Shown here: in pieces, positions 1 to 64,000 of the stretch
Layout of the letters: every line of letters starts with the position of its first letter
Numbering within the stretch: position 1 is the first letter of the stretch
Assembly: GCA_963728545.1 (NCBI GenBank)
Contig: CAVSKO010000002.1
Location: forward strand, 2,924,477-2,988,476
Origin: Blastocatellia bacterium
GTDB lineage: Bacteria > Acidobacteriota > Blastocatellia > UBA7656
Length of the DNA stretch: 64,000 nt
Reading direction: 5' to 3'
The notes under the pieces: model-generated
Databases searched by the model: none
What the model was told of the DNA's origin: nothing
What the model saw: only the letters and a program-made list of their open reading frames with translations
Made by a program: the position numbers and the translations under genes

Positions 1-356
1 GCGCCGTTTACCACTCGGCGGAGCACGGCCTGACGCTCCGCGAGTCGCGCTTCGCCGGACGCGACCCGGGCGCGGTAGTCATCGTTTTCAAGCACAGCCA
101 CCACCTGGCCTTTGCGCACACTATCCCCTTCTTCGACCGGCACGGCGCGGAGCTTGCCGCTTATCTCGGACGCAACACGTATCTCTTCCGAGATCGGCTC
201 CACGCGACCGGGCGCTGCAATTAGTGATGGTCGCTCGCTTTCAGCCAGGACCACCGAGCCGGCTTGAGTGCCGCCGCCCCGGCTGAAAAGAAAAAAGGCA
301 GCCGCTACCCCTATGATAACGAGCGGAGATGTGAAGTAAAGAACCTGTCGCTTCAT
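1..356 (-). CDS. Efflux periplasmic adaptor (HlyD/MacA-family membrane fusion protein), N-terminal part. The gene runs off the left edge of the window.
   Basis: The reverse-strand translation MKRQVLYFTSPLVIIGVAAAFF... gives a signal/TM region, then ...RVEPISEEIRVASEISGKLRAVPVEEGDSVRKGQVVAVLENDDYRARVASGEARLAERQA, a typical HlyD-family biotinyl-lipoyl-like segment. It lies directly downstream of the ABC ATPase and permease genes on the same strand. The six-frame track does not list this ORF because it is truncated by the window edge. Confidence 0.7.
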   Translation of the reverse strand, partial: MKRQVLYFTSPLVIIGVAAAFFLFSRGGGTQAGSVVLAESERPSLIAAPGRVEPISEEIRVASEISGKLRAVPVEEGDSVRKGQVVAVLENDDYRARVASGEARLAERQAVLRRVVNG

Positions 357-378
357 GGCTTTCCTCATTTTCGGCTGC

Positions 379-1122
379 TCACGCGCTCAACTGGCGTGTG
401 TGATCTCCACGGGAAATAAATTCGTGCGCGATGAGGGCATCGGTTGTTTGCTCACTAAGACGGCCGTCTTCGATATGAACTATGCGGTCGGCAAAATCTA
501 TAGTCCGGTTATCGTGAGTCACAACGACGACGGCGCGTCCGCGCGTGCGGGCCAGCTCGCTCAACATCTCCATAACCATGCGACCGCTGTGAGAATCGAG
601 CGCGGCCGTAGGCTCGTCGGCCAGAATGATGTCCGGCTCTCCGGCCAGCGCGCGCGCAATCGCAACGCGCTGTTTTTGCCCCCCGCTCAAATCCGACGGC
701 GAGCTTTTGTACTTATCCGCAAGACCTACCTGCTCCAGTAATTCCTGAGATCGGCGGCGCGCCGCTTTTCCGCGAATGCCTTTCAGATCCAAAGCCAGCT
801 CAAGGTTCTCGCCCGCCGTGAGCGTCGGAAAGAGATTGAAGCCTTGAAAGATAAATCCGATGTGAGCCAGCCGGACTTGCGGGAGACGGTTTTCGCTGAG
901 TCGAGTTATGTCCTGGCCGAGTATGCGCACGCTTCCCGTAGTCGGCTTTAGTATGCACCCGATGATTTGCAGGAGCGTAGTTTTGCCGCTGCCCGAAGGC
1001 CCCATCAACCAGACGCGCTCGCCCGCTTCGACATCAAGGCTTACGTCATCGAGAGCGCGGACGGCCGCCGCGCCCGTCGAATAAACTTTGCTGAGGTTGC
1101 GCACTGAGATCGCTCGGTTCAT
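379..1122 (-). CDS. ABC transporter ATP-binding protein (MacB/LolD-like)
   Basis: Walker A GPSGSGKTT, ABC signature LSGGQKQRVAIARAL, Walker B ILADEPTAALD. The likely start is MNRAISVRNLSKVY at the internal ATG at 1120-1122, which has an AAGAG upstream. Confidence 0.85.
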   Translation of the reverse strand: MNRAISVRNLSKVYSTGAAAVRALDDVSLDVEAGERVWLMGPSGSGKTTLLQIIGCILKPTTGSVRILGQDITRLSENRLPQVRLAHIGFIFQGFNLFPTLTAGENLELALDLKGIRGKAARRRSQELLEQVGLADKYKSSPSDLSGGQKQRVAIARALAGEPDIILADEPTAALDSHSGRMVMEMLSELARTRGRAVVVVTHDNRTIDFADRIVHIEDGRLSEQTTDALIAHEFISRGDHTRQLSA

Positions 1123-1245
1123 ATCACGCTCTTTCATAAAAAAGGGGGCCATCTGAAATCTCAAATTTGCATGGCGCGACCCGCCGGAACGGGTGCCCCG
1201 GCGCTCGTCGCGCGCCGCGATTTCAGAGTCTCCCTGGCCCCCAAG

Positions 1246-2370
1246 TCAGCCTTTAAACACCATTGCCGGATCGATTCTTGTGACCTTGTTGATCGAAACC
1301 ACGGACGCGCCTATGCACATCAGCAAGGTCAATCCGAACATGCTCGCGGCCACCTCTTTGGGAAGTATGATAGCGGCCCCGCCGTTGCGGTTCAGATAGA
1401 CAGCGGCGAGGCTGAAGGCTATCCCCAGCCCGTAGCCGATGACTGCGCTGATTACGGCTTGCTTGATTATCACGCGATAGATGTAGCCGTTGGTCGCGCC
1501 CATGGCTTTAAGCGTTCCGAACTCGCGCAAGTGATCAATTGTCGCGGCGTAGATCGTCTGCGCTACTACGACCACGCCGACTATTAACCCGAGCACGGCG
1601 GCGATGATCACGGTAATGCCCGCCCCCGTGCCGAACATCCAGTAAGTTTGCGTCTTGCGACTGAACTCGCTCGTGGTGTAAACGGAAACGTCTTTTATGC
1701 GCTCGCCCAGTTGTTGCTTTAGAGTCTCGACGTTTGCGCCCTCTGCCGCTTTCACGAGTATGTATGTAGTCTGGTCTTCTCGCATCTGCGCGTAATTGAG
1801 CGCGTTTTTAAACGAGGTGAAAGCGACGGGCGACGTGGTGAAAGTGCGTATGCCGCGAGTGAACCCGACCACGCGGGCGCGGCGGCCTGCTATCTCAACG
1901 GTCTGCCCAAGCCCTGTGACGCCGAGTTTCTTTGTGTACAACTGGTCGATTATTACCGTGTCGTCGGCCTTCAAATCCTCCAGGCTGCCCGCAACCAGAT
2001 TCCACGGGCCTCCTACGGGCGAATCGGGGTTGAAGCCGACTACCTCGACGTTCTCTTCCGCGCCGTTGGGCCGCTTCCAGCGGCAAAACCTGACGATGTA
2101 TTTCTCTGCGACCGCGACTCCCGAAGTCGCAAGCGTCTGGTAGAGTTTCTTTTCAGAGAAAGGAAGCCCGACTTCTATGTGCGACACGTCGGTCGAGCCT
2201 ATCCAGATATCGACGCCCGAATTGTCTATCACGTTTGAAGTCGCAGTCCGAAAGCCTATGAATAAACCGAGTTGAATGGCTACCAGCACAACCGCAAAAA
2301 CGATCCCGGTCAATGTGACCGCCAGCCTCACTTTGTCGTGAAACAGATTGCGCTTTGCCAGTGACGCCAT
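1246..2370 (-). CDS. ABC transporter permease, FtsX/MacB-like
   Basis: N-terminal TM helix, a large periplasmic domain and C-terminal TM helices (GFRTATSNVIDNSGVDIWIG...). It sits directly upstream of the ABC ATPase on the same strand. Confidence 0.75.
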   Translation of the reverse strand: MASLAKRNLFHDKVRLAVTLTGIVFAVVLVAIQLGLFIGFRTATSNVIDNSGVDIWIGSTDVSHIEVGLPFSEKKLYQTLATSGVAVAEKYIVRFCRWKRPNGAEENVEVVGFNPDSPVGGPWNLVAGSLEDLKADDTVIIDQLYTKKLGVTGLGQTVEIAGRRARVVGFTRGIRTFTTSPVAFTSFKNALNYAQMREDQTTYILVKAAEGANVETLKQQLGERIKDVSVYTTSEFSRKTQTYWMFGTGAGITVIIAAVLGLIVGVVVVAQTIYAATIDHLREFGTLKAMGATNGYIYRVIIKQAVISAVIGYGLGIAFSLAAVYLNRNGGAAIILPKEVAASMFGLTLLMCIGASVVSINKVTRIDPAMVFKG

Positions 2371-2422
2371 TTTAAATCCGCTCCGGGTTTACGCTTTTAG
2401 CTCTATTAACGCTTCTTAGTAC

Positions 2423-2437
2423 GTTAACACTGTTAAG
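2423..2437. promoter_or_regulatory. Candidate TetR operator, near-palindrome GTTAAC-ACT-GTTAAG
   Basis: An inverted repeat lies in the 84-bp gap between the tetR stop and the permease start. A second, perfect copy sits at 3096-3110. Confidence 0.35.
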
Positions 2438-2454
2438 CAAAGTTTCAAAAAAAT

Positions 2455-3063
2455 TTAAGCTTTCAAGCCGTCGGTGTAAATATCGATGACTAAATCAATT
2501 AGCTTATCCTTATTGACCCAGGGGAAGTCCGGTTTGGTAATAAGCAGCGACGCGATCCCGTGGCCTGCGGCCCAGATCGCCTGCGTTATGGCCTCGACAT
2601 CCGTATCGCGGAAACTTCTCTGGTTTACGCATTTTTCAACGCCCTGGCGCAGGTGGTTATAAGCTCTCATGCCTTGCGAGCCTTCGCGGAGGTAGTGTTT
2701 GCCTTCGAGATGGCCCGGATGATTTATAAAAGTGACTCGGTAATGATTCGGATAGCGCAGGCCGAAATCGACATATGCTCGGCAGCCCTTCTTTAATGCT
2801 TCCACAGGGTCTTCGCACTCTCTGGTGATCGCTTCCATCTCGTCCGTCAGCTTTGCAAAAGTCTCTTCGCAAATCTGGTAGAGCAGATCGGCTTTGTCTT
2901 CAAAATAGAGATAGATAGTAGTAGGCGAATACTCTATCTTTTCGGCGATCCTGCGCATCGAGACGTTCTCGTAACCTTCTCTCACGAATAGATCGCGCGC
3001 CGCGTCAAGTATCTCTTGCCGCAACTGCTCTTTTTCGCGCTCTCTTCGCTGCTTCGAACCCAT
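2455..3063 (-). CDS. TetR/AcrR family transcriptional regulator
   Basis: N-terminal HTH: ILDAARDLFVREGYENVSMRRIAEKIEYSPTTIYLYFEDKADLL. Confidence 0.85.
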   Translation of the reverse strand: MGSKQRREREKEQLRQEILDAARDLFVREGYENVSMRRIAEKIEYSPTTIYLYFEDKADLLYQICEETFAKLTDEMEAITRECEDPVEALKKGCRAYVDFGLRYPNHYRVTFINHPGHLEGKHYLREGSQGMRAYNHLRQGVEKCVNQRSFRDTDVEAITQAIWAAGHGIASLLITKPDFPWVNKDKLIDLVIDIYTDGLKA

Positions 3064-3095
3064 AATCGCCTGGAAGACCTTATAAAGTTATTTCA

Positions 3096-3110
3096 CTTAA
3101 CGCTGTTAAG
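3096..3110. promoter_or_regulatory. Candidate TetR operator, perfect palindrome CTTAAC-GCT-GTTAAG
   Basis: A 6-3-6 perfect inverted repeat in the divergent region between tetR (-) and the MBL-fold hydrolase gene (+). Confidence 0.4.
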
Positions 3111-3203
3111 TATATTGCTAATAATTTCAGAGTCAAGGAAATTATTCACAAAGCCCCAAGGAAACTTGCTCGCTCGAACTGCTTCTGTTAGTGTGGCCCA
3201 GAT

Positions 3204-4598
3204 ATGGCGACACTTCAATTTCTTGGCGCAACAGGCACGGTGACGGGGGCGAAATTTGTGCTTGAGGTATCAGGCAGCCGTGCAATGATCAATAGCGGGT
3301 TGTTTCAAGGCTTGAAAGAGTTGCGCGAGCGCAACTGGGAGCCGATACCTGTAAACCCCGCTTCTATCGGGTGGACGCTCATTACGCACGCGCACGTAGA
3401 CCATTCGGGATATTTGCCGCGACTTGTGCGCGACGGCTTCACCGGCCCGATTTATGCCACGTCTGCGACTGCCGATTTGATGAAGATCATGCTGCCCGAT
3501 TCCGGCAGGCTCCAGGAAGAAGATGCCGAGTATGCGAACAGAAAGGGGTTTTCAAAGCACAAGACGGTCCTGCCGCTGTACACCGAGCATGATGCGAAAG
3601 TAGCGCTCAAGCAGGTACGCGCTGTCTCGTATCACCAGGAGATTCGTTTAAGCAAGTTCCTCACCGCGCGCTTCATTCCTGCGGGGCATATACTCGGCTC
3701 AAGCTTTGTCGAGGCGGAGATCAAGGAGCCTGCGAGCCGCCCCATCAAGGTTCTGTTTTCGGGCGATGTCGGGCGGTACGACGAGCCGATACTGAACGAC
3801 CCGGAGCCGGTCGAAGAAGCGGACTACCTGCTGGTCGAATCGACTTACGGCAATCGCTTGCATGACAGCGAGGACCCCAAGCAACAGCTTGCCGAGATAA
3901 TCAACCGGACGGTTGAGCTGGGCGGCAAGATCATCATCCCGGCGTTCGCAGTAGGCCGAGCGCAATTGCTTGTTTATTACCTGCGCGAGCTTGAGGACGA
4001 GCGCCGCATCCCCGTATTGCCGGTTGCGGTCGATTCGCCTATGGCGGCGGCGGCCACGCGGGTATACGTCAGGCACAAAGAAGATCATGATTTCGATATG
4101 CAGGAGCTTGCGCGCAAGAATCGCAATGCGCTCTCCACGCGCAACTTTCGGCTGGTGGCGGGCCGAAGCGGCTCAAAGGCTATCAACGCGGAGTCGGGTC
4201 CCGCAATAATCATCTCGCCTGCGGGAATGGCTACGGGCGGGCGAGTGCTTCATCATCTTGCGCGATATTTGCCCGACCCGGCCAGCAGCGTCGTCCTGGT
4301 CGGCTATCAGGCTGTGGGAACGCGGGGCCGAAGGCTGCAAGACGGCGAAGAAGAGATAAAGATTCACGGCCAGGTTATACCCGTGCATGCGCGCGTAGAA
4401 ACTATCGGCGGTCTGTCTGCGCACGCCGACTCGGGTGAGATACTGAGGTGGTTGGGCGGGTTCAAGAGCCCGCCGCGCACTACATTTCTGATCCACGGCG
4501 AGCCAGAATCGACTGCGGGTTTGCGCGATAAGATCACGCGAGAGCTTGGCTGGAATGCGGTCGTCCCGACTTACAAACAGATCGTTGAGTTAAGCTGA
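3204..4598 (+). CDS. MBL-fold metallo-hydrolase, beta-CASP RNA-metabolising type
   Basis: HAHVDHSGYLP metal-binding motif, size about 464 aa, and beta-CASP-like architecture (…ESTYGNRLH…, C-terminal GGLSAHAD). Confidence 0.7.
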   Translation: MATLQFLGATGTVTGAKFVLEVSGSRAMINSGLFQGLKELRERNWEPIPVNPASIGWTLITHAHVDHSGYLPRLVRDGFTGPIYATSATADLMKIMLPDSGRLQEEDAEYANRKGFSKHKTVLPLYTEHDAKVALKQVRAVSYHQEIRLSKFLTARFIPAGHILGSSFVEAEIKEPASRPIKVLFSGDVGRYDEPILNDPEPVEEADYLLVESTYGNRLHDSEDPKQQLAEIINRTVELGGKIIIPAFAVGRAQLLVYYLRELEDERRIPVLPVAVDSPMAAAATRVYVRHKEDHDFDMQELARKNRNALSTRNFRLVAGRSGSKAINAESGPAIIISPAGMATGGRVLHHLARYLPDPASSVVLVGYQAVGTRGRRLQDGEEEIKIHGQVIPVHARVETIGGLSAHADSGEILRWLGGFKSPPRTTFLIHGEPESTAGLRDKITRELGWNAVVPTYKQIVELS

Positions 4599-4617
4599 AG
4601 GCTATAAGGCATAACCG

Positions 4618-6075
4618 CTATGTCTTTTTCTTTTTTTTGGGCTTAAATATATTTTTGATCTCCTCATAGCCTTTCTTAATCAGGTTCCCGTCTCTCCCTT
4701 TTTTACCTTCTTTATTGCTGCTTGCCTTCTTCGGCTCTTTAGCCGAGGTATTCGATTGCGCCTGCTCAGGCGGTGGAGGAGTGTTTGCCTGCGGTTGAGG
4801 CGGGGCCGCCTGATCCGCAGGCTGTGCGGCGTTTGGATTGGTCGCAGCAGGCGTTTGCGGTGGCGTCGCTTCGCTCGTTCCCTTGTTGACAAGCGCGAGC
4901 GTCCCGAGCACAAGCCCAATCAAGATCACCGCCGCTGCCGCGTAATGCTTCCAGGTGAATTTTCCCGGTGGAGGTGTTGCCGCTTTCTTTTCGGCTTCAA
5001 GCGGGATGACCTGCCGCACGCGCTCTTTCGCGCCCTCGCCTGCTGCGCGTTCATCCACAGCCGGTTGAATCGGCTCCTCCGGTTTATCAGCCGGGGCCGC
5101 CAGCTTCGGCGTGGTGACGACGGTCTCCTTGTCAACATACATGTCTTCGTCGGGCTTCGTCTCTTTCGGCACGGCTTCTGCTGATACGGGACTGGCGAGC
5201 GGAGAACTGACCCGCGTTACAGGCGCGGCGTAAACAGGCGCGCTGTCGCCCAGCGGAGCAGTCCCGCCTTTCATGCTTGCCAAAAGCTCTACTTGAAAAG
5301 CGGTCGCCTTTTGAAACCTTGATTCGGGGTTCTTTGCGAGCGCGCGCATGATGGCCTGTTCCGCCTGCTCGGGAATGTATGTGAAATTTCTCGGCGGCGG
5401 CGGCGGGTCTTCAATCTGAGCCTTCATCAATTCGAATTCGCTCTTGCTTTCAAAAGGCACGCGGCCCGTCAGCATCTCGTAGAGCAAAATCCCTGCCGAG
5501 TAAATGTCTGATCGCGCATCGGTTTCTTCGCCCCGGACCTGTTCGGGCGACATGTATTCGATAGTGCCTACGATATTTCCTTGCCTGGTCATGCGCGAAG
5601 TCCCAAGCACGCGGGCTATGCCGAAGTCCATCACTTTCACAATGCCCGTGTCGGTCAGCATGAGGTTGGCGGGCTTTATGTCGCGGTGGATGATTCCGAG
5701 CGAGTGCGCGTGCTCCAGGCCATCCAGGGCGTGGCAAAACAGCGCGATAGCCTTCTCGTACGGCAGAGGGCCGGTCCTGCGTATCATATGATCGAACGTC
5801 TCGCCGCGAACGAACTCCATGACCATGAAATAGTGCTCGTCTTGATGTATGAAATTATAAACAGTGGCGATGTTGGTATGATTGAGCTTTGCAAGGGTCT
5901 TGGCTTCGGTGCGAAAACGCTCGACGACGTTCGGCTGGTTGGCAAGTTCCGAGCGCAGCACTTTGATGGCCACCTCGCGCTCCAGCATCTCGTCAATGCC
6001 TTTATAGACCGCGCCCATCCCGCCTTCGCCTATCTTTTCAATTATCTTGTATGTCCCGACTACTTTCCCGATCAT
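4618..6075 (-). CDS. Membrane-anchored Ser/Thr protein kinase (Hanks type)
   Basis: GEGGMGAVYKG glycine loop, VAIK, HRDIKPANLML, DFGIAR and SPEQ motifs. A Pro/Ala/Gln-rich linker precedes one TM helix (AAAAVILIGLVLGTLALV) and a low-complexity Lys-rich tail. An A8 tract lies in the coding strand near the stop. Confidence 0.85.
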   Translation of the reverse strand: MIGKVVGTYKIIEKIGEGGMGAVYKGIDEMLEREVAIKVLRSELANQPNVVERFRTEAKTLAKLNHTNIATVYNFIHQDEHYFMVMEFVRGETFDHMIRRTGPLPYEKAIALFCHALDGLEHAHSLGIIHRDIKPANLMLTDTGIVKVMDFGIARVLGTSRMTRQGNIVGTIEYMSPEQVRGEETDARSDIYSAGILLYEMLTGRVPFESKSEFELMKAQIEDPPPPPRNFTYIPEQAEQAIMRALAKNPESRFQKATAFQVELLASMKGGTAPLGDSAPVYAAPVTRVSSPLASPVSAEAVPKETKPDEDMYVDKETVVTTPKLAAPADKPEEPIQPAVDERAAGEGAKERVRQVIPLEAEKKAATPPPGKFTWKHYAAAAVILIGLVLGTLALVNKGTSEATPPQTPAATNPNAAQPADQAAPPQPQANTPPPPEQAQSNTSAKEPKKASSNKEGKKGRDGNLIKKGYEEIKNIFKPKKKKKT

Positions 6076-6218
6076 TTCCAGACCTCCGATTAAAAGAATC
6101 GGTCGAATCTCTGTTGAATCATCTGAAGAGAAATGCGCCTACGGCAGACCCCATTATTAATCTTAGAGGCCCGCCGTGTAAATACGCTGTTGTCGGGTAG
6201 GGTAAAAGTGAACCGGCG

Positions 6219-9146
6219 TCAGTTTATATTCAAGATAAAGGCTGCGGAAGACTCTCCGTTCGAGTTGACAATTTTCAGTGTGTGCTCGCCTCCTGAAAAT
6301 GTTATGCGCTTTACGACGAACGTACCGTTCTTGAAGCTGACGTCAAGGTCTCTCCCGTCAATGCGAAGCCGGGCTGCCGCATCAACCTTTTCTGCGTAAA
6401 CGGTCAGCTTCTTCTTTTTCTTTTTGTACACGACATCGATTATGCGCGGGGCATTTTCAGGATCGCTCACTTTTATTTGCAGAGTCGCCGTAGCGGTCTG
6501 AGAGTCCTGGTCTCGAACGGTAATGCTCGCGCTGAATGTCCCTGAAACGGAAGCGGCCCCGGTTATAGCGCCCGTGGCAGCGCCCAGCGCAAGCCCCGCC
6601 GGTAGACCGCCGCCCGTGACTGCCCAGGCGTAAGGCGCGGTCCCTCCACTGGCATTAAGCTGATAATTGAAAACGGCGCCTTTTACTGCGTCGGCGGGAG
6701 AAGCGATTGCAAGCGAGAGCGGCACCGGCACTACGATTATCGAGAGCGCCTTTCTTGAGGAGCGTAGCTCGATGTCGGTCACGTTGACTGTAAAGACGAA
6801 GCTTCCAATCGCCGTGGGATTTCCGGAGATTGCTCCGGTGTCGGAGTTGATTCCGAGTCCGGCGGGCAGCGCGCCTGCGACAATGCTCCAGGTGTAAGGC
6901 GGCTTCCCGCCCGTCGCCACGAGTTGTTGCGTGTACGCGGCCCCTTTCACGACAGACGGCAGCGATGATGTCACCAGATCGAGCGGAGCAATCACGTTTA
7001 TAGTTATCGTTTTTTGTGCGGCGCGAGACAGCGAGTCAGTGGCCTGCACCGTCATCGAGTAACTGCCCGCAGACGCGGGCGCGCCCGACACCAGACCTGT
7101 TCCGGAATTCAAAGTGAGTCCCGGCGGAAGCGATCCGCTTGCGAGCGACCAGGTATAAGGCGGTGCGCCTCCGGTCGCACTCAACTGGTAATTGAAAGCT
7201 GCGCCCTTGACACCCCCCAGCGTCGCCGAGCCGCTTATCGCGGGCGTGCCAACATCGGAAACGTTGATGGCGACGTTAGCCGACATCTGGCCGAAGAACC
7301 CCACGCCTTCCTGAAACGGTTGCCATTGGAAATTGTATGTGCCCGGCGTCTGAGGAGCGGTAGCCGTAAAAGTGGCTTCAAGATGTTGCCCCGGAGCTAC
7401 GCTGGAGCTTATGAGCGGAACACGGTCTGCTCCCCACGTCGTGTTGTTAGGCGGATTCTGCGAGCCTAACCTGAACCCGCCCGCGCCGTCCCACGCTTGC
7501 GCGCCGGTGTTGAGCCATTTCAACGTCACGCTGAACAACTGACCCGTTTGCAGAGTGGTCGGCACGGTTTGAGAGACGAACTGCGAATCGAAATTCGGCG
7601 TGGAACTTGGCCCTACGGTGAGAGTGAGAGCTTTGTCTGCCGTATCTCCGTTGCCGTCCCTGACGCGCACGGTGAAGGTTGCGGTTCCGTTCTCCAGCGG
7701 TGTGCCCGCGACGATGCCGCTCGATGTGACAGTCACTCCTTGAGGCGGGCGGCCCAACTCAGGGCGCAGGCTCCAGATGTAAGGCATCGAGCCGCCGCGC
7801 GCCGCCAGCACTTGAACGTAAAGCAGGTTGGGCGTGGCATTGGGCAAGGTCGAGGCGGTTGTGACCTCAAGCGGGCGCGTGCCTCCGTTTTCCACCGGGT
7901 AGACGTAAGCGATGCCGTTCGCGTCGTCCGCGCGTATGGAAGCGCAACGACCGTCGAAATGCGCCGTGCCAAACATCGTGGCGTCGATGTATTGCGAATG
8001 GCCCAATCCGAGCGCGTGGCCTAGTTCGTGCGTGGCGACCTCGCGAGTCTTACAATGATCGCTGAAGCTACAGGCGGAGTAAGGGTTGAAAGAGACAAAG
8101 CCGCGTATAGCTTTATAAAAAATTGTCCCGTTGATGTTCTTGCTCTGAGCGGTAGTCCAGTCAAGCCCGCCCAGAGCTATGATGCCGGCGCAGCCGGGAT
8201 CCGGCACAAAACTGTTGTCGCAGTTGTTAAAGACTATGGCGTTTATCCCGCCGTTGTGACTCGTGCAGGTATTCGTCGCGCCTCCGTTGACCACGCGCAG
8301 CGCGCAGCCTGAGACGCTCGACCATACGTTCATCGCGGCAGTGATGTCTTCGGCTATCTCGGCATTAGGCGCGTTTTCGGGGTTTACAAAAAAGACTACG
8401 GGCTGATTGTCATCAGGCTCGAACCACCGGGCAGGATTTGATGGGGGAAGCAGCGTGAACCTGGGAAAAATCTTCCCCCGCGCGGCTTCGCGTTTATATT
8501 CCGGCGGCTCGGCGCGCAGAGGCGTGTCGCTGTAATAAGTCTGTTCGTGCGTTTGCGAGCGCCCCCAGTTAGCCGCAAGCCTCGACCGCACCATAGCGGT
8601 GTAGGCCGATAACTCCATACGATTCGTAATTGTGCCGCGCGTGTGACCGGCTGCCGACAGGGCTTGAGTGCTATTATTGTTTACCGAGCCAAGGTCGCGG
8701 ATGGCGTATTTGTTTCCGGTCTGAGGGTTGACGGTTATTGAGAATTTACCGAGCATCAACTGGTGGACGCGGAGGCTCCCATCCGGCCAGGTCCCTAAAT
8801 AGAGGAGCACCTGTTCGCCGGTCTTGAAGTCAGGCGTGCCGAAGATGATGCTTCCGCGCTCGCCCACCTGGCCGCCCGCCTGCTTGAGGACGATGCGGCG
8901 CTCGTCGACCTGGCCTTTGAGAACTTCTTGAACGCGAACGGTGATGTAAGTAAAGATGCGGCCTTGCTCGTCCAGGCGGCTTCCGACAGAGAGGACTTTA
9001 CCTGTTATGATTGCGCGAGCGCCGACTATTAAATCGTCGTCGTCGGGTAATATATAAGTAGTCGAAGAGGCAGACCCGGCGCAGCCCAGAATAACGGCTA
9101 TCAGCACAAGCGATTTGAGGACAATGCTCTTACAGGAACGTTTCAT
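6219..9146 (-). CDS. Secreted zinc metalloprotease (metzincin motif) with repeated putative Ig (He_PIG-like) domains
   Basis: Signal peptide, then HELGHALGLGHS (HEXXHXXGXXH). The C-terminal half carries at least three repeats of the type GAAFNYQLSATGGAPPYTWSLASGSLPPGLTLNSGTGLVSG. A KKKKKK run sits near the C-terminus. Confidence 0.7.
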   Translation of the reverse strand: MKRSCKSIVLKSLVLIAVILGCAGSASSTTYILPDDDDLIVGARAIITGKVLSVGSRLDEQGRIFTYITVRVQEVLKGQVDERRIVLKQAGGQVGERGSIIFGTPDFKTGEQVLLYLGTWPDGSLRVHQLMLGKFSITVNPQTGNKYAIRDLGSVNNNSTQALSAAGHTRGTITNRMELSAYTAMVRSRLAANWGRSQTHEQTYYSDTPLRAEPPEYKREAARGKIFPRFTLLPPSNPARWFEPDDNQPVVFFVNPENAPNAEIAEDITAAMNVWSSVSGCALRVVNGGATNTCTSHNGGINAIVFNNCDNSFVPDPGCAGIIALGGLDWTTAQSKNINGTIFYKAIRGFVSFNPYSACSFSDHCKTREVATHELGHALGLGHSQYIDATMFGTAHFDGRCASIRADDANGIAYVYPVENGGTRPLEVTTASTLPNATPNLLYVQVLAARGGSMPYIWSLRPELGRPPQGVTVTSSGIVAGTPLENGTATFTVRVRDGNGDTADKALTLTVGPSSTPNFDSQFVSQTVPTTLQTGQLFSVTLKWLNTGAQAWDGAGGFRLGSQNPPNNTTWGADRVPLISSSVAPGQHLEATFTATAPQTPGTYNFQWQPFQEGVGFFGQMSANVAINVSDVGTPAISGSATLGGVKGAAFNYQLSATGGAPPYTWSLASGSLPPGLTLNSGTGLVSGAPASAGSYSMTVQATDSLSRAAQKTITINVIAPLDLVTSSLPSVVKGAAYTQQLVATGGKPPYTWSIVAGALPAGLGINSDTGAISGNPTAIGSFVFTVNVTDIELRSSRKALSIIVVPVPLSLAIASPADAVKGAVFNYQLNASGGTAPYAWAVTGGGLPAGLALGAATGAITGAASVSGTFSASITVRDQDSQTATATLQIKVSDPENAPRIIDVVYKKKKKKLTVYAEKVDAAARLRIDGRDLDVSFKNGTFVVKRITFSGGEHTLKIVNSNGESSAAFILNIN

Positions 9147-9296
9147 GCAGCCTCTCCTGTGAGGTGGCGTTATGAGCTGATTTTTAGGAAGGGGGACCTG
9201 ATTTTAGATGATCCTGTCGGTCGAGGGGGCCAACCCTGAGCCGTAGATTACTTCTAAAGAGCGGCTGTGTCAAACCGATGTTGACGAAGCCGAAGC

Positions 9297-9326
9297 TTGA
9301 CAGCCCCGCAAGCCCGCAGTTATCCT
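9297..9326 (+). promoter_or_regulatory. Candidate sigma70-type promoter for rpsT (TTGACA - 18 nt - TATCCT)
   Basis: TTGACA lies at 9297-9302 and TATCCT at 9321-9326, about 55 nt upstream of the rpsT ATG. An SD GAGGAGAG precedes the ATG. Confidence 0.35.
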
Positions 9327-9381
9327 ATAAGTCTTTTTTGTTAAGAGATTTCATCGCTGTATTGAGGAGAGATTAAAAAGC

Positions 9382-9648
9382 ATGGCAAATCACAAGTCCG
9401 CAGAAAAACGAGTGCGGCAGAACGAGCGTCGTAACGAAATCAATCGCCGTAACCGCAGCCGCTTGCGCACACAGATCAAAAAGCTCCGCGCCGCAATCGA
9501 CCTGGGTGATGTAGCAGAGGCAAAGACGCTGCTTACCGAAACCGTTTCGGTCATCGATAAGTCTATTCAAAAAGGTGTGCTTCACCAAAACGCCGCTGCC
9601 CGCTACAAATCGAGATTGACCGCAAGCGTCAACGGGATGTCGGCCTAA
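9382..9648 (+). CDS. rpsT: 30S ribosomal protein S20
   Basis: MANHKSAEKRVRQNERRNEINRRNRSRLRTQIKK... is the classic S20 N-terminus. The protein is 88 aa. Confidence 0.9.
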   Translation: MANHKSAEKRVRQNERRNEINRRNRSRLRTQIKKLRAAIDLGDVAEAKTLLTETVSVIDKSIQKGVLHQNAAARYKSRLTASVNGMSA

Positions 9649-9696
9649 CCGGTCGCCCGACCGCGCGATCTAAACTTAAATTATCGATCAAAACAA

Positions 9697-9731
9697 AAAG
9701 AGAACGGCTGCCGGAGCCGTTCTCTTTTTAC
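9697..9731. terminator. Rho-independent terminator between convergent rpsT and the encapsulin gene, possibly bidirectional
   Basis: A-rich lead, then the stem agagaacggcTGCCggagccgttctct, followed by TTTTT. It sits 50 nt after the rpsT stop and just beyond the encapsulin stop on the other strand. Confidence 0.6.
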
Positions 9732-9751
9732 TGTAGTCGCAACCTGCTTTT

Positions 9752-10627
9752 TTACTTTCGCCGTCTCGTAGTCTTCGTATCGTCCGTGCCCGGCTCAAGC
9801 GTGCAGATAGAGCCGTGTCGCTTGATTCTCAGGTAGACCGATTCAAAGACGCGGAACGGATGATTCATGTGCTCTGCGCCCAGGTAGGCTACCGTTAGAT
9901 CCTGGGCTACGGCCAGGTCGAAGTTCTGCGAGCCGGTCGCAACGACCATACCGTACCCGTCTTTAATCAGAGGCGATTGATAAACGCCGTCGGTGATGAG
10001 CTGGCGGATGTGCTCTATTTCAAGCACTCCCGTGCCGGGATGGACCTGGTGCATCTGCGTATAGAGCGTCGGGCTTACGACCATCGCATAAGGCCCATAA
10101 AATCCCGCCTGCACGAGCGTCTGCGTAGCGTCTACGGTGTCTTGAAACGCATTGCCCGGCTCGGTCCAGTCGCGGCGCGTCAGCACGTGGCGGCCTTCGA
10201 CAACCATCAACCCTTCGTACCCCATCTCGGCGCTGCCGTTGAATATCAGGTCGTCTTCGGCGTCGGCGCAAAAAGCGGCCGCGCCCGCCGCCGCCGAAGT
10301 GTCGAGCGGCGTGCCGCTCTGCCGCGCAGTTTCGATGTCTCGCCAGTGGAGAACGAAGTCTTTGTAGATCAGCGGAATAATTCCGCTCTCCCGCCGCACG
10401 GAGCGGACGGGGTCGGACTCCTCCTCGCCGAGCAATCCTATGCGGCCAATCGTAGTGCCGGAGAAATGATCGTGAACGATAGTCTGTATGCCCGGGCCGA
10501 GCGGGCCGTGAAGGTCTACGATGCGGCGGCCTACCAGGCGCTTGCGCGCAACGTCTATCACTACCTGATTTAGATTTTCCCACTCTTGATCGTTTAGCGG
10601 GTTTTCTTCGTGAGCAAAGATGGGCAT
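9752..10627 (-). CDS. encA: Family 1 encapsulin nanocompartment shell protein (EncA/linocin-M18-like, HK97 fold)
   Basis: The N-terminus MPIFAHEENPLNDQEWENLNQVVIDVARKRLVGRRIVDLHGPLGPGIQT matches M. xanthus EncA (MPDFLGHAENPLREEEWARLNETVIQVARRSLVGRRILDIYGPLGAGVQT). The match continues through IPLIYKDFVLHWRDIE, GVLEIEHIRQLITDGVYQS, MNHPFRVFE and ICTLE. The track ORF begins at a TTG at 10637-10639. The ATG at 10625-10627 (MPIF…) is preceded by GGAGGAGAGG and aligns with the EncA N-terminus, so I take it as the start. Confidence 0.85.
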   Translation of the reverse strand: MPIFAHEENPLNDQEWENLNQVVIDVARKRLVGRRIVDLHGPLGPGIQTIVHDHFSGTTIGRIGLLGEEESDPVRSVRRESGIIPLIYKDFVLHWRDIETARQSGTPLDTSAAAGAAAFCADAEDDLIFNGSAEMGYEGLMVVEGRHVLTRRDWTEPGNAFQDTVDATQTLVQAGFYGPYAMVVSPTLYTQMHQVHPGTGVLEIEHIRQLITDGVYQSPLIKDGYGMVVATGSQNFDLAVAQDLTVAYLGAEHMNHPFRVFESVYLRIKRHGSICTLEPGTDDTKTTRRRK

Positions 10628-10640
10628 CCTCTCCTCCAAT

Positions 10641-11711
10641 CTAAAATTCGAATATACTCCAGCGCGCGCTTTCGGGCAAAGTCAATTCGGCCACGAGATA
10701 TTGTATCTGGAGGCGTGGCGTCGCCTCCGAATTCTTTATCGCGTTGTCTACCTGGGCAATGCGGCGAAGCCCGTGAACTATCTCTTCGCGCCCGCTGCGG
10801 CTGACGCGGGCATTAAAATCGGCGGCGTTTCTGCCGTAGCGGCCCGTAGCGCGGTTGACTTCGTCGGCTTCCGCTCCGCGCGCCATCAAATCCTTTGCGG
10901 CCAACAACCGCCGGTACAGCCCCGCCAACGCGCCAAGTATCATTAACGGATCGTTGCCGTCGTCCAACAACCTTTCCGTGAGCCGGAGGGCGCGCTTGCG
11001 ATTACGCTCAAGGATGGCGTCCCACAACTCCCAGGTCGTGTGCTCGCGCGCGCGCGGCACAAGCTCTTCGACTACGGCAGAGTTGATAAATCCGCCGCCC
11101 GCGTACGAGGCGAGTTTATCCAGTTCGTTTGCCAGCCTCGAAAGACGCGTGCCTACAAGCCCTATCAAAAGACCGAGCGCCGCCGGTTCTATGCGGCAGT
11201 CACGCAGCTTCAAATAGCCTTCGGCCCATCGCGCCGCCTGCTGATCCGAGAGGCGATCAAAAGCGACTACGGTGCAGGCTTTCAAAAGCGCGGTCGAAAG
11301 CTTTCGCCGCTGGTCGAGCGAGACTGTTTGGAAGACGACCGTCGAGGAGGGCGCGGGCCGCTTCAGGTATTCAAGCACCATCTCGGTTTCGCCTTCTTTA
11401 ATCTTGTCGAAATCCTTTATGACAATTATACGGCGCGAGGTTGAAAGCGTCATCTCGTTGGCCGTGTCTATGGCGTCCGCCGCCGTAGTCTTCGCCCCCG
11501 AAGGATGGCTTTCGCCGATGGTAAAAGTGAAGATGTTGAACGCGCGCTCGGCTTCGTCAACGGTGTTATAGAGCAGCCTGAGCGCGCGCTCCCCCAGGTA
11601 TTGCTCTTCGCCCGCAAACAGGTAGAGCGCGTCTATGCGGCGTTCTTTGATCTGGCGGCGAAAATCTTCGTAAGTGATACCGTCGAGCTTTTTTTTGGGT
11701 CGCCTGCTCAC
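10641..11711 (-). CDS. holA: DNA polymerase III subunit delta
   Basis: The protein is 356 aa. ALYLFAGEEQYLGERAL… is a HolA-like N-terminal region. It lies directly downstream of lptE, a conserved lptE-holA arrangement. A GTG start overlaps the lptE stop by 4 nt. Confidence 0.75.
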   Translation of the reverse strand: MSRRPKKKLDGITYEDFRRQIKERRIDALYLFAGEEQYLGERALRLLYNTVDEAERAFNIFTFTIGESHPSGAKTTAADAIDTANEMTLSTSRRIIVIKDFDKIKEGETEMVLEYLKRPAPSSTVVFQTVSLDQRRKLSTALLKACTVVAFDRLSDQQAARWAEGYLKLRDCRIEPAALGLLIGLVGTRLSRLANELDKLASYAGGGFINSAVVEELVPRAREHTTWELWDAILERNRKRALRLTERLLDDGNDPLMILGALAGLYRRLLAAKDLMARGAEADEVNRATGRYGRNAADFNARVSRSGREEIVHGLRRIAQVDNAIKNSEATPRLQIQYLVAELTLPESARWSIFEF

Positions 11712-12229
11712 AGCCCTTCCATTATGGTTGAAATGACGGTCTGCGCGAACTCGCGCGCTATGCGGTCGACAGCCGGGTTCTCTTCGTTGAAAAACGATTC
11801 AGGGTCATCCGAAAGCTGATACTCGCCTTCAAACACCATTCGCGGGTTGTTAAAAAGTATCTTATGCGTGCGGTTATCCCTCACCGTCACGCTCACGATG
11901 ATGCGGACGTCCCAAACCCTGGTGCGCCCCTGCGAGTCGAGGATCGTGCCGACGGCGCGAAAGCTCCTGATGTCGCCGTTGAGCGTGACGTCAGCCGCTT
12001 CGGGGTCGGTGGTCACGCGCAAGCCGCGCGCGCGCTTTAGTATCTCTTCCGCGACCGCCTGTGTGAAACGCTGCTCGACGCGATACTTCAGGCTTGAGTT
12101 TTGAAAGATAGGCACCGCAATCGTCTTGACGTCGGCGGGCAGGCTCTTGCCTTTGCCCGCGGGCTTGTAGCCGCACACGTCCAGCACGAGCGAGAGAACG
12201 ACCGCGATGACTGCTGCTTTAATCATCAA
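11708..12229 (-). CDS. lptE: LPS-assembly lipoprotein LptE
   Basis: Lipoprotein signal (…VLDVCGYKP), 173 aa, and the conserved position upstream of holA. Confidence 0.65.
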   Translation of the reverse strand: MMIKAAVIAVVLSLVLDVCGYKPAGKGKSLPADVKTIAVPIFQNSSLKYRVEQRFTQAVAEEILKRARGLRVTTDPEAADVTLNGDIRSFRAVGTILDSQGRTRVWDVRIIVSVTVRDNRTHKILFNNPRMVFEGEYQLSDDPESFFNEENPAVDRIAREFAQTVISTIMEGL

Positions 12230-12354
12230 TAGTGATATTAGCGGCCCGAAGGCTTCGCATACAAGCTCAGGCTTGACTGTAGCATCGGGTCACAACTAGG
12301 CTTTCTCTGGCTTCTTCGGACAGCCCCCCTGCGAGAGAAGAAAGAAGGACGGTT

Positions 12355-13920
12355 ATGAGTTTGCACACGGGCGATAAAGCGTTCATCTCCCCGTTCGGGT
12401 TCAACGACGCGGATAAAGAAGAAAAGATTCTCCCGCAACTTTACCTGCGCGAGACGGGTTTCAACCGCCAGGCGATCGATCCTTTAGTCAGCGTGATAAT
12501 AGGCCGCCGAGGCTCGGGCAAAACGGCGCTCGCTCAATACTTGAAATTCGAACAGGAAGATCGCTATGACGTCTATGTAGACATAGACGAGCCGGACACC
12601 TACAGCCAGATTCTTCTGGAGCTTAGCAAGAAAGTAGACCACAACGCCGCGCTCAACGTCGTTGACGACGTGTCGAAGATGTGGGAGCTTGCTTTCTGGA
12701 CTTCGTTGATGTCCGAAGTGCTTGAGATCAACGGCATAGAATCCGCCGACGACAAAAAGAAGATTCAAAAATACCTGACCAGCGTAAACGTCCGGGCGGG
12801 GCGCGGCACCCAGGTCATTCGCACGGTCTTTAAGGCGCTGGCCGAGTTCGCAGCCGAGCGCGCGGGCGCGGTCGTCGATCTCATATTCAAAGTAAACGAC
12901 ATACTAAAGTCCGTAGAGTTTGAAGAATCAAAAGAGGCGATAAACCGCTACCTCGAACGCGGCCACAAAGCGGTAATAGTCATAGACACGCTCGAACAGT
13001 ATGACGTAAGACGGGCCGAGATGCAGCAGGCGCTGGGTGCGATGCTGCACGCCGTAACTCAATTCGCGCTCGGCAAAGTTCATCACAATATCCAGGTCAA
13101 ATGTTTTCTGCCGGGCGAGATAGTGCCTTACCTGTTGGAGTCCACGATTCAGAATATAGGCAAGACGTTTGAATTTCCCGTCTATCTGCTCTGGCGTCCG
13201 AAAGACCTGCTCAGGCTTGTCTGTTCGCGATATTACTATTTTCTAAAACAGGATTTCCCCGACGTGGCAAAGTCGATCCCGAAGGTGAACTGGGACAGCT
13301 ACTCTGATGTCCGAAACAAGATATGGGACCGCTTCTTCCCGGCAAAGATACGCAACCGGCACGGCAGAGAAGAGGATTCGTTTCAATATATAATTCGCCA
13401 CACGCAGCTCCGGCCCCGCCAGATCATCTGGCTGTGCAACTCGATTGCGCAACTCGCCTATGACCGAAGAGTATTTCCCAAATTCGAAAATGAAGACGTC
13501 GTTCGCGGCGTTCACGGCGTCGAAGAGTTGATAGCGAGCGAAATATTGAACTCTTACAATAAAGTTTATCCGGCTATGCGCCAGATACTGAATTGCTTTC
13601 GCGGCGAGTCGAACGTCTTAGATCGGGCGGCTTACCTGGACAAGCTCGCGCCGCGCACCAGAAAAGCCTGGCCCGAAAGCATGCCCTACGACAGAAGCAC
13701 GCTTTGGCAGATGGTATCGGAAATCGGCTTCCTCGGCTCGGTCGTAGAAAAGACCGACCGCTTTTACGAAGCCCAATTTGAATATACGACGCGCGACCGC
13801 CTCATCTTAAACGAAGACGAAGAGTGCGCCATCCATCCCATTTTTTACAAGCTCTTTGGGATCAAAGCCGTCAAAGAGCGACCCGTTTACCCGGTAGGCC
13901 CGGACAGGTTAGATGATTAG
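12355..13920 (+). CDS. P-loop NTPase of unknown function (Walker A GRRGSGKT; candidate Walker B VIVIDTLEQ)
   Basis: A 521-aa ORF with lower GC and more A/T-ending codons than its neighbours. It is an isolated single gene, divergent from the lptE operon and convergent with a phosphatase gene. I recognise no transporter or ABC signature. Confidence 0.6.
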   Translation: MSLHTGDKAFISPFGFNDADKEEKILPQLYLRETGFNRQAIDPLVSVIIGRRGSGKTALAQYLKFEQEDRYDVYVDIDEPDTYSQILLELSKKVDHNAALNVVDDVSKMWELAFWTSLMSEVLEINGIESADDKKKIQKYLTSVNVRAGRGTQVIRTVFKALAEFAAERAGAVVDLIFKVNDILKSVEFEESKEAINRYLERGHKAVIVIDTLEQYDVRRAEMQQALGAMLHAVTQFALGKVHHNIQVKCFLPGEIVPYLLESTIQNIGKTFEFPVYLLWRPKDLLRLVCSRYYYFLKQDFPDVAKSIPKVNWDSYSDVRNKIWDRFFPAKIRNRHGREEDSFQYIIRHTQLRPRQIIWLCNSIAQLAYDRRVFPKFENEDVVRGVHGVEELIASEILNSYNKVYPAMRQILNCFRGESNVLDRAAYLDKLAPRTRKAWPESMPYDRSTLWQMVSEIGFLGSVVEKTDRFYEAQFEYTTRDRLILNEDEECAIHPIFYKLFGIKAVKERPVYPVGPDRLDD

Positions 13921-13957
13921 AGAATGCTTGAGCGGCATTCTTACTCTTTAGGCTGAC

Positions 13958-14713
13958 TTACTCTTTAGGCTGAGGCGGCGGCGGCGGAGTCAGAGGCTCC
14001 GAGGTAGCAACGTCCGCTTCCTTCACGCCCGCAGGCGCAAGCGCCACTTTGGCCGGTTTTATCTTGTCGTAGTAATCGCGCACATAGTCTTTGATGGCCC
14101 CGTGACCCCACCGCGAGTAGTAGTCATAGTTCTTCATCTCGCGATAAACCTGGTCGTAATCCCAGCCATACTTGTTATAGCGATACAGAGCGCCTATTAA
14201 ACCCGTCCGATGGCGACCGCCCACGCAATGCACATAAACAGGCCCTTTTGATTCATCATTCGCAACGGCGAAGAATGCCGCGATCTGCTCATCACTCGGC
14301 CTCTTCTTATCACTCATTGGAATATTCACGTATAGCATTTGCGCAGCTTCCGCTCGCGGCTTTTCATAATCGGTAGGGTCATCGCGCAGATCGATTACCG
14401 TCTTGACGCCGAGCGCGGCAAGCGCCGAGTAATCATCCGGCTTCGGCTGTGCGCCCCTGTAGAAATAGTCGTCCATCCTGCCGAAGTTCTTTATTGTGAT
14501 ATTGGGAAAATCAGAAGGACCGGTTATATCCGTCGAGATGCCGCTGCTTGCGACTGTCTCTGACGGCGGCGGGTTGTTCGGCTCGCTTGCCGGATACCCG
14601 AGTGCGAAGATAATAAGCAACGCAAACAGGCCCGCTTTCCAGAGATCGACCTTAGAAAAGAGTTTTTGATCATCCTTTTTCATACCCAAGTCCTCCCCTG
14701 GGCATCGAGGCAT
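13958..14713 (-). CDS. Membrane-anchored protein tyrosine / dual-specificity phosphatase
   Basis: CX5R active-site loop HCVGGRHRTG. N-terminal TM helix and a C-terminal poly-Pro tail. Confidence 0.75.
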   Translation of the reverse strand: MPRCPGEDLGMKKDDQKLFSKVDLWKAGLFALLIIFALGYPASEPNNPPPSETVASSGISTDITGPSDFPNITIKNFGRMDDYFYRGAQPKPDDYSALAALGVKTVIDLRDDPTDYEKPRAEAAQMLYVNIPMSDKKRPSDEQIAAFFAVANDESKGPVYVHCVGGRHRTGLIGALYRYNKYGWDYDQVYREMKNYDYYSRWGHGAIKDYVRDYYDKIKPAKVALAPAGVKEADVATSEPLTPPPPPQPKE

Positions 14714-14899
14714 AGGCGCTCGAAATACTGCCCTGATTGTTTAACATACTCTTAACACGCCTTTAATATTATCAACTACCGTGCCATTACTATGCAGGTT
14801 AATGAGGGGGCGTGAGGCGAGATTGTGTCTTATGTGGATACAATTATTGCCGGCAAGTGTACGATCCGATAAAACCGATTTACATTGAATGTACGGGAC

Positions 14900-15040
14900 C
14901 GGAGAGACATCTCACCGCCGCAGAGGCACAGAGAACGCATATGGCCTATGATGTACTTCGCACGCGGCGGGGGGCGCAGAGCAGACGTTGGTTTTCTCTG
15001 CGCCCGCTCTGTGCTCTCTGTGTCTGCGGCGGTGAATCTT
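14900..15040. repeat. Family A long palindromic repeat, copy 1 of 3
   Basis: GGAGAGACATCTCACCGCCGCAGAGGCACAGAG…CTCTGTGTCTGCGGCGGTGAATCT. Two arms of about 65 bp form a long hairpin. Copies are at 38747-38861 and 56675-56836. Confidence 0.7.
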
Positions 15041-15113
15041 CTTTCATTCCCTTACACTCATAGCGAGGCCGGTCGCCCAGCCTCGCTTTCTTCACTCGCT
15101 ACCTGTTTTGAGA

Positions 15114-15596
15114 TTAGTTCAGAGCCTGCACCTTCTGGACTTTCTGGACAGCCGGGAGCAGGAATCTTGTTTCGCCCGATTCGTTATCGAAGATTTCAAT
15201 TGTCGGAATGCAATTATCCACAGCTCGCGTATCAGGAGTCCCGACGAACCTTACCTCTGCTCGTAAATTGGCGCGGTTGCTTCCTCGTCCTATTATTTCG
15301 TTGCCTCTCAAATCCAGGAACGCTGACTTGCCTGTGTCAATTTCATAGACCTTTTGAGATAGGATGTTGCCGCCGTCGTCTATGAATACCATCTCTACCC
15401 TGATGCAAGGAACAAACGCCCGGTCTTCCAGGTTTACCAGATTGATGCGAGCCGTCTGCGCTCTGGTGATGCCAAACATGCCTGTCGTCTTTGCGGAGTT
15501 AACGGCCGCTCCGGCGCTTGTTGCGCCCCACACCGCTCCTGCCGCTATGAGCGCGACCAGCGTTATCAATTTCAAGACTCTGTTTTGCGTTTTCAT
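15114..15596 (-). CDS. Hypothetical secreted protein
   Basis: Signal peptide MKTQNRVLKLITLVALIAAGAVWGATSAGA. I recognise no motif. Confidence 0.5.
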   Translation of the reverse strand: MKTQNRVLKLITLVALIAAGAVWGATSAGAAVNSAKTTGMFGITRAQTARINLVNLEDRAFVPCIRVEMVFIDDGGNILSQKVYEIDTGKSAFLDLRGNEIIGRGSNRANLRAEVRFVGTPDTRAVDNCIPTIEIFDNESGETRFLLPAVQKVQKVQALN

Positions 15597-15660
15597 GACT
15601 TTCTCCTTTTCGTAAGCTTTCGATTAATGGTTATCGGTTAACGAATTGGTTAGGCGGCGA

Positions 15661-16680
15661 TCATTGGGGAGGGCAATCGCCGGGACAATTCGTAGAGTTC
15701 TCGCCCGGCTCGCATTTGCCGTTTCCTGCTGTCGGAGGGCAATCGCCGGGGCAGGTCGCATTGCTTTCGCCGCGACTAACTTCGCACACACCGTCGCCGC
15801 AGTAGGGCGCGGGCAGCGGGGGCGAATGCGGCCAGAGTGAAGGCTCTCCATTGTCCCCGGTCACGAAGGGGAACCATATCGTCAGCACCCACTGTGTCCT
15901 GTCAAAGGTCTTTGCCCAACCCTGGTCGTCGAAGTGGTGTCCGAGCGCGGGCGAATTCTCAAGCGCCGCAAGGCTCGCGAAATCCGGTGTGGTCGGGTCC
16001 TGGGGAGCTATGCGGTTTGCGAAGTAGACGAGCTGCGCAATTTGCTCGTCTTTATTGTAGAGAAGCCACACACTGGTCAGCCCGCGCTGTTCGGCTTCGG
16101 CCAGGATCGCGTCCCATTTCTGATTGAGGATATTATTTTGGTTCTGCGCCGGGACGCTCCAACGCTCTGTTCGCACAATGATCCTGGTATCGATCTCATC
16201 CAGGTGATATGCCTCAATTACACGCCAGGCGTGATAATCGGGGTTGATGAATATCGGCCTGTCGAAGAAGTGCATGCCGTCGAGAATAAAGTCATTCTTG
16301 ACCCAATCTTTGTATTGCTCGGCATCGTGCTCTGTATCGAACAGGTAACGGCCCCCGCTCAAAAGGTTTCCCGTAGCAAAATCGATTCTGAGGGGCAGGT
16401 ACTTGTTCTGCATCCCGCGTCTTGCGGCCATATACATTCGGTCGCGCTCAATGAGCGGAGCCACCTGATTTAGCGGCAGGCTTGCGGGGAGCGCGAAATC
16501 GGCTGTGAACGCGCCCTTCGCCTTGACCTTGCCTACAGTTGAGTGCGGGCCATTATGATCTGCTGCTGTCGTAGAAATTGTTCCCGGCTTTACGGATGCG
16601 CCGACCGCCAGTGCGGAACAGACTATCAGGCAAAGCGCCAATCGCAATTTCCAACCGCTGATTCTTTGTGTTCTTAACAT
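15661..16680 (-). CDS. Hypothetical secreted protein with C-terminal Cys-rich repeats (CGDGVCE…CPGDC)
   Basis: Signal peptide. The C-terminus CGDGVCEVSRGESNATCPGDCPPTAGNGKCEPGENSTNCPGDCPPQ resembles the myxobacterial-type cysteine-rich repeat. Confidence 0.5.
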   Translation of the reverse strand: MLRTQRISGWKLRLALCLIVCSALAVGASVKPGTISTTAADHNGPHSTVGKVKAKGAFTADFALPASLPLNQVAPLIERDRMYMAARRGMQNKYLPLRIDFATGNLLSGGRYLFDTEHDAEQYKDWVKNDFILDGMHFFDRPIFINPDYHAWRVIEAYHLDEIDTRIIVRTERWSVPAQNQNNILNQKWDAILAEAEQRGLTSVWLLYNKDEQIAQLVYFANRIAPQDPTTPDFASLAALENSPALGHHFDDQGWAKTFDRTQWVLTIWFPFVTGDNGEPSLWPHSPPLPAPYCGDGVCEVSRGESNATCPGDCPPTAGNGKCEPGENSTNCPGDCPPQ

Positions 16681-16874
16681 CGCTGTTTCTCCTCCACTAA
16701 TATTTTCCGACCCGCCTTTCGACTCATTCGCGGATCGTGTGGTGAAGGTACTTCAACAACGATTCTGCGTCACCGCTTACGCAAGTAGGGATTTGAGGGA
16801 GAGGAGCGATCAATGTCCATTTCTTACTTCTGATCTATTCTGATCTATTTAGAGGTCGTATGAAAAGAATTATA

Positions 16875-17069
16875 AAAGCCCCGAAGGGGCGAAATTCAAC
16901 AGCCTGGGGCGCTAGCCCCAGGTCAGCGCCAAACATAACGGCAAGCCCTGTAAGGGCGAAATAGGTTTGATTGATCAACGTTATTTCGCCCTTACAGGGC
17001 TTGTTGATGTAGGCGCGCGCTACCCGGCACGCGGCAGCCGGGCTATTGAATTTCGCCCCTTCGGGGCTT
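16875..17069. mobile_element. Family B MITE-like element, copy 1, with about 30-bp terminal inverted repeats
   Basis: AAAGCCCCGAAGGGGCGAAATTCAACAGCC … GGCTATTGAATTTCGCCCCTTCGGGGCTT. Internal nested hairpins. Intergenic. Confidence 0.7.
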
Positions 17070-17107
17070 ATTGAAGTTATCCCCTTCGGTGATTTTCAAG
17101 ACGCGCT

Positions 17108-17779
17108 CTATACCAGCCGGTTGAGAAGGGCTTTGGCTACGGCTTCCGAGCGGGTGTGGACTTGCAGTTTTTCGTAAATGCTTTTCACATGAAAGTTGAC
17201 TGTGTTGACCGATACGCCAAGTTCGGCAGCAGCCGTCTTATAATTGTGGCCTTCGACAAAGAGTTTTAGCAGGCGGGTTTCGTGCGGGGTCAACTCGTAA
17301 TCGGCGCGCTCCGGGGGGCGAATCTCTCGAAACAACGAGATCACGCGGCGAGCGACTTCCGGCGACATCGGAGCGCCGCCGCTGACCGCTTCTTTCAGGC
17401 TTTCAAGCAGCCGGGCGGGCGGCGTCTTCTTCAATAAATAGCCGCTTGCTCCTGCGCACATCGCATCGAATATGCGCTCGTCATCGTTATAGACCGTGAG
17501 CATCAGCAACAACATGTTGGGATAGCGCTCTTTCAAAACTTTGATGCCCTCGATGCCGTTCATTCCCGGCAGACCTATGTCGGATAGCACCACGTCCGGC
17601 AACTCAAAACCTATTTTTTCCAGAGCCTCTTCCATCGTGCGATAGCTCCCCGTGCACCTGAAGCCTTCGGTCCCGTTAATCAGAAAGGTTAAGCATTCGC
17701 GGATGTCGCGCTGGTCTTCGATGAGCGCCACCTTGATGGTGGAAGGAGTCGTGTCCGTTTTGCCTGTGTCGCTTGCCAT
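17108..17779 (-). CDS. Two-component response regulator, NarL/FixJ (LuxR HTH) family
   Basis: REC domain (…LSDIGLPGMNG…) plus C-terminal LuxR-type HTH (LTPHETRLLKLFVEGHNYKTAAAELGVSVNTVNFHVKSIYEKL). Confidence 0.85.
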   Translation of the reverse strand: MASDTGKTDTTPSTIKVALIEDQRDIRECLTFLINGTEGFRCTGSYRTMEEALEKIGFELPDVVLSDIGLPGMNGIEGIKVLKERYPNMLLLMLTVYNDDERIFDAMCAGASGYLLKKTPPARLLESLKEAVSGGAPMSPEVARRVISLFREIRPPERADYELTPHETRLLKLFVEGHNYKTAAAELGVSVNTVNFHVKSIYEKLQVHTRSEAVAKALLNRLV

Positions 17780-17868
17780 AGTTTTATCTTCGTAAGTTCT
17801 ACCCTACGCCTGCTCGCCCGCCTTGTCACCACATAAATATGTAGTGGCAAAGATAAAAAAGAAAGAGA

Positions 17869-20800
17869 TCAAGGGTGGCTGCCTCTCGCCTTTTCACCTC
17901 TGGGGTTTTCGATACTCTCTTTTGCCGCTTCCGCTATCCGGCTGAGCGGGACTGTAAGCTTGAGAGTCGTTCCGACGTCGCGCTCTGAAACCATCTCCAG
18001 AGCGCCGCCCAGACCTTTCGCCCGCTCTCGCATGCTCAACAACCCGTGACCATCGCTTTCGCGCGAAACGTCGAAGCCATGCCCGTTGTCGCTAACGATC
18101 AATACCAGGCTATCGTCTGCGAGGCGAAACTCTAGATCGGCTTTCGTGCCGCCGGAATGGCGGACCAGATTGTTGATGGCTTCTTTGAATATAAGAAAGA
18201 TTTCGCGGCGCACGTTGGCTCCGACCTGCACGTCTCGCTCGCGATCAGGCGCGCGAAAAACAAACTCGACGCGCCGGGCCGTCAAAACGTCGCTCGCAAA
18301 GTGGCGCATGCGCTGGCTCAGATCGCCCAGGCGGTCTTTTTTGGGATTGATGGCCCATACGATGTCGCTCATAGAGTTGACCAGCTCGCGCGATAGCCCC
18401 GCAATCATCGACAGCGGTTCTGTAAAGCCCATCCCCGCGCGGCCCACTTGCTGGCTCACGACTTCGCTGAGCAGAGAGATTCGCGTCAGACTGGAGCCGA
18501 TGTCATCGTGCAGATCGGTAGCAATTCGCTTCCGAACTCGTTCAAGCTCGACCAGGCGCTCTTCCTTACTTTTTATCAGCGCTTCTTCGGCGCGCTTGCG
18601 CTCGGTTATGTCACGCGCTACGCCCGTAAAAAAATGATTGTCGTTTCTCTCAAATTCGCCGAACGAGATTTCAAGCGGAATCTCGTGCCCGTTCTTGTGA
18701 AGACCGGGAAGCTCTATGCTGGCCCACGAAAGATGCCTCTTGCCCGTCTCGACGTACCTGGCAAACCCGTCTCTGTGAAGGTGGCGCAGGTACTCGGGCA
18801 TAAGCATTGTCAGGTCCGCGCCCAGCATCTCCGATATTGAATAACCGAACACGGTTTCGGCTGCCGGATTGACAAAGATGATTCGGCTCTTTTCATCTAT
18901 GGTGATGATTGCGTCAGAGGCCGTCTCGGCCAGGGTGCGAAAGCGGTCTTCGCTTTCTTTGATCGCCTTCATTCGCGCGGCGCGATAACGGTCAAAAGAG
19001 AGGATCAATCCTGCAACCAGAATCGCGGCTACTGTCAAAAACCACCAGCGCCGCCAGATGGGAGGCAATATGGTGAAGCCGAACCCGGCAGGCGACTGGC
19101 TCAAAGCGCCGTCCGCGCTCACAGAGCGCACCGTGAATCGATATGCCCCCGGCGAAAGGCTCGCGTAGTTGACGGTGCGCGTATCGCTCGGAGTGCTCCA
19201 ATCCTGATCCGAGCCTTCGAGTTTATATTGATACCGTAGCACTTCGCCGGGGCTAAAACTGAAACCGAAAAAGTCTATCTCAATATGATTCTGGTTGGCG
19301 TTCAACTCGATTCGCGGTATCTCTGTTTCGCCAAGGTCAGAAATCGGTTGTGCAAAACCTTCTATGCGCAGCCCGCCTATAAAAACGGGTGACGGCGGCG
19401 TGGGCCTGCGAGATTCCGGTTCGGGCGTGAACCGAGATAAACCCTGATCCGTGCCGAACCATAGATCGCCCGCGCGGTCACGGAATGCAGCGTAGACGAA
19501 GCTGTCGCCAAGCCCGTCGGCTGCCGTGTAATGCCTGATGCTTTCGGTATCCGGGTCAAGGCGATCTACGCCTCGCGCTGTTGCTACGTAGATTCGCCCC
19601 CAAAAGTCTTCAGTGATGCTATTGACCTGGTTGCTCCCCAACTGGTGTTGAGGATGCCGCGCAGGTTCTCGCCCGTGCCGGTGATGCTATTGACCTGGTT
19701 GCTCCCCAACCCCTGCGCGGTCGTGTAAGTGACAAAGCGAGGGTTGTCGGCGAGCGGGTCATCCATGCGCGCCAGGCCCCCATTGCCGGTCGCAACCCAG
19801 AGCCTGCCCTTGCGGTCGACATAAATTCCGCGAACCATTCCCGCAGGCAGCCCGTTCGCGGCGGTCACAGCCGTGAACCTGCCCGCCGAATAACGAAGCA
19901 GGCCGCCCGTGAAAAACCCTATCCAGACATTGCCCGCAGCGTCTTCGCCAAATGCGGTCGGCCCGGCCAGAGGAATTCCGTTTTCCGGCGAGTAGCGATG
20001 AAAGGTTTCCGTAGCTCGTTCCCATCTGGCAAGAACCTTCTTCGCGTCGTTCATTGTGCTTATCCATACGTCCCCGCGCGAATCTTCGAACAGGCGAAAT
20101 ACTTCATCGCCGTTCATGCCGTCGGCAACGGTAAAGATTGCTTCGGGGCGCGTGGCGGCAAGGCGAGCGCTATCGCGCGTCACAGGGAAGCGACAAAGCC
20201 CGTTGAGCGTCGGCAACCACCATTTCCCCGTGCGGTCTTGGAAGCCTATCTGGTGCCACCCTTCGCCGGGATAGGCGATATTCTTCGGCAGCTTCGGCAG
20301 GTCGGCGATAAAGCGTTGTCCGTCGAATTGATTTATAAAGCCGCGGCTATCTATCGCGTACAATCGCCCCGATATGCCTTCGACAATTGCTCCTATTCTC
20401 GTATCTTTGAATCCATCTCGCTTATCAAAAGTAATGAGAACCGTTGCGAGCCATCTTCATCGCGCCGCTATCGGTTCCGATCCAGAGATTGCCGTCCCTA
20501 TCATCGGCCAGCGTGAGAACATCTTTGCTGCTCAATCCATGATCTGTAGTGTATGTCCGCAATCTCTTTCTGTTCTTATCACTGTCAGGCGCGATCACGC
20601 TCAACCCGCCGTACACACCTGTCCACAGCTTGCCGTCGTGTGTTTGAAAAAGAGAAGTGACCTTGTTATCCGATAACCCGTCACTGATCGTGTATATGTC
20701 GCCGACGACAGGCCGGTATGATCCGGGTTCAAAAACTATCTTACAGAGCCCTTGAGTTGTGCCGACCCACAATTGCCCCGCGTTGTCTTCCAGAAGCGTC

Positions 20801-21546
20801 TGAACCGAGTCGCCGGGCAGCCCTTCTTTGGTCGTGTAGCGCTCCACTCTCCCGTCCGCAAACCGTCTGTAGAGCCCGCTCCCAGCGCCAATCCACAACT
20901 CGCCGCGCTGGTTTTCCAGCAACGCTGCAACGGTGATTTCGCCGTACTTGCTTGCGGGCAGTCCAATATCAATAAAACTGAATGCCCATTGCCCGTCGAG
21001 CTTTTCGGCTCGATAAAGACCTCCTCCGGTCCCGCACCAAACAACTCCCGTGCGATCTTCAATCAGTTTATACGCATACTTCGTTCTCTGGTCATCACTC
21101 AAAGGATGACTGACAAACTTCGAGGGTGAAGAGCGGGTCGGGTAGAAACGGCAGAGGCCGCCCGTAGTAGTGACCCAGTAGACGCCTTCGCCGGTTTCCA
21201 GCAAATCTGTGACATTGCGATCCGGCAAGCCGTCATCTGTGGTGTAGGAGGTGAAACGGTAGCCGTCATATCGCAATAGGCCCTGGCTGGTGCAGAACCA
21301 CAAGAATCCGCGAGAATCTCTCGCTATACGGTTTATCTGATCGCGCGCAAGCCCGTCTTCGATAGTGTAAGTCTTGATGGGCAGTCGCTCGGCCCGCGTT
21401 CCGCCTGTCGCCACAAGCGCGAACGTCAACAAGAGCGTAACGCGAAAGCTGATATTGATGACCAATCTAATCGCGGCTCCCTGAGAAGAGTCAGAATTTA
21501 TAACCAGGCCCCTTCTATCGAGCGATGCTATGGTTTGTCGAATCAC
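17869..21546 (-). pseudogene. Hybrid sensor histidine kinase (Reg_prop beta-propeller / Y_Y_Y / TM / PAS / HisKA_3 / HATPase_c), split into three ORFs
   Basis: The track ORFs are 20425..21546, 19584..20363 and 17869..19641. Together they make one protein with a signal/TM region and two-component-regulator propeller repeats (GLSSKDVLTLADDRDGNLWIGTDSG), then a Y_Y_Y region, a TM helix, a PAS domain, LHDDIGSSLTRISLLSEV (HisKA_3) and an ATPase domain. A 68-bp insertion at 19643-19710, containing a 30-bp duplication, causes break 1. A +1 frame change near 20430-20450 causes break 2. Confidence 0.6.
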
Positions 21547-21610
21547 AAGTCAAGGAATCAATATGAAGTATCAGGGTCAATTCATTCTCCGAAGCCGCGA
21601 AATAATAATT

Positions 21611-21790
21611 GCCCCGGAGGGGCAAACGGACATTAGCCGGTGGTGAAGCCACCGGATTGATCGGCCAAACGCTCTCGCGCCCTGGAGGGGCGCTGGACCG
21701 GAGCATTCTCCTGCGCCCCTCCGGGGCGCGCGACATGGTTGGTAATGAATTCCGGTGGCTTCACCACCGGCTAATATCTTTCGCTCTTCC
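21611..21790. repeat. Family C palindromic repeat, copy 1 of 2
   Basis: ATTAGCCGGTGGTGAAGCCACCGG … CCGGTGGCTTCACCACCGGCTAATATCTTT, with an internal GCGCCCTGGAGGGGCGC…GCGCCCCTCCGGGGCGCG hairpin. Second copy at 33463-33650. Confidence 0.6.
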
Positions 21791-21855
21791 AGAGCGATTC
21801 AAGACAATGCATAGACCCTGTATGAAGTATCGGCTCGCTTGAGCTATCATTCCTT

Positions 21856-22131
21856 ATGGTCGAACGAAGGGGGAAGTTGATGAACAGGGTAAAAGTTTAT
21901 GGGGCAGATTGGTGTGAAGACACGCAACGCGCGCGCGAGCGTTTGGATAATATGGGCGTCGGCTATGACTATGTAAACGTCGAAAAGGAGCAAGGCGCTT
22001 CCGATTGGGTGAAGGAGCAAAACGGCGGCAAAGAGCGAAAGCCGACTATCAAGATTGACGAGCGCGTGCTGTCGGTCCCGGCAGACGATGAGCTTGAAAA
22101 CGCGCTCCGTGAACGAGGCATTGTTGATTAG
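21856..22131 (+). CDS. Glutaredoxin-like thioredoxin-fold protein (single Cys: WCEDT)
   Basis: KVYGADWCEDTQRARERL…KPTIKIDERVL fits a small glutaredoxin/NrdH-like fold. Confidence 0.5.
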   Translation: MVERRGKLMNRVKVYGADWCEDTQRARERLDNMGVGYDYVNVEKEQGASDWVKEQNGGKERKPTIKIDERVLSVPADDELENALRERGIVD

Positions 22132-22146
22132 AGGAAAAATACGGCG

Positions 22147-22593
22147 ATGAAATGGGAAGAATTCGCAACTGCCGCTCCCGAGCTTGCGGCTTTCGGCGCG
22201 AAGCGGCTGGAGACAAAGGTGGCTTACCTTGCGACCCTGCGACGTGACGGCTCGCCTCGCGTGCATCCCGTAAGCCCGTTCGTAGCCTCCGGCCATCTGT
22301 TTGTCTATATGGAGCCGACTTCGCCAAAGGGCCACGACCTGCGCCGCGATGGCCGCTACAGCCTGCACTGCTCTGTGGCAGATATCGAAGGCGGCGAGGG
22401 CGAATTTTTAATAAGCGGGCGGGCGGCCCTTTCCGAAGATCCTGGAATGCGAGAGGTCGCTTTCGCGGCAGCGAAAGAATTGGGCTTCACGCCGAAGGAC
22501 CGCTACATACTATTCGAGCTGAGCGTGGAGAGCTGTCTTGCGACGACCTACCAGACGGGCGAGCCTGTGCGTCTCAGGTGGAAGCAAAGCTAA
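22147..22593 (+). CDS. Pyridoxamine 5'-phosphate oxidase family (FMN-binding split-barrel) protein
   Basis: …LATLRRDGSPRVHPVSP…LFVYMEPTSPKGHDLRRDGRYSLH… is a PPOX-like pattern. The protein is 148 aa. Confidence 0.6.
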   Translation: MKWEEFATAAPELAAFGAKRLETKVAYLATLRRDGSPRVHPVSPFVASGHLFVYMEPTSPKGHDLRRDGRYSLHCSVADIEGGEGEFLISGRAALSEDPGMREVAFAAAKELGFTPKDRYILFELSVESCLATTYQTGEPVRLRWKQS

Positions 22594-22606
22594 CGGTGGA
22601 GAGGCC

Positions 22607-23401
22607 ATGAAAATAGAGATCGACGGGATCAACATAGACTACTCGGACGAGGGCGCGGGGCTTCCCATAATTTTTATTCACGCCTTCCCGCTCAACCAGA
22701 CTATGTGGGGAGATCAAGTCTCCGCGCTCAACTCACGCTTTCGCGTCATCACGCCGGACCTGCGAGGCTTCGGCAAATCGGACGCGCCTGCCGGGCCTTA
22801 CTCGATGGACCGGATGGCATCGGACTTGCGCGCACTGATGCAGGCTCTTTCGATAGATAGCGCAGTAATCGCAGGCTGCTCGATGGGCGGATATGTAGCG
22901 TTCGCTTTTTATCGAAATTATCCCGAGGCCGCGCGCGCATTGGTGCTCGTAGATACGCGAGCGGGATCGGACGCCGAAGAGGCGCGTGAGCGCCGCGAGC
23001 AGTCCGCCCAGAAAGCCGAACGCGAAGGCGCTCGCGCTATCGCTGATGACATGACGCCGCTTTTGTTAGGCTCGACGACCGAATCGAGCAGGCCTGAGAT
23101 TGTTCAAAGAGTGCGCGCGATGATAGAAGCAACTTCGCCGCGCGGGATAGCCGCAGCTCAAAGAGGCATGGCCGCTCGCCGGGATTCGGTTTCCCTGCTT
23201 TCCGAAATCGCCTGCCCTGTGCTCGCGATTGCCGGCTCGGAAGATAAGCTGGCGGGGCGGGTCGAGGCGGAAGCCATTGCCGGCAAAATACCCGGCGCGA
23301 GATTACGAGTGATCGAATCGGCGGGCCATCTGCCAAACCTTGAGCAACCCGAAGAATTTAACAAAGCCTTGATCGAGTTTCTTGAATTTCTTTCCGACTG
23401 A
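22607..23401 (+). CDS. Alpha/beta-fold hydrolase
   Basis: Start MKIEIDGINIDYSDEGAGLPIIFIHAFPLNQTMW. Nucleophile elbow GCSMGG. Conserved His near the C-terminus (SAGHLPNLEQP). An SD GGAGAGG precedes the ATG. Confidence 0.8.
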   Translation: MKIEIDGINIDYSDEGAGLPIIFIHAFPLNQTMWGDQVSALNSRFRVITPDLRGFGKSDAPAGPYSMDRMASDLRALMQALSIDSAVIAGCSMGGYVAFAFYRNYPEAARALVLVDTRAGSDAEEARERREQSAQKAEREGARAIADDMTPLLLGSTTESSRPEIVQRVRAMIEATSPRGIAAAQRGMAARRDSVSLLSEIACPVLAIAGSEDKLAGRVEAEAIAGKIPGARLRVIESAGHLPNLEQPEEFNKALIEFLEFLSD

Positions 23402-23636
23402 ATTACGTCAAAATACATGTAGACAACGGTGCAAGCTTCGCGTAGAATCCGGTCGCATTCTCAAGGCCCGGATGGTTGATATTCAGTTAGCCAAAGCCGG
23501 CCACACTGTAGTTAAGTTTACCTCAGCCTCGCTCGACAGTCTCAGTCGAAATCGTTGAGGCAACGGCTTCCGGCATCATCGACAAATCGCAAGCACTGTT
23601 ACCAACCGGTAACTTATCAGCGCAGGAGGGAGATCC

Positions 23637-24083
23637 ATGAAGAGAGCAATTTTGTTAAGCCTTGTCCTTGCTTTCGCATACTCATGTGGGAGAAATGATA
23701 TGAACGGTAAGCGTGAACCGGGCACCACAAAGGAAGTTAAGATCATCATCAGCGACCCGACTACTGGCCCTTTAAAGGTCACCGCCGACCCGGACCCTGC
23801 GACAATAGGCAGAGATGGAGTAGTCAAGTGGCAGCTCGTTTACAAATCAGGGCCGCCGCTCGACAGCGTCGTCATCGACGGGTTCAAGTCTGCCTCGGGC
23901 GCTACGGACCCGTTCGAAGGCGGATCGACATTCACTTTCGGCTATGTCGCTTCGGGGACTTCCGAGCCTAGCGAGACAAGCAGCCTGCCCAACAAGGGTG
24001 GCGATTTTAAGTACAATGTGACGGTGACGATTGCGGGCGGCGCGCCGGTACTGTTTGACCCCAGATTGATCGTCAATTATTGA
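23637..24083 (+). CDS. Hypothetical lipoprotein
   Basis: Lipobox LAFAYSCG. 148 aa. I recognise no motif. Confidence 0.45.
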   Translation: MKRAILLSLVLAFAYSCGRNDMNGKREPGTTKEVKIIISDPTTGPLKVTADPDPATIGRDGVVKWQLVYKSGPPLDSVVIDGFKSASGATDPFEGGSTFTFGYVASGTSEPSETSSLPNKGGDFKYNVTVTIAGGAPVLFDPRLIVNY

Positions 24084-26632
24084 TCGTCGCCGCCAAACAG
24101 AGCTTTATATTCCGGCGACTCTCTTAGCGTTTCAAGGTCCGGGTCGCGCTCGGATTCCGAGCGGCTGTAACCGTGAGCGAGCGCGCGGCTGAGGCTCTCT
24201 GTAGCTTTGCGGGCATCTCCGACGAGCGCGTAGACGACCGCGCGCTGGTACATCAGATCCGTGTTGCGCGGCTCAAGCGTGACCGCGCGCTCGACCGTGT
24301 CGATTGCCTCTTGATGGTTTCCGAGCTTGGCGTGACAGATAGCCAGGTCGCCCAGCGACTCCGCATCATCCGGGTTGATTGCCAGCCGCGATTGCAAAAG
24401 TTTTCCCGCCTGCTCGTATTGTTCCCCGGCTTCGCGCGCCTTGCCCACGCGCAGATAAGCGTCTCCAAGATTGCGATACAGAATATTATCGTGAGGGCTT
24501 AACCCTATTGCGGCGCGATAAGCCTGTTTCGCCTCCTCGTATCGTCCGAGGTAGAAATAAGCCGTCCCAAGATTCGAGTAAGATTCGGGGTTCGGATAAA
24601 TCTCGATTGCGCGCTCGTGCATTACCAGCGCGTCTTCATACATGCCTAACGCGCTGTACATCGAGCCGAGCTTATCGTAGCCATGATAGTTGTCGGGCTG
24701 TATCGCTATGACGCGGCGAAACTGCTCCGCCGCGTCACGGTAGCGGCCAAAAAGGTAATAGCCGATCCCCAGCGCGTTATAATTGTCCCAGTAGCCCGGC
24801 CGGACTTCTATGGCCTTCTCAAAATAGCTGATCGCCTGCGCCATCTCTCCTTTCTGCATGTAGCAGCGGCCAAGCCATCTGTATGGGTCGTCAGAGGCGG
24901 GCTGCAACTCGCGCGCTCGCTCGAACTCTTCGATGGCTCTTTCGACCTTGCCCGTCTCGTGGTAGACGATGCCGAGCAGGACGTATACCTGCGCCTGGTG
25001 AGGGTCGAGCACCAGCGCGCGGTCGCCCGCCGCGATGGCGCGCTCGAACCAGACCGCGTCGCGCGTAGCCAGATACTTGCGCCAGTAGGCTTCGCCCAGC
25101 CCGGCCTGCGCGAGCGCGAATTCGGCGTCGAGCTTGAGCGCTTCTTCAAAGACCTGTACGGCGGAATCGATGTTCTCTTTGACATCGCGCCGCTCCAGCA
25201 AGGCTCGCCCCTTTGAATAAAGCTCGAATGCATCCATGTTGGTGGTCGCCGGTCGAGCCATCTGATCGCGCACTTCGTTTGATATGCTCAGCTTCAGCGC
25301 CGACGCCACGCTCTCGCAGACCGCATCCTGTATGCTGAACAGGTCCGACACATCGCCCCTGTATTGCGCCCCCCAGATCACCCTTCCGCTTTCAGCGTCC
25401 GTGAGCCGCGCCATTATGCCTATCACCTCGCCCGAGCGCATGACTTCGCCTTCGAGTATTATGGTAGCCCCTAACTGGCGCGCGAGGTTGTGCGCCCCGG
25501 TCTGCTGAATCTGATCTATGCGCCCGGCCCCGGCTGCTTTTGAGAGGACCGAGAGGCCGCCTATCTTTGCGAGGTCCGTTATGATCGCGTGCGCAAGCCC
25601 GACGCCTATAAATGAGCTTTCCTCTCCCGACCCAACGGCTTCGAGCGGCAACACGAGTATGGTGGGGGGCGAGGACCGCCTTGACTGGTTGCCTGTCGCC
25701 GATACTTGCCAGCTTTTCGCAGACTCTTGCGGGCTTTCCGCAGGCAGAGAGACTGCTACGGTCTGCCCGACGGCTTGCTCGGGGCAAGCCAGCAGCGCGT
25801 TTTTCAAGTTGATAAATGATGAGAAGCGGCGCTCGCGGTTCCTTTCCAGGCAGCGCATCACAACGCGGTCGAGCCCGCGAGGGAACCCGGCCGGTAGCTC
25901 ATCTATTTCGGCGGCCCTGTCTTTAAGTATCGATGCGGCGACATCGAACGGGCTTTCGCCCGAAAACGGCAGACGGCCCATTATCACTTCATAAAGCATT
26001 ATGCCGAACGAAAAGATGTCCGTCCGCTCGTCAAGCTCGCGCCCCAGCAACTGTTCGGGCGACATATACGAGAGCGTGCCCATCACGGTCCCCGATTCCG
26101 TGAGGCTATTTATCATCGTAGGCCCGCGAAGCGCGGAGTTGAACGTTCCGAACGCCTTCGCCAAACCGAAATCGAGCACCTTGACCAGGCCGCGCTCAGT
26201 CACAAGAATATTTTCAGGCTTCACGTCACGATGGATGACGCCGCGCGAGTGAGCCTCGGCAAGCGCATCGCAAATCTGGCGCGCAACATCGAGGACGGCT
26301 TCGGGTTTGAGCGAGCGGGTCGTTATACAATGGCGCAGGCTGCGCCCCTCGACGTACTCCATCACGATAAAGGCGTTCTCGTCGGTTTCGCCTACTTCGT
26401 GGATAGTAACGATGTTCGGGTGATTGATCTGAGATGCGGCGCGCGCTTCTCTGAGGAAGCGTAACCCTGCGCCGGGAAGATGGCGCTCTGTTTTCGACAG
26501 CACCTTGATCGCAACGGTTCGTAACAGTTGCAGGTCATCGGCCTTGTAAACTTCTCCCATCCCGCCCGCGCCGAGCTTTTCGATCACCCTGTACCTGGTA
26601 AGCCCTTTTAGCACGTCTTCCACAGAGAGCAT
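24077..26632 (-). CDS. Ser/Thr protein kinase with C-terminal TPR repeat array
   Basis: GAGGMGEVYKA, AIK, HRDVKPENILV and DFGLAK motifs. The C-terminal roughly 400 aa has many TPR-like repeats (YYxLG…A…). The protein is 851 aa. Confidence 0.85.
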   Translation of the reverse strand: MLSVEDVLKGLTRYRVIEKLGAGGMGEVYKADDLQLLRTVAIKVLSKTERHLPGAGLRFLREARAASQINHPNIVTIHEVGETDENAFIVMEYVEGRSLRHCITTRSLKPEAVLDVARQICDALAEAHSRGVIHRDVKPENILVTERGLVKVLDFGLAKAFGTFNSALRGPTMINSLTESGTVMGTLSYMSPEQLLGRELDERTDIFSFGIMLYEVIMGRLPFSGESPFDVAASILKDRAAEIDELPAGFPRGLDRVVMRCLERNRERRFSSFINLKNALLACPEQAVGQTVAVSLPAESPQESAKSWQVSATGNQSRRSSPPTILVLPLEAVGSGEESSFIGVGLAHAIITDLAKIGGLSVLSKAAGAGRIDQIQQTGAHNLARQLGATIILEGEVMRSGEVIGIMARLTDAESGRVIWGAQYRGDVSDLFSIQDAVCESVASALKLSISNEVRDQMARPATTNMDAFELYSKGRALLERRDVKENIDSAVQVFEEALKLDAEFALAQAGLGEAYWRKYLATRDAVWFERAIAAGDRALVLDPHQAQVYVLLGIVYHETGKVERAIEEFERARELQPASDDPYRWLGRCYMQKGEMAQAISYFEKAIEVRPGYWDNYNALGIGYYLFGRYRDAAEQFRRVIAIQPDNYHGYDKLGSMYSALGMYEDALVMHERAIEIYPNPESYSNLGTAYFYLGRYEEAKQAYRAAIGLSPHDNILYRNLGDAYLRVGKAREAGEQYEQAGKLLQSRLAINPDDAESLGDLAICHAKLGNHQEAIDTVERAVTLEPRNTDLMYQRAVVYALVGDARKATESLSRALAHGYSRSESERDPDLETLRESPEYKALFGGDDQ

Positions 26633-26672
26633 TATACTAACGATTTATTCTGGAAAGAACCGGCTGCCGACT

Positions 26673-27146
26673 TCAGCTTAATCGGACGTAGCCCCCGCGA
26701 AAGTAAGCGAGCGGGTGTCCCTCGCTCACGTGTGTCGCCAGAACCTCTCCGATTACTATCGTGTGGTCGCCGCCGGGGTACGAGTGTGTGACGCAGCACT
26801 CTAGAGAAGTAAGGGCTCCGTTTATTAAAGGAGCGCCCGTGTCCCCTTCCCTGTATCCGAGGCCCTCGAAGCGGTCAGGGTCTTTTGAAGCGAAGCGGCG
26901 CGAAACAAGCTCCTGATCTTGGGCCAGTATGTTGACCGCAAAATGGTCCCCCTCGTTGAGATGGTCGTGAAGGGACGCCCTTTTATCTATGCAGATCAAG
27001 ACCAGGGGCGGCTCAAGCGACAGCGACGAAAACGCGCTCACGGTAATGCCGCGCAAGGCGCCATCTTCCGAGCGGCTTGTGACAACAGTCACGCCGCTTG
27101 CGAAATGGCCGAGGGCGCGGCGAAACTCATCCTTGCTGACTGTCAT
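26673..27146 (-). CDS. Flavin reductase (FMN-binding, HpaC-like) family protein
   Basis: MTVSKDEFRRALGHFASGVTVVTS…GITVSAFSSLSLEPPLVLICI. The start ATG is preceded by AGAGGAAG. Confidence 0.7.
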   Translation of the reverse strand: MTVSKDEFRRALGHFASGVTVVTSRSEDGALRGITVSAFSSLSLEPPLVLICIDKRASLHDHLNEGDHFAVNILAQDQELVSRRFASKDPDRFEGLGYREGDTGAPLINGALTSLECCVTHSYPGGDHTIVIGEVLATHVSEGHPLAYFRGGYVRLS

Positions 27147-27232
27147 TGCTTCCTCTTTATGACGCCATTTGTTGAATGAAGGCGGCAAGCTGCGAAGAGA
27201 GAACCCCTCGCAGCTTGCCGATGGTAGCCTGG

Positions 27233-28300
27233 TTACTGGTTCGAGGCCGGTTTTTTATATTTATCGATCAACGCCTGCAGGCCATCGGTTTTGCCGCTGT
27301 TGCGGTATTTGTAATAAGTGGTCAGGTCTTGCAAAACCTGATCGTGAAGCTGCTGGTATTGAGCATTGCCTTCCGAGAGCGCGACGGCGCGGGCGAACAT
27401 ATCGATCACCTCATCCAGCTTCATGTGCGCGTCCTTTAGCATCTGATCCTTCAGGGGGCCGGCGCTCATCTCTTTGTGCTTGGCGGCAAGCTGCTGATAC
27501 TCCTCGTTGCTCAGGCTTCCCAAAAGCATGTAGGTGACGGGGTCGGTTGATGCGACGGCCACGGACTTTTCGAGCTTTGCCTTCGCGTCGGCCTTGTTGC
27601 CGGTGACGAACGCGAGTATTCCCATAGATTGATAAAGGGGCGGCAGCCACTGATTCTTATATTGAGTCCACGCCGCCGCGTCCATACTTGCGGGCATCTT
27701 ATTGGCTTCGATCAACTCTATGGCCTTCACGCCGTAAGTCTGGCTCACCTGGACAAATTTCGGGTTCCTTGCCTTTGCCTGGTCCGTGCCCAGAAGCGAC
27801 ATGTGCGTGAGAACTATCACGTCATTAGGGTTCTTCTCTATGATCGTGGCGGCGACGCGGAATGAGTCATCAATCCGGTTCGCCTTCAGATACGCGTCCA
27901 GGAGAACGGTATTGAGCTTGTCGGCATCGCCCGGCTGGTTGAAGATGATCAACGCCTTCTCAATCAGCGGGATTTGCTGCGCCGCATCAGGCATCTTGCT
28001 TATCTCTCCCGAAACGTGCATGACGACTTCATTGCGTCGCGTGCTTTTTGGATACTTCTTGACGAACTCTTCGGCAGCCACGAGCTTGGCCGCCGGGTCA
28101 GCCGCGTCTCTGACTTTAATGAGCGCCTTCTCTTCGGCTTCATTGACCTGCGGCGCTTTCGGTTGAGGTTTATCCTGATTCTTGTACGGGTCTTGTGTGT
28201 TGTACGAGCCTGCGGACGAGCCTTGGGCGAAGGCCACAGGAGTTACGGCAACCAGGCAGACAGCAAGCGCCCGCATCGCAGGAAAAAATATAGATTTCAT
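27233..28300 (-). CDS. Hypothetical secreted protein
   Basis: Start MKSIFFPAMRALAVCLVAVTPVAFAQ (signal peptide). I recognise no motif. Confidence 0.5.
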   Translation of the reverse strand: MKSIFFPAMRALAVCLVAVTPVAFAQGSSAGSYNTQDPYKNQDKPQPKAPQVNEAEEKALIKVRDAADPAAKLVAAEEFVKKYPKSTRRNEVVMHVSGEISKMPDAAQQIPLIEKALIIFNQPGDADKLNTVLLDAYLKANRIDDSFRVAATIIEKNPNDVIVLTHMSLLGTDQAKARNPKFVQVSQTYGVKAIELIEANKMPASMDAAAWTQYKNQWLPPLYQSMGILAFVTGNKADAKAKLEKSVAVASTDPVTYMLLGSLSNEEYQQLAAKHKEMSAGPLKDQMLKDAHMKLDEVIDMFARAVALSEGNAQYQQLHDQVLQDLTTYYKYRNSGKTDGLQALIDKYKKPASNQ

Positions 28301-28569
28301 GGCTGACCTCATTCTTTCTTTGGATTCAATATCAAGGTTGCGAAAACTCTGCCACAACGCTTTTCCTATTGTGCTTTAAGCGGACGGCCATTGGCAAGTT
28401 GCAAACCGAGCGCCCCAGGCGGGCAACGCGAGCGATAGGCTTCGATCATCTCAATTCCTGGAGTAGCCAGGGGTGTCTTGTGTCGCTTCCATTTTAGCGA
28501 CTACAATCTCAGTAGAGATTGTAGAGGTCGAAAAGAGGCCCGACTAAGCTCAGAACGGAGAGCAGTAAA

Positions 28570-29643
28570 ATGATTAAGAAGCTATCGGCAATCACCGTCG
28601 TGTTCGTCCTTGCGGTGTGCGGCGCAACTTCCGTCTACGCGCAGGATTGGGAGCGCGCCGTATCGCTGTTTAACCAGAAGCAATTTCGCCCGGCAATTCG
28701 CGAATTCCACGCCGTGTTGAAGACCAACCCCGATTACTGGCAGGCATGGTATTACATAGGCGCGGGCCATTTTCAATTGCAAGGGTATGAAGATTCCATC
28801 GATGCCTTTCAGAATTACCTCAAAGGCGCAGTAAAAGACGAAAAGGCGCAGGCTACGGCCAACTACTACATAGGCTTTTCGGAGTACCAGCTAAAACAAT
28901 ATGACAAGGCCATACCGGCGTTTGCCAGGTACGTACAGCTTTCCGACAAGCTACAGCAGAAGGTTGACGTGACGGCGCGGGCGGCGCTGGGGCGCGCTTA
29001 CATATTCACGGAGCGGTTCAGCGAAGCGATACCCGTGTTGACGGCCTCGGCAGCCGAGATGAAAACGAACGCGACCAACTATTATTTCATCGGCTACGCG
29101 CAGCAAAAGCTCGGTCGCAGCGATCTGGCCATCACCGCGTTGAATCAGGGATTGGCAATAGCGCCTCAAGACGTTGACACGCTTACGCTGATAACGGACA
29201 TCTACCTGACGCAGACGAAGCAGAACCCCGCGGCTGCGAAACAGGCAATCGTGACGGGAGAAAAACTGTTGCTCGTGCGCAACGACGAGCGGACCTGGGG
29301 CGTAGTGGGTCAGGCTTATTTGATCGACAAGCAATACGCAAAGGCCGCGCCGCTGCTTGATAAGTATGCTCGCGCTCACATGGATTCCGGCCCGGCGTGG
29401 CACAGCCTGGGGATAGCGCTATCCCGCTCGTCGCAATGGAAGCCCGCCGCCGAAGCCCTTGAACAGGCCGTCAAGCTCGTGCCGAACAACCTGGGCGCGC
29501 TATTAGAGATGGGCTACGTCTACGAGAGCGACAAGCAATACGACAAGGCGCTTTCAGCCTATGAGCGAGCTTACGAAGTATCGGGACGCCGCGACGAAAA
29601 CATTCGCGCATCAATCGAGCGGGTCAAACAGTACAAACCCTAA
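28570..29643 (+). CDS. Secreted TPR-repeat protein
   Basis: Signal peptide followed by repeated TPR-like units (W…YY.G….G.Y..A…F). Confidence 0.7.
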   Translation: MIKKLSAITVVFVLAVCGATSVYAQDWERAVSLFNQKQFRPAIREFHAVLKTNPDYWQAWYYIGAGHFQLQGYEDSIDAFQNYLKGAVKDEKAQATANYYIGFSEYQLKQYDKAIPAFARYVQLSDKLQQKVDVTARAALGRAYIFTERFSEAIPVLTASAAEMKTNATNYYFIGYAQQKLGRSDLAITALNQGLAIAPQDVDTLTLITDIYLTQTKQNPAAAKQAIVTGEKLLLVRNDERTWGVVGQAYLIDKQYAKAAPLLDKYARAHMDSGPAWHSLGIALSRSSQWKPAAEALEQAVKLVPNNLGALLEMGYVYESDKQYDKALSAYERAYEVSGRRDENIRASIERVKQYKP

Positions 29644-29679
29644 ACGTTTCTAAGTCCTGAGTGCTGAAAGGGTGTCTGA

Positions 29680-29868
29680 AAAGCCTCGAAGAGGCGAAAT
29701 TCATTAGCCTGGGGCGCTAGCCCCAGGTCAACGCCGGACAAAATGACAAGCCCTGAGAGGGCGAAATAACCCGAACGATTTATTTCGCCCTCTCAGGGCT
29801 TGTTCTCTTCTGCATGCGTTACCCGGCGCGCGGCAGCCGGGCTATTGAATTTCGCCTCTTCGAGGCTT
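29680..29868. mobile_element. Family B MITE-like element, copy 2
   Basis: AAAGCCTCGAAGAGGCGAAATTCATTAGCC … GGCTATTGAATTTCGCCTCTTCGAGGCTTT. Flanked by the direct repeat TAAGTCCTGAGTG (29651-29663 and 29898-29910). Confidence 0.7.
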
Positions 29869-29940
29869 TTGAACTACCTTTTCAGACATCCGCTGAGTCA
29901 TAAGTCCTGAGTGAGAGACAAAGCAGCGTGCTGATGTTTT

Positions 29941-31017
29941 TTACTCATCTCTCATCACTTCATTTATGTTTGTCACTCTCTCTAGCCCTTCGAAGGCTGC
30001 GGCCTGTATCTCAAGCTCAAGGCTCCCTCCCGCATCAAGACTGAGCGCCTCGCCGCGTGCGGCCGCGCGTTCGAGTATCGGAAAAGTCGAGCAAGGCTCA
30101 AGCGCGATATTGTATGTGGAAGACCACCAGGGATAATCGCGCCCCCCTCCGTACACTTGCCAGTACCATAACACCTTGAATATTTCAGCCGGGTAGCGCA
30201 GCGCGAATCCCACGCGCGAAGCGGTGTTTGTTACGGCGTACCAGCCATCTGTGATGCGGTCGAGAAAAACCATGTCGTGCGCGGCGGCTTCGGGTCCGGG
30301 AATGCGCGACAGGTCAACGGGCTTTCCCTCGCGCCCTTCGGCCATCGGCCAGTCGCCGGATTGATCCGGCTTTAAACGCGACGTTGCGGGTGTGAACTCT
30401 CCAAACGTTAGTATGCGACAGTCCGGCACGTCTACGCGGCAATGCTCGTCTATGAACGGCCAGCCAAAGGCGGGGTGCTGGCCCCAGGTAAAATCGACCG
30501 CTTGCCCGCCTTCGTTGGTGACGCGCTCGCTCAACCGCAGCACGGATTCTTTGCGGCGCAGAGCGACTGTTTTTACGAGATGGAACGGGGTGCGAACTGT
30601 CCGAACTTCAAAGCGAACTTCAATCTCTTCGGGGTCGTCGCGAGTGATCGCATAACGCCAGGGGAGCAAGAGCACTTCCCCGTGCTGGCCTATCTCTGCG
30701 CCCTGGTGAAGCGAACGCCCGCCGCAGTTCGGGAAAAGCTCTTGCCAGCCGCCCTCGTAATAGTCCATGTGCGGGCCCGGTTCGCGGGCAGTGGTCGGCG
30801 TGAAGTGAGCGCGATCTACAAGCCCGGCGCGCGTGCGCCAAAGAAAATCAACGTCGCGCGGTTTGTAAAGAAACTCGTATATGTCGGCGCCCTTGTCCGC
30901 GATGATCGTGACTCGGAGCTTTTCGTTTTCCAGCGCGACGCACCTGTACCCTTTATGAATGAATTCCGTTATGCGACACCCGTAATTGCGATTGTGATTG
31001 TATGCCTGATAGGTCAT
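29941..31017 (-). CDS. Aldose-1-epimerase-like (galactose mutarotase fold / DUF4432-like) protein
   Basis: Weak recognition only: size and motif pattern (…GGWQELFPN…HGE…) resemble mutarotase-like proteins. Confidence 0.4.
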   Translation of the reverse strand: MTYQAYNHNRNYGCRITEFIHKGYRCVALENEKLRVTIIADKGADIYEFLYKPRDVDFLWRTRAGLVDRAHFTPTTAREPGPHMDYYEGGWQELFPNCGGRSLHQGAEIGQHGEVLLLPWRYAITRDDPEEIEVRFEVRTVRTPFHLVKTVALRRKESVLRLSERVTNEGGQAVDFTWGQHPAFGWPFIDEHCRVDVPDCRILTFGEFTPATSRLKPDQSGDWPMAEGREGKPVDLSRIPGPEAAAHDMVFLDRITDGWYAVTNTASRVGFALRYPAEIFKVLWYWQVYGGGRDYPWWSSTYNIALEPCSTFPILERAAARGEALSLDAGGSLELEIQAAAFEGLERVTNINEVMRDE

Positions 31018-31087
31018 TTGCTCGTCTCTGATCGAGGGTTAGAAGATTATCACGCCGTCAGGTTTCACGACAGCGAGTTAACTGCTA

Positions 31088-31801
31088 ATGTCAGAAAATA
31101 TGATCGAGCAGAAGAAAGCTGTAGCGCTTTTGAGCGGCGGGCTTGATTCGACGACCGCGCTTGCCGTGGCAAAGAAGGAAGGTTACGAGTTGTATGCGTT
31201 GTCTTTTAGTTACGGGCAGCGGCATTCAATCGAGCTTGAGAGCGCGGCTCGCGTGGCCCGCGCGCTTGATGTAAAAAAGCACTTGATCTTAGACTGCGAT
31301 CTGCGCTCCATCGGCGGCTCGGCATTGACCGATCAGATAGAAGTCCCAAAGCACCGTTCCGAGCAAGAGATCGGCTCAGGCATTCCCGTAACCTACGTGC
31401 CCGCGCGCAACACAATTTTTTTGTCATTCGCGCTCGCGTGGGCCGAAGTGATCGGCGCGGAAGACATATTCATCGGAATAAACGCGATTGACTTTAGTGG
31501 TTATCCCGATTGCCGCCCTGAGTTCATCGAGGCATTCGAGCGGATGGCGAACCTGGCTACAAAGGCGGGAGTCGAGGGCCGGCAGAAGCTACACATTCAC
31601 ACGCCGCTCGTAAGCCTGACGAAAGCCGAGATCATAAAGACCGGCCTCGGCCTCGGCGTCGATTATTCGCTCACGCACAGTTGTTATGACCCTACAACAG
31701 ATGGTTTGGCCTGCGGCAAGTGCGACAGTTGTTTGCTGCGGTTGAAAGGATTCGCGGAGGCCGGGGCGCGCGACCCGTTGCGCTACAAAGAGGGTCAATA
31801 A
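31088..31801 (+). CDS. queC: 7-cyano-7-deazaguanine synthase
   Basis: [38 protein letters not shown]… is a PP-loop. The C-terminus carries the CxxC…C zinc motif. Confidence 0.9.
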
Positions 31802-31874
31802 TTATATCCACGAAGCGCGCAAACCATCGCTAAGAAATCTATTCGTATTTCTTCGCGCGCTTCGTGGATAAATT

Positions 31875-32462
31875 CTATTGCGGGGTCTGTATAATCTCCG
31901 AAGCGATGTCGGGGCCGTAAAGATTATTAGAAGTAGAGGGCAAGAACTCTCTGTACCTCCACTTGGTATGATCGAGCCATTCCATTCCGTCCATGATCTT
32001 GGTAGTCTTTCCCGTCTTCGGATTGTATAGGAACATCCCGCGAGTGGTGATCGTGTAAACAGGCACTCCCAGCTTGAGAGAAATCTGTTGGTCTTCGGGA
32101 GAGGGTCTGGGATCGATGCTGTTCGGATGAGTGTGGACAATGGCAACTGCATTGGGAACCCATTTGAAAGTAAATTTCTTGAATTGATTTGTGTTCCCCT
32201 GAGACTTCGCTTTGTAGCTGCCATCAAGCATTCGGAAGATCAAGACTACGCCCTCCAGATTTGAAGCCCCCGCGCTCGACACCGCCCAGGCTTTCTCGAA
32301 CTCTTTTATTATCGACCTGTCGATTCTGCCCACCTTGACGGCGGATTCCGTATCGGCAGGCTCGGACCCCGGTTCGGTGACAGGCCCGATTTCGGCAAAA
32401 GCTGCTACTAGAAAACAGGTGTTGGAAAGAAATACAGCCAGCATCCATGATCTCTTTTTCAT
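31875..32462 (-). CDS. Secreted protein with a JAMM/MPN-like metal motif (HTHPNSIDPRPSPEDQ = HxH-x7-S-x2-D)
   Basis: Signal peptide MKKRSWMLAVFLSNTCFLVAAFA and the full JAMM signature. The region is more AT-rich than the window average. Confidence 0.45.
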   Translation of the reverse strand: MKKRSWMLAVFLSNTCFLVAAFAEIGPVTEPGSEPADTESAVKVGRIDRSIIKEFEKAWAVSSAGASNLEGVVLIFRMLDGSYKAKSQGNTNQFKKFTFKWVPNAVAIVHTHPNSIDPRPSPEDQQISLKLGVPVYTITTRGMFLYNPKTGKTTKIMDGMEWLDHTKWRYREFLPSTSNNLYGPDIASEIIQTPQ

Positions 32463-32822
32463 ATAGCGCACTCCTTGCGGTTGACCGTTGGGCACTGGTC
32501 ACGCTGCGCCTGAGAGGAAGGCTTCGGATGCCAGATATAAAGGAGGTGCAGCTATCTGTGGAATGTAGGCCGGTTTCCTCTTCTGCAATTCCAAGATAGC
32601 TGCACTCTGGCGCAAGAGAAGCCTGCGGCTAATATATTTGAAGTATTAGCAAGTGGTATTAACTTTGTGACCAGACACCCAAATTTCGTGACGGGATTGC
32701 ATTGAGGTGTGATGAATCCTTTTCAAGTTTTCCGGCAATAATTTGAATCTCACTTCGCTATCATGATTTCGGGCACTCTTGGTACTATGGCTGCCTCAAG
32801 TATCGCGAGCAAAGATTAATCA

Positions 32823-33404
32823 ATGATGAAACGCGCCGCTAATCGTCGCCCTCTGATTCTGATCATTGCTTTGTCGCTTGTGGCGTTTAGCCTCACGGGT
32901 TGCGGCGATGACGAGACGGAGGAGAATTCCAGCCGTCCCGCGCCGCGCCGCTCTTCGCGATCTCAACCCGGTCAGCCTTCGGCGGCCGACCGTCCGACGC
33001 CCGATAACCAGGCAGAACTCGCCGAGATACGGCGCACGATCCATGAACAGGTTAATCAGCACCGTCAATCTCTGGGCCTGAGACCGCTCACGCTCGTCCC
33101 GCTTATCAGCAATCAGGCTGAAGTTCACAGCCGCGATATGGCGAGCGGAAGGGTTGCCTTCGGCCACGACGGATTCAAAACAAGGGTTGAGCGCATAGCT
33201 CAACAACTGCCTCATAAAAGCAGCGCGGAAAATGTGGCGACTAATCGCGGCTTCGACGACCCTGCCAGAGAAGCGGTAATAGGATGGTTGAACAGCCCCG
33301 GACATCGCAAGAACATAGAAGGCCGATACGAGCTGACGGGCATTGGTATCACTAAGGATGAGAAGAACGAGTATTACTTCACGCAGATCTTCCTGCACAG
33401 ATGA
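32823..33404 (+). CDS. CAP (SCP/PR-1-like) domain lipoprotein
   Basis: Lipobox SLTGCG. …GHDGFKTRVERI…ENVA…GWLNSPGHRKNIEG… are CAP-domain signatures. Confidence 0.7.
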   Translation: MMKRAANRRPLILIIALSLVAFSLTGCGDDETEENSSRPAPRRSSRSQPGQPSAADRPTPDNQAELAEIRRTIHEQVNQHRQSLGLRPLTLVPLISNQAEVHSRDMASGRVAFGHDGFKTRVERIAQQLPHKSSAENVATNRGFDDPAREAVIGWLNSPGHRKNIEGRYELTGIGITKDEKNEYYFTQIFLHR

Positions 33405-33462
33405 GGGCTCTGCACAAAAACAGAATGCTCAAGTTTGTTAATTCAAGTTTCCAGTAATGAAG

Positions 33463-33650
33463 AGTCCCGGAGGGACTCAGGGATATTAGCCGGTGGTGTA
33501 ACCACCGGATTGTGCGGGCACACGATCTCGCGCCCTGGAAGGGCGCAGGATCAAATCACTGTCCTGCGCCCTTCCAGGGCGCGGTTTATTTGGGTAACCA
33601 GTTCCGGTGGTTGCACCACCGGCTAATATCTTTTGCGCCTCCGGCGCAAT
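33463..33650. repeat. Family C palindromic repeat, copy 2
   Basis: ATTAGCCGGTGGTGTAACCACCGG … CCGGTGGTTGCACCACCGGCTAATATCTTTT. Confidence 0.6.
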
Positions 33651-33670
33651 TACTCAAATAGCAACTCGAA

Positions 33671-35815
33671 TTAATTAACTTTCTCTAAATCTCTACTGGC
33701 TTCACGAAGCAAGGCCGCGTTCTTCGATATTGCGTCGGCAAGTATGCGCGCCTGCTCGCGGGCCGTCTTCAAATCGTTTTTCTCCACGGCTTCGGTAAGG
33801 CCCGGCAGCTCAAGATGAGCATAGGTGAATCGCGCGGCGTACAGAATATGTTTAAACCACGGGCGTCCGGGAATACCTTCGGGGTTCAGCCAGTTCGATT
33901 CCACTTGCATGATATGACGGTTAACGTGCGCGGCCTTCGCGGGCGTAAGGCTTTCGGAAGCAAGCGATTTTTCTATGGCGCGGTTTAGTTGCCGACCCGC
34001 TTGTTGAAACTCATCGATGAGGCTGCGCACAGAATCGAGATTTAAACCGCGCTGTGCATTCTTGTTCTTTTGAAGCTCGGTTACGAACTGGCGAATGTTG
34101 TCGGCGTAAAAATCGAAATCGAACGGCAGAACGTCGGCGTTGGCTAACCTGAGCGCAAGAACGCCCCACACGACCGACATAAAAGCGTGATAGCGATAGC
34201 CGGGATCGCCGAATTTATTCATCCAGTAGAAATTGTCATACATCGAATGGTAAACGCCGTAAGGCCCGTCGAAAGTCAATCCGACGGTCGGGCGGCCCAG
34301 GAAATTTAAAAAGACCGTGTGGTCAGAGCCGCTGCCTATGCGCGTGTTGACCATCTCGGAATCGCGGACGGCGCGGCGCTTACCGGCGGGCTGTTCGCTT
34401 GCAATCGACCTTTTCCACTCGGCGTACAGGCTGACGCCTTTTGGCGTTTTGAGCTGGCGGCTCACCTCTAAGATCAAAGGGGCTAGCGAGGCGACTGCCG
34501 AAGGCCGGAAATCCGGCCCCGAAACCGAAGAGTTGACGTTGAGGTAAGCTACCAGCTTTTCCTTCAACTCGTCCGCGAAGTGCTCGCCCCATTCGGTCGA
34601 GCCTGTCAAAGCCAGTTCTTCGCCGTCCCAACTGCACACCACAAGCGTCCGGCGCGGGCGCACGCCTCGGCTTTTCATCTCGCCCAGCGCGCGTGACAAC
34701 TCCATCATCGAAGCGGTCCCGCTCGAAGGATCAACGCCGCCAAACTCCCACGCATCGCGATGATTGCCCAGCACTATCCACTCATCGGGAATTTCCGACC
34801 CGCGTATTCGAGCTTCGACTACGTAATTAGGTCGCACGCTCGTATCCATATCGACTTTCAAATGAACGCGCACGCGGTTGCCGCCCATCCGATACTTGAT
34901 AGGCAATCCGCCCTGCCAACTCGCGGGCGCAACAGGCCCGTCCATGTTTTCGAGTAACGGCTTTGCGTCGCGCCACGACATAGGCAGCGCGATGATCTTA
35001 GGGACGGAAACAGCCTCGTTGATAGGAATGCGTTTCGCGCCCTCAATTGATGCCCAGCCCGGAGTCAGAGGGTCGCCCGCCACCATGAAATCATAAGTGA
35101 TAGCGCCGCGCTGTATGTGGCTCTCCGGCCCCCACGGGCCGTTCGGAAATACTTTGCCGCGTTTGAACCCGTCTTCGGCAGGGTCGGAGTAAATAATCAT
35201 CGCGGCTGCGCCTTCGCGCTCCGCCGTCAGCGCCTTGAAGCCGCGATAGCTGTAAGGATTTGAGTAACGCACGATCACGACTTTGCCGCGCACATCTATG
35301 CCGCGTTTGCGCAGCAGGGCATAATCTTCCGGGTTGCCGCTGTGCGCGTAGACAAGCGGCGCGGTGATTTCGCCCGAAGCCGAAAATCCCGTGTAACCCG
35401 TCCGCACATTTTTATTGCTCGTGTCGGGATCGACGTCGTAAGCGTCTTCGCGGAGGCTCGCGCGGTAACGGACGGGGCTGACCATCTCCAACGAGACTTC
35501 GCGCGGATGAGAATCGAGCACGTCATAGCGGTGTATGCGCACATCTTCCCAGCCCTGCTTCTTCCATTCTTCGGCGATGTGGCGCGCCAGCTCGTTGTTG
35601 CGCTCTGAACCGGCGGGGTGCGGCTCGGCTGTAAAAAGGCGGTGAGCCGCGCGCGCTTTTTCTGTAGAAGGAATGCTCGCGAGCTGTTTTTCTATCTGCC
35701 TTTGCGCTTGAGCGCGGCGCGCAGAAAAGCCGGTCATGCGATTTTGAGCAAACGCTCTGAGGTCGGTTCCGGCGAGCGTTATTATTAATAACGTCCAGAC
35801 AAACGATTTCTTCAT
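33671..35815 (-). CDS. M28-family peptidase with PA domain and transferrin-receptor-like dimerisation domain (glutamate carboxypeptidase II-like)
   Basis: 714 aa with a signal peptide. The architecture and motifs (…HRDAWEFGGVDPSSGTA…, …SWDGEE…) are typical of M28B/PSMA-like enzymes. Confidence 0.75.
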   Translation of the reverse strand: MKKSFVWTLLIITLAGTDLRAFAQNRMTGFSARRAQAQRQIEKQLASIPSTEKARAAHRLFTAEPHPAGSERNNELARHIAEEWKKQGWEDVRIHRYDVLDSHPREVSLEMVSPVRYRASLREDAYDVDPDTSNKNVRTGYTGFSASGEITAPLVYAHSGNPEDYALLRKRGIDVRGKVVIVRYSNPYSYRGFKALTAEREGAAAMIIYSDPAEDGFKRGKVFPNGPWGPESHIQRGAITYDFMVAGDPLTPGWASIEGAKRIPINEAVSVPKIIALPMSWRDAKPLLENMDGPVAPASWQGGLPIKYRMGGNRVRVHLKVDMDTSVRPNYVVEARIRGSEIPDEWIVLGNHRDAWEFGGVDPSSGTASMMELSRALGEMKSRGVRPRRTLVVCSWDGEELALTGSTEWGEHFADELKEKLVAYLNVNSSVSGPDFRPSAVASLAPLILEVSRQLKTPKGVSLYAEWKRSIASEQPAGKRRAVRDSEMVNTRIGSGSDHTVFLNFLGRPTVGLTFDGPYGVYHSMYDNFYWMNKFGDPGYRYHAFMSVVWGVLALRLANADVLPFDFDFYADNIRQFVTELQKNKNAQRGLNLDSVRSLIDEFQQAGRQLNRAIEKSLASESLTPAKAAHVNRHIMQVESNWLNPEGIPGRPWFKHILYAARFTYAHLELPGLTEAVEKNDLKTAREQARILADAISKNAALLREASRDLEKVN

Positions 35816-35835
35816 GGCAAAATGGTGTAACCGCG

Positions 35836-36090
35836 TTAAGACAGATGGGCGCTTACGATTCCTTTATGCTGCCTTTCAGAGAAAGCTGGCGCGAACAGAC
35901 AATTGACAGCCCGGGCTATTTTTTCTGCCCCACCGGGTTCAAAATAAATCTCATTACACCGATCACATACCCATGCTTTAAAGCCGGATAACTTCACTTT
36001 GACACCCTCTTTCTCGAACTCTTGAAAGATTTTCTTTCTCCTCAACCTGCCTCCGCATTCGGAGCAAGGGGCTTTCATTATTTCTTTCAT
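35836..36090 (-). CDS. Small zinc-ribbon protein, YgiT/MqsA-N-terminal-type zinc finger
   Basis: CSECGG…(24 aa)…CDRCNEIYFEP. Two CxxC pairs with spacing like the MqsA N-terminal domain. No HTH half is present. Confidence 0.4.
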   Translation of the reverse strand: MKEIMKAPCSECGGRLRRKKIFQEFEKEGVKVKLSGFKAWVCDRCNEIYFEPGGAEKIARAVNCLFAPAFSERQHKGIVSAHLS

Positions 36091-36093
36091 ATA

Positions 36094-37782
36094 TTACGTT
36101 CGTTGAGCGAGCGGATATTTTGGCTCGATGTCTACGGGCACATTGCCGAGCCGATCCAGCGCCTTTTGCAAAACGGGGCGAACCACGGCGTATTTTTCGA
36201 GCATCGCTTTCGCTTTCTCGTAATTGCCTTCGGCCTGTATTGTGAGAATCTCTGCGGTCAGCTTGCGGACGCCTTCTTTGATTCGAGCGGGATCTATGCT
36301 GAAAGTGCCTGCCGCTTCGTTTGCCTTGATAGCGCCTTCGTCAATCAGGTAATTGAATTGCAGCGCGACCCCCTTGCCGTGCGCTTCGGTGATGCCGAAC
36401 CGGACGGAGCGAAACACGCTCGCCAGAAAAGTGGTATACATCTGTTGCTCCATCTGGCGGTTGACCAGCCCTTTGTCTATCAAATACTGCAAAGCGAACA
36501 GCCCCGTGATGTCTGCCTTTGCTTCTTCGAGCGCAGAGTAATTCTCTTTCAACTGTTGCCGCACGGTCGTCTCGCGGCCCTCGACCTTGATGTTATGCGG
36601 GCCAAGCCCGTGGACAAGCTCGTGCGCGAGAATGTGTGTGAAGAAGGCATCAAACGAGATTTCGGATTGCTGCGACGGGTCCAGCACCACCTTCGATATA
36701 GGGATCAAGGTCTTGTTGAATTTCGCCTCCTGGACGTTTTTCAACATCACGCGCTTCGAGCCTTTCTCTTTCACCACCCGCTCGTCGTTCGGGAGGTTGT
36801 AGGCCGCAGTCTGCACGCCTTGATTCGCCTCGCCCGAAGTGAAGACTACATCGACGACGCGTATGGGCGAAGCCGCGCCCAGTTTCGGGTTGCGATAACG
36901 CTCATCCAAGGGGAGGTTGTTTTCGATCTCTTGAAGGTAGCTGCTGAACTTTGCCAGCTTCGCCGTTTCCGTGTCATCCCTGAGCGTGATGAATGCTTCA
37001 AACGCAGCTTTGTAGCTGAACCACTCATCCTCGTAAGTTTCATACGGCCCTATCGTCACATCGATCGGCGAATCGAGTTCCATCCACGCGACGTCGCTTT
37101 CGTAGTAATCATCATTCATAAATGCTGCGGCGCGCTTTGTAAGAAAAGTTTTTAGAGTCGGGGTGGTCGTAAGCTCTGCCGCTTCGCGAAGCAGGCGGGC
37201 CGCAGGCTCAAGAAACTGGCGGTACTCCTGGCTGTAAGGCACCGTCTTGAGCTTGCCCGAATCGTCGCGCCTGATCGTGTAAAAGAACCCTGTAGCGCGC
37301 CTTCGCTCTTCCTCCGGCAGCCCCTTAACCCAGGCTTCAAAATCCGTTTTGGTCAGATCGTCAGGATAAAAACCTGCCTGAGGCGGTTTCTCGTGCGGCA
37401 CGCCGTCGATGAACGGCTCGTTTTTATCCAGCCGCGACCAGGGGCCTTTGTTGATCATGAAATAGTGCAGCCGCGCTTGACCGGCGGGGCTTTTATCGGC
37501 TTTGAGTTTCTCAAGCAGCGCGACATTGCCGCTCCAGACCTGGCGCAGGTACGCATCATCCAGGTAGCGCGCCGCTTCTATGATCTTATCCAGGGCTTTG
37601 CGGTCGCCCTCCGACAGGCGCGACACATCGGCGGTGACATCGGTCGGAGCGAACCGCCCTGCCTTTGTTTCGAGAGCAGTTTCTTCAGGGGTTTTCATAG
37701 AATCTATTTTCTGAGTCGCACAGCCGGGCATTAAAATACTTGCAATGATCGCTATCAAACAGACCGTTATCCGAAGTTTCAT
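36094..37782 (-). CDS. Putative zinc metallopeptidase lipoprotein (HEXXH: AHELVHGLGPH)
   Basis: Lipobox LMPGCAT. A single HEXXH motif in a 562-aa protein. Family not recognised. Confidence 0.45.
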   Translation of the reverse strand: MKLRITVCLIAIIASILMPGCATQKIDSMKTPEETALETKAGRFAPTDVTADVSRLSEGDRKALDKIIEAARYLDDAYLRQVWSGNVALLEKLKADKSPAGQARLHYFMINKGPWSRLDKNEPFIDGVPHEKPPQAGFYPDDLTKTDFEAWVKGLPEEERRRATGFFYTIRRDDSGKLKTVPYSQEYRQFLEPAARLLREAAELTTTPTLKTFLTKRAAAFMNDDYYESDVAWMELDSPIDVTIGPYETYEDEWFSYKAAFEAFITLRDDTETAKLAKFSSYLQEIENNLPLDERYRNPKLGAASPIRVVDVVFTSGEANQGVQTAAYNLPNDERVVKEKGSKRVMLKNVQEAKFNKTLIPISKVVLDPSQQSEISFDAFFTHILAHELVHGLGPHNIKVEGRETTVRQQLKENYSALEEAKADITGLFALQYLIDKGLVNRQMEQQMYTTFLASVFRSVRFGITEAHGKGVALQFNYLIDEGAIKANEAAGTFSIDPARIKEGVRKLTAEILTIQAEGNYEKAKAMLEKYAVVRPVLQKALDRLGNVPVDIEPKYPLAQRT

Positions 37783-37909
37783 CGTTCATCTCTCCTGTTC
37801 AAAGTAGTGCTATCTTACAGCGAGCGCGAGGCGTTAGTCATGAGCAATTATTAACCTCACCTTTTAGCTTCGTTGACCCGGTTGACAATGTCCGTTTATC
37901 TAATTATGC

Positions 37910-38734
37910 TTGCGCCCATTCCTGACAAGAAATGGAGGCACCCGGTTGATCGCGCCTGCACTACCTCAGAGGCATCTCGACTCCCCGCACGATGTCAGAA
38001 TAATAATCCTAATAATTCTCGCAGGAATAATTCTCGCAGTCTCGGCCTGCGGCAAAAATTCCGTGCCGGGCGGCAAAATTAATTCCGGCTCGAACTCCGG
38101 CAACCTGCTGACGCTCGAAGTCTCTTTGCCCGAATCTAAGTACGCCGACGAAAGACAGCGCATCGCTTTCTTTCGAGAAGCGCTAGAACGAATCAAGGCT
38201 TTGCCCGGCGTAGAATCTGCCGGCGCAGTCAGCACGCCTCCGTCGAGCGACAACAAGCAGAGCGTCAGGTTCACTATAGAGGCGACACCCGGCGAAGAGA
38301 TAGATGCCATACCGGCGGGGTTCAACGTAATCAGTCCCGGCTATTTTCAGACGCTAATGATCCCTCTGCTTGTGGGCAGGAATTTGACCGATAGGGACAA
38401 CGCAGACAGCATGAGGGTCGTTGTTATAAATGAGACGCTGGCCCGCCGCTTCTTTTCCAACCAGGACCCCATCGGCAAGCGCGTCCAGTTCGGCGATATG
38501 GAAGAACAAGGCTCTCCTGTTGAGATTGTCGGAGTCGTGGGCGACTTTAAATACTCCGATTCGGCCGACCCGGAGCCTGAGTTTTATATCTCTTACCTTC
38601 AAGCCTCACTGCCGGTTATGACTATAGTCGTGCGGGCCTCCGGGGATGCGAAAGACCTGGCCGAAAGCGTCGAGCGCGAGGTCAAAGCCGTTGACGGGGA
38701 GGTCACGATCTCTAACGTCGGGACTATGAAGTAG
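37910..38734 (+). CDS. MacB-like periplasmic core domain protein, probably a remnant of an ADOP/FtsX-type ABC permease
   Basis: Lipobox AVSACG. A MacB_PCD-like region (…FFREALERIKALPGVESAG…IGKRVQFGD…VEIVGVVGDFKY…MTIVVRASGDAKDLAESVEREVKAVDGEVTISNVGTMK) ends exactly where FtsX TM helices would begin. The family A repeat starts 13 bp later. The start codon is uncertain. Confidence 0.5.
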   Translation: MRPFLTRNGGTRLIAPALPQRHLDSPHDVRIIILIILAGIILAVSACGKNSVPGGKINSGSNSGNLLTLEVSLPESKYADERQRIAFFREALERIKALPGVESAGAVSTPPSSDNKQSVRFTIEATPGEEIDAIPAGFNVISPGYFQTLMIPLLVGRNLTDRDNADSMRVVVINETLARRFFSNQDPIGKRVQFGDMEEQGSPVEIVGVVGDFKYSDSADPEPEFYISYLQASLPVMTIVVRASGDAKDLAESVEREVKAVDGEVTISNVGTMK

Positions 38735-38746
38735 TGAGCCGAAAAC

Positions 38747-38861
38747 ACCTCACCGCCGCAGACACAGAGGGAGCGCAGAGAAACGTATAATCTCTGCGCC
38801 CCCGCTGCGTGCGAAGCACATCATCGGCCATATGCGTCCTCTGTGTCTCTGCGGTGAATCT
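38747..38861. repeat. Family A palindromic repeat, copy 2, with the left arm partly deleted
   Basis: CACCGCCGCAGACACAGAGGGAGCGCAGAG…CTCTGCGCCCCCGCTGCGTGCGAAGCACATCATCGGCCATATGCGTCCTCTGTGTCTCTGCGGTGAATCT. Confidence 0.65.
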
Positions 38862-38883
38862 TATTGTATTCAATTAAGCCTAA

Positions 38884-39678
38884 CTACTCGAAGTACCGCG
38901 ATTGGACGCGGTGCTGTCTCTCGATCTCTTCTAAGACCGCTTCGGGCGAAATCTGTTGGCCCGCTCCGATTCCGAGCTTAACCGCTATGGGATAGGCGAT
39001 GCGCGAGGCAAGTGCGGTGCGGTTAGGCGCGGCAAGCTCGAACCTGCGCTTGAGAAATGTCTCGATTGCGTGAATCTCGCTATCGGTCAACAGGCGCGTG
39101 TCTACTGTAAACGGCGCGGGGGCGGTTCGCTCGACCCGCTGTTGTTCTATCTCAGAGATTTTTATTATCTCGTTAAGCGAAGGGGCTTCGGTCGCGCGCT
39201 CTTTTACAACCACCGTTCCGGCCACGAAATCGCCTATGCGCTTCGAGCGCTGGCTGAAGATTATCGAGACGACCCCGATTGCGTACGACGGGACCGGTTG
39301 CAGGTCTATGATAAAGCGCAAAAGGTTGCGGATAAAGACTTCGAAAAAACGCACGGGCCGCCCGTCTTCGCGCACGACACGCAGCCGCATGATTCGCTTG
39401 CCCGGCGTCTGCCCGTTCCACAGTGTCTCGAAGGCTACGAAGTAGCCCCAGATTATTCCGAATGCGGCAAGCACCGCGAGCGCCGCCGTCCAGGTGTCCA
39501 TAGAATTAAAAAGGTTCCAACTGCTCAGAACGCCTGCAACCAATATCAGCGCCACCATCATCCCCGCCTGTATCAGGTGGTCTATAGCGGCGGCCAAAAA
39601 ACGATTGCCCACGTTGGCCAGTATGTAGTGCAGCTCGACTCGTTCGGGCGTCTCGATTACAAGCTCATCGTCTAACAT
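38884..39678 (-). CDS. RDD family membrane protein
   Basis: TM helices plus the segment …GQTPGKRIMRLRVVREDGRP…SQRSKRIGDFVAGTVVV typical of RDD-family proteins. Confidence 0.7.
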   Translation of the reverse strand: MLDDELVIETPERVELHYILANVGNRFLAAAIDHLIQAGMMVALILVAGVLSSWNLFNSMDTWTAALAVLAAFGIIWGYFVAFETLWNGQTPGKRIMRLRVVREDGRPVRFFEVFIRNLLRFIIDLQPVPSYAIGVVSIIFSQRSKRIGDFVAGTVVVKERATEAPSLNEIIKISEIEQQRVERTAPAPFTVDTRLLTDSEIHAIETFLKRRFELAAPNRTALASRIAYPIAVKLGIGAGQQISPEAVLEEIERQHRVQSRYFE

Positions 39679-39727
39679 AAAATCCTGAGTGATGAGTGAT
39701 GAGTGATGAGCAATTGTCTTTCACTCA

Positions 39728-40375
39728 TCACTTCAAAAGCGGCAGCATGAGCGAAAGCACGCTCTCGCGCGTCTGCTCGACCGGGCCGGAAGAATCGACC
39801 AGTCGGATGCGCGTCGGCTCCTCTCGCATCATCTCTAAGTATCCGTCTCGCACTCGCTCATGAAAAGCCCTTTCTTCGCGATCAAGATATTCCAGGTCCG
39901 ATTCGGGTTCGTCCGTCAGGCTCGATTTCGTGCGGCGGTTGAGGCGCGTCCGCGCCTGCGCGGGGTCGAGGTCGAAGAGGATCGTGAGGTCGGGCGTAAG
40001 CCCCTCGGTAGCAAAACGATTCATTTCATGTATGGTCGCAAGATCAAGCCCTCGCCCGTACCCTTGAAAAGCGACGCTCGAATCCGTGTAACGGTCCGAG
40101 ATGACGACGCGGTCGGCCTCCAGGGCCGGTCGTATCAATTCTCGGACGTGTTGAGCGCGGGCGGCGATTATGAGAAAAAGCTCTGTCCTGGCGGCCATCG
40201 CGTTGCCCGCTTCGGAAAGCAACCTTCGTATGCGCTCGCCCATAGCGGTCCCGCCCGGCTCGCGCGTGATGAGCGGAGAGACGCCCCGGTCATTAAGCGC
40301 ATCGGCCAGCATCTCTATCTGTGTGCTCTTGCCGCAGCCGTCTATGCCTTCAAGCGTTATGAAGAGTCCGGGCAT
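39728..40375 (-). CDS. tmk: Thymidylate kinase
   Basis: FITLEGIDGCGKSTQ P-loop and the DRY motif. 215 aa. Confidence 0.9.
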   Translation of the reverse strand: MPGLFITLEGIDGCGKSTQIEMLADALNDRGVSPLITREPGGTAMGERIRRLLSEAGNAMAARTELFLIIAARAQHVRELIRPALEADRVVISDRYTDSSVAFQGYGRGLDLATIHEMNRFATEGLTPDLTILFDLDPAQARTRLNRRTKSSLTDEPESDLEYLDREERAFHERVRDGYLEMMREEPTRIRLVDSSGPVEQTRESVLSLMLPLLK

Positions 40376-40488
40376 TCGAACACCTATTCTCCCGACCGCG
40401 CGCGCTTTGAGGGCGGGGTTAAATTATTCGGGCTGCCATCTCTCAGCGAGAGGCAGCCCGCTTTGTTATGAGCGTGCTTAAGCCCCTC

Positions 40489-40815
40489 TCAGGGTCTCTC
40501 CTGGCCTGTGGCCGAGCTGGCTTGTGATTCTCGGCTTGATTGATCCTGCTCGCGCTCGCGGTCGGAAGGGCCGGGCCGGCTGTGATGAAAATCGCGTCCG
40601 CCGCCGCGCGGTAACGACACGGTCGAGATGGCGTGTTTGAATATCAATTGCTCCTGCGATCCCGCCTCCAGTATAACGGAATACTTGTCAAAGCTTTTGA
40701 TTCTCCCCGTAAGCTTGACGCCGCTCATCAGGTAAATCGTCACGTTGCTTCGTTCTTTTCGGGCACTGTTTAGGAAGCTGTCTTGTATTGTGTTTTGTTG
40801 TGCTGTTTTTTCCAT
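40489..40815 (-). CDS. hfq: RNA chaperone Hfq
   Basis: [66 protein letters not shown] carries the Sm1/Sm2 motifs. A disordered C-terminal tail follows. Confidence 0.85.
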
Positions 40816-40968
40816 AGTTATGTGTCCCCCAAGAAAAAAGTTGTCAGGGTGATTGAAAGCTAACACAAATATCTGAGTGCGAGCAAGGGTTTACGCTCGC
40901 CGCGCTTGACACTCGACGGCCAATAACATACAAACTAAAATTTGATCTAGAGTCGAAGGAGACCCGTC

Positions 40969-41919
40969 ATGTTCATACTGCGCCCCTCGTCGCCGTTCAG
41001 AAGCCAGGAGCTTGATTCATCCGAAGAAACAGAGGAGCTAAAAGCCGACGAGCATTTTGTGGACGTGGGGCTGCCGATTCCTGAAACTTATGAAATCGAC
41101 ATCATCCGCGCGTTGATACAAGACCCTTTTCGCATATTCATCTACTGGGAGGTGCGCAAAGAGAGCCTCGATGCGCTCACGCAATACTTTTTGCCCGAAG
41201 ATGTCGCGACGTTTGAAGTCGTGCTGAGGCTACTGGAAACCGAGGGCCGAAACGAAGCATTCTTCAATGTCAGCCACACCGGCCGGTACTGGATGATGGT
41301 CTTCCCCGACCGCCAGTACGAATTCGAGATAGGCGTGCGCTCGCCCGTCCACGGTTACATACCGCTCGTGCGCTCGAATCGCGTGCGCACGCCGCGCGGA
41401 ACAGTTTCGCCCGAGCGGGCCGAAGATAGCGAATATCGTTTGGAGCCCGCCCAGTTCGTCGAGGTGATCGAGGCTTCGGGATTTGCGCCCGAGCAATCAT
41501 TAAACATCACGGTCGCGCCGATCCCGGGCGCGACGGCCGGCGATGACTTGATCGAGAAGAGCGTTCGGCGGCTCCCGCCGACTGTGCGCGAGGCGATAAT
41601 GGTTGCGGCAGACGGCGGTGAGCTTACGGCTGAAATGATAGAGCGGTTTCCCGAGCCCCTGAGAAGCGAGCTGATGAAGTTGTTGGAGGCGGGCGATGGC
41701 CGGGTCGCTTCGGTAGGGCTTACACACTACTTGCCGGAGCTTTTGCGCGAGGCATTGGAAGATGAGCGCGAGATATTGGGTGATCACCTACACCCGCTGC
41801 ACATCACGCAGAAATTTCTTCTCGGCGGGAGTGAAAACGTCGCGCGGCCCGGCGGCGACCTGCGCTTGCCCGGTCTCCCCCGTCGCCCGTCTAGCCCGGA
41901 ATTGATTCGCGGAAGCTAA
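40969..41919 (+). CDS. DUF4912-like protein, often found next to GH57 glucan enzymes
   Basis: Weak recognition only: the N-terminal pattern …IRALIQDPFRIFIYWEV… and the position directly upstream of the GH57 gene. Confidence 0.4.
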   Translation: MFILRPSSPFRSQELDSSEETEELKADEHFVDVGLPIPETYEIDIIRALIQDPFRIFIYWEVRKESLDALTQYFLPEDVATFEVVLRLLETEGRNEAFFNVSHTGRYWMMVFPDRQYEFEIGVRSPVHGYIPLVRSNRVRTPRGTVSPERAEDSEYRLEPAQFVEVIEASGFAPEQSLNITVAPIPGATAGDDLIEKSVRRLPPTVREAIMVAADGGELTAEMIERFPEPLRSELMKLLEAGDGRVASVGLTHYLPELLREALEDEREILGDHLHPLHITQKFLLGGSENVARPGGDLRLPGLPRRPSSPELIRGS

Positions 41920-41947
41920 ACAACGACTCTAAAATCCAAAATGTAAA

Positions 41948-43585
41948 ATGGAACAAGGACTGCTCGGCATAATTCTCCACGCACACCTGCCTTTCGTGCG
42001 CCATTCCGAATACCCGGAATTTCTGGAAGAGGACTGGCTGTACGAAGCCATCAGCGAGACATACATACCGCTGCTGAACGTCTTTGAAGGGCTGGCCCTG
42101 GACGGCGTGAAGGCGCGCGTGACTATGGGTCTGACGCCGCCGCTGTGCGAGATGTTGTCGGACACGTTGCTTCAACAGCGCTACCTGAAGCATGTCACAA
42201 AGCTTGTCGAGCTTTGCGAAAGCGAAGTCATGCGCACCGCCAAGCACCCGTCGATGAACGAGACGGCAAGGATGTACCTCGCGCATTTTTCGACTGCGCG
42301 GGAGCTGTTTGAAAACCGCTACAAGGGCAACCTCCTCTCGGGCTTTCGCGCGCTTCAAGAGGCGGGCGCAATCGAGATAATAACCAGCGGCGCGACCCAC
42401 GGATTTCTGCCGCTGATGACCCGGACGGAAGCTCGCCGCGCGCAGATTGAAGTGGGGCGGCTCAATTACCGGAAGCATTTCAATCGCGCGCCGCGCGGAA
42501 TATGGCTCCCGGAGTGCGCTTATATCACGGGCGTAGATTCGCTTCTCGCCCAGGCCGATTTGAAATTCTTTATCATAGATGCTCACGCCGTCATGTTCGG
42601 CACGCCGCAGCCGCGACGCGGAATCTACGCTCCGACGATCACGCCCGCGGGCGTCGCGGCCTTTGCCCGCGATGTCGAGACGAGCCAGCAGGTGTGGAGC
42701 GCCGAGACGGGCTATCCCGGCGACCCGGATTACAGGGAGTTTTATCGCGACCTCGGATTCGACGGCGATTACGATTACATCAAACCCTTCCTGCACGGCG
42801 ACGGCGTCCGTCGCAACCTGGGGATAAAGTATTACCGAGTGACGGGCAAGGTCGATCTGGGGCTGAAGCTGCCTTACGTGCCGTCGTGGGCGACAGGGAA
42901 AACGGCCTCGCACGCAAATCACTTTCTCGAAAAACGCCAGGCACAGGCGCGACAGCTCCATGCCGCCATAGGGCGCAAGCCTATGATCGTTTCCCCTTAT
43001 GACGCCGAGCTGTTCGGCCACTGGTGGTTTGAAGGGCCGCAGTTCTTAAACTACCTGATACGCAAGATTCATTTCGACCAGTCGGAGATCAGGCTTGCCA
43101 CTCCCATAGATTACCTCGACGAGTACCCTGATAATCAGAGGCAGGAGCTTGCAAGCTCATCCTGGGGCGCGGAAGGTTATTACCGCGTCTGGATCAACGG
43201 CGAGACCGAATGGATGTACATGCACCAGCACATTGCGGAAGACCGCATGATCGAGCTTGCCCGCGAGCACCCCGCAGCGGAAGGGCTGCTGAGGCGTGCG
43301 CTCAATCAAGCCGCGCGCGAATTGCTGCTGGCCGAATCTTCCGACTGGGCCTTTATCATCACGACCGGGACGATGGTGCAATACGCCATCAAGCGGTTCC
43401 GCGATCACATACACCGCTTCAACCGGTTGTACGATATGATAAAGAGCCGCGATATAAACGAATCGTGGCTTGCGGAAGTCGAATCGCGCGACAGCATATT
43501 TCAAGAGATAGATTATCGCGTCTACTGCGAACAGGATTCGCCGGGGCGAACCCTTGCGCTCGGCGTCACTTCTGTTTCACGTTGA
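41948..43585 (+). CDS. Glycoside hydrolase family 57, 1,4-alpha-glucan branching-enzyme type
   Basis: GIILHAHLPFVRHSEYPEF…EDWLYEAISETYIPLL… is a GH57 N-terminal signature. …CAYITGVD… and WGAEGYYRVW also fit. The protein is 545 aa. Confidence 0.8.
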   Translation: MEQGLLGIILHAHLPFVRHSEYPEFLEEDWLYEAISETYIPLLNVFEGLALDGVKARVTMGLTPPLCEMLSDTLLQQRYLKHVTKLVELCESEVMRTAKHPSMNETARMYLAHFSTARELFENRYKGNLLSGFRALQEAGAIEIITSGATHGFLPLMTRTEARRAQIEVGRLNYRKHFNRAPRGIWLPECAYITGVDSLLAQADLKFFIIDAHAVMFGTPQPRRGIYAPTITPAGVAAFARDVETSQQVWSAETGYPGDPDYREFYRDLGFDGDYDYIKPFLHGDGVRRNLGIKYYRVTGKVDLGLKLPYVPSWATGKTASHANHFLEKRQAQARQLHAAIGRKPMIVSPYDAELFGHWWFEGPQFLNYLIRKIHFDQSEIRLATPIDYLDEYPDNQRQELASSSWGAEGYYRVWINGETEWMYMHQHIAEDRMIELAREHPAAEGLLRRALNQAARELLLAESSDWAFIITTGTMVQYAIKRFRDHIHRFNRLYDMIKSRDINESWLAEVESRDSIFQEIDYRVYCEQDSPGRTLALGVTSVSR

Positions 43586-43710
43586 CCTTCTTGCCCGACG
43601 AGGAGGTTATAACTCCGTCCCTGGCCGATCCCGTCGTATTTTCCATCACGACGAAGGTGAGCGTTGCGCTGCCTACCCCTCTGGTCGTTAGAAGGCGTAG
43701 TCAAGCAAAA

Positions 43711-46700
43711 TCAATTTGCAGTCTGCTTCACGTTAAACTTTTTCCCGGCTATGGTTATCACCCCGTTTCGCCCCGTCCCTGTCGCATTCGGCTCGACCGT
43801 GTAGGTGATTGCCCCGTTGCCTATGCCGCAGCAATTCGACGTGATCGTGATCCACGGGACATCGCTCGTTGATTGCCACGCGCAACTTGCGCCCGCACTC
43901 ACGTTGATGATGCTCGCGCCTCCCGAGGCTCCAAATACGATGAACGACGGAGAGAGGGTAAAACTGCAAACGGGCGCGTTCTTTCTGTTTTGAGTGATAT
44001 TGAAGGTTTGTCCGGCAACGGTGATAGTCCCTGTGCGAGGTAGCGGATCGAAATTGTCTCTCACAAGGTAGGTCACGGCGTCGGGGCCCATGCCTGTAGC
44101 ATCCGAAGTTATAGTTATCCAGCTCGCGTTACTCGTCGCCGTCCAGCTACAGTTAGAAGGGGCTGTAACTTTGATGCTTCCCTCGCCGCCTGCGCCCGAG
44201 AAAAACTGGCTGGTCGGGAAGATCGGGAACGAAGCGGTACAACAGTTATTCAGCAAGACCGAGACGTTCGTTGAGACGAAATTCGTCACAGCCAGATCGA
44301 GCTTGCCGTCGCCTGAAAGATCGCCGACAGCAATGCCCTGTGGAACAGTCCCGGTGTCGAAACCGGTGGGCGGGCCAAAGCTGCCTGTTCCTGTGCCTGG
44401 AAGTATGGAGACTTTATTCAAGCTTTCAACCGAAACGGCCAGGTCGTTTATGCCGTCACCGTTTACATCTCCGACGGCGACATAGGAGGGATTGGCCCCA
44501 ACAGCAAAATTAGTAGCCGCGCCGAAGCTCCCCACCCCATCGCCTAACAGAACAGATACATTGCTTGAAGTGTAATTCGTCGTTGCCAGATCGCCCTTGC
44601 TGTCATTGTTGAAATCGCCTGTAGCAATACTGATCGGGTTGAACCCTACTATGAAACTGGACAGAGGACCGAAGCTTCCGGTCCCCGTGCCGAGCAGGAT
44701 AGAGACGTTGCTATTATCAAAACTCGATACGGCAAGATCCGCCTTGCCGTCCGAGTTGAAGTCCGCTACGGCGACTCCCGAAGGGCTCGCCCCGACCGCG
44801 ACATTAATCGCAGCCGCGAAGCTCCCGGTCCCCGTGCCGAGCAGGATAGAGACGTTATTTGAGGTGCTATTTACGACCGCAATATCCGCCTCGCCGTCCG
44901 AGTTGAAATCGCCGACCGCAACCGCGAGGGGATTCGTTCCGACGCCGAAATTTGTGGGTGCGCCGAACGTGCCGGTCCCCGTGCCGAGCAGGATAGAGAC
45001 GTTCGCGGAGTCGAAGATCGATACGGCCAGATCGAGATTGTTGTCATTGTTGAAATCGCCGACCGCAACCGCAGTGGGAGAAGACCCGGCTGCGAAATTT
45101 GCCGCAGCCGCGAAGCTTCCGGTCCCCGTGTTCAAGAAAATCGAAACGACCGAAGAGTCGCGGTTAGCAACAGCCAGGTCGAGGGCGCTGTCTGAGTTGA
45201 AGTTCCCCATAGCGACTCTGATCGGACCCGCGACGGCTCCGTAGTTGACGGCTGCGGCAAAGCTCGGCGCGGCGCAGGGACTGGCCTGTGACACGGTTAC
45301 GGTGTAGCTGCGACTCCCTTTGCAGCCGCCGCTATCGGTAGCGGTCACCGTGAAGGTGAAGCTGCCGGGCGCGGTAGGCGTTCCGGCAAGCGCGCCGCCC
45401 GAAGATAGCGTCAAACCCGTCGGCAAACCGCCGACCGACACTGCAAAGTTGTACGGAGGCGTGCCGCCGCTTGCAGTGATCGTCTGGTTATAGGCTGTGC
45501 CGACAGTTCCCGAAGGAAGCGCGAGCGGCGCGAGCGTGATTGAGGGACAGACCTGCAAGCAGGCCGAGAACTCGGAGCTGTTATTGCCGGGGTCCGTCGC
45601 TATGGCTGTAATCAATTGCCCCACAGGGACCGCCGTTGCGAGGGTGGCCTCGATAGCTGCTATCCCGTTGCCGTCGGTCATCACCGTCGTCGAGCCGAGC
45701 GGTGTCGCGCCTTCGCCGTGCATTGAGCTGTCGCACGATGTGTTTGAGAAGAACTCTACGACGAATTGAGTATTAGCCGCGCTGTTGAGAGTCCCCCGTA
45801 CTGTTGTACTGCTGCCGTTGTTAATTGCAGAGGACAAGACGGGGAAGTTCTGCAAGTTGTTCGGCCCCGAATCCGCATCCATCGGGTCGTTCGGCGTAAC
45901 CCCGTCGGCGCCGAGGTTAATGCCCAGGCCGCCGTTTGAATGGATCGAATCGCTGCGAATCAGATTGCCCGTGCCCGTAAGGATTTGAACTCCGCTGTCG
46001 CCATTGAAAGCGATAATGTTGCCCGCGCCGGGCGCGCTGCCGCCGATTGTGTTGTTACTCCCGCTTATTGAAATGCCGTCGCCGCCGTTGCCCAGCGCGC
46101 CTGTGCCCGCAACGTTTGTGCCGACATAGTTGCATTGGATCGTGTTGTTGCCGCTCGTATTAGTCTGGATGCCTCCGCCTCCGAAGCGGTTGATGACAAG
46201 CCCTTGCACGGTGCTGTTGCCCGCGTTTACGACAACCCCGATTGCGCCTGCGCCTGCGTTTGTGCCGTTTAATTCGATGATCGGCGTCGATGTAAATCCA
46301 GGTTGCGTCTTGCCGTCGATTATGACAGGGTCGGTGATCGCAGGCAGCGGCGAAGAGGGCGTGATCGTCTGTGCGCCTGTCCCTATGGAGAAGTTGATTC
46401 TGTTCACGCCCGCAAAGGCATTCGCCTGTTGAAGGGCCGCGCGCAATGTGCAGAAGCCCGTGCCGTCATTACAGGCCATATCGGAGAGGTTGTTGTCGCC
46501 CGCGTCGCCCGTCGAATTAACCACGAACGTGCCCGAAAAATTCTGCTTGCACGCGGAAAACTCGGAAGTGTTGCCCGCAGGGTCTGTCGCCGTCGCGGTG
46601 ACTACGTGACCGGCGGGAACGCTGCCCGCGAACGGAATGATGAATGACACGTTGCCCGTCGCATCGGTCGTGACATTCATCGTGCCTAAGAAGGTCTGCC

Positions 46701-49700
46701 CTTCGCCGTTTCCCGACCCGTCACAGCCCGGCTGTGAGAAGAATTCGAGCCTGAACGTAGTGTTTGCATTGCTGTTGAGGCTGCCCGTGACGGTGACGGT
46801 AGTCGTTAGCGATGAAGTAATAACGGGGAAGTTTTGCAGGGTGTTGGCTCCCAGGTCCGCGTCGCCCGCATCGTTCGGTGTGACGCCGCGCGTCGTCCCA
46901 TCAGGGCTTAAATCGATCCCAAGCCCTGTGTTTGAGAAGATAGAATTTGAAAGAATCCTGACGACTCCACCCGCGCGTACGAACACGCCGTCTTCGCCGT
47001 TGAAGGCTATCACATTGCCCGCACCCGCCGCAGTCCCGCCTATAGTGTTATTGCTCATTGCGGCAACCCCGTTAACGTGAACGCCGTTCATACTGTTAGG
47101 CAGCGGGCTTGCGCCGTCGGCTTTTGTGCCTATGAAATTGCCCTGCACGAGAATTCCTGTGCCACCTGGAAGGAATTCAATGCCGTTCTGGTTGTTGCCC
47201 GATATGACATTTCGGGCCGCAGCCACAGTTCCTCCGATTGTGTTGTTGGGCGCAGTAATGAGAATGCCGTTAATCGTGTTGCCTAGGTCGAGCGTGCCTG
47301 TAACATCCGTCCCTATGAAGTTGCCCTGAATGGCGTTGTTCTGCCCGATACCGACGAGGCCTATGCCTTGTTCATTATTGCCGGATATGAGGTTGCCCGC
47401 GCCCGCCGCAGTCCCTCCGATAGTATTGCCTGGACTGCCGATTATACCGACGCCGCTCCCATTGTTGCCCAGGTCGAGCGTGCCCGTAACGTCCGTCCCT
47501 ATGAAGTTGCCTTGCACGAGATTTCCGGTTGAGGTGCCGCCCATAATCTCTACGCCGTTACGGTTGTTGCCTGAAATTAAATTGCGCGCCGCGACCACAG
47601 TCCCGCCGATTGTGTTATTCGAGCCGGGGTTGATGAACACGCCGTCCATTGAGTTTCCGCGATCCAGGGTTCCTGATGAATCCGTTCCGATGATGTTGCC
47701 CTGAACTTGCGTTCCCGTGCTCGTGATTTCGATGCCGTGCCGCCCGTTGTCAGAGATCAAATTGCCTGCGCCGCCGGTTGTTCCCCCAATCACATTGTTT
47801 TGCGCAGCGACAAGCAGGCCATTATTACCATTGCCAAGTTCATTGATTCCGTTGGCGGCCAGACCAATGATGTTGCCTTGAACGGTATTTCCTGTCGCGC
47901 TTGCCCCGCCGATCTGAATGCCGTGAGAGCCGTTGCCTGAGATCACATTGCGCGCGGCTGCGGTAGTTCCCCCAATCACGTTGCCGGGCGCGTTGTTTAT
48001 ATTGATGCCTGCCGCGCTATTGCCCCGGTCGAGCGTGCCTGTGACATCCGTGCCGATAAGGTTTCCTTGCACCTGCGTTCCGCTACAGTTGCTGGTGATC
48101 ATTATGCCGTTACTTCCATTGGCGCATATGATATTGCGCGCCCCCGCCGTCGTTCCGCCGATAATGGTGTTGGGCGCATTTGTAATATCTATGCCGGAGC
48201 CCGAATTGCCTAAAGCGTTTGCGCCTGTGACATCCGTGCCTATGTAGTTCCCGCGCACAATGCTGCCGGCCCCCGGATTGATAACGATTCCCGAACCGGT
48301 ATTGCCGGAGATTATATTGCGCGCTGCGACAGACAATCCGCCTATGGTAGTGTTGTCGGCTGAGACGAACAGGCCGCCTAAGCCATTGTCTCTGCGTATA
48401 GTGCCCGTCAAATCCGTGCCGATATAATTGCCTTCAATCAACATGTTGCTGCCGAATGCCAGTTGAATCCCCCTTTGACTGAAGCGATTTATCACCAATC
48501 CGCGCACGGCGCTGTTGGCGGCTATTATCAAGAGTCCGTTCACGCCTGCGCCTGCGCCTGCGCCGTTCAGCTCGATAATCGGCTTGCCTGCAAACCCCGG
48601 CTGAGTTGTGCCGTCAATGAGGGTCGTCTCATTGACCGACGGCAGGGCTGAAGTCGGGGCGATTGTCTGCGCTCCTCCCCCTCCTATTTCAAAGGCAATC
48701 GTATTTGCGCCTGCGGTTGCATTGGACTGTTGAATCGCTGCCCGCAGCGTACAATTGCCCGAGCCATCGTTGCAGATTCCGTCGCCCAGGTTGTTGTCAC
48801 CCGCGTCGCCTGTTGAGGTGACGACAAAGAAACCGGTCGCTGAAGTGACTTGAACGCACGAAGAAAACTCGGAAGTGTTGTTTGCGGGATCGGTTGCCGT
48901 AGCGGTGATGAACCGGCCCGAAATGACTGTCGCGAAGGCTGTGAAGTTTATATTTGCATTGCCGCCGCCGTCGGTCAGGATTGTCGTCGAGCCGAAAAGG
49001 GTCTGCCCCTCGCCGTTGTTCGAGCCGTCACAAGCGCTGTTGTAGAAAAACTCTATAGTGAATGTCGTATTAGCCGTACTGTTGAGCGACCCCACGACGG
49101 TTGTGCCCGGCCCCGAAGCGGCCGAAGTCAACACGGGAAAGTTTTGTAGATTATTGGAACCCGTGTCGCCGTCTCCCGAATCGTTCGCCGTCACTCCCGT
49201 CGGCGCAAGGTTAATGCCCGGACCGGCGTTCGAGAAGATCGAATTCCCGCTTATGGAATTCCCTGTGCCGGTATTGACAAAGACCCCTGCGGCTCCGTTG
49301 AATGCTATGAGATTTGCAGCGCCGCTTACGCTCCCGCCGATACTGTTATTGCTTGCGAAACCGAAAATCGAGAAGCCGGTTAGAAAAACTCCGTGCGAGT
49401 TATTTCCGAGCGCAGAAGTCCCGTTCGCCTGTGTGCCGATAAAGTTGCCTTGCACTAAATTCTGATTGCTCGCGAATATCTCGACGCCGCCATGAGTGCT
49501 TGAGGTCGTGTTTCCCGAAATGACGTTGCGCGCGGCGGTCGTCGTGCCGCCTACGGTGTGGCTGTTTCCCTGAAAGAGGAAGACACCCATCTGAGCGTTC
49601 GGGAGGGCCGAGGTCCCTGCGGCGTTCGTGCCAACATAATTGCCCTGGACCAGATGTCCTGTCGCGCTGGTTCCATCTATCCGAATGCCTTCGTCGTTCG

Positions 49701-51732
49701 CAGAAACGACGTTGCGCGCCCCCGCCGTCGTGCCTCCAAGGGTGTTGCCTGACCCGCCATTGATCACCAGTCCGGGGCTAGCCAGCCCGCCTACCCCGGC
49801 GCTGCCCGATGCATTAATGCCTATGTAGTTGCCTCGCACAAAGTTTCCTGTCCCGCTGCCGGAGATCAAAATACCGCGAAGCGAATTCCCTGAAACGATG
49901 TTGCGCGCAGCGGCAGTCGTGCCCCCAATCGTGTTATTTGATCCGTCAACAAAAATGCCGATTGTGTTAGCCGAGGCAGAGTTGCCCGCCGCGTCTACGC
50001 CTGTGTAGTTGCCTTCGATAAAGTTGTTTCCGCCCGATTGCAAGCGTATGCCGCTATCGCCGAAACGATTAATGACAAACCCCTTCACGGTGCTGCTGCC
50101 TGCCGTGATAAAGAATCCATTTACGTTTCCCGCGCCGCTCCCGTCTAACTCGATGAGAGGACTGCCCGCAAAGCCCGTTTGAGTCGTAGCATCAATCGTC
50201 ACCGCGCCTGTGACGATCGGAAGCGCCGAGGAGAGGGAGATCGTTTGCGCCCCCGACCCTATCTGGAAGCTAATCATGTCGGCGCCCGAGTTTGCGTTCG
50301 CATCGAGAATCGCCTGTCTGAGCGACCCCGATCCGCTGTCGCTCGTGTTCGTCACTGCGAACGTAGAGACGGGCGCAGTCTCTGCCACCGAGGGCGCGCT
50401 GTGCCCGGTTCTAAGTATCACCAGGTCGCTCAACGCATCATTGTTTAACCGCATTGGCATCACGGCAACGGGGTCGCCTTCTACGTCAAGAGACGCCGCG
50501 ATTCTCGGCGACGACGCGGGCGCAGACTCATGGCTGCCAATTACGATTTGCAGTTGACGGCTCGCGTTATCGATGACCAGCAGATCATCCGTCGTGCTTG
50601 TCGAAACGTTAGCCCGTAACAGGCGGGCCGACGCAGATAGCCGGTCGGAAATCAACGGCTCGCTCTCCCAAACCTGCTTTTCGGCTCTCCATCTCATCAC
50701 GTGAAGCTCGCCTTCACTTGAGAGCACCGCCGCTTCGAACCTGCTGCTGCCCGTAAATTCGCCGAGCGCGATTGACTCGATGGCGAACGGAAAGTAATGG
50801 CGGCTGACGAGGGGACGAGAAACGTCGCGCCGCGCAGCTTCATTAAGCGACAGTTTCCGGTCGCGCCCGTGAATTATGATCGCCTCAGAACCGGCTCCCA
50901 CAGCCAGATCCATCGGGTAGGCGTCATCCATCTGGCCCATTGCCATCGCGCGGGCCTCGGCAGGCAATTGGATCTCTTCCGGCTCGGCCCTGAGCGCGCC
51001 TTCCGGCCCTTCAAAGACCAGCGCCTTCGGCCCGTCGCCCGCATTGATACTCACGGCAAGGTCAGTCAACCCATCTGCGCGATTGATCTCTCCCGCTACC
51101 ATCACGGTAACACTGCCGCGCAACTGTATGCGCCTCGCAGGCAGAAAGCCGCCGCGCCCATCGCCCGCAAGCAGAAAGAGCGCGTTCGCGCCCGCCTGGG
51201 CGCTCACAACATCCCAGTGTCCGTCTGCGTCGAAATCTCCCGCGCTCAAAAAATCGGGCGGCGCGGGCAGGCTCACCGCTCGCGCATGGGGTAAGAATGC
51301 CGAGTCTATAAATCTCGATTCGGCTTTGCGCTTTTGGGCTTCGGGGCTATTCGGATAGATCGAATCGATATTGCCGCGACAGAGTGTAAGGATTCCGGCG
51401 GCAGCATGCCTGTAACCCGTCACAAGGTCTGGCGCCCCGTCTTCGTCGAAATCAGCGGAAGCGATTGAGAGCGGCGCGGCCTGGTCTTTCTCTAAAGCCT
51501 GCGCCAGGAGGGCGTCGCCTTCGTAGGTCTGTTCAAGCCCGTAACCATCTTGCAAGTTGATGGCGGGGTTGCCCCGGCCCGCCGCTCGCAAAGCCTCGTC
51601 CCTCTTCTGCGATTTGCCCACGGCGAAGTTGAGCGGCGCAAAAGAGAGCGAAATAATTGTATAAGCCAGAACAGTAATCATCGCGCCGAGAAGTATTAGC
51701 GCGCGATGAAGCGAAAGCGGGGATTTACGCAT
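43711..51732 (-). CDS. Giant secreted surface protein (2673 aa) with FG-GAP/VCBS repeats, a right-handed parallel beta-helix repeat array, a He_PIG-like Ig domain, a second FG-GAP block and two C-terminal BACON-like beta domains
   Basis: Signal/TM N-terminus. FG-GAP-type D-x-D-x-DG motifs ([23 protein letters not shown]). Dozens of 25-28-aa [22 protein letters not shown] beta-helix repeats. [28 protein letters not shown] (He_PIG). Six VGDFNxDxxxDLAV FG-GAP units. Two C…SW…S.ASWITITS modules. No stop codon across 8 kb. Confidence 0.8.
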
Positions 51733-51995
51733 GTTCTCCTCCCGGAGAGACCGGCGGCAGTCAAATTTGAAGACGCTAATCTGTGCGCCATTTTTGCAAT
51801 CCGAATAAAGACTAAAGCAATCCTAAGAATGATTGTCAGCGCGTTGATCATCTTTGTCGCGATTGACTATCAACCCATTCTAATCGCCTGGCGTCAGTGG
51901 AGAAGAGCCATTACCAGGTGGGTTAGGCAGAATCTTATTTCCGAGGCCGATTTCAAGTCAAGCTCAAAACCTGAAGAGAGATTCAGCCCGTAGGC

Positions 51996-53672
51996 TCATT
52001 TTTTGGCTTTCTCGTCGTAGAAAAGGATGTTGAGCACGAGCATGATGCCGCCGGTTGCGGCTACGATGAAAAATATGATCGCAAGCCCTGGGTAGCCTAA
52101 AATACGAAAATCCGTAGGAACGTTCATCAGCATTGCGGCCCCGACTATCAACGCCGCGAGCACCAGCCCGAGCGTTATGCGGTTTGCAATCTTCTGCAAG
52201 CCCTCCATCAACATTCGCTCGTCAATAGCGTCTACTTTTACTTCGATTTCGTTATTCGCGATTGAGTCCAAAATCTTGTTGACGCGGCCCGGAAGCTTCT
52301 CGGCAAAATCTTTCACTTCAAGCACGCTGCTGAACAGATTTCCGGGCGACATGCTTTTGGTTAATCGCTGCCGGAAGATTTCGGAAGCGTACCGGCGAAT
52401 TGCCGCGTTAGGATCAAACAACGGGTCGAGTGTCCGGCCCACTTGATCGAGGTTGAGCAGGGTCTTTCCCAGCATCGTCAGCTCGACCGGGAGACGGATG
52501 CCGCATCCGCCCGACGCCTTCGTAACTTCAAGCACAATTGTGCCAACTTCTATCTCCTCTACGCTGACGTTTTGATGAGCAGTAACAAGGTCGGCCACGC
52601 GGCGGCGGAACTCCTTTTCGTCAAAGTTCTCTCTCGCCGAGCCGATCTCTATTGCGACCGTCGCGGCTTGCTCGGCGCGGCCCTCGCTGATTGCGAGGAG
52701 CATTTGTAGAAGTTTCTCCTGCATGCCGGACGTGATGCGGGCTACCATCCCGAGGTCGAGCAGCGCGATCTGCCCGCTATCGGTCAGAAATACATTGCCC
52801 GGATGCGGGTCGGCGTGGAAAAAACCGTCGACGAGAATCTGTTGCAGGTAAGCGCGGAATAACTGGTTGGCGAGATCATCCCCGTCTATGTCGATGCGCG
52901 CGAGCGGGGTGAGCGAGGTTATCTTGCGCCCGTGTATGTAGTCCATCGTCAGCACGCGCGATGTCGTGTAATCTTCGACGGGCAGCGGAATCACTATCGC
53001 GTCAAAATCGATAAGGTTATCGCTTAGCGTTGAGAGGTTGCGCGCTTCCTGACGGTAATCAAGCTCGGCCAGAAGCGATTTGCGAAACTCGTCCAATATC
53101 TTTTGAAACTCGTAGTGCCGCCCCATCTCCGTGTGCTGGTCGAGGAACTCTGCGACCTCCGACATCGCTTCCAGGTCTTGGACTATCTGTTCGCGAATTC
53201 CCGGCCGCTGCACCTTCACGGCAACCGGCCGCCCGTCGCGCATAGTCGCGCGGTGGACCTGGCCTAGCGACGCGGCCGCCATAGGCTCAGGGTCAAAGCT
53301 TGAGAAGGCTTTCGAGATGCGAACGCCCAGTTCCGAGGAGATGATCTTTACGACCTCTTCGTAAGGGAAAGGTTCTATCTGGTCTTGAAGCCGCGTGAGC
53401 GCCTGGAGGTAAGGGGGAGGGAGAAGGTCTGCGCGCGTTGAGAGCAGTTGGCCGAGCTTTATAAAAGTCGGCCCCATCCGCTCCAGGTCGTCGGCAAGCG
53501 ATTCGGCCTCCGGAGGCACGTCACCGGTCTGGGCGTCTTCGTCTTTGAGGATCTCTTCAAGCCCGGCGTGCTTAACCAGGTCCGAGCGTCCGTACTTCAT
53601 CAACAGCCAGGCAATATCTTTGTAGCGCTTCAGGTGCTCAGGTTTCAGCGATATTCCCATACCCCTCCCCAC
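51996..53672 (-). CDS. ABC1/UbiB-family atypical kinase
   Basis: …[34 protein letters not shown]…DPHPGN… and two C-terminal TM helices. 558 aa. Confidence 0.85.
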
Positions 53673-53730
53673 CTACGCACAAGCGTCTTTCCTGATCATA
53701 GCCAGCGCGCGCGCTTTTGTCTAAGTTTGA

Positions 53731-53920
53731 AAAGCCCCGAAGGGACGAAATTCGATAGCACAGGGCAACGCCCTGCGTTGACCACCGCAAAATCATTCAA
53801 GCCCTGAAAGGGCGAAATAAAGTTAATTAATCAAACTCATTTCGCCCTTTCAGGGCTTATTCTCTTATGCGTGCGTAACCCGGCGCGCGGCAGCCGGGCT
53901 ATTGAATTTCGCCCCTTTGG
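53731..53920. mobile_element. Family B MITE-like element, copy 3
   Basis: AAAGCCCCGAAGGGACGAAATTCGATAGCA … GGCTATTGAATTTCGCCCCTTTGG. A small GCGGCGAgaaatTCGCCGC hairpin follows. Confidence 0.7.
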
Positions 53921-53955
53921 AATGCGGCGAGAAATTCGCCGCACTCCAAAGAAGT

Positions 53956-54552
53956 TCACTTATTATCAGGAGGCTTCTCGTTGTCTTCCCGGTCTTCGTC
54001 AGGGTCGTCTTTGTCTTCTGGCGAGGGTTGGTTATTCGAGTTGCCTTTAAGCGATATGCCCATGATCTTCGGATTGTTCATAAACTCTATCAGCTTTTCA
54101 GGGCTGAATTTTGTCTGTATGACAAAGGCCTGCTCTTTTTGAAGAGTCACAACCAGAACCTTGACATCATTCGTAAGAAAATGGGCGTACACATAAGTCC
54201 ATTGACGTTCGGCTGGCGAACTGTACTGAACCAGCGGCGTCCACTCTTTATTTATGCGGCCGCGAACGGCGGTGTGAAAATTCATCCCGCGCCTGCTCGA
54301 ACCGTCGGGGAAGTCGACCGTCTTGAAATATACGACTTTGAAATTTTTCACTCCCGCAGGCTTTATGACCTTGACCAGGAACCTTGCGAAGCTCACTCCG
54401 CCATAAGTGCCCTGGCGCTTGCCGTTGTATTGTGATTCGATGTGCTTTACGACAGAGCTGAAGCTATTATCATCCGCAAAAGCCGCCCGGTTCGAAAAGC
54501 CCACTATGATGATTGCGAGTAAAAGCAGTAAGGGGGATCTCTTTATCGTCAT
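53956..54552 (-). CDS. Hypothetical secreted protein, last gene of the ECF sigma cluster
   Basis: Signal peptide. An acidic, Lys/Asp/Glu/Pro-rich C-terminus. Confidence 0.45.
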   Translation of the reverse strand: MTIKRSPLLLLLAIIIVGFSNRAAFADDNSFSSVVKHIESQYNGKRQGTYGGVSFARFLVKVIKPAGVKNFKVVYFKTVDFPDGSSRRGMNFHTAVRGRINKEWTPLVQYSSPAERQWTYVYAHFLTNDVKVLVVTLQKEQAFVIQTKFSPEKLIEFMNNPKIMGISLKGNSNNQPSPEDKDDPDEDREDNEKPPDNK

Positions 54553-54555
54553 AGC

Positions 54556-55302
54556 TCATTGCTCCTTTGGCGGCTTTTCGCTGTTGCGTATGAGTTTGGG
54601 CGGCTGTTTCTTTTCAGTCCGCTTCTCGGTCGTCGCGTCCTTGATTACGATCTTGCTCTGATCGCCGTTCGGTTGAGCTTCCGGCTGCGGCGGTTTTTTC
54701 TCCACGGGGGGCTTCTCGTGCTCTCCGCCGCCGTCATCTATCTTAGGCCCGGTCATCAACTCCCACCGGGGGATGCCGAACCTGCCTTCCAACTCGGAGA
54801 GCTTGCTCAGGTCGAGCGGCCCGACGACGTTTACCACCGTCATCGCCTTGGGCTCTGAGGCGAGCACGACCAGTCCGCGAATGATGCTGCCTTCCGTCAT
54901 TATATAAACGTCGTAATTGCCTTCGCGCTTGCTCCGGACGTTTGCGATCCTCGACCAGGGGGGCGTGCGAAGCTGCGCGCGGATCGGGTCCATGTCAGAG
55001 TCCGCGAACTCGCCCGGGTCCGCGAACTGGAACCGCTTGACGTAGACGCCTTTCAGCCCCGAAATAAGCTCTTTCAACTTCGCCTCCTCCGGGGTGCGCT
55101 TGTCAGACATGGCCGAGATTGCGAGCCTTATCAACGCCTCGTTGACAGTGACATCTATCACCTTATCTGCTCTTTCAGAAAACCTTTCGAGGTGACTGAT
55201 ATCAACCCTGGCATCCTGCGCGTAAGTTGTTAGGGCTCCGAAGACTGAGATCAGCATACAAAGCCCCATCAGTCTTACCAGGTTAGTAAATATTAATTTC
55301 AT
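54556..55302 (-). CDS. Hypothetical secreted protein, possibly DUF4252-like
   Basis: Signal peptide. The position downstream of an anti-sigma factor matches where DUF4252 proteins usually sit. Family assignment is from memory only. Confidence 0.4.
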   Translation of the reverse strand: MKLIFTNLVRLMGLCMLISVFGALTTYAQDARVDISHLERFSERADKVIDVTVNEALIRLAISAMSDKRTPEEAKLKELISGLKGVYVKRFQFADPGEFADSDMDPIRAQLRTPPWSRIANVRSKREGNYDVYIMTEGSIIRGLVVLASEPKAMTVVNVVGPLDLSKLSELEGRFGIPRWELMTGPKIDDGGGEHEKPPVEKKPPQPEAQPNGDQSKIVIKDATTEKRTEKKQPPKLIRNSEKPPKEQ

Positions 55303-55347
55303 AAGTCCTCCGTGAGTATCATCAATTGGCGGCGCGTCTATGGCCTC

Positions 55348-55878
55348 CTAGTCGTCACCTCTCACCATCTTGTTAGCATCGTTGAGCGTCGAGCTGGCTA
55401 TCTGTAGCGCCAGAAATAATTGCTCTTTCGCCTGCTCGGCTTCGATCTTTAGTTGTCTCTGTTTTCTCTGCCGCGCCAAAAGGTTTCTCTTTAAAGCCGC
55501 CCTGTTTCCGGCCGGTTGATGCCTGACCGTCTTCGGCGCAGTCTGTTCAATAGAAGGCGCGGGGCCGAGTTGCGGCGCGACTGTGTCGGTCTTTGCTCCG
55601 GGCGCTTGTTGCGCGGCGGTCGGCTCAATTGTGCTCTCAGGCGTCACGTTCTGGAGCCGCTGGTACTGAGAGGCGAATATCGCGACCAGCAGCGAAGTGG
55701 CGATTCCGACCGCGACCCAGCGCGCTACGGGCGGCTCAAAAAAGCTTTTGAGCTTCTGCCACAGACTCGGCTTCGCTGCGGGCGGGTTATTGATTCGCCT
55801 CATCACGCGCTCCGCGAAATCCGCTGACGGTTCTACGCGCCGGAATGCTACTTTCAATTCATCATCAAGACGGCTCAT
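55348..55878 (-). CDS. Putative anti-sigma factor (single-pass membrane protein)
   Basis: Its start overlaps the ECF sigma stop by 4 nt. An N-terminal cytoplasmic segment is followed by a TM helix (WVAVGIATSLLVAIF) and a C-terminal domain with a coiled region. Confidence 0.5.
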   Translation of the reverse strand: MSRLDDELKVAFRRVEPSADFAERVMRRINNPPAAKPSLWQKLKSFFEPPVARWVAVGIATSLLVAIFASQYQRLQNVTPESTIEPTAAQQAPGAKTDTVAPQLGPAPSIEQTAPKTVRHQPAGNRAALKRNLLARQRKQRQLKIEAEQAKEQLFLALQIASSTLNDANKMVRGDD

Positions 55879-56468
55879 ACTTGTGCCTCTCCGAAACAGC
55901 GGCTCAGTTTCTCGCGCAATATTGCGAGCGAACGCCGCAAATGACTCTTTACGGTATTGACCGGCATATCCAACACCTCGGCGATCTCTGCCGGTTCGAG
56001 ATCCTCCTGGTAGCGAAGCAAGACGACCATGCGCGGCTTTTCCGGTAACGTGTTAACTACGCGCTTGAGCGTGCGCGCGAGCATCGGGTCACCTTCGGAA
56101 GCCGCCGCGACGGGTTCGGCCACATCTTCCAGACTCACTTGCGGGCGGACCTTTTGACGGCGGGTCTGGTCAATCGAGCGATGACAGGTCACTTTCCGCA
56201 GCCAGAATGTCAGGTGCGCGGGGGACTGTATCGCGGTGATGTTCTGGTGAAGATGAAGAAAGACTTCTTGTGATAATTCTTCTGCCAGCGACCGATCACG
56301 CAGAAAATGGTAAGCCAGGCTGAAGACCATACCTTGATGCTCCCGCACGATTTCAGCAAAGGCCAGGGTGTCGCCGCCGGCAGACCGCGCAAGAGTGTCT
56401 TCCGCCCGGTCTGTCGCCTTCTCCAATTTTGCTGTCCCTTCCCACCCCACCACTAGATTAGTACGCAA
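55875..56468 (-). CDS. ECF (RpoE-like) sigma-70 family sigma factor
   Basis: Region 2 (…FAEIVREHQGMVFSLAYHFLRDRSLAEELSQEVFLHLHQ…) and region 4 (…EIAEVLDMPVNTVKSHLRRS…). Confidence 0.8.
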   Translation of the reverse strand: MRTNLVVGWEGTAKLEKATDRAEDTLARSAGGDTLAFAEIVREHQGMVFSLAYHFLRDRSLAEELSQEVFLHLHQNITAIQSPAHLTFWLRKVTCHRSIDQTRRQKVRPQVSLEDVAEPVAAASEGDPMLARTLKRVVNTLPEKPRMVVLLRYQEDLEPAEIAEVLDMPVNTVKSHLRRSLAILREKLSRCFGEAQV

Positions 56469-56674
56469 AACAACTCCTGAGCGAGTGCAATATTTGTTCG
56501 ATTGAGCGAGGCCGCGGCTCTACAACCTGATCGAAGTCACGCAGCGTGAAGTATATAGCCGGTTACGAAAAAGATACAATCGTTGATACGGGCAGAGGAA
56601 ATTGACCCAAAACAGGCGAAGGGGCGACCAGTGAGTTATCGATTAGGTGTGTGTTTGTTAGAGTGTGCGGGATA

Positions 56675-56836
56675 GGAGAGACATCTCCCCGCCGCAGACA
56701 CAGAGAACACAGGATGGCCGACGATGTGCTTCGCACGCGGAGGGGGCGCAGAGATTTTACGTTTCCTCTGCGCCCCCTCCGCGTGCGAAGCACATCGTCG
56801 GCCATGTGCGTCCTCTGTGTCTGCGGCGGTGAATCT
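56675..56836. repeat. Family A palindromic repeat, copy 3 and the most complete
   Basis: The left arm CCGCCGCAGACACAGAGAACACAGGATGGCCGACGATGTGCTTCGCACGCGGAGGGGGCGCAGAG and right arm CTCTGCGCCCCCTCCGCGTGCGAAGCACATCGTCGGCCATGTGCGTCCTCTGTGTCTGCGGCGG are near-perfect reverse complements around a 12-nt loop. Confidence 0.7.
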
Positions 56837-56845
56837 TTTTTTAGT

Positions 56846-57472
56846 CTACGCGGCGCGCGCGTGTCGCTTGAAGGCTATGACCCCGGCCAGAGAGAAAAGC
56901 ACTCCCGCGCTCGCCAGTATCCACCCGCCGGGTTCGAACGTGGATTCGGAGTTTGATTCTGTAGTCAGCTCGGCGCGCGTCGTGTTGCCCGCCAGGCTTT
57001 GGAGCGCCGCGTCTATCTCTTCGGCGCTGAGCTTGCGCGCGACGATTTGGACCGGCTTATATTTCTTACTGCCGCCCGCGACCTGAATCTTGCCGTTAGG
57101 CCCGAGACGCACAAGCGCGCTGCTCGTGTGGCCATTATAGCTTCCGGTTATCGTCACGACCCAGTGACCCTCGGAAGGCCACTGTTTATTGATCGCATAA
57201 ACGCCTTTGGACGTAGCCACCAGATCGAGTTTCACCGACTGTCGCTTGCCTGCTACCAGTCCTTCTGCGCTGGCAGTGACGTCAGCATCCGACGGCTGGC
57301 GACAGCCGTACGTTCGCACGACCATAGCTGCGTTTTGCAGCTCAGGATCAGATTCCGGAGGGGCCTGGACTTCAAGCTGAAATCCTCCCGCGAGCGCGTT
57401 AGTTCCCCAGGCCAGGACTACGATTAAAGTTAACCAGTTTGCGCCAAATTTGATGAAGGCTTTGCTAAACAT
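56846..57472 (-). CDS. Hypothetical secreted protein with a PEP-CTERM-like C-terminal sorting signal
   Basis: Signal peptide. The C-terminus FEPGGWILASAGVLFSLAGVIAFKRHARAA has an xEP motif, a hydrophobic helix and a basic tail. Confidence 0.4.
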   Translation of the reverse strand: MFSKAFIKFGANWLTLIVVLAWGTNALAGGFQLEVQAPPESDPELQNAAMVVRTYGCRQPSDADVTASAEGLVAGKRQSVKLDLVATSKGVYAINKQWPSEGHWVVTITGSYNGHTSSALVRLGPNGKIQVAGGSKKYKPVQIVARKLSAEEIDAALQSLAGNTTRAELTTESNSESTFEPGGWILASAGVLFSLAGVIAFKRHARAA

Positions 57473-57576
57473 TGTGAAGTTCTCCCTTTCAGCTAAATTT
57501 GTCTATTAGACGGCGCGGGCCTCTGCTTTCTTCAGTATTTTTTGGAAAGGAGAACAAATTCAATGATCTTGGTAGA

Positions 57577-57698
57577 AAAGCCCCAAAGGGGCGCAATTCA
57601 ATAGCCTGTGGCAACGCCACAGGTCAACATCAAACAGAACGACAAGCCCTGTAAGGGCGAAATAAGTTTGATCGATCGACTTTATTTCGCCCTTACAG
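57577..57698. mobile_element. Family B MITE-like element, copy 4, left portion, interrupted by the IS insertion
   Basis: AAAGCCCCAAAGGGGCGCAATTCAATAGCC…TTATTTCGCCCTTACAG. The element then stops, and its remainder continues at 59404. Confidence 0.65.
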
Positions 57699-59403
57699 GA
57701 GACTGCTAAAAAAGTTGGCAAGTCCCGGTCGGCGCAGTATCCTGAAAGCGACTTCTAGCAGAGGAGCGGTTCCCATGCTCAAACCAGACTACTACATCGC
57801 CCCGACCGACATCGATCTCTTGGTCTTTGCTAAACTCATCCCCGCTGATCACTATCTGCGCCAACTCAAAGCCATGATTGATTTCGACTCGCTGCGTCAT
57901 CTGGTCGCCGATTGTTACTCACCCTCGATGGGGCGCAGCGCCCAAGACCCGGTGCGCTTGCTCAAGCTCAACTTCCTCCAATTTCACTATGAGTTGTCGG
58001 ATCGCGAAGTCATCGCTGAGGCTCAGGTCAATGTCGCCTTCCGTTTCTTCCTCGACTTGGCGCTCGATAGCCCATTGCCAACGCCGCCCTTGTTGACCCA
58101 GTTTCGCACCCGCCTTGGCGTCGAGCGATTCCAAAACCTCTTTGATGAGATTCTCCGCCAAGCCCGCCACCTTGGCTTGGTCAAAGATCGCCTGCGCCTC
58201 AAAGACGCCACCCACATCATTGCTAACATTGCCGTGCCCTCGACGATTCGCCTGGTCGCTTCTAGCCGCGAGCGGTTGTTGGCGGCCGCCCAGCCCTTTG
58301 CGCCCGAAGCCGTCGTCGCGCATCAACAGCGCGCCATCGGGATTCGTCAAGCCACCGCCGATCTCAAAGACCAAGCGCGCTTGCTGCAACGCGTCGAGCA
58401 GTTGCGTGAGATCGTCGTCTGGGCCGAGCACTGGGCCGCTCCGCCAGTTGGCGAGCCAGTTGGCGAGCCAGTTGGCGAAGCCACCACCGAGTTGCGCGCG
58501 GCGCTCGACCTGGCCCACAAGATATTGGCTGATCGCCAGCCCCAAGCCCAAGATAAGCTGTTGTCGCTGGTTGACGAGCAAGCGCGCACCGGCAAACACG
58601 GCGAGTATTACAATGGCTATCTGCTGGATGTCAGCCTGGATGCCGACTCGGAGTTGATCTGCGCCATCGAGGTGCTGCCGGCCAATGGCGATGAAGCCAA
58701 GGATGCCCAGCCCTTGATTGAATCTGAAGAAGCGGCGCACGGCAATGACATCAAAAGTTTGTTGATGGACGCGATCGGCTTTCGCGGCGAGGTGTTGCGC
58801 GAGTTGGCGGTCGAGAGCGGGCCACAACTGACCGTGTATGTGCCGTCGTATGAGTGGCCGGGCTCGGTGCCCGGCTTGTTTCAACCGGGAGATTTTCAAC
58901 TCGATGAGCCCGGCGAAGCATTGCAATGTCCGGGTGGGCAAACCAGCCGCAGTCGCACGCGAACAGGACGCGATCAAGGCTGGCAATACTTTTTTCCAGC
59001 CCGCCAATGCCAAGCTTGTCGGTTGCGCACGACTTGCCTGAAAGCGGGAGCGAAAGGAGGACGAACGGTTATCAAGAACGACTACGAAGCGGAATATCAA
59101 GCGGCCAGAGCGCGCGCCACCACGGCAGCCTATCAGGAGGTGAGAAAGCAGCATCCGCGGATTGAGCGGAAGCTGGCCGAGATGATGCGCTGGCATGGCG
59201 GCAGGCGAGTGCGCTATCGCGGGCGATTGCGAGTGAAGATTCAGTATGTGCTGACCGCCGTCGTCGTCAACCTCAAGCGCATGGTCAAGCTGTTGAACCT
59301 GCCACTGAGTCACCAGCCTGCCTGAAGTGCGGGCAGCAGACCGTGCGTGGTGATGATGAGGTGTATCGTGCTTCATTTCAACTCGGACTTTTTTAGCAGT
59401 CTC
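57699..59403 (+). mobile_element. Insertion sequence, IS5/IS1182-superfamily type, 1705 bp with 17-bp perfect terminal inverted repeats and a 5-bp target duplication
   Basis: IRL GAGACTGCTAAAAAAGT (57699-57715). IRR ACTTTTTTAGCAGTCTC (59387-59403). TACAG direct repeats at 57694-57698 and 59404-59408. A single transposase ORF. Confidence 0.8.
57775..59325 (+). CDS. IS5/IS1182-family DDE transposase with an InsH-type N-terminal domain
   Basis: …VRLLKLNFLQFHYELSDREVIAEAQVNVAFRFFLDL…LLTQFRTRLG… is an InsH_N-type domain. C-terminal DDE region. The ATG at 57775 is preceded by GAGGAG. The upstream TTG at 57715 is less likely to be the start. Confidence 0.8.
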   Translation: MLKPDYYIAPTDIDLLVFAKLIPADHYLRQLKAMIDFDSLRHLVADCYSPSMGRSAQDPVRLLKLNFLQFHYELSDREVIAEAQVNVAFRFFLDLALDSPLPTPPLLTQFRTRLGVERFQNLFDEILRQARHLGLVKDRLRLKDATHIIANIAVPSTIRLVASSRERLLAAAQPFAPEAVVAHQQRAIGIRQATADLKDQARLLQRVEQLREIVVWAEHWAAPPVGEPVGEPVGEATTELRAALDLAHKILADRQPQAQDKLLSLVDEQARTGKHGEYYNGYLLDVSLDADSELICAIEVLPANGDEAKDAQPLIESEEAAHGNDIKSLLMDAIGFRGEVLRELAVESGPQLTVYVPSYEWPGSVPGLFQPGDFQLDEPGEALQCPGGQTSRSRTRTGRDQGWQYFFPARQCQACRLRTTCLKAGAKGGRTVIKNDYEAEYQAARARATTAAYQEVRKQHPRIERKLAEMMRWHGGRRVRYRGRLRVKIQYVLTAVVVNLKRMVKLLNLPLSHQPA

Positions 59404-59480
59404 TACAGGGCTTGTCTGTTGTGTCTGCCAGAACCCGGCGCGATGCGCCGGGCTATTGAATTGCGCCCCTTTGGGGCTTT
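59404..59480. mobile_element. Family B MITE-like element, copy 4, right portion
   Basis: TACAGGGCTTGTCTGTT…GGCTATTGAATTGCGCCCCTTTGGGGCTTT. It resumes the MITE sequence exactly after the IS. Confidence 0.65.
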
Positions 59481-59504
59481 TGATCTGTGTTCTATTGAAA
59501 AAAT

Positions 59505-62084
59505 TTAGCGCGAGCGGACGGCTACGACCGTGATGTCATCTTCCTGCTCGCGACCGCTGAATTGTATGACTTCGGCGACTACGTCTTCGTGCAGCGACAC
59601 AACGGTCTGGCACCGTTTCGACTGCAAGGCTTCGATCAAACGCGCTTCGCCGTACTCTTCTCCGTCATCGCTCGTAGCTTCCGTGACGCCGTCGGAAAAA
59701 GCTACGAGCGTGTCGCCGGGCTCAAGCGTGACTTCGCCCGTCTCACAGCCCCAGCGGTCAAACAATCCCAGCACCATCGCCGTCGCTTCTAACCTTTGGA
59801 CCTCGCCCGTCACGCGAACCAGCAGCGGAGGGTTGTGCCCGCAGTTGACGTAGCGCAATCTTCGGGTGTCATCCTCATAAGTGGCAAAAAACAATGTCGC
59901 GAAATGTTCGGGTGCGGTTGATTCATAAAACAGATGATTTACAGTGCACAGCAGTCTTGACAAATCTTCAATCGCCAGCGCGTACTGGCTGCGAAGGTTG
60001 GCTTGAAGGTTAGCCATTAACAGAGCGGCGCTGATTCCCTTCCCCGAAATGTCTGCCAGAACAATCGCGAGGCGGCCTGGACCGAGGTCTAGAAAATCAT
60101 AATAGTCGCCCCCGACCGCTCGCGCCTGTATGCAGCCGCCCACGTATTCGAGCGTCTCAAGCGGCGGCATCTTTTGAGGAAAGAGTTTAGTTTGAACCTG
60201 GCGGGCTATCTCCATCTCGCGAGAGGCGCGGCGCTCGGCTTCTATGCGGTCGGCCATCTGCTCGGCCAGGCGTCTGCTCTCAATCGCTATGCCGACTTGA
60301 GCGGCAACCGTGGCGAGCAGCCGCTTGTCTTCGCCCGAATATGGTTCTTCCGACATCCGCGCGCCGAGCGCAATCAATCCGACGAGCCGGCCTTCGCGCC
60401 CCATCACAGGGACCAGGCATTCGGCCTCCATCGGCGCAAGCTCGCTCAATTGCGCGCGCCCCTCATCTCCCGCAGAAACGTCCCACGGCTCGCCGCGCTC
60501 GGTGAGCCGCGCGAGCACCGAGAGTCGAGAGGAGATGGTTTCCGGCCCTTGCGCCTGTTGCCCGCCTGCTACTCGGAGGTTGTCGTCGGCGCTTTCAAGG
60601 TAGATGGTTATCGAATCGGGATGAAGCGCTTCATTCAGATGGCGCGCAAGCAGCGAAGCAAGTTCCGCGCGGTCTACGGTCGTGCGCGCCTTCGCGGCCA
60701 GGTCTTCGAGTATGTGGCGCGCGTCGTAAGCGCTTCGGAAAAAGGCGCGGTCGATCCTCTCGGTGATGCGGCGTTCGGCCTGCGCCACGAGCCAGGCCAG
60801 AAGCATTCCAAACCCCACGCCGAAGGCGATGCCTGCCGCCCGCGATTCGGAATCGGGCCGCACGAAACTAGAGAATATGTTTATGAAGAGAAAGGTCGCG
60901 CCTGCGCTCAATAAAAAGATGAACAACACGAAGCCGCGCTGGACCATCAGGTAGCGCGCGCTTCTTTTGAGCAGCACAGGAATCTCCATGACCCTGTGCT
61001 TGACCACCACGTAGGCGAACGAGGAAGGAAAAAGCAGAAAGAGTATCACCGGAAGGATGAAGGCGGGCGAAAAATAAAACCCCGCTATGAACCTCGACGC
61101 AGGCCCCCAGTAGTAGGACATCAAAACGAGCGCGCCTAACCAGCCGACGACCGACCCGGCGACCAGCACGCGCACCCTCCGTTTTTCGCCCGCGTCTTCC
61201 AGGCGGCGATAATTTACGATCAATGCCGCAAGCCCCGCGACGACGTAAAGCGGCGGCAGGTAATTCGTGGCCGATAAAAACCAGTCCAGCTCCGCCGGAA
61301 CAAGCTCGGGCCGATAGATCATCGAGTAATAATACTCGGCGCGCGAAGGCAGGCTCAGCGCCACAGGCAGCCACACCAAAAGCCATACCCAGCGCGCGTG
61401 AAACAGTCTTCGAGGAAAGATAGCAAAGAAGGTGAAAAGCAGCGGCGCGAATACTGTTGTGCTAAAAAGCGGTATCCACAAAAGCGCGCCCAAAAGCGAC
61501 GGCAGCTCTCGCCAGGTCGCGGCCATGCCGTAAGGCAATAGAAACGACATCGTCGCTACGGTTGCCAAAAACCAGCCGCCCACGCGGTTTATCAACTCAT
61601 ACGGGCGGCTGAAAGCGATTACGATTGCAAGTATCAAAGTGATGAGCTGCGCGAGCCTGACCATCAGCAAGACCATGCCTTCTCTCGAAGTCCAATCGCT
61701 CCACGAGCTTTGCATCAAGGTCAGCTCGGTTTCAAACTCGCGGCCGCCGCGCTCTATCGTGAGCGGGACCGGGCGGCCTGCTTCGAGGTTGACGCGCACT
61801 ATCGTCCAATCAGGGAGCGTTTTGATTATGCGCCCGTCAGCCGACACCACTCGGTCGCCCGGTTCGAGTCCGGCGCGCGCGGCGGGCGAATCGGGCAAGA
61901 TCATGCGCACGGTCTTCTGTTCGTTGTTGAACTCCGTCAGCATCCCCGTCATCTGCGGCCCGAGGAAATCCGAGTAGACGAGCAAAATAAAATAGGCCAG
62001 GAATGAAGCCGCGACCACGTACATCCACCAGGGCGCGCGGCGGCGTGACACAGGTTGCTCGGAAGAATGCGTATCGTCAGTCAT
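59505..62084 (-). CDS. Membrane-bound PP2C-family (SpoIIE/RsbU-like) Ser/Thr phosphatase with N-terminal PDZ, a multi-TM region and a GAF domain
   Basis: PDZ (…ILPDSPAARAGLEPGDRVVSADGRII…), about 9 TM helices, a GAF-like segment, and a PP2C_SIG domain (…GGDYYDFLDLGPGRLAIVLADISGKGISAALLMA…FSDGVTEA…). Confidence 0.8.
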   Translation of the reverse strand: MTDDTHSSEQPVSRRRAPWWMYVVAASFLAYFILLVYSDFLGPQMTGMLTEFNNEQKTVRMILPDSPAARAGLEPGDRVVSADGRIIKTLPDWTIVRVNLEAGRPVPLTIERGGREFETELTLMQSSWSDWTSREGMVLLMVRLAQLITLILAIVIAFSRPYELINRVGGWFLATVATMSFLLPYGMAATWRELPSLLGALLWIPLFSTTVFAPLLFTFFAIFPRRLFHARWVWLLVWLPVALSLPSRAEYYYSMIYRPELVPAELDWFLSATNYLPPLYVVAGLAALIVNYRRLEDAGEKRRVRVLVAGSVVGWLGALVLMSYYWGPASRFIAGFYFSPAFILPVILFLLFPSSFAYVVVKHRVMEIPVLLKRSARYLMVQRGFVLFIFLLSAGATFLFINIFSSFVRPDSESRAAGIAFGVGFGMLLAWLVAQAERRITERIDRAFFRSAYDARHILEDLAAKARTTVDRAELASLLARHLNEALHPDSITIYLESADDNLRVAGGQQAQGPETISSRLSVLARLTERGEPWDVSAGDEGRAQLSELAPMEAECLVPVMGREGRLVGLIALGARMSEEPYSGEDKRLLATVAAQVGIAIESRRLAEQMADRIEAERRASREMEIARQVQTKLFPQKMPPLETLEYVGGCIQARAVGGDYYDFLDLGPGRLAIVLADISGKGISAALLMANLQANLRSQYALAIEDLSRLLCTVNHLFYESTAPEHFATLFFATYEDDTRRLRYVNCGHNPPLLVRVTGEVQRLEATAMVLGLFDRWGCETGEVTLEPGDTLVAFSDGVTEATSDDGEEYGEARLIEALQSKRCQTVVSLHEDVVAEVIQFSGREQEDDITVVAVRSR

Positions 62085-62266
62085 AATCTGATAGCGTGGC
62101 CGGATCGTGATGCAAGTGCCAGGATACTCCTAACTCAAAAGCGGCGACAAGTCGCCGCACTCCAGAGGCGCGGTTGAACGAGAATCCAAATCGCTGTTCG
62201 TCTTGTTGAATTTCCGGTCTCTTCCCGCTTATACTTCGGCTTCTCCATAAAGATAAAGGAACCCAG

Positions 62267-62833
62267 ATGAGCCGAAACGATCTCACAAAGCGCAATCCCT
62301 GTATAGGGTTTATAGAATCAAGCTCGATTGCACGCGGCATAGAAGCAACGGACGCCATGCTGAAGATGGCCGAAGTCGAGCTGTTAATGACGGTGATCAT
62401 CCCTCGCGGCAAATACCTGATAATGATCGGCGGCGCGGTCGCGGACGTGGAATCGGCTCTGAGAGCCGGTCTGGCGTCGGCAGGCGAGACGGTGCTCGAT
62501 CATTTCATCATTCAAAACGCCCACCCGGAGCTTCCCGACGCGATCAAGGGCCGCGTGAAGGTTGACCACATAGAGGCAATCGGGATCATCGAGACTAAAG
62601 AGGTGGCTCCGGCCATTTACGCGGGCGACGCTGCGGTTAAATCGGCCAACATAACCTTGATCGAAGCGCGCAACCAGCCGGGAGGAAAAGGGCTGGTCGT
62701 GTTGACGGGCGAGGTCGGGGCCGTGCGAACAGCCGTCGCGGCGGGCGTCGCTTCGATTAAAAAGGACGGCATGTTAATCGCGCAAATAGTCATTCCTTAC
62801 GCTCACCCCGAACTCAGAAAAAGCTTGATGTGA
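62267..62833 (+). CDS. Bacterial microcompartment shell protein with two tandem BMC domains (BMC-T/PduT-like)
   Basis: Domain 1 is LGFIESSSIARGIEATDAMLKMAEVELL…IIPRGKYLIMIGGAVADVESALRAGLASAG…IIQNAHPELPDAI. Domain 2 is IGIIETKEVAPAIYAGDAAVKSANITLIEARNQPGGKGLVVLTGEVGAVRTAVAAGVASIKKDGMLIAQIVIPYAHPELRKSL. Both match the PF00936 consensus (…IETxGxxAAIEAADAMVKAANV…GLVTVIVRGDVGAVKAAV…VIPRPH…). An SD AAAGGA precedes the ATG. Confidence 0.8.
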   Translation: MSRNDLTKRNPCIGFIESSSIARGIEATDAMLKMAEVELLMTVIIPRGKYLIMIGGAVADVESALRAGLASAGETVLDHFIIQNAHPELPDAIKGRVKVDHIEAIGIIETKEVAPAIYAGDAAVKSANITLIEARNQPGGKGLVVLTGEVGAVRTAVAAGVASIKKDGMLIAQIVIPYAHPELRKSLM

Positions 62834-62836
62834 CGG

Positions 62837-63991
62837 TCAAGGCTTTATGGCCGCTTCGATCAGCTCTATGCGCTCGCGCGGGGTCTCGCCGTCGCGCACG
62901 GATTTTTCGATCTTCTCCAGGGTGTCAAACCCGTCTACGACTTTGCCGAAGACCGTGTATTTGCGGTCGAGGTGGGGGGCCGGGCCGAGCACTATAAAAA
63001 AAGAGGTGCTGGCCGAATCCGGGTCATCAGCCCTGGCCATCGAAAGCACGCCGCGCGTATGCTCGATTTTGCTGAACTCGCCTTTGAGATTGCCCACCCA
63101 GCGGTCCGCCGTGTGCCCGACGCCGCCCGCTCGCGTAAAGCCCATGCCGCCCTGCACGACGAACCCCGGTATGAGCCTGTGAAAAGCCGTGTGATCGTAC
63201 CAGCCCGTCTGTACCAGCTTTAAGAAATTGCGCACATGCTCGGGCGCAAGGTCGGGAGCCATCTCTACAGTCATATCGCCGAGGCTGGTTCTGAGCAGCA
63301 CATCTTTTCTGAGCTGATCGAGGGTGGCGTCCTTAAACGGCTCGACTTTCGCGGGCTCGATTTTGACCGAGATGATCTTGATAGGCGTTACGATCCTCTG
63401 TTGGTCGTCGGCTTGCGCGAGCGAAATCTTGTCTACGACCTCCATGCCTTCCGTGACCTGGCCGAAGGCCGAGAACTGCCCGTCGAGTTGTGGCTGCGGC
63501 GAAGCGCAGATAAAAAATTGTGCGCCTCCGCTATCGGCCTTTCCCGGTATGCGGACAGTGGAGACGGTCCCGCGCTCGTGCGGGATGTCTGAAAACTCGT
63601 CCTTGATCTGGCTCAAGGCTCCCGAGCCCCATCGGTCGCGCGGCGTTTTGGGGTCTTTCAAAAGCGGGTCGCCGCCTTGAACTACCCCGCGAGGGATCAC
63701 GCGATGAAAGGCGGAGCCGTCGTAAAATCCGGCCCTCGCGAGCTTGATGAATTGTTGCGTGTGGCGGAGCGCCTTGTCGGGGAAAAACTCGAAGCGTATA
63801 ACGCCAAAATCGGTTGTGATGACTGCTTCAAGCTTCGCCGCTTCTTCTACTGTAACGGGCGCGGCCTCTGTCGTCTGCGATTTCTTCTTCTGCGCAATAG
63901 ATTGCTGCCACACGCCCGGCGCTAGAAGAAAAAGAACTAACCAGATTATAAGAATTCTTTTTCGGCCAACTCCCTCGCTAAATATAACCAT
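62837..63991 (-). CDS. Secreted peptidyl-prolyl cis-trans isomerase with two cyclophilin-type domains
   Basis: Signal peptide. Two cyclophilin cores (…FHRVIPRGVVQGGDP… and …FHRLIPGFVVQGGMG…) with …GKVVDGFDTLEKIE…. Confidence 0.85.
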   Translation of the reverse strand: MVIFSEGVGRKRILIIWLVLFLLAPGVWQQSIAQKKKSQTTEAAPVTVEEAAKLEAVITTDFGVIRFEFFPDKALRHTQQFIKLARAGFYDGSAFHRVIPRGVVQGGDPLLKDPKTPRDRWGSGALSQIKDEFSDIPHERGTVSTVRIPGKADSGGAQFFICASPQPQLDGQFSAFGQVTEGMEVVDKISLAQADDQQRIVTPIKIISVKIEPAKVEPFKDATLDQLRKDVLLRTSLGDMTVEMAPDLAPEHVRNFLKLVQTGWYDHTAFHRLIPGFVVQGGMGFTRAGGVGHTADRWVGNLKGEFSKIEHTRGVLSMARADDPDSASTSFFIVLGPAPHLDRKYTVFGKVVDGFDTLEKIEKSVRDGETPRERIELIEAAIKP

Positions 63992-64000
63992 TTGATGCTC

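Follow-up and report, generated by a model that had tools for sequence, protein, structure and literature searches.

Family 1 encapsulin shell genes typically, but not universally, lie next to a cargo gene, and a survey of 2,383 family 1 systems left 90 without an assigned cargo operon type (Andreas & Giessen, 2021; PMC8346489). The closest described system to the one reported here is that of Myxococcus xanthus, which comprises EncA, EncB, EncC and EncD. It includes a distant cargo gene, as encA is MXAN_3556 and encD is MXAN_2410, and EncD homologues occur almost only in Myxococcaceae (PMC11126975). In Myxococcaceae relatives, the shell gene directly follows an EncB-like gene; murJ is divergent, and a gene for a sigma-54 activator lies downstream. 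Next closest are the iron-storage encapsulins of the Firmicutes (Quasibacillus thermotolerans IMEF and Bacillus methanolicus; PDB 6nj8 and 9fy6; E = 1e-84 to 1e-86, TM 0.83–0.85), which share with the EncA-type shell a subgroup of large, mineralising T=3/T=4 shells. The Firmicutes systems have an adjacent IMEF cargo gene and often a ferredoxin with an N-terminal TVGSL motif (PMC8346489).

We analysed a stretch of 64,000 nucleotides from a Blastocatellia bacterium (the window), in which an EncA-type shell gene follows lptE and holA (Table 1). In Escherichia coli and other Gram-negative bacteria, leuS, lptE and holA form a conserved housekeeping cluster; the window retains the overlap of lptE and holA, with the encapsulin gene appended 3' of holA and leuS displaced. 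Compared with the Myxococcaceae loci, the window has no adjacent cargo gene and a different context, made up of lptE–holA and rpsT, while the cargo recovered from other Blastocatellia is shorter (~104 aa) and encoded at a separate locus. Nothing comparable to the cargo or the ferredoxin of the Firmicutes systems is present in the window. Like the unassigned family 1 systems (PMC8346489), the locus combines a classical shell with a non-canonical context and no recognisable cargo nearby. Those systems, however, have diverse neighbourhoods across phyla, whereas here a single housekeeping context extends through the class and a distant cargo is plausible in a sister lineage. No Acidobacteria entry was found in the supplementary files of Andreas & Giessen (2021; PMC8346489), and a literature search for an encapsulin with holA, or for family 1 encapsulin cargo in Acidobacteria, returned nothing relevant.

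Table 1. Features of the encapsulin locus, in window coordinates.
Feature	Position	Strand	Description
rpsT	9382-9648	+	Convergent with the encapsulin gene
Probable bidirectional intrinsic terminator	9694..9730	.	Hairpin with 16-bp stem and 5-nt loop, A/T runs on the flanks
Family 1 (EncA-type) encapsulin shell gene	9752..10627	-	291 aa, ATG start; HMM, alignment, AlphaFold model
holA–encapsulin spacer	10628..10640	-	13 nt, ATTGGAGGAGAGG; Shine-Dalgarno GGAGGAGAGG at 10637-10628
holA (DNA polymerase III delta subunit)	10641..11711	-	356 aa; TIGR01128 at 212 bits
Conserved DNA block, putative encapsulin promoter	10651..10688	-	GAATTGACTTTGCCCGAAAGCGCGCGCTGGAGTATATT; sigma-70-like: TTGCCC (10679-10674), N17, TATATT (10656-10651)
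lptE (LPS-assembly lipoprotein)	11708..12229	-	PF04390

The shell gene and its neighbours

The encapsulin open reading frame spans 9752-10639 (-) when read from a TTG and 9752-10627 (-) when read from an ATG. Its product matches Pfam Linocin_M18 (PF04454; E = 7.4e-72) and the NCBIfam equivalog NF041155 (encap_f1, 'family 1 encapsulin nanocompartment shell protein'), the latter at 286.6 bits, where the cutoff is 100. An exact-sequence look-up of the TTG-start version of the protein matched no record. Alignment with the M. xanthus EncA structures gave ~60% identity over residues 4–279, without gaps across 276 residues (E = 3e-103). An AlphaFold model of the shell protein (pLDDT 81.2, pTM 0.76) was compared with the PDB using Foldseek; the best match was EncA (TM 0.83–0.86), and the top 29 matches were EncA, related large iron-storage encapsulins and cages engineered from them (TM 0.78–0.86). 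The family assignment and the HK97 fold given in the preliminary description are thereby borne out. So is its choice of the ATG (10625-10627) over the TTG as start codon, because all 29 aligned homologues begin with MP/MA-IFAHEENPL.

In EncA, the residues D39, D214 and Y217 contact the targeting peptide of the cargo (PMC11126975). According to the gap-free alignment these correspond to D38, D213 and Y216 of the window shell, and their columns are invariant or nearly so in the homologue alignments of the shell clade. The retention of these residues, which bind peptides of the LTVGSLR type, indicates that the shell is built to load proteins that carry such a peptide. The Blastocatellia shells also have a Lys/Arg-rich C-terminal tail; the alignment reveals a basic tail in the cargo-linked Myxococcota shells too. 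Sequence conservation is higher for the shell than for the genes around it (at locus L001, for example, identity is 92% for the encapsulin, 66% for holA, 76% for lptE and 82% for S20), and the shell is under strong purifying selection. GC3 of the gene matches that of the neighbouring genes. All named homologues are proteins from Blastocatellia metagenome-assembled genomes (MAGs), and a closed 7.9-Mb Blastocatellia MAG encodes the shell protein MGA9771973.1. With 165 members, the 90% cluster that includes the window shell is larger than any other shell cluster.

The junctions agree with the earlier reading of the locus. lptE overlaps the start of holA by 4 nt (GTGA) on the same strand. The holA stop codon TAG (10643-10641) is followed by the 13-nt spacer with its strong Shine-Dalgarno sequence and by the encapsulin start codon; a GGAGG-type ribosome-binding site 6–9 nt 5' of the ATG also occurs at related loci. 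A terminator scan of the window found no terminator-like hairpin between holA and the encapsulin gene. The hairpin between the encapsulin gene and the convergent rpsT, which had been proposed as a terminator, folds together with its U-run at −23.8 kcal/mol (z = −2.9); it was not among the sites listed by the consensus terminator scan. A separate sigma-70-type promoter sequence, TTGACA-N18-TATCCT, lies upstream of rpsT, which indicates that promoters of this type are in use in the organism. Upstream of lptE, the usual linkage to leuS is broken in the window and a divergent gene for a Sll1717-family ATPase is found instead.

Conservation of the locus and a promoter-like element within holA

The order lptE–holA–encapsulin is conserved across Blastocatellia and is not peculiar to the source genome. 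Of 35 loci that include upstream sequence and an encapsulin of 67% identity or more, 34 show holA immediately before the encapsulin gene on the same strand; lptE precedes holA in these holA-linked loci, and rpsT is usually convergent downstream. In one lineage (L094), a 75%-identical shell gene sits away from holA. At 45–58% shell identity, the shell gene is instead adjoined by an EncFtn-like (EncB-like cargo) gene (38 of 47 loci). leuS is found upstream of lptE, either directly or with genes in between, at six loci (L001, L005, L076, L085, L089 and L092); its displacement in the window indicates that the lptE–holA cluster is positionally plastic. Among relatives, holA and the encapsulin gene are 13 to 283 nt apart, often with long hairpins in between, and this range argues against translational coupling of the two genes.

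A promoter scan flagged the TTGCCC-N17-TATATT site in the window, whose −35 hexamer matches at 4 of 6 positions. The element sits within the last 13 codons of holA, past the end of the TIGR01128 (residue 343) and PF21694 matches. The 13 residues encoded there, TLPESARWSIFEF, extend beyond the canonical delta domain and are missing from most other delta representatives, most of which end 2–6 residues past an '..EL' motif. Identical hexamers with identical spacing were present in 19 of the 27 loci scanned, while this exact combination was absent from the other eight (L005, L089, L090, L092, L093, L095, L108 and L154). A pattern scan of 155 loci gave one match each in 22 loci and none elsewhere. 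Identity at third codon positions reaches 0.80 at the element, the highest segment of the gene, compared with a holA median of 0.575 (Mann-Whitney p = 2.7e-5, a statistic that ignores phylogeny). The position of the element is fixed relative to the holA stop codon, while the spacer behind it varies over the whole range given above.

The encapsulin gene thus probably has its own sigma-70-type promoter inside the tail of holA. The conservation of the tail could also owe something to a functional peptide at the C terminus of delta, or to an RNA element; an Rfam search of the region returned nothing above noise. The preliminary description had placed lptE, holA and the encapsulin gene in one transcription unit on the basis of their spacing. 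This no longer holds in its simple form, as the conserved sigma-70-like element predicted within holA makes a single obligatory transcript of the three genes doubtful.

Search for a cargo

No EncFtn-like open reading frame and no C-terminal motif of the [FL]TVGSL type was detected in any frame of the whole 64-kb window; as a control, the same motif scan recovered the targeting peptide in Myxococcaceae loci. Of the 54 candidate open reading frames of the window, 52 were annotated with Pfam; no gene for a ferritin-like protein, a DyP or a hemerythrin and no phage gene was among them. Together these results confirm the earlier statement that no cargo gene is nearby, and a search for an overlooked adjacent gene with a targeting peptide found none. 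The targeting-peptide motif was likewise absent from 325 kb of Blastocatellia flanking sequence. Two candidates were dismissed as cargo: a DyP_N gene near the encapsulin of locus L003, which is not conserved at other loci and lacks a targeting-peptide motif, and a flavin reductase (26673-27188) considered as an EncD-like cargo, which has no targeting peptide.

A profile search with the helical core of EncB recovered a clade of EncFtn-like proteins of 100–105 aa that end in GFTVGSLRKK. Two members are named as Blastocatellia MAG proteins (P0301, MEN3331787.1; P0383, HKP11333.1), and the cargo also occurs on metagenome contigs. The best PDB matches of the Blastocatellia cargo are EncB (E = 6.6e-13) and EncC; the M. 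xanthus EncB/EncC proteins are its closest known counterparts, and a TVGSLR motif ends both. The cargo gene stands alone at a conserved locus, in the order DUF4230, cargo, Zn_peptidase. Tetranucleotide composition correlates between the cargo loci and the holA-encapsulin loci L107 and L003 with r = 0.96–0.98, compared with a within-genome range of 0.94–0.97, and one metagenome yielded both L107 and the cargo locus L010. P0319, a more distant EncFtn relative, was set aside as part of a conventional shell–cargo operon of another taxon.

The five cargo loci compared fit only the L003/L107 lineage in composition (r = 0.91 against the window, 0.89–0.91 against L001). The cargo clade is small, with ~45 member sequences against ~440 for the shell clade, and among 185,579 species genomes scanned it occurred in only one from Blastocatellia and in 60 Myxococcota. 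It is therefore possible that the source genome relies on a different cargo or has none. Profile search, genome scan and composition matching detected no EncB/C-like cargo for the lineage of the window itself. A comparison of the NCBI accession ranges of cluster members found no shell and cargo pair in one MAG; the accessions HKP11333 and HKQ04960 are too far apart for one MAG. A search with the full-length EncB profile gave no named Blastocatellia among the matches listed, all named ones being Myxococcota, and we suspect that the Pro/Ala-rich linker of EncB crowded these matches. The earlier proposal that the cargo is encoded elsewhere thus stands for a sister lineage, with its stand-alone GFTVGSLRKK protein, while no such cargo was detected for the lineage of the window.

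Interpretation and alternative readings

The account that we favour, and hold to be fairly probable as a whole, is that of an EncA-type iron-storage shell with its own promoter and a distant cargo. The shell protein would most likely self-assemble into an icosahedral HK97-fold nanocompartment, an expectation that derives from the ~60% identity it shares with the T=3/T=1 shell of M. xanthus. In Blastocatellia, the shell gene appears to have parted from the ferritin-like cargo gene that adjoins it in Myxococcota, and to have become fixed 3' of the housekeeping genes lptE and holA, ahead of a terminator common to the convergent rpsT. Expression would probably proceed mainly from the sigma-70-type promoter, now contained in the 13 codons by which holA is extended at its C terminus, and read-through from lptE–holA may add to it. 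With a promoter of its own, the linkage of the shell gene to replication and envelope genes would be positional rather than functional. The compartment probably serves to sequester iron and to protect from oxidative stress, a role that we infer from at least one Blastocatellia lineage that has the same arrangement and encodes an EncB/C-like ferroxidase cargo (~104 aa) elsewhere.

A different view of the locus would make it an obligatory tricistronic operon, transcribed from a promoter upstream of lptE, in which shell production is tied functionally to DNA replication and the building of the envelope. The co-stranded genes, their 4-nt overlap and 13-nt gap, the first hairpin terminator following only after the encapsulin gene, and the linkage kept in 34 of 35 loci are all consistent with such an operon. 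We nevertheless judge it unlikely, as the end of holA, just ahead of the shell gene, holds a conserved sigma-70-like element, and the variable, often hairpin-containing spacer is unlike a tightly coupled junction. The stoichiometry of the products also differs greatly, since a cell needs delta in a few copies, and each shell particle needs 60–180 subunits. Moreover, L094 keeps its shell gene away from holA, and the broken leuS–lptE linkage in the window reflects the plasticity of the cluster. The possibility of a relic HK97-type phage capsid gene from a degraded prophage, rather than a cellular nanocompartment, is negligible. The fold is common to encapsulins and phage capsids, and weak, sub-threshold Pfam matches to Major_capside and DUF6260 were obtained, but the equivalog score is almost three times its cutoff and the identity to a characterised encapsulin extends over the full length. 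Pfam annotation shows no portal, terminase, protease, integrase or tail gene around the shell gene and only cellular genes at related loci, the chromosomal position is conserved across the class and GC3 is like that of the neighbours. The equivalog score, the identity to EncA and the cellular neighbourhood effectively refute a prophage origin.

The shell could also be an orphan in the lineage of the window, where the EncB/C cargo was lost or never present and the compartment holds an unrecognised cargo or none, for example as a Dps-like DNA-protecting particle. In vitro, M. xanthus EncA requires no cargo to bind plasmid DNA, condense it and protect it (PMC9321382), the Blastocatellia shells have the basic tail, and the gene adjoins a replication gene. 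That no EncFtn-type cargo can be assigned to the lineage despite the abundance of its shell cluster, and that the shell is evidently under strong selection, would fit this reading as well. On the other hand, full conservation of the targeting-peptide-binding residues would be difficult to account for in a shell that loads nothing, the basic tail is not restricted to shells without a linked cargo gene, and DNA binding by EncA was seen only in vitro. In view of the separate promoter signal, the place of the gene next to holA seems positional, and the absence of cargo comes from database searches rather than from the source genome itself. Taken together, we consider an orphan shell rather unlikely. 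Its stronger form, an abundant soil Blastocatellia lineage without any ferritin-like cargo, in which a highly conserved shell with a basic exterior tail works either cargo-free or with a cargo of a new kind, appears highly improbable. On that reading, Dps-like DNA protection or a role in replication or the envelope would be a candidate function and would explain the class-wide tie of the gene to lptE–holA.

Under the favoured account of a shell with its own promoter and a distant cargo, the locus is a genomic variation on a known encapsulin system and not a new kind of biology, and it does not overturn current understanding. The novelty that had been attributed to the arrangement was overstated, in view of the distance between encD and encA in M. 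xanthus (PMC11126975) and of the unassigned family 1 systems (PMC8346489). That holA seems to have taken a promoter into its coding tail is a small evolutionary curiosity. Encapsulin function is usually read from the neighbouring cargo gene, and that approach overlooks a whole class whose shell gene is held among housekeeping genes, its cargo distant or missing. The locus offers a natural system for asking how a shell and a distant cargo are co-regulated, and it raises the question of whether an EncA-type shell exists without ferritin-like cargo in some lineages. As Blastocatellia are abundant in soils and the shell cluster counts 165 members, the system may bear on iron handling in soil communities.

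The shell protein and its gene neighbourhood

The ORF directly behind holA, proposed in the preliminary description to be an EncA-like family 1 encapsulin, is an ordinary member of that family, as Pfam and NCBIfam matches, alignment to EncA and predicted fold all agree. It matched Pfam Linocin_M18 (E=7e-72) and the NCBIfam equivalog 'family 1 encapsulin nanocompartment shell protein' (286.6 bits, cutoff 100), and it covered residues 5-280 of M. xanthus EncA gap-free (E=3e-103, ~60% identity). The best PDB matches of its AlphaFold model (34 homologues as input, pLDDT 81) were EncA structures (TM 0.83-0.86), followed by other large iron-storage shells, with the small T=1 DyP/Flp shells far lower. 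The EncA residues that contact the targeting peptide, D39, D214 and Y217 (PMC11126975), are kept as D38, D213 and Y216. Homologues of the protein already carry the family 1 encapsulin name at NCBI.

The neighbouring genes holA, lptE and rpsT were found as previously described, including the holA-lptE overlap and the convergent orientation of rpsT. Between the holA stop and the encapsulin ATG lies ATTGGAGGAGAGG. The earlier preference for this ATG over a TTG start was borne out, because all aligned homologues (29/29) begin MP/MA-IFAHEENPL. The leuS gene, which is found ahead of lptE in several relatives (the database loci L001, L005 and others), is missing from the window, where a divergent Sll1717-family ATPase gene holds its position. 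The usual leuS-lptE linkage is broken in this genome, and lptE must therefore have a promoter within the 125-nt intergenic region, where no site satisfied the criteria of the consensus scan.

Features of the window, with coordinates and supporting matches
Feature	Position	Strand	Evidence or remarks
Encapsulin ORF	ends 9752, ATG at 10627-10625	-	ORF call and profile matches
holA	10641-11711	-	TIGR01128, 212 bits
lptE	11708-12229	-	PF04390; 4-nt overlap with holA
rpsT	9382-9648	+	convergent with encapsulin gene
16-bp hairpin, A/T runs on both flanks	9694-9730		between encapsulin gene and rpsT
Promoter-like site, TTGCCC-N17-TATATT	10679-10651		consensus scan; inside holA
Sll1717-family P-loop ATPase	12355-13920	+	NF047389, 214 bits; weak match to anti-phage model
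Flavin reductase, 171 aa	26673-27188	-	PF01613, E=3e-46
Secreted-looking protein, 975 aa	6219-9146	-	just past rpsT; M10 metallopeptidase domain, four He_PIG Ig-like repeats
ORF, 2,673 aa	43711-51732	-	
DDE transposase (insertion sequence)	57715-59325	+	PF13751, PF05598, PF01609
Lone protein with two BMC domains, 188 aa	62267-62833	+	PF00936, E=1e-41

Linkage to holA and the search for cargo

The closest database proteins, 66-92% identical to the window shell, were all labelled Blastocatellia, which is an Acidobacteriota class, wherever named. Loci were gathered by exact-protein look-ups and a metagenome scan (80 loci from the scan), and each was scored with the holA, lptE and rpsT of the window, a leuS and two cargo queries. 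The loci divide cleanly by shell identity into holA-linked and EncB-linked. Where the shell is at least 67% identical to that of the window, holA lies directly upstream on the same strand in 34 of the 35 loci with usable upstream sequence; the holA-linked loci have lptE ahead of holA and, usually, a convergent rpsT downstream. An EncFtn-like gene within ±10 kb of the shell gene is absent from all 35 loci. Among shells of 45-58% identity, from Myxococcota and others, an EncB-like gene adjoins the shell gene in 38 of 47 loci. The sole exception to the holA linkage is L094, a locus of one Blastocatellia-clade lineage; its shell gene (10001-10843, 75% identical) stands solitary between an HD-domain/Zn-ribbon gene and flgD-flgE, again with no cargo adjacent. 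Of the clustered genes, that of the encapsulin is the most conserved (in L001, 92% against 66% for holA, 76% for lptE and 82% for S20). It consistently exceeds these neighbours in conservation between lineages, which points to strong purifying selection.

The earlier statement that no cargo gene lies nearby held for the window. A six-frame scan of the 64 kb for C-terminal targeting-peptide motifs was empty, as was a tblastn search for EncB-like proteins, and the motif scan found no targeting-peptide ORF in 325 kb of Blastocatellia flanking sequence. In two Myxococcaceae loci used as positive controls, this motif scan did pick out the terminal FTVGSLRRRR and FTVGPLKRRGG of the EncB homologues. 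Of the 54 candidate window ORFs, 52 were annotated with Pfam; they comprise kinases, peptidases, transporters, regulators, a transposase and the like, with no ferritin-like, DyP, hemerythrin or IMEF gene. The flavin reductase, ~16 kb from the encapsulin gene, was considered as an EncD-like ferric reductase and rejected; it carries no targeting-peptide motif. In L003, a holA-encapsulin locus of a sister lineage, a 496-aa DyP_N-domain protein (12767-14257, minus strand) is encoded beside a P450 gene, ~2 kb away from that of the encapsulin; it lacks a targeting peptide, is present in this one relative only and is not kept elsewhere among the loci. Separately, the two-BMC-domain protein, encoded ~52 kb from the encapsulin gene at the window edge with a cyclophilin gene adjoining on the opposite strand, is a tandem-domain bacterial microcompartment shell protein, a second and unrelated kind of protein-compartment gene.

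A profile search with full-length EncB homologues gave no match named Blastocatellia. A second search, with the helical core domain only, recovered EncFtn-like proteins of 100-105 aa that form a tight clade (MDETEDDLLLVRDVLARELETINSY...DEEKEHVAEALEIIK...GFTVGSLRKK); two of them, MEN3331787.1 and HKP11333.1, carry a Blastocatellia MAG annotation. Among solved structures these proteins come closest to M. xanthus EncB (E=6.6e-13) and EncC, and their C-terminus is the canonical EncA-type targeting peptide. The cargo gene is solitary and has the same context in 6/6 contigs (two from one metagenome assembly), namely aldose epimerase, DUF4230, cargo and Zn_peptidase (PF04228), with a chemotaxis cluster nearby (MCP, CheW, CheR, and CheA where sequence extends far enough). 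The five longer contigs add LarN, UxaC and a Tricorn-like protease. In the cargo loci L010, L012, L073, L156 and L157 the gene always lies between those for DUF4230 and Zn_peptidase; this context is not present in the window.

Tetranucleotide frequencies of the cargo loci correlate with those of L003 and L107, the holA-encapsulin loci of the sister lineage, at r=0.96-0.98; chunks taken from a single genome gave 0.94-0.97, and the cargo values fall inside that range or a little over it. This composition match ties the cargo to holA-linked shells. All five cargo loci match only the L003/L107 lineage (r 0.91 against the window, 0.89-0.91 against L001), and L107 and L010 are large contigs of one common metagenome. 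A separate cargo locus is thus established for one sister lineage, as the idea of cargo encoded elsewhere had anticipated, but none was detected for the lineage of the window, where the cargo may be absent, too diverged for these searches to detect, or another protein altogether. By our own tally the cargo clade has ~45 member sequences and the shell clade ~440, with 165 in the window's own 90% shell cluster; among 185,579 species genomes scanned, the cargo occurred in a single Blastocatellia genome.

A promoter-like element in the holA tail

The spacer between holA and the encapsulin gene measures 13 nt in the window and 13 to 283 nt among relatives, and in the related loci the encapsulin ATG is always preceded, at 6-9 nt, by a GGAGG site. 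Longer spacers contain lineage-specific hairpins of short tandem repeats. Long imperfect hairpins occur in the spacers of L076, L078, L082-L084, L087, L003, L105, L107 and L154, and also at 9840-9975 of L094, their arms being runs of one short repeat per lineage (GATTTTG, GATTGCG, GTGATGC, GTCATTT or GACGTCG). They are putative REP-like elements or 5'-UTR stem-loops; the window's own spacer has no such hairpin.

Immediately ahead of the encapsulin gene, within holA, the consensus scan found a single promoter-like site, whose hexamers, spacing and place recur unchanged in 19 of 27 loci examined. Across 155 loci, the element occurs once in each of 22 and nowhere else. The block GAATTGACTTTGCCCGAAAGCGCNCGCTGGRGTATATT is near-invariant, although identity among holA proteins is just 41-89%. 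When 21 non-redundant holA genes were aligned by codon, the highest third-position identity of all 13-codon windows in the gene fell on codons 342-354 (0.80; median 0.575, 95th percentile 0.67; Mann-Whitney p 2.7e-5, phylogeny not corrected for). The TIGR01128 and PF21694 matches both stop at residue 343, and these codons lie beyond them. In an exhaustive search, other delta-subunit representatives mostly stop 2-6 residues past the '..EL' motif, and the TLPESARW tail was confined to a few close relatives. Judged from this conservation, a C-terminal extension of holA has probably taken in a sigma-70-type promoter of the encapsulin gene. Transcription is predicted to start near the stop codon of holA, which would make the variable spacer a 5' UTR. 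The organism appears to use sigma-70-type promoters, since the scan found TTGACA-N18-TATCCT upstream of rpsT.

Proposed origin and alternative explanations

The most likely picture has four parts: an EncA-like shell, an iron-mineralisation ancestry, an own promoter and a positional linkage. The protein would assemble into an EncA-like icosahedral shell and load proteins bearing an LTVGSLR-type peptide. Its ancestral role would be iron mineralisation, performed as in M. xanthus by ferroxidases of the EncB/C type (PMC11126975). The shell gene would have been relocated behind holA in Blastocatellia, where a promoter of its own within the holA tail would drive it, and its linkage to lptE and holA would be positional. 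The single lptE-holA-encapsulin transcription unit of the preliminary description is doubtful as the only one: the consensus scan found no terminator-like structure between holA and the encapsulin gene of the window, so read-through is possible, but the conserved promoter-like element inside holA would argue for separate expression. The same lack of a terminator favours a strict tricistronic operon with functional coupling to lptE-holA, which we consider unlikely.

A genuinely orphan shell in the lineage of the window, with a new cargo or none, is a minority possibility. EncA binds and protects DNA in vitro (PMC9321382) and the C-terminal tails of these shells are Lys/Arg-rich; however, such tails are found in cargo-linked Myxococcota shells too. 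That the encapsulin ORF is a prophage relic is extremely improbable; Pfam returned no phage gene among the 52 annotated ORFs.

Distant cargo is already known from the M. xanthus Enc system, in which encD (MXAN_2410) lies far from encA (MXAN_3556) (PMC11126975), and 90 of 2,383 family 1 systems were reported to fit no cargo operon type and to have diverse neighbourhoods (PMC8346489). Myxococcaceae relatives have an EncB-like gene beside the shell gene, whereas the window has holA there and no cargo. We found no paper tying encapsulins to holA, and none on family 1 encapsulin cargo in Acidobacteria. Four things appear to be new here: the apparent lack of this EncFtn-like cargo in the most abundant lineage, the probable promoter within the holA tail, the separate conserved cargo locus in one lineage and the class-wide fixation of the shell gene behind lptE-holA.

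Follow-up and report, generated by a model that had tools for sequence, protein, structure and literature searches.

A long-resident Sll1717-family ATPase gene beside lptE in a Blastocatellia genome, with a predicted ORC/Cdc6-like fold and a possible role in defence

The window analysed here, a stretch of 64,000 nucleotides from a Blastocatellia bacterium (contig CAVSKO010000002.1 of assembly GCA_963728545.1), carries a complete open reading frame of 521 amino acids, which we identified as a Sll1717-family AAA+ ATPase from the ORF listing, a match to the NCBIfam model NF047389 and an AlphaFold model. The gene is orientated divergently from lptE-holA and convergently with a gene for a DSP-type phosphatase, and its neighbours in the window also include rpsT, an encapsulin gene and a two-component system. 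A first-pass annotation made from the sequence alone had described the ORF as a standalone P-loop NTPase with Walker A and Walker B motifs; the ORF is real and both nucleotide-binding motifs are intact. It had also reported that an ABC signature and a transporter partner were missing, and this too was borne out, as the translation contains no LSGGQ-type motif and the gene has no transporter partner. The features of the locus are listed below, with motif conservation judged in an alignment of 37 homologues.

12273 to 12302, forward strand: candidate promoter (inferred), TTGACT-18 nt-TAGGCT, within the divergent spacer of 125 nt that separates the gene from lptE
12344 to 12349, forward strand: Shine-Dalgarno-like GAAGGA, 5 nt 5' of the ATG, read from the sequence
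12355 to 13920, forward strand: complete ORF of the Sll1717-family AAA+ ATPase, 521 amino acids
12391 to 12420, forward strand: amino-terminal PFG...E motif, residues 13-22; P13, F14, G15 and E22 invariant
12502 to 12525, forward strand: Walker A (P-loop) GRRGSGKT, residues 50-57; G50, R51, R52, G53, G55, K56 and T57 invariant
12592 to 12957, forward strand: predicted all-helical insert of about 120 residues between strand 2 and the Walker B strand, residues 80-201 (DSSP on the model)
12970 to 12996, forward strand: Walker B AVIVIDTLE, residues 206-214; D211 and T212 invariant, E214 conserved in at least 90%
13192 to 13200, forward strand: W280-R281-P282; W280 invariant, R281 and P282 conserved in at least 90%
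13198 to 13554, forward strand: predicted helical lid or carboxy-terminal helical bundle, residues 282-400 (model, pLDDT above 90)
13396 to 13440, forward strand: RHTQLRPRQIIWLCN, residues 348-362, sensor-2-like motif and family signature; Q351, P354, R355, Q356 and N362 invariant
13576 to 13776, forward strand: predicted winged helix-turn-helix, residues 408-474 (DSSP on the model, pLDDT above 90)
13921 to 13941, forward strand: hairpin AGAATGC-TTGAGCG-GCATTCT immediately 3' of the stop codon, a possible terminator (inferred), read from the sequence

The gene adjoins lptE in three related Blastocatellia genomes (L001, L006 and L007), which also keep the spacer block GCTTGACTGTAGC...AACTAGGCTTT at the candidate promoter and carry a purine-rich block, AGAGGGA, equivalent to the Shine-Dalgarno-like element. 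Homology with a relative that lacks the ATPase gene, L086, stops at the promoter block. The candidate promoter, with three of six matching positions in its -10 element, was not called by the consensus scan and the hairpin was not called by the terminator scan; the yield of both scans around the gene was no higher than chance.

The earlier reading saw no recognisable domain besides the P-loop, which is overturned by a full-length match to NF047389 ('P-loop ATPase, Sll1717 family') and by the lid bundle and winged helix predicted in the model. Residues 14-499 cover positions 1-452 of the 454 in the profile with a score of 213.9 bits (cut-off 75; E 4.7e-63), and all 37 aligned homologues match it as well. 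The motif set of the family model (PFG..E, GRRGxGKT, hhhhDxL[ED] and RHTQxRPRQ-I-LCN) is present in its entirety and is invariant or nearly so among the 37. Judged by profile and motifs, the window protein is a further member of the already catalogued Sll1717 family. NF047389 is itself a sequence-defined 'subfamily' model without an assigned function, named after Synechocystis Sll1717, and our literature search for Sll1717 found no mention of it. The sub-branch to which the window protein belongs is small and mostly metagenomic (43-93% identity), and is about 35% identical to a large cyanobacterial and Chloroflexota branch. Likenesses to Zeta-toxin, KaiC/FlaH ('archaellum ATPase FlaH' in JGI names), AAA_22 and ABC proteins extended to the P-loop only. 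An ABC-type ATPase was likewise rejected, on the missing LSGGQ and on matches to ABC sequences in the PDB that were at P-loop level only (E at least 0.02).

The sole functionally tested member of the family is DS-41 (code AAA2; WP_033812887.1, 502 aa), a single-gene anti-phage system from E. coli that came out of DefensePredictor (Science 2026, PMC13092281). Protection was shown against BASEL phages and for the E. coli protein only (PMC13092281). DS-41 (P0121, 99% identical to WP_033812887) scores 97.6 bits on NF047389 and 414 bits on its own equivalog model, and true members of its clade score 379-414 bits on the NF053860 equivalog. The window protein reaches 39.6 bits on NF053860 against a cut-off of 370, with the match confined to the amino-terminal residues 12-100, and is by this measure a remote relative of DS-41 and not an equivalog. 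The DS41_1 model was matched weakly by all 37 aligned homologues (best E 1.9e-13), while PADLOC gave only weak matches for the window protein itself, to candidate systems. When the window branch was compared with a 31-sequence DS-41 profile using hhalign, the two were collinear over 341 columns at about 16% identity, with a probability of 52%; a single truncated DS-41 sequence was too weak a query (probability 35%). The matched stretches are PF..E, Walker A, Walker B and (S/R)PR(E/Q)LI-LC. Within them the amino-terminal motif corresponds to NPFEHYTAE(N/T)E in the DS-41 clade and, in DS-41 itself, the Walker B to IDKLDE and RHTQLRPRQIIWLCN to SPRELIKLCD. The two proteins are thus alike in size, in single-gene organisation, in the NF047389 family model and in their order of motifs, from PF..E through Walker A and a D-x-L-[DE] Walker B to (S/R)PR(E/Q)LI-LC. 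They differ in setting: the DS-41-clade members retrieved are Proteobacteria where named, one of them in an integrase island, whereas the window branch is chromosomal, syntenic and strongly constrained.

The AlphaFold model (pLDDT 85.1, pTM 0.86) predicts an AAA+ core similar to those of ORC/Cdc6 and BrxC; the core contains a helical insert and is followed by a lid bundle and then a carboxy-terminal winged helix. The insert, placed between the strand at 73-77 and the Walker B strand at 206-210, is built from helices at 80-93, 99-124, 131-143, 151-168, 172-184 and 187-201 (DSSP), and is the least conserved and most gap-rich region of the alignment of 37 homologues. In the model R281 follows a short strand (276-277) and precedes the lid helix 282-300, which makes it a candidate arginine finger; further lid helices are predicted at 302-306, 316-327, 342-348, 354-370 and 379-400. 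The winged helix follows the order a1-b1-a2-a3-b2-b3, with helices at 408-415, 427-438 and 447-457, a short strand at about 419-421 and strands at 460-466 and 471-474, and in this region W439, G458 and G461 are invariant among the 37. AAA+ proteins dominate the fold matches of the model. The best PDB folds are the amino-terminal region of BrxC (9zll, 9zdx) and archaeal ORC2/ORC1/Cdc6 (1w5s, 1w5t, 2v1u, 1fnn), which also carry a winged helix-turn-helix after the lid, although the Foldseek matches are weak (E about 1e-3, TM-scores 0.3-0.4). The BREX partners PglZ, BrxX and BrxB were not found near the gene. A sequence profile search of the PDB, which returned only P-loop-level ABC, SRP54 and Ras matches (E at least 0.02), was uninformative on the fold.

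[quoted passage not shown] The predicted window structure resembles that clade in its insert after strand 2, its conserved arginine at the base of strand 5, its carboxy-terminal bundle and the winged helix-turn-helix that follows (PMC12839542). It departs from it in the length of the insert, about 120 residues where the canonical element is a short helix-extension-helix, and in a Walker B that lacks the canonical DE, and a role in replication initiation cannot be inferred from the comparison. The Pfam model for ORC-CDC6-like proteins (PF24389) scored 18 bits with the window protein, under its cut-off of 27, and was matched weakly by 25 of 37 members of the window branch and by 18 of 31 from the DS-41 clade.

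The proposal of a STAND- or KAP-like NTPase gave way to this comparison, as the fold is nearest to ORC/Cdc6 and BrxC. Pfam scores fell below cut-off for nSTAND3 (18.4 against 27.2 bits), NACHT (14.2 against 26.7) and NB-ARC (12.2 against 23.5), and the carboxy-terminus holds the lid and winged helix-turn-helix with no repeat sensor of the TPR, WD40 or LRR type. There is nevertheless some likeness to STAND proteins: the order of NTPase core, helical domain and winged helix is that of the STAND NOD module, and variants of the Sll1717 family have a kinase or a zinc ribbon at the amino terminus, comparable to the effectors borne by STAND proteins. For DS-41, the DefensePredictor authors list a remote HHblits match to AVAST Avs1B (PMC13092281). 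The KAP label was rejected on a score of 14.2 bits for PF07693 (cut-off 20) and the absence of a transmembrane insert; no transmembrane segment was found in the window protein, where the maximum of a 19-residue Kyte-Doolittle window is 1.05. The Walker B (IDTLE or IDKLDE) and the 'PR..I..L.N' motif presumably resemble those of KAP proteins.

Used as a search pattern, the RHTQLRPRQIIWLCN motif occurred in 230 of 185,579 species genomes (about 0.1%), patchily distributed over at least eight phyla. Gathered at E<=1e-3, the whole family comprises about 3,200 clusters at 50% identity, a number that falls to about 660 when the limit is set to E<=1e-30. One branch is transposon cargo: the top NF047389 match that we found (291.9 bits) is a 698-aa protein whose gene, on enterobacterial plasmids, directly follows those for a transposase and a resolvase of the Tn3 family, and this branch is present on 62 plasmids, 46 of them conjugative. 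Another carries amino-terminal fusions to a Ser/Thr-kinase domain that resembles the PD-T4-6 and MADS6 kinases. Clustering the neighbours of 81 loci revealed no family-wide partner gene, and the commonest neighbour cluster (14 of the 81 loci) reflects lineage synteny. In cyanobacteria the order is lysS-TetR-[gene]-Hpt-PII-pyrH, and in Anaerolineae citrate synthase, mdh and deoC lie beside the gene. Among 148 neighbours at 37 diverse loci the Pfam content is metabolic and housekeeping, and defence genes are not enriched, with at most eight PADLOC model matches at E<=1e-10. The window branch lacks a conserved partner gene and is not resident in defence islands.

Horizontal acquisition had been proposed on the grounds that GC content and codon usage are lower than in the flanking genes. 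Bulk GC is indeed low: the gene has 0.523, and the 45 ORFs of the window average 0.564 (sd 0.025). The annotation had set GC3 and codon usage beforehand as a check on foreign origin, and here the gene is ordinary: its GC3 of 0.663 is practically the window mean (0.662, sd 0.046), its synonymous-codon KL divergence takes 12th place among the 45 and is comparable with that of genes of about the same length, and the AAA, GAA and ATA codons that had been singled out as numerous have fractions only about 1 sd over the per-gene mean. The GC deficit is carried by codon position 2, where the value of 0.337 is the minimum of the window, and the protein is enriched in K, E, D, Y and F and depleted in A, G and T. 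The low bulk GC is therefore a matter of amino-acid composition and not of foreign origin, a caution for annotation, where low bulk GC need not signal a foreign gene.

Compared with L001, L006 and L007, the ATPase gene has a dS of 0.75-0.97, equal to that of the flanking housekeeping genes, and a pattern of distances congruent with the tree of the flanks. Its dN/dS of 0.05 lies below those of holA (0.08), lptE (0.12) and rpsT (0.15), and the gene is under strong purifying selection. Given its conserved site in three genomes, a dS equal to that of the flanks and a dN/dS of about 0.05, the ATPase is a long-resident gene and any acquisition is old. The synteny break that had been predicted does exist: L086, a relative just as close, has no ATPase gene between lptE and the gene that follows, and none of the deeper relatives has it in the lptE-proximal flank. 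The absence in L086 coincides with a recombination breakpoint. Genes of the left flank nest L086 inside the ATPase-bearing clade (97-100% bootstrap), and those of the right flank, which have no outgroup, make it the most divergent genome; the two flanks thus disagree on its placement and do not fix whether the indel was a gain or a loss. The gene had also been described as alone between conserved operons. It is solitary, with lptE-holA on one side, but the phosphatase on the other is not a conserved neighbour. The segment specific to the window consists of this phosphatase and a 160-aa ORF downstream, and the truly recent gain at the locus is this cassette.

We favour the reading that the gene encodes a soluble, single-gene Sll1717-family protein, an ORC/Cdc6-like (STAND-related) ATPase switch inserted long ago beside lptE and probably directed against phages or other invaders, although in our judgement the case for the whole of it is evenly balanced. 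The Walker B is a D-T-L-E variant without an acidic residue at +1, the usual catalytic position, which is why the protein would be a switch that depends on ATP and not a motor. The motifs and predicted structure suggest that the ATP-bound state may sense a cue, which could be DNA, bound by the insert and winged helix-turn-helix, or an invader protein, and that R281 may be the finger through which the protein oligomerises. With DS-41 as the guide, the likeliest role would be to protect the cell, as a single gene, from phages or other DNA that invades it. Insertion beside lptE would have preceded the radiation of a narrow Blastocatellia clade, with vertical inheritance since and the one absence in L086. 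The suggestion of a defence-type ATPase, made in the first-pass annotation, remains a reasonable lead in view of the NF047389 match shared with DS-41 (PMC13092281), of the Tn3-cargo and kinase-fusion branches and of the close DS-41 relatives that are likewise solitary among housekeeping operons; by this analogy a defence-type NTPase switch is plausible. For the window gene itself the outcome is mainly clarifying and holds little surprise. For the family, DS-41, validated only in 2026, is placed in a far larger group (the roughly 3,200 clusters), with a predicted ORC/Cdc6-like fold and winged helix and with branches that are transposon cargo, kinase fusions or stably inherited chromosomal genes. 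K56, D211/E214, R281, R355 and the winged helix-turn-helix provide a structural and mutational frame for its study.

How the gene came to the locus could be read differently. That it is a recent foreign defence gene, marked by low GC and foreign codons and dropped between conserved operons, would fit its bulk GC, its solitary position, the synteny break at the site and the nearest homologues outside the clade, which are 43-57% identical and stand in unrelated contexts. We regard this as highly improbable, as GC3 and synonymous codons match the window and the gene shares its site, its dS and its distances with the flanks in three other genomes; moreover the flanking genes that were scanned encode no integrase- or transposase-type domain, a search for repeats on both sides of the gene gave neither direct nor inverted ones, no tRNA-linked element was seen at the locus, and the window-specific segment is the phosphatase cassette instead. 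It is also very unlikely that the gene is a stranded remnant or cargo of a mobile element. The ATPase would then have acted as an ORC-like initiator or a transposon accessory protein, in the service of the element's replication, its partition or its target immunity. The initiator-like fold and the Tn3-linked protein that gives the strongest NF047389 match point in this direction, but mobile-element genes and repeats are absent around the window gene and in L001, L006 and L007, a dN/dS of 0.05 over a dS of about 0.8 is unlike a stranded remnant, and we found no homologue in the phage genome collection and one weak partial match only in IMG/VR.

A domesticated cellular ATPase is a possibility that we take more seriously, though we think it the lesser one: the chromosomal branch would have lost an immune function, or never had one, and would serve the host as an AAA+ switch associated with DNA or involved in signalling. 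It might, for instance, take part in regulation linked to the chromosome or to replication, or form the sensor half of a kinase pathway. Selection stronger than on holA, lptE and rpsT at a dS equal to the flanks, fully native codon usage, stable sites by housekeeping genes in three phyla and the near absence of defence-gene neighbours all agree with this, the ORC/Cdc6-like fold with its winged helix is that of replication initiators, and Ser/Thr-kinase fusions would suit signal transduction. Yet the gene is dispensable, being absent in L086 and from the lptE-proximal flank of deeper relatives; it is found in so few species genomes, scattered over phyla; sister branches are transposon cargo, and the family's only functional datum is anti-phage activity (PMC13092281). 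Genes of the DS-41 type also stand alone among housekeeping operons, as does a close DS-41 relative that forms a lone islet between the hyc and hyp operons, and context therefore cannot separate a defence from a cellular reading. Certain observations do run against defence, namely purifying selection of a strength unusual for an arms-race gene, the housekeeping and metabolic neighbours with lineage synteny in Cyanobacteria and Anaerolineae, and the distance from DS-41, with about 16% identity, a failed equivalog cut-off and weak PADLOC matches. With its fixed place beside housekeeping operons and a rate of evolution below those of holA and rpsT, the chromosomal branch in Acidobacteriota, Cyanobacteria and Chloroflexota might not be a conventional mobile immune gene; that it is either a domesticated bacterial switch of ORC/Cdc6-like type that binds DNA and serves the cell, or an unusually long-lived 'core' single-gene immune sensor, is an idea we hold only tentatively and think rather doubtful. 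No effector domain is evident in the window protein, and were it a core immune sensor the effector would be the assembly of ATPase and winged helix-turn-helix itself, for example by occupying or sequestering the DNA of the invader.

The ORF at 12355-13920(+) is a real gene encoding 521 aa, and its product belongs to the NCBIfam P-loop ATPase, Sll1717 family (NF047389). Residues 14-499 align to positions 1-452 of the 454-position family model, scoring 213.9 bits against a cut-off of 75. The protein is not an orphan, and the first-pass annotation, which had recognised no domain beyond the P-loop, was mistaken on this point. It had correctly picked out a Walker A and a plausible Walker B motif, and the nucleotide-binding motifs are intact. 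The 37 homologues (32-92% identity) all share G50, R51, R52, G53, G55, K56, T57, D211 and T212, and at least 90% keep E214; the ABC signature is indeed absent. Pfam matches were all below threshold and of the P-loop/AAA type (AAA_16, AAA_22, ORC-CDC6-like, nSTAND3 and KAP). Scanned exhaustively with HMMER, 1.84 billion cluster representatives yielded 3,172 relatives at E ≤ 1e-3, with 660 at E ≤ 1e-30. The AlphaFold2 model, built on the 37-sequence alignment (pLDDT 85.1, pTM 0.86), opens with an AAA+ alpha/beta core and includes the following elements.

Features of the window protein; all except the Walker motifs are read from the AlphaFold2 model
aa 50-57: Walker A, GRRGSGKT, present
aa 80-201: all-helical insert, ~120 aa long, separating strand 2 from the Walker B strand
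aa 206-214: Walker B, AVIVIDTLE, present
aa 280-282: conserved W280-R281-P282, after short strand 5
aa 282-400: helical lid, bearing the family signature RHTQLRPRQIIWLCN
aa 408-474: winged helix, a1-b1-a2-a3-b2-b3

The top Foldseek matches in the PDB were the N-terminal part of the BREX ATPase BrxC (9zll, 9zdx) and archaeal ORC2/ORC1/Cdc6 (1w5s, 1w5t, 2v1u, 1fnn), with modest statistics for both groups (E ~1e-3, TM-scores 0.3-0.4). Published hallmarks of the ORC/Cdc6 clade (PMC12839542), namely a helical insert following strand 2, a conserved arginine at the foot of strand 5, a C-terminal helical bundle and then a wHTH, can all be seen in the model. The predicted fold is ORC/Cdc6- and BrxC-like with a wHTH. 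The protein has neither a transmembrane segment nor a repeat domain and is therefore neither KAP nor classical STAND, two types to which it had at first been likened. Its Walker B reads D-T-L-E, with no acid at the +1 position that is normally catalytic, which may point to a slow, switch-like NTPase and not a motor.

A second, weak NCBIfam match was to DS41_1_antiphage. DS-41 (code AAA2) is the 502-aa product of a single E. coli gene (WP_033812887.1). It is among the 31 additional systems that the authors of DefensePredictor validated (Science 2026, PMC13092281), and their plaque tables give reductions of 1 to 3.6 log for several BASEL phages. We rejected identity with the DS-41 equivalog for the window protein, which scored 39.6 bits against a cut-off of 370; P0121, a protein 99% identical to DS-41, passes both the DS-41 equivalog model, with 414 bits, and that of the Sll1717 family, with 97.6 bits. 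Many proteins of the DS-41 clade carry the NCBI name "P-loop ATPase, Sll1717 family", and all 37 alignment members match the DS-41 model weakly. In profile-profile comparison the two clades are collinear over 341 columns, sharing in the same order an N-terminal PF..E, Walker A, Walker B and (S/R)PR(E/Q)LI-LC, with modest statistics (probability 52%, E 1.5e-4, ~16% identity). The DS-41 motif aligned to the window Walker B, D-K-L-D-E, likewise has no acidic residue at +1. Given the shared family model and this collinear but weak alignment, the two proteins belong to one family but to distant branches of it.

The gene is divergent from lptE-holA and convergent with a DSP-type tyrosine phosphatase gene. 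Pfam identified its neighbours as Ribosomal_S20p, Linocin_M18 encapsulin, DNA Pol III delta, LptE, PTPase, a LuxR-type response regulator and a PAS histidine kinase. Low GC and unusual codons had been taken as signs of foreign origin. The low bulk GC stands (0.523, where the 45 window ORFs average 0.564 with sd 0.025), but the codon usage is ordinary: GC3, at 0.663, is practically the mean of 0.662, the gene comes 12th of 45 in its synonymous-codon divergence from the rest of the window, like genes of similar length, and AAA, GAA and ATA each lie only ~1 sd over the per-gene mean. The deficit falls wholly at codon position 2 (GC2 0.337, the lowest in the window), in a protein rich in K, E, D, Y and F and poor in A, G and T. 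With GC3 at the window mean, the compositional argument for foreign origin fails by the GC3 test that the first-pass annotation had itself set.

A genome scan placed the host lineage in the Blastocatellia (Acidobacteriota). Copies 92-93% identical occur in two species-level genomes (L006, L007) and a farmland metagenome contig (L001), adjoining lptE in all three. Their dS from the window copy (0.75-0.97) is the same as that of flanking genes (0.64-0.87), and their dN/dS of 0.049-0.054, tighter than for holA (0.08), lptE (0.12-0.13) and rpsT (0.145), shows strong purifying selection. The window copy is the outlier and the other three lie close together, in agreement with the left-flank gene tree. 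The shared site, flank-like dS and congruent distances establish the ATPase as an old resident, vertically inherited since before these genomes diverged, which speaks strongly against a recent acquisition.

Contrast genomes came from a HolA-based metagenome scan. In the close relative L086 (HolA 89%, LptE 88%) the ATPase is absent, and a 339-aa gene abuts lptE across ~190 bp; the synteny break that the first-pass annotation had proposed looking for does exist. Eleven deeper relatives (L087-L097; HolA 55-66%) retain the rpsT-(encapsulin)-holA-lptE block, and no ATPase was found in them beyond lptE in up to 7.4 kb (<1 kb in four shorter contigs). When eight of these were compared with every window ORF, nothing beyond lptE matched the 64-kb window, so lptE is a general synteny boundary. 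The ATPase is dispensable, being absent from L086 and from the sequence available beyond lptE in the deeper relatives. In junction alignments of occupied and empty sites, homology on the lptE side stops directly behind a AAGCTCAGGCTTG common to both and restarts at the terminator hairpin beside the 339-aa gene. Left-flank genes, with three different outgroups, place L086 inside the ATPase-bearing clade (97-100% bootstrap), a topology that implies probable loss in L086. In the right-flank tree, built without an outgroup, L086 is the most divergent; these genes encode the 339-aa protein (15661-16680(-) in the window, 499-1515 in L086) and the response regulator (17108-17779(-)). The two flanks relate the four genomes differently: L086, nested on the left and most divergent on the right, points to homologous recombination that broke at the ATPase site. 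The most economical account is one indel, a gain or a loss, tied to that breakpoint.

Clustering the neighbours of 81 loci gave no conserved partner gene, the commonest neighbour occurring in 14; the organisation is single-gene. The context is instead lineage-level synteny with housekeeping genes: lysS, TetR, Hpt, P-II and pyrH in Leptolyngbya/Phormidesmis-type cyanobacteria and citrate synthase, mdh and deoC in Anaerolineae. The 148 proteins flanking 37 diverse loci yielded no more than 8 PADLOC model hits at E ≤ 1e-10, and their Pfam content was metabolic; this branch of the family lies outside defence islands. Within the DS-41 clade, the gene for a protein 86% identical to DS-41 stands by itself with the hyc and hyp operons on either side, another has a TonB receptor to one side and a LysR/MFS pair to the other, and a third sits in an integrase/HNH/PIN-MazE island. 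As DS-41 clade genes also stand alone among such operons, and DefensePredictor was designed to find systems beyond defence islands (PMC13092281), a housekeeping setting is compatible with defence.

We put at about even the chance that, by analogy with DS-41, the window protein would act as a switch gated by ATP, recognise either DNA or an invader protein, form oligomers and give protection from phage. Its slow evolution and embedding among housekeeping genes would also suit a cellular role for this branch, DNA-associated or in signalling, which we regard as the main rival, possible but distinctly less probable. That the gene carries out a stranded mobile-element function seems highly unlikely, and a recent foreign import can be almost wholly dismissed in view of the ordinary GC3 and the shared, co-diverged copies. 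The gene is a further member of a catalogued family in which a defence role has been shown for one distant member, and would not surprise a specialist. What is added is the fold assignment, a family-wide view that takes in transposon cargo, fusions to kinases and chromosomal branches with stable inheritance, the corrected GC argument and a clear mutational plan.

The family is patchily distributed, in 230 confirmed species genomes of 185,579 (a pattern-limited lower bound) and at least eight phyla; no homologue turned up among phage genomes, and IMG/VR yielded essentially none. A 698-aa "ATP-binding protein" on 62 enterobacterial plasmids, 46 of them conjugative, gave the strongest NF047389 match seen (291.9 bits), and its extra C-terminal domain matches the PADLOC candidate PDC-M36A. 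On the plasmids its gene directly follows a Tn3-family transposase and resolvase and is transposon cargo, as at 6001-8097 of the locus on E. coli plasmid CP057180.1 (L100). On these plasmids it is close to resistance genes, blaCMY-2 and tet(M) among them; on E. coli plasmid NZ_CP121158.1 (L099, locus 6001-8097) it adjoins IS26, IS91, sul2 and tet(M). Other relatives carry N-terminal extensions.

N-terminal extensions in the family
P0030, P0040, P0067, L013, L044, L054 (about 855-870 aa) and P0013, P0014, P0027 (575-580 aa): Ser/Thr kinase (PD-T4-6/MADS6-like) or CxxC...C zinc-ribbon-like

The kinase domains of the fusions score highly against the PD-T4-6 and MADS6 models, and the N-terminal fusions suggest that the ATPase-wHTH module may drive a covalently attached effector. 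Thermoanaerobaculia may have a two-gene version of the system, in which the ATPase gene is tightly coupled to a downstream gene for a multi-pass membrane protein of ~150 aa; in L015, L021, L028, L029 and L046 this is the next gene, -32 to +13 nt away.

Beside the ATPase, a segment at ~13.92-15.66 kb is absent from L001, L007 and L086, in which the ATPase or lptE is joined directly to the 339-aa gene.

Genes of the segment
13958-14713(-): phosphatase, DSP-type PTPase, also matching the "polymorphic toxin system" PTPase model PF22785
15114-15596(-): 160-aa ORF without a Pfam match

In these comparisons, 13920-15660 (1.7 kb) is the locus's truly window-specific insertion. A perfect 17-nt tandem duplication, CTTACTCTTTAGGCTGA, lies exactly on the synteny breakpoint at 13940-13956 and 13957-13973, and may be a junction scar of the insertion; copy 1 is in the spacer to the ATPase stop codon and copy 2 contains the last codons and stop of the phosphatase. 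The intergenic region between the two genes holds a 25-nt inverted repeat (14912-14936/15011-15035, 84% complementary, arms 74 nt apart) with a 15-nt hairpin nested within it (14972-15005).

A Linocin_M18 encapsulin shell gene (9752-10639(-)) is wedged between holA and rpsT, with no cargo gene identified nearby. Its conservation is extreme (97.6-98.3% aa identity, with dN/dS 0.014 in the two genomes measured), and it is present in L006, L007, L086, L087 and L094-L097 and missing from the same gap in L088-L091 and L093. Elsewhere in the window, a very large ORF of 2,673 aa (43711-51732(-)) has an unusually high GC2 of 0.53.

Follow-up and report, generated by a model that had tools for sequence, protein, structure and literature searches.

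The window analyzed here, a 64,000-nucleotide stretch of a Blastocatellia (Acidobacteriota) genome, contains an insertion sequence (IS) lodged within one copy of a short palindromic repeat, in the interval between a gene for a SpoIIE/PP2C-type phosphatase and a small downstream gene. Coordinates are collected in Table 1. A preliminary description of this DNA had proposed that the copy, designated copy 4 of a "family B MITE", was split after 122 bp at position 57698 and resumed at 59404; alignment with intact copies confirmed both points. The left 122 bp carry the left terminal repeat and a central hairpin that is complete in its left arm and its loop and nearly so in its right arm, and the right 72 bp carry the outer end of the right hairpin arm and the right terminal repeat.

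Table 1. Features of the interrupted repeat and of the IS inserted in it (window coordinates)
Feature	Position	Strand	Basis or detail
Left part of interrupted repeat, 122 bp	57577-57698	none	aligned with three intact copies
Rfam RF01687 Acido-Lenti-1 match	57579-57623	-	40.5 bits; gathering score 37
Left TACAG, 5-bp target-site duplication	57694-57698	none	direct reading; alignment with intact copies
IS element, 1705 bp	57699-59403		direct reading and repeat finder agree
Left terminal inverted repeat (IRL), GAGACTGCTAAAAAAGT	57699-57715	+	17/17 complementary to IRR (repeat finder)
Promoter-like TTGGCA, 17 nt, TATCCT	57715-57743	+	consensus scan
Shine-Dalgarno-like GAGGAG	57761-57766	+	8 nt 5' of ATG; conserved in relatives
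Transposase gene, 516 aa plus stop	57775-59325	+	ORF list; Pfam and NCBIfam matches
In-frame 12-bp tandem repeat, GCCAGTTGGCGA, 3.3 copies	58443-58483	+	encodes PVGE-PVGE-PVGE (repeat finder)
Candidate catalytic D289	58639-58641	+	motif position
Candidate catalytic D332	58768-58770	+	motif position
Candidate catalytic E464	59164-59166	+	motif position
Right terminal inverted repeat (IRR), ACTTTTTTAGCAGTCTC	59387-59403	+	repeat finder, same pair as IRL
Right TACAG, 5-bp target-site duplication	59404-59408	none	direct reading; alignment with intact copies
Right part of interrupted repeat, 72 bp	59409-59480	none	aligned with intact copies
Rfam RF01687 Acido-Lenti-1 match	59434-59478	+	43.5 bits; gathering score 37

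The host repeat is short, non-coding, multi-copy and bounded by terminal inverted repeats, and is in these respects a MITE. Four copies of ~195-205 bp, 72-82% identical by blastn, occur in the window, the intact ones at ~16871-17074, 29678-29875 and 53729-53920, with a weaker match near 33458-33651. The terminal repeat identified by the repeat finder spans 49 nt with 86% complementarity, and folding of the reconstructed repeat predicts a single long hairpin (-86.9 kcal/mol; z = -19). The core ends of the copies showed no consistent target-site duplication; one copy lies some way inside a pair of 13-bp direct repeats. No parent element of the repeat was identified, and its ends are unrelated to those of the IS in the window. 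Five matches to the Acido-Lenti-1 model, listed in Rfam as a candidate small RNA, were retrieved (39.5-52.7 bits; gathering score 37), every one located at repeat termini and facing outward.

Inspection of the junctions defined the insertion to the base. The terminal inverted repeats, previously described as 17 bp long and perfect, proved so by direct reading as well as by the repeat finder; in relatives, the left repeat is conserved as GAGAYYGCTWAAAAAGT. Since TACAG occurs once in the intact repeat copy at 16871, which reads uninterrupted as CCCTTACAGGGCTTGT, the added DNA is accounted for exactly by the 1705 bp of the IS and a single duplication of 5 bp, as had been claimed. Within the window the duplication could formally be 5 or 6 bp, because a G comes after TACAG at both junctions; the site of a relative, L096 (CCCGG-IS-CCCGGC), sets its length at 5 bp and the start of the element at GAGA. 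A 5-bp junction match is expected by chance at ~1 in 1000, and no base was deleted in forming this one. The simple insertion model originally offered is further borne out by the remaining repeat copies in the window, all of which lack the interrupting sequence, by the dissimilarity of IS and repeat ends, and by the recurrence of 5-bp duplications at insertion sites of close relatives. We hold the identity of the element and this model of its insertion with high confidence.

Relatives of the element were sought in other sequence collections. A scan of species-representative genomes with the transposase retrieved no relative, indicating absence there at the sensitivity used, and an exact search of JGI metagenomes for both IS ends gave zero matches. 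A degenerate left-end pattern retrieved 79 loci from JGI metagenomes, including chance matches (L037, L038, L052, L061, L072, L075, L080). Some contigs bearing relatives are chimeric across copies, as shown by L020 and L023, which have the same left flank and different right flanks; the multi-sample contigs of the relative P0073, partly chimeric, were left out of the duplication evidence. A 5-bp duplication was present at 8 of 36 distinct relatives' sites, compared with 10 of 1252 mismatched flank pairs, and the other 28 sites are without one. Many relatives are located at the center of inverted repeats. Complementarity was higher between flanks truly paired across an element than between mismatched ones (Mann-Whitney p = 9e-4), five of the 36 sites falling under the 1st percentile of the control. 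The immediate flanks of the window copy pair weakly with each other (-9.5 kcal/mol).

Two individual relatives bear directly on the host repeat. L053, a metagenomic IS 79% identical to that of the window and carried on an unrelated contig, is inserted in a member of the same repeat family, and its right junction falls on the homologous nucleotide; it is the sole case of association with the Acido-Lenti-1 repeat found across the clade. L001, a Logan read-assembly contig of the same IS, has a right flank (CTGTAAGGGCGAA) that corresponds to the mirror-image arm of the same hairpin and is the reverse complement of the left flank in the window. From these data, comprising short metagenome contigs and one Logan contig with ends shaped by the assembly graph, we are inclined to favor a preference of this IS1182 clade for G+C-rich hairpin or palindromic targets, which would account for the position of the window IS in the hairpin of the repeat. 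The competing view, that the element landed by chance, with no preference for hairpin or site and with intergenic repeats simply tolerated as targets, appears rather unlikely. It would fit the single IS copy in the window, the same CCCTTACAGGGC site left unoccupied in the other window copies of the repeat, and the selective neutrality of insertions in intergenic repeats, which are thus preferentially retained; it is countered by the shared junction of L053, the mirror-arm end of the Logan contig, the significant self-complementarity of flanks in the clade, and the documented targeting of hairpins by IS1272, a member of the same family (PMC5678879, PMC4923244). A more specific extension of the hairpin preference, doubtful as it stands, is that transposases of the clade recognize a DNA stem-loop (GCCCT-NNN-AGGGC) and not a sequence, with alternative products arising at one target; these may include the clean 5-bp duplication of the window and, in L053, mirror-image flanks left after the inner hairpin was lost, and L001 can be read as a further such product. 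The left flank of a copy having its right end at CTGTAAGGGCGAA would be informative: one ending ...GCCCTGTA would mean simple insertion in the mirror arm, and one ending ...CGCCCTTACAG would mean that the whole inner hairpin had been duplicated in a structure-dependent insertion.

The IS encodes one transposase, and its 516-aa ORF is free of internal stops, as initially reported. The ATG start is backed by the GAGGAG sequence and by a start, ATG-CTC-AAA, conserved among relatives; on the same grounds it was favored over an upstream TTG at 57715. The first base of TTGGCA is the last base of IRL, and the arrangement TTGGCA-N17-TAnnnT recurs at the same position in the left ends of ~50 distinct relatives; TTGGCA/TATCCT is likely to be the transposase promoter, overlapping the left end, as judged from this pattern. 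Residues D285, D289, D291, D332 and E464 are each at least 97% conserved in an alignment of 121 proteins, as are cysteines C385, C412, C415 and C421, and a cysteine-bearing segment of ~130 residues separates the second D from the E. We infer D289, D332 and E464 as the candidate catalytic triad from their positions in the motif; a search for a solved structure of a homologue found none. The 12-bp tandem repeat noted earlier inside the gene was recovered with the same period (12) and falls in a region that is poorly conserved in the protein alignment and varies in length between relatives. It represents an in-frame length polymorphism, prone to slippage, in a linker that tolerates such change, and not a functional module. 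A 485-aa ORF on the minus strand (57919-59376) had zero family matches and was taken as a G+C-driven artefact, and matches within the IS to the Rfam models SorX and mir-2032 were set aside with scores far under their gathering scores.

Comparison of alleles bears on the age and mobility of the element. Proteins encoded in the window map to one contig of 5,699,685 bp that also encodes two 512-aa alleles, P0001 and P0121, so that the source genome holds at least three transposase alleles. P0001, P0121 and L001 each have one 12-bp unit fewer than the window copy, the only one seen with three repeat units. An in-frame repeat unit is the sole difference between the window transposase and P0121, and two substitutions and one 12-bp unit separate L001 from the window IS; from the latter comparison it follows that the element is recent and that repeat number varies among copies. 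The earlier judgment that the copy was recent and probably active gains support from the perfect inverted repeats, the conserved residues, the near-identical L001 and the number of alleles, and we consider the window copy to be young and probably still mobile, on the strength of these sequence features. That it is instead an immobile fossil of intact appearance, inactivated for example by the extra PVGE unit or by a regulatory defect, is improbable. Its distinctive three-unit allele is what such a view can draw on, against which stand the near-identity with P0121, the variability, across 120 relatives, in both length and sequence of the stretch holding the repeat, the perfect inverted repeats and undecayed target duplication, and the retention of all the conserved residues.

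The label "IS5/IS1182-type" previously given to the element holds in its second part and fails in its first. The transposase matched the NCBIfam model NF033551 (transpos_IS1182) essentially from end to end, over residues 17-506 of 516, with 298.1 bits against a cut-off of 270; two IS5 models fell short, NF033578 at 95 bits (cut-off 275) and NF033581 at 77.9 bits (cut-off 140). Passing the former and failing the latter, the element belongs to the IS1182 family and not to IS5. Pfam domains above gathering scores were DUF772 (PF05598; residues 53-126), DDE_Tnp_1 (PF01609; 268-500) and DDE_Tnp_1_6 (PF13751; 385-504), and their order, with DUF772 at the N-terminus and then a DDE domain ending in DDE_Tnp_1_6, is the IS1182 architecture. 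Elements of this family are ~1.3-2 kb in length (ISfinder sizes), with a single ORF and short terminal inverted repeats, a layout matched here by the single ORF, the overall length and the fully complementary ends. Their target duplications are short, variable or absent, and some members use palindromic targets, a range that accommodates the 5-bp duplication of the window and relatives that show either such a duplication or a location at an inverted-repeat center. The best plasmid matches are all annotated as IS1182 family transposases, with identities of at most 30%; the staphylococcal ones among plasmid matches, so annotated, share ~23% identity across 72% of the protein. Beyond the source genome, the closest proteins come from metagenomes, at 72% identity. 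Assignment to IS5 proper is very improbable: the N-terminal DUF772 (InsH N-terminal) and the DDE_Tnp_1 catalytic fold family are indeed common to IS5 elements and the window protein, and the IS5 models do match weakly, but the scores of these curated models lie far under cut-off while the IS1182 model passes, and the long insert with cysteines that separates the second D from the E, the DDE_Tnp_1_6 C-terminus and the uniform annotation of plasmid relatives likewise separate the two. The element is an ordinary new member of the known IS1182 family hosted by Blastocatellia, and to our knowledge it probably has no ISfinder name as yet.

Comparative evidence also places the two insertions in order. 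In two related Blastocatellia metagenome-assembled genomes (L002, L003), in which orthologues of the flanking phosphatase have 83% amino acid identity, the orthologous genes adjoin with neither repeat nor IS between them, and the insertions are therefore nested; because these are different species, the presence/absence polymorphism of the repeat is suggestive and not strict. The repeat inserted first, between the two flanking genes, and the IS then transposed into the 3' arm of its central hairpin. Standard DDE chemistry predicts that the transposase cut with a 5-bp stagger around TACAG, within the small stem-loop GCCCT-TAC-AGGGC, and that repair of the resulting gaps produced the duplication. 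MITEs are often derived from full-length ISs, and the repeat could on that precedent be a deletion derivative of the IS, or the IS native to a longer parent with the interruption ancestral, but this has effectively been refuted: the repeat termini (AAAAGCCCCGAAGGGGCGAAATTCAATAGCC...) have nothing in common with the IS termini (GAGACTGCTAAAAAAGT), the IS sits asymmetrically in one arm of the hairpin with a 5-bp direct repeat on either side, three further copies in the window are uninterrupted, and relatives of the IS are surrounded by many unrelated flanking sequences. Taken as a whole, the locus is very likely explained by a complete, young IS1182 element inserted in the hairpin of the repeat; its membership of a hairpin-preferring clade is the less certain part.

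In adding a new, apparently live IS1182-family element from an under-studied phylum, these results are routine annotation of a mobile element. The insertion is nevertheless defined with base-exact precision, the empty site being known from sister copies, and the relative at the same position, the mirror-arm junction and the complementary flanks of the clade together point to targeting directed by hairpins, an idea open to experimental test. Such a preference would be a modestly interesting aspect of an otherwise ordinary family member.

Comparison with described systems places the element further. It shares with IS1182 elements defined by NF033551 the full-length model match, domain order, single ORF, ~1.7 kb size and short inverted repeats, and differs from annotated plasmid-borne members in its low sequence identity and its acidobacterial host. 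ISPse1 of Paracoccus seriniphilus, also of the IS1182 family, is 1653 bp long, has inverted repeats that match perfectly (16/16) and makes a duplication of 4 bp; it is functional and was captured in a trap plasmid (PMC3281130); by described layout it resembles the window element in size, perfection of ends and short duplication, the duplication being 4 bp in the one and 5 bp in the other, and its mobility is proven. Concerning the host repeat, both termini match the 46-nt two-hairpin model of the Acido-Lenti-1 RNA motif (RF01687; Weinberg et al. 2010, PMC2864571) in outward-facing orientation, but here the motif makes up the terminal inverted repeat of a palindromic element of ~200 bp, present in several copies and missing at the orthologous locus of related species. 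This arrangement bears on the question of whether Acido-Lenti-1 is a gene for an RNA or marks the terminus of a mobile repeat. The closest parallel in targeting is IS1272 of staphylococci, the best-studied member of the family, which, with its derivative TnSha1, inserts at hairpin or inverted-repeat targets in both orientations and with little primary-sequence specificity, leaving zero target duplication and deleting part or all of the hairpin (PMC5678879, PMC4923244). Relatives of the window IS resemble it in often occupying inverted-repeat centers without duplication, as does L053 in lacking the inner part of the hairpin, whereas the window copy shows a clean 5-bp duplication with nothing deleted. 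Should recognition of the stem-loop prove correct, this IS and its Acido-Lenti-1-ended repeat would provide a natural test system for the "structure-dependent / stem-loop-replacing" model proposed for IS1272.

The element inserted in copy 4 of the host repeat (family B MITE) is bounded by a perfect 17-nt inverted pair, located by a repeat finder (GAGACTGCTAAAAAAGT at the left end, ACTTTTTTAGCAGTCTC at the right), that encloses 1705 bp, and TACAG abuts it on both sides. Its outer flanks together constitute one copy of a multi-copy repeat, and the copy at 16871 runs uninterrupted through the insertion point (CCCTTACAGGGCTTGT); the extra DNA in copy 4 therefore amounts to 1705 bp plus one 5-bp duplication, with zero loss. 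Because a G follows TACAG on both sides, the window copy alone leaves the duplication at 5 or 6 bp; the junctions of a relative on external contig L096, CCCGG before the element and CCCGGC after it, settle the matter, indicating that the duplication is 5 bp and that the element begins at GAGA. The single ORF encodes 516 aa free of internal stops and carries 3.3 copies of the 12-bp unit GCCAGTTGGCGA. The preliminary description, which had reported perfect 17-bp termini, an addition of 1705 bp with a duplicated TACAG, one uninterrupted 516-aa ORF and a tandem 12-bp repeat within it, is thus borne out in its anatomy.

Coordinates of the insertion, its host repeat and neighboring features (window positions unless residues are stated)
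Feature	Position	Strand
Inverted repeats, left / right	57699-57715 / 59387-59403	
TACAG, left / right	57694-57698 / 59404-59408	
Host-repeat flanks (copy 4)	57577-57698, 59409-59480	
Other host-repeat copies (three)	~16871-17074, 29678-29875, 53729-53920	
Weaker match to host-repeat family	33458-33651	both
Central hairpin, copy 4	57641-57699 with 59404-59416	
Outermost hairpin, copy 4	57580-57592	minus
Outermost hairpin, copy 4	59465-59477	plus
13-bp direct repeat	29651-29663, 29901-29913	
RF01687 matches	57579-57623, 16877-16922, 29682-29727	minus
RF01687 matches	59434-59478, 17023-17068	plus
Transposase ORF	57775-59325	
12-bp tandem repeat	58443-58483	
Pfam DUF772	transposase residues 53-126	
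Pfam DDE_Tnp_1	transposase residues 268-500	
Pfam DDE_Tnp_1_6	transposase residues 385-504	
859-aa protein, PDZ + GAF + SpoIIE/PP2C phosphatase domains	59505-62084	minus
208-aa protein, no family match	56846-57472	minus

The organism is assigned by genes near the insertion to the Blastocatellia (Acidobacteriota). In two related Blastocatellia MAGs (L002, L003), whose phosphatase orthologs are 83% identical in amino acid sequence to the window protein, the orthologous flanking genes are adjacent, with neither repeat nor IS between them. The absence of both from this locus implies a nested history in which the repeat arrived first and the IS entered it later.

The transposase passes the NCBI curated IS1182 equivalog over residues 17 to 506 (298 bits against a cut-off of 270) and fails both curated IS5 models (95 against 275 and 78 against 140 bits), which places it in the IS1182 family; of the earlier label "IS5/IS1182-type" only the second half is retained. 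Its best plasmid matches, all annotated as IS1182 family transposases, reach at most 30% identity, and a sequence search for homologues of solved structure detected none. When the protein was aligned with 120 relatives (59-99% identity), D285, D289, D291, D332 and E464 and four cysteines (C385, C412, C415, C421) proved conserved in at least 97% of sequences; from their position in the usual motifs, D289, D332 and E464 are the candidate catalytic triad. The layout of the left end, comprising the left inverted repeat, TTGGCA (beginning at the final base of that repeat), 17 nt, TAnnnT, GAGGAG, 8-9 nt and ATG-CTC-AAA, is kept in about 50 distinct relatives. This conservation supports a translational start at ATG 57775, not at the upstream TTG 57715, and suggests that the predicted promoter lies partly inside the inverted repeat.

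The source genome contains two further transposase alleles, both of 512 aa: P0121 is the window protein less one PVGE unit, and P0001 has L330S as well. An IS copy on a Logan read-assembly contig (L001) differs from that in the window by one 12-bp unit and two substitutions (58572, 58763). Together these point to at least three near-identical copies in the genome, among which only the one in the window carries three units of the repeat. The 12-bp repeat falls in a stretch of the alignment where almost all relatives differ in both length and sequence, and in-frame slippage polymorphism is the simplest reading of its variation.

Reconstructed without the IS, the host repeat folds as a single long hairpin (-86.9 kcal/mol, z = -19), whose central stem holds the IS in its 3' arm. 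Paired changes (GTAA/TTAC, GAGA/TCTC, GAAA/TTTC) preserve pairing in this central hairpin between copy 4 and the equivalent columns of copies 16871, 29678 and 53729, which suggests selection on structure, whether of DNA or RNA, and not on sequence. The outermost hairpin of each end (GCCCCTTTGGGGC then TTTT) scores as intrinsic-terminator-like, pointing outward on its strand; an intact copy could act as a two-way terminator, and in copy 4 the two halves are now 1.7 kb apart owing to the IS. Copy 29678 is flanked at about 25 bp on each side by a 13-bp direct repeat (TAAGTCCTGAGTG) enclosing 237 bp. A similar length, about 240 bp, is what copy 4 adds to the locus as it stands in the related MAGs, made up of the core and a further 22-23 bp per side; the unit that moves may extend beyond the conserved core. 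One further region matches the family more weakly (nhmmer E = 1e-7 and 6.5e-5 on the two strands).

Both termini of the host repeat, a palindromic element of some 200 bp, match Acido-Lenti-1, filed in Rfam as a candidate small RNA (RF01687), at 39.5-52.7 bits against a gathering score of 37, always facing outward. The original seed alignment likewise contains clustered, outward-facing pairs (e.g. wf3_AHAI13594_y1 575-530 and 682-727), and the element with these ends is missing from the orthologous locus in related species. Here Acido-Lenti-1 behaves as the inverted-repeat end of a multi-copy element, a side observation that may merit separate attention.

The duplicated TACAG lies within a small stem-loop, GCCCT-TAC-AGGGC, where it takes in the loop plus two bases of the stem. 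By general DDE transposase chemistry, the transposase would bind the 17-bp ends, the 3'-OH ends would attack the target 5 bp apart, and gap filling by host repair would yield the TACAG repeat. Among 36 distinct insertion sites of the clade assembled from public contigs, eight have an exact 5-bp duplication (CCTGG, ACGGG, CTCGG, CCCGG, CCGGG or TACAG; three contigs whose flanks closely resemble one another share CTCGG), compared with 10 of 1252 mismatched flank pairs. Pairing between left and right flanks is also stronger in real than in mismatched pairs (Mann-Whitney p = 9e-4), and for five of the 36 sites it lies under the 1st percentile of the mismatched control. Several relatives (L030, L058, L060, L068, L101) occupy the center of imperfect inverted repeats, without duplication. 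One relative of the 62% class shares a single right flank between two configurations: in three metagenomes (L078, L109, L111) the left flank is unrelated and a 5-bp CTCGG duplication is present, whereas in L060 (275-2072) the left side repeats the right flank as an imperfect inverted copy of 50 nt and the duplication is absent, an arrangement that may reflect insertion at the center of a palindromic element. A P0107-type relative of 1709 bp is found repeatedly in a CCACGGGGGWCACGGGGATCACGGGG repeat (L033, L034, L035, L036), in opposite orientations in L034 and L035 with a 5-bp ACGGG/CCCGT duplication.

The most telling case for target choice is metagenome contig L053, in which a 79%-identical IS of 1693 bp lies between the halves of a member of the host-repeat family, one end of which passes the Acido-Lenti-1 model. 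Its right junction, IS followed by TTCAGGGCTTGT, falls at the nucleotide homologous to that in the window, IS followed by TACAGGGCTTGT; its left junction, AGCCCTGAA followed by IS, is at the mirror position on the opposite hairpin arm, and the hairpin lacks its inner portion. The right flank of the L001 copy (CTGTAAGGGCGAA) is likewise the mirror arm of the window hairpin. That contig ends exactly 13 nt past the 17-nt repeat, 30 nt in total, which would equal k-1 for a Logan assembly run at k = 31; such a stop would be expected of a de Bruijn graph if the reverse-complement junction also occurs in the reads. Given this behavior, we treat the junction as real but do not take it as established that its two flanks belong together. 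These sites favor a preference of the clade for the GCCCT-TAC-AGGGC stem-loop and for hairpins in general, although other host-repeat copies in the window present an identical yet unoccupied site, which counts against it.

Specialists will not be surprised to find an intact element of a known family, IS1182, inside a repeat; the modest lead is the recurring use of one hairpin, together with sites with and without duplication within one clade. The published behavior of IS1272 is consistent with a hairpin preference (PMC5678879, PMC4923244), and IS1182-family members that make short duplications exist and are mobile, such as ISPse1 (PMC3281130), whose duplication is 4 bp whereas that of the window element is 5 bp.

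Follow-up and report, generated by a model that had tools for sequence, protein, structure and literature searches.

A solitary PduT-like BMC-T shell protein gene in Blastocatellia, probably a one-gene satellite of the ACI microcompartment

Shell genes that stand apart from a main microcompartment locus are common, and 149 such satellite loci were counted in a 2014 survey (Axen 2014, PMC4207490). In Acidobacteria, the closest described system is the ACI microcompartment, which is exclusive to this phylum, occurs mainly in subdivisions 4 and 6, is always the sole locus type in its genome and is the only type named for these two subdivisions (Sutter et al. 2021, PMC8217296). The ACI main locus encodes a class II aldolase that carries an encapsulation peptide at its C-terminus, along with a 2-hydroxyacid dehydrogenase, a BMC-H protein and a triplet of BMC-P proteins, and its aldehyde dehydrogenase and part of its shell genes are found on satellite loci (Sutter et al. 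2021, PMC8217296). In the BMC-T(s) tree of the same catalogue, two acidobacterial proteins marked 'ACI (sat)' and 'pduT-like', DMF83_13245 (A0A2V7U826, 182 aa) and DMF78_13520 (A0A2V7XYE4, 189 aa), fall in the clade Ts_asparagus_SPU1-Elusimicrobia. This BMC-T occurs in only about 6 of the 125 ACI genomes catalogued, and an ACI main locus is asserted for the genomes of two related MAG proteins (PMC8217296). The SPU1 (sugar-phosphate-utilisation) type itself has been reported in Elusimicrobia only, and its member of the clade is described as a structural BMC-T without a pore cysteine (Sutter et al. 2021, PMC8217296). We found no literature on ACI beyond this catalogue; the organelle is functionally uncharacterised and abundant in soil bacteria.

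The window, by which we mean the whole stretch of 64,000 nucleotides of Blastocatellia DNA that was analysed, carries a gene for a protein of 188 residues 1.2 kb short of its end (Table 1). Pfam matched PF00936 in two stretches of this protein (140.9 bits, E 1.3e-41, cut-off 24.5 bits), the best of which spans residues 104-177 inside domain 2, and two PF00936 domains in one chain are a hallmark of a BMC-T(s). HMMER aligned the protein over its full length, colinearly and without permutation, to 3NWG (E 2e-39), to PduT 3N79 (E 4e-35) and to 3PAC, in a nearly ungapped alignment of residues 11-187 with residues 3-181 of 3NWG and PduT. The topology is therefore the non-permuted one of PduT, neither PduB/EutL-type nor CsoS1D-type, and the PduB and EutS models of NCBIfam reached only 17-19 bits. 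The top NCBIfam model was eut_PduT (TIGR02526), at 102.5 bits against an equivalog cut-off of 250.3 bits. Both claims of the first-pass annotation about the protein itself, two complete BMC domains and a PduT/BMC-T-like arrangement, are borne out by these matches.

The AlphaFold2 (AF2) model, computed from 40 family members, consists of two beta-alpha-beta BMC folds with a mean pLDDT of 80. Domain 1 is built of strand 11-18, helix 21-34, strands 37-45 and 49-57, helix 58-75 and strand 76-82, and the elements of domain 2 run from strand 104-110 to helix 181-187. The top 38 Foldseek matches in the PDB were BMC-T(s) proteins, engineered derivatives of them and one tandem BMC-H fusion (6NER). The inter-domain orientation of the AF2 monomer is unreliable, with a TM score of about 0.48 for the whole chain and 0.84 for single domains. 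BMC-T(s) tiles form trimers that act as pseudohexamers and slot into the facets of a microcompartment. The interface lysines of both domains, K33 in DAMLK and K125 in DAAVK, are invariant across 55 acidobacterial sequences. Judged by its sequence, the 188-residue protein can be classed as a PduT-like, cysteine-less, single-layer tandem-domain shell tile of the BMC-T(s) type, which would presumably form trimers and be incorporated into a shell.

Table 1. Positions of the shell protein gene, its parts and other features in the window
Feature	Position	Strand	Basis
Sigma-70-like promoter TTGAAT-18 nt-TATACT, the gene's own	62206..62235	+	consensus scan
Ribosome-binding site AAAGGAA, 5 nt ahead of ATG	62255..62261	+	read from sequence
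BMC-T(s) shell protein CDS (188 aa + stop)	62267..62833	+	ORF, PF00936 x2
BMC domain 1, about residues 11-93	62297..62545	+	AF2 and alignment to PduT domain 1
BMC domain 2, about residues 103-187	62573..62827	+	Pfam and AF2
Domain-1 pore loop P46-R47-G48-K49	62402..62413	+	HMMER alignment to 3N79, 3NWG
Domain-2 pore loop A134-R-N-Q-P-G-G-K-G142	62666..62692	+	family alignment
Membrane PDZ-GAF-SpoIIE (PP2C) phosphatase, left neighbour, divergent	59505..62084	-	Pfam
Double cyclophilin, right neighbour, convergent	62837..63991	-	Pfam
GC-rich hairpin with T-run	62141-62158	-	
DDE transposase	57715..59325		within 57560..59495 insertion
Acido-Lenti-1	57579-57623	-	Rfam
Acido-Lenti-1	59434-59478	+	Rfam
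Acido-Lenti-1	16877-16922	-	Rfam
Acido-Lenti-1	17023-17068	+	Rfam
Acido-Lenti-1	29682-29727	-	Rfam
2,673-aa ORF with FG-GAP, He_PIG, BACON and beta-helix repeats	43711-51732	-	Pfam
Second large protein, Ig/He_PIG matrixin-like	6219-9146		Pfam
Encapsulin, family-1, Linocin_M18 E 7.7e-72	9752..10639	-	Pfam
holA	10641-11711	-	
lptE	11708-12229	-	
rpsT	9382-9648	+	

We searched all ORFs of 60 aa or more in the six frames of the 64-kb window by phmmer, seeded with BMC-T, BMC-H (PduA) and four BMC-P sequences, and found no second shell gene; the EutN seed was verified as identical to PDB 2HD3. Likewise, among roughly 50 of the window's ORFs compared with Pfam, none matched an aldehyde dehydrogenase, a class II aldolase, a 2-hydroxyacid dehydrogenase, PduL, PduS or a glycyl-radical enzyme. 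As in a satellite locus, the shell genes of the window are thus confined to a single Pfam type and unaccompanied by BMC enzymes, in agreement with the first-pass view that no microcompartment locus surrounds it.

The family is large. A protein search returned 1,194 clusters at 90% identity, and the best 120 of these 1,194 clusters are 181-211 aa long (most of them 187-189), 72-95% identical and from Blastocatellia wherever a name is given. Scanning one genome per species yielded about 55 loci, the majority in Blastocatellia and the rest in Vicinamibacteria, unclassified Acidobacteriota, a few mislabelled MAGs and two Elusimicrobia. The nearest genomes are Blastocatellia MAGs at 93-97% identity, which places the host in Acidobacteria subdivision 4 or 6; three of them, L001 (95% protein identity), L007 (97%) and L008 (93%), are syntenic with the window. 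The shell gene is solitary in all 53 acidobacterial loci within 10 kb on each side, and its neighbours vary: a secreted AstE/AspA-like hydrolase with a signal peptide lies directly upstream in 17 loci, an alpha/beta-hydrolase and a gas-vesicle cluster follow downstream in 7, GMC oxidoreductase genes adjoin the BMC-T gene in others, and a large upstream gene of unknown type is present in 12, mostly from Vicinamibacteria or unclassified Acidobacteriota. Neither this upstream gene of Vicinamibacteria nor a 417-aa gene of L001 has a Pfam match, and these two, like the AstE/AspA-like hydrolase, give no functional hint.

The seven gas-vesicle genomes (L009, L010, L013, L014, L019, L021 and L041, all Blastocatellia) place a same-strand cluster past the BMC-T gene, for example at 10595-16964 of L041, which comprises the alpha/beta-hydrolase, three GvpL/GvpF paralogs, a 108-aa gene and a double ArsA-like ATPase. 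Genes of a second protein-bounded compartment are thereby found beside a shell gene, probably as plain synteny.

Pairwise dN/dS values of 0.02-0.11, estimable for 10 of 11 relatives, indicate strong purifying selection on the BMC-T gene. Its promoter is conserved as well: the TTGCAA...TATACT pair is kept wherever the gene has an upstream spacer of its own, and the promoter pair persists despite unrelated upstream genes in L006, L010, L014, L015, L019, L031, L032 and L041. Selection and the conserved promoter together demonstrate that this is a functional, independently transcribed gene and not a remnant. Rfam detected no RNA element near it. In L007 and L008, 21 bp containing the AAAGGAA site, present in the window and in L001, are missing, and the ATG follows TATACT after only about 11 nt; translation would then begin on an almost leaderless mRNA or at a different start codon.

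The two Elusimicrobia relatives, 68% and 65% identical, are the closest outside the phylum. In both loci the ortholog lies between AldDh and RpiB, within the order BMC-H, BMC-P, AldDh, BMC-T, two RpiB, two BMC-P, DeoC-type aldolase and BMC-H, and these loci are of the SPU1 type of Sutter et al. 2021. Because the orthologs are integral to complete SPU1 loci, the family is a genuine shell component.

We then compared the family with ACI itself. In the MAG project of the catalogue entries, the proteins of AA35 (L042) and AA32 have 182 aa and that of AA29 (L053) has 189 aa; judged by length, taxon and project, AA35 and AA29 are very probably the entries DMF83_13245 and DMF78_13520, respectively. 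A metagenome scan with a PduN-led BMC-P alignment recovered 16 soil loci (GC 0.52-0.57) in which a BMC-H gene is followed by adjacent BMC-P genes, three of them wherever the contig is complete. L104 and the MAG contigs L142-L144 (2.0, 6.27 and 0.52 Mb) share one conserved ACI block, at 7862-11783 of L104, 7544-11434 of L142 and 6262-11420 of L143, in the order Rex-like regulator, TonB_C protein (in L142-L144), class II aldolase, BMC-H, three BMC-P and a protein of about 160 aa. In L142-L144 the block occupies a fixed chromosomal site between ruvAB and LemA/TPM/Zip/mraZ, and L104 shows only ruvA alongside. L130 and L109 add a 2-hydroxyacid dehydrogenase, and their aldolase has an EP-like tail. 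All six of these main loci, examined gene by gene, encode one BMC-H and three BMC-P proteins and no BMC-T, so any BMC-T of ACI must be encoded elsewhere. A Haliangium BMC-P query matched Myxococcota only, and a scan of viral contigs gave no ACI shell genes.

Two components of the Blastocatellia ACI loci may be recorded here. The Rex-type redox-sensing regulator that opens them combines Put_DNA-bind_N and CoA_binding, and the closing protein of about 160 aa has a Cys-rich C-terminus with the motif CELEPGGKPC-x-HC-x-MC-xx-RGF.

Taken together, we consider the gene, with a probability of about 0.62, to be a one-gene satellite locus for a cysteine-less PduT-related BMC-T(s) of the ACI microcompartment. 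The window protein would belong to the acidobacterial branch of a cysteine-less PduT-related clade whose other members are built into Elusimicrobia SPU1 loci. Acidobacteria would keep this BMC-T as a one-gene satellite under its own sigma-70-type promoter, and it would most likely supply the ACI shell, to which the main locus contributes only BMC-H and three BMC-P proteins. An ACI main locus is presumably present in the source genome. The taxonomic range of the BMC-T, Blastocatellia and Vicinamibacteria, is that of the subdivisions (4 and 6) hosting ACI loci. The first-pass annotation had presented the gene as an orphan, either a satellite of a distant locus or a repurposed BMC-fold protein; the former option is now favoured and the latter less so. 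The novelty does not survive, since the clade and the solitary placement already stand in the 2021 catalogue as 'ACI (sat)', which makes this an ordinary gene rather than a new kind of orphan.

The alternative that survives best, though we hold it to be rather doubtful, is a true orphan or repurposed BMC fold. The host lineages would have no BMC-H/BMC-P locus and the trimer would work outside any shell, perhaps by assembling into a sheet-like scaffold or by binding anions in soluble form. The solitary position in 53 of 53 acidobacterial loci among unrelated neighbours (AstE-like hydrolase, gas-vesicle cluster, GMC oxidoreductases), the near-consensus promoter of its own and a conservation stronger than that of most shell paralogs would all suit such a gene, and with about 6 of 125 catalogued ACI genomes the BMC-T is not a universal ACI part. 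A co-occurrence search, which used an ACI BMC-P1 profile and exact look-ups of 12 BMC-H and 6 BMC-P variants, gave no shared contig: none of the ACI shell contigs among the matches listed (6.27, 5.77, 2.30, 2.03 and 2.00 Mb) is a BMC-T contig, and the BMC-T contigs (5.70, 7.92, 2.91, 3.57, 4.73 and 4.09 Mb) are absent among the ACI BMC-P1/BMC-H matches listed. Among the matches listed, the NCBI accessions of BMC-T and BMC-H are too far apart for one genome. Comparing the flanks of ACI loci and of BMC-T loci by blastp, we found only a 52%-identical queA in common. However, the ACI matches listed are a small sample of clusters with hundreds to thousands of members, and the missing shared contigs among them reflect this.

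The orphan reading is kept alive by an offset in names, in that the named ACI BMC-H and BMC-P1 proteins among the matches listed are mostly 'Pyrinomonadaceae bacterium' and the BMC-T matches are never so named, being labelled 'Blastocatellia bacterium', Vicinamibacteria or similar. This offset may reflect the labelling of MAGs from unnamed orders combined with an ACI profile built from one sublineage, or the distributions of the BMC-T and of ACI main loci may overlap only partly. Against a shell-free role stand the 65-68%-identical orthologs with the same pore loops that are integral to SPU1 loci, the interface lysines kept by both domains, the clade members that the catalogue places in genomes with an ACI main locus, and a taxonomic range equal to that of ACI. 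A more specific and unlikely scenario is that the gene is the only BMC-family gene in those Blastocatellia other than Pyrinomonadaceae that carry it, namely a tile captured from an Elusimicrobia-type SPU1 locus and retained by strong selection for a shell-independent role under a constitutive-looking promoter of its own. We also observed that JGI/IMG product names look swapped for many of these proteins: the name 'microcompartment protein CcmL/EutN' is often given to PF00936 (BMC-H/T) proteins and 'CcmK/EutM' to PF03319 (BMC-P) proteins, and text mining of IMG names would misclassify shell types.

A satellite of some other microcompartment elsewhere in the genome appears improbable. The closest relatives encoded within a locus belong to SPU1 and not to ACI, and PVM-like loci exist in other Acidobacteria, but the catalogue records SPU1 in Elusimicrobia only and has ACI as the sole locus type per genome and the only one for subdivisions 4/6.

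We return to the ACI satellite reading and to the surroundings of the gene in the window. The position close to the window end could suggest that the BMC-T gene is merely the edge of an ordinary BMC locus just past it. The 9-10 kb past the cyclophilin in the syntenic L001, L007 and L008 encode a protein of 763 aa, DUF488, a metallophosphatase and a Tricorn/S9 peptidase, and none of their ORFs matches PF00936 or PF03319, which argues that the window edge hides no locus and leaves this alternative very improbable. Neither the 52 kb left of the gene in the window nor the 9-10 kb to its right in the same three relatives contain a BMC-H gene, a BMC-P gene or a signature enzyme. Hence the first-pass annotation, for which a full locus beyond the right edge would have turned the orphan into an ordinary locus member, was sound on this point.

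Pfam also confirmed the flanking genes it had named, a divergent PP2C-type phosphatase, separated from the BMC-T gene by 182 bp, and a cyclophilin. Its suggestion of a shared promoter region and co-regulation with the phosphatase fares differently. A DNA comparison revealed that the window lacks 2.8 kb that part the phosphatase from the BMC-T gene in L001, L007 and L008, namely three genes, one class-A beta-lactamase-like and two unknowns. Neither this phosphatase nor this cyclophilin lies near the BMC-T gene in the other 50-odd loci. The adjacency is unique to the source genome and a product of the 2.8-kb indel, and co-regulation is unsupported. In addition, L001 has an NTP_transf_2/HepT toxin-antitoxin pair before the cyclophilin that is absent from the window. 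The GC-rich hairpin with a T-run that separates the phosphatase start from the BMC-T promoter could be what is left of the terminator of a gene deleted here relative to L001 and L007, and one such site is expected by chance.

The same comparison showed an insertion of 1.9 kb in the window with a DDE transposase inside. Rfam gave five Acido-Lenti-1 (RF01687) matches in the window, two of which are inverted copies at both ends of this segment. Because the segment they flank encodes a transposase and is absent from L001, L007 and L008, the Acido-Lenti-1 'sRNA' motif appears to be an inverted repeat that forms the termini of an insertion sequence; the remaining copies could be solo or miniature forms derived from it. 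By its repeats, the product of the 2,673-aa ORF looks like a giant secreted or cell-surface protein, and a second large protein is encoded nearer the start of the window.

The encapsulin that the first-pass annotation placed about 52 kb away, as a shell protein of an unrelated compartment system, is real. It has no link to the BMC-T gene and sits in an lptE-holA-encapsulin string beside rpsT, starting 2 bp past the holA stop, and no cargo gene (DyP, ferritin-like or similar) adjoins it on either side.

What the tile might do in the ACI shell is suggested by its pores. P46, R47, G48 and K49 of the domain-1 loop are invariant across the 55 acidobacterial sequences, and the IEARNQPG(G/A)KG motif of domain 2 is found in 56 of the 57 family sequences compared, Elusimicrobia L049 included. 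We infer from an alignment with the G-S-G pore motif of PduA that Arg47 of domain 1 and Lys141 of domain 2 line the pore. SPU1 compartments process sugar phosphates, and the class II aldolase family, which provides the ACI signature enzyme, acts on sugar phosphates. A basic pore free of metal would suit anions, and the protein, with Arg47 and Lys141 in place and no [4Fe-4S] cluster, may serve as a structural tile or let anionic metabolites, sugar phosphates for instance, pass through. The pore cysteine that the first-pass annotation proposed to look for is replaced: in the HMMER alignment, Pro46 stands at the position of Cys38, the Fe-S ligand of PduT. The sole cysteine, C12 at the start of strand 1, forms the only cysteine column of the family and is kept in 34 of 55 members. 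No conserved pore cysteine was found in the 55 acidobacterial sequences, and the 10 kb flanking the gene to left and right, both in the window and across the 53 acidobacterial loci, encode no PduS-like flavoprotein. An electron conduit of the PduT type, with its [4Fe-4S] cluster on the trimer axis and a PduS-like reductase as partner, to which the top rank of eut_PduT and the 41% identity to PduT might have pointed, is refuted at the sequence level by Pro46 and the unconserved C12, and the score far below the equivalog cut-off and the missing PduS-like genes also make it extremely improbable.

If the ACI satellite reading is true, the window adds a further copy of a satellite shell gene that is already catalogued, with nothing new in kind. 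It would still be useful to BMC specialists to know how large the family is, and that its gene always stands alone in Acidobacteria and has its own promoter. Moreover, the invariant basic pore, common to SPU1, offers a testable hint on what passes through the ACI shell. The annotation labels suggest that the BMC-T is distributed more narrowly than ACI main loci, or in a pattern offset from theirs. Should the gene prove to be an orphan instead, it would be one of the rare shell proteins retained where there is no shell.

Among known systems, the second BMC-T(s) of SPU1, of clade Ts_asparagus_SPU1-Elusimicrobia, is 65-68% identical to the window family over its full length. It has in common with the acidobacterial family the N-terminal tail M-x-x-N-D-L-x-x-x-N-P, the (P/A)RGK and AR(N/P)Q(P/S)GGKG pore loops and the lack of a pore cysteine, but it is encoded within a main locus, between AldDh and RpiB, whereas the acidobacterial gene is always alone. 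The ACI satellite entries share phylum, clade label and solitary placement with the window protein, and L042/L046 (182 aa) and L053 (189 aa), which have the lengths of the catalogue entries, are 71-77% identical to it. The entries appear to be of the Vicinamibacteria type, whereas the window protein belongs to the Blastocatellia branch.

PduT of Salmonella or Citrobacter (3N79, 3PAC) and Dhaf_0360 (3NWG) have the same tandem, non-permuted BMC domains at 41-46% identity. They are single-layer trimeric tiles, to which the window protein is likened by sequence and AF2 model. Their pore cysteine ligates a [4Fe-4S] cluster, whereas the window protein has Pro-Arg there, and PduT is encoded in the pdu operon with PduS, in contrast to the window gene, which has no PduS. 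BMC-T1 of HO (Hoch_5812; 5DIH, 6N06) is a cysteine-free BMC-T(s) and a structural tile of its shell by cryo-EM, and that shell, with one BMC-H and three BMC-P types, is composed like the ACI shell; its identity to the window protein is only about 33%, and its pore residues are different. Finally, CcmK3/CcmK4 of beta-carboxysomes are likewise encoded by shell genes away from the main locus and separately regulated (PMC4207490; PMC5853843), although they are BMC-H paralogs of a carboxysome and the window gene would encode a BMC-T of a heterotrophic metabolosome with an unassigned substrate.
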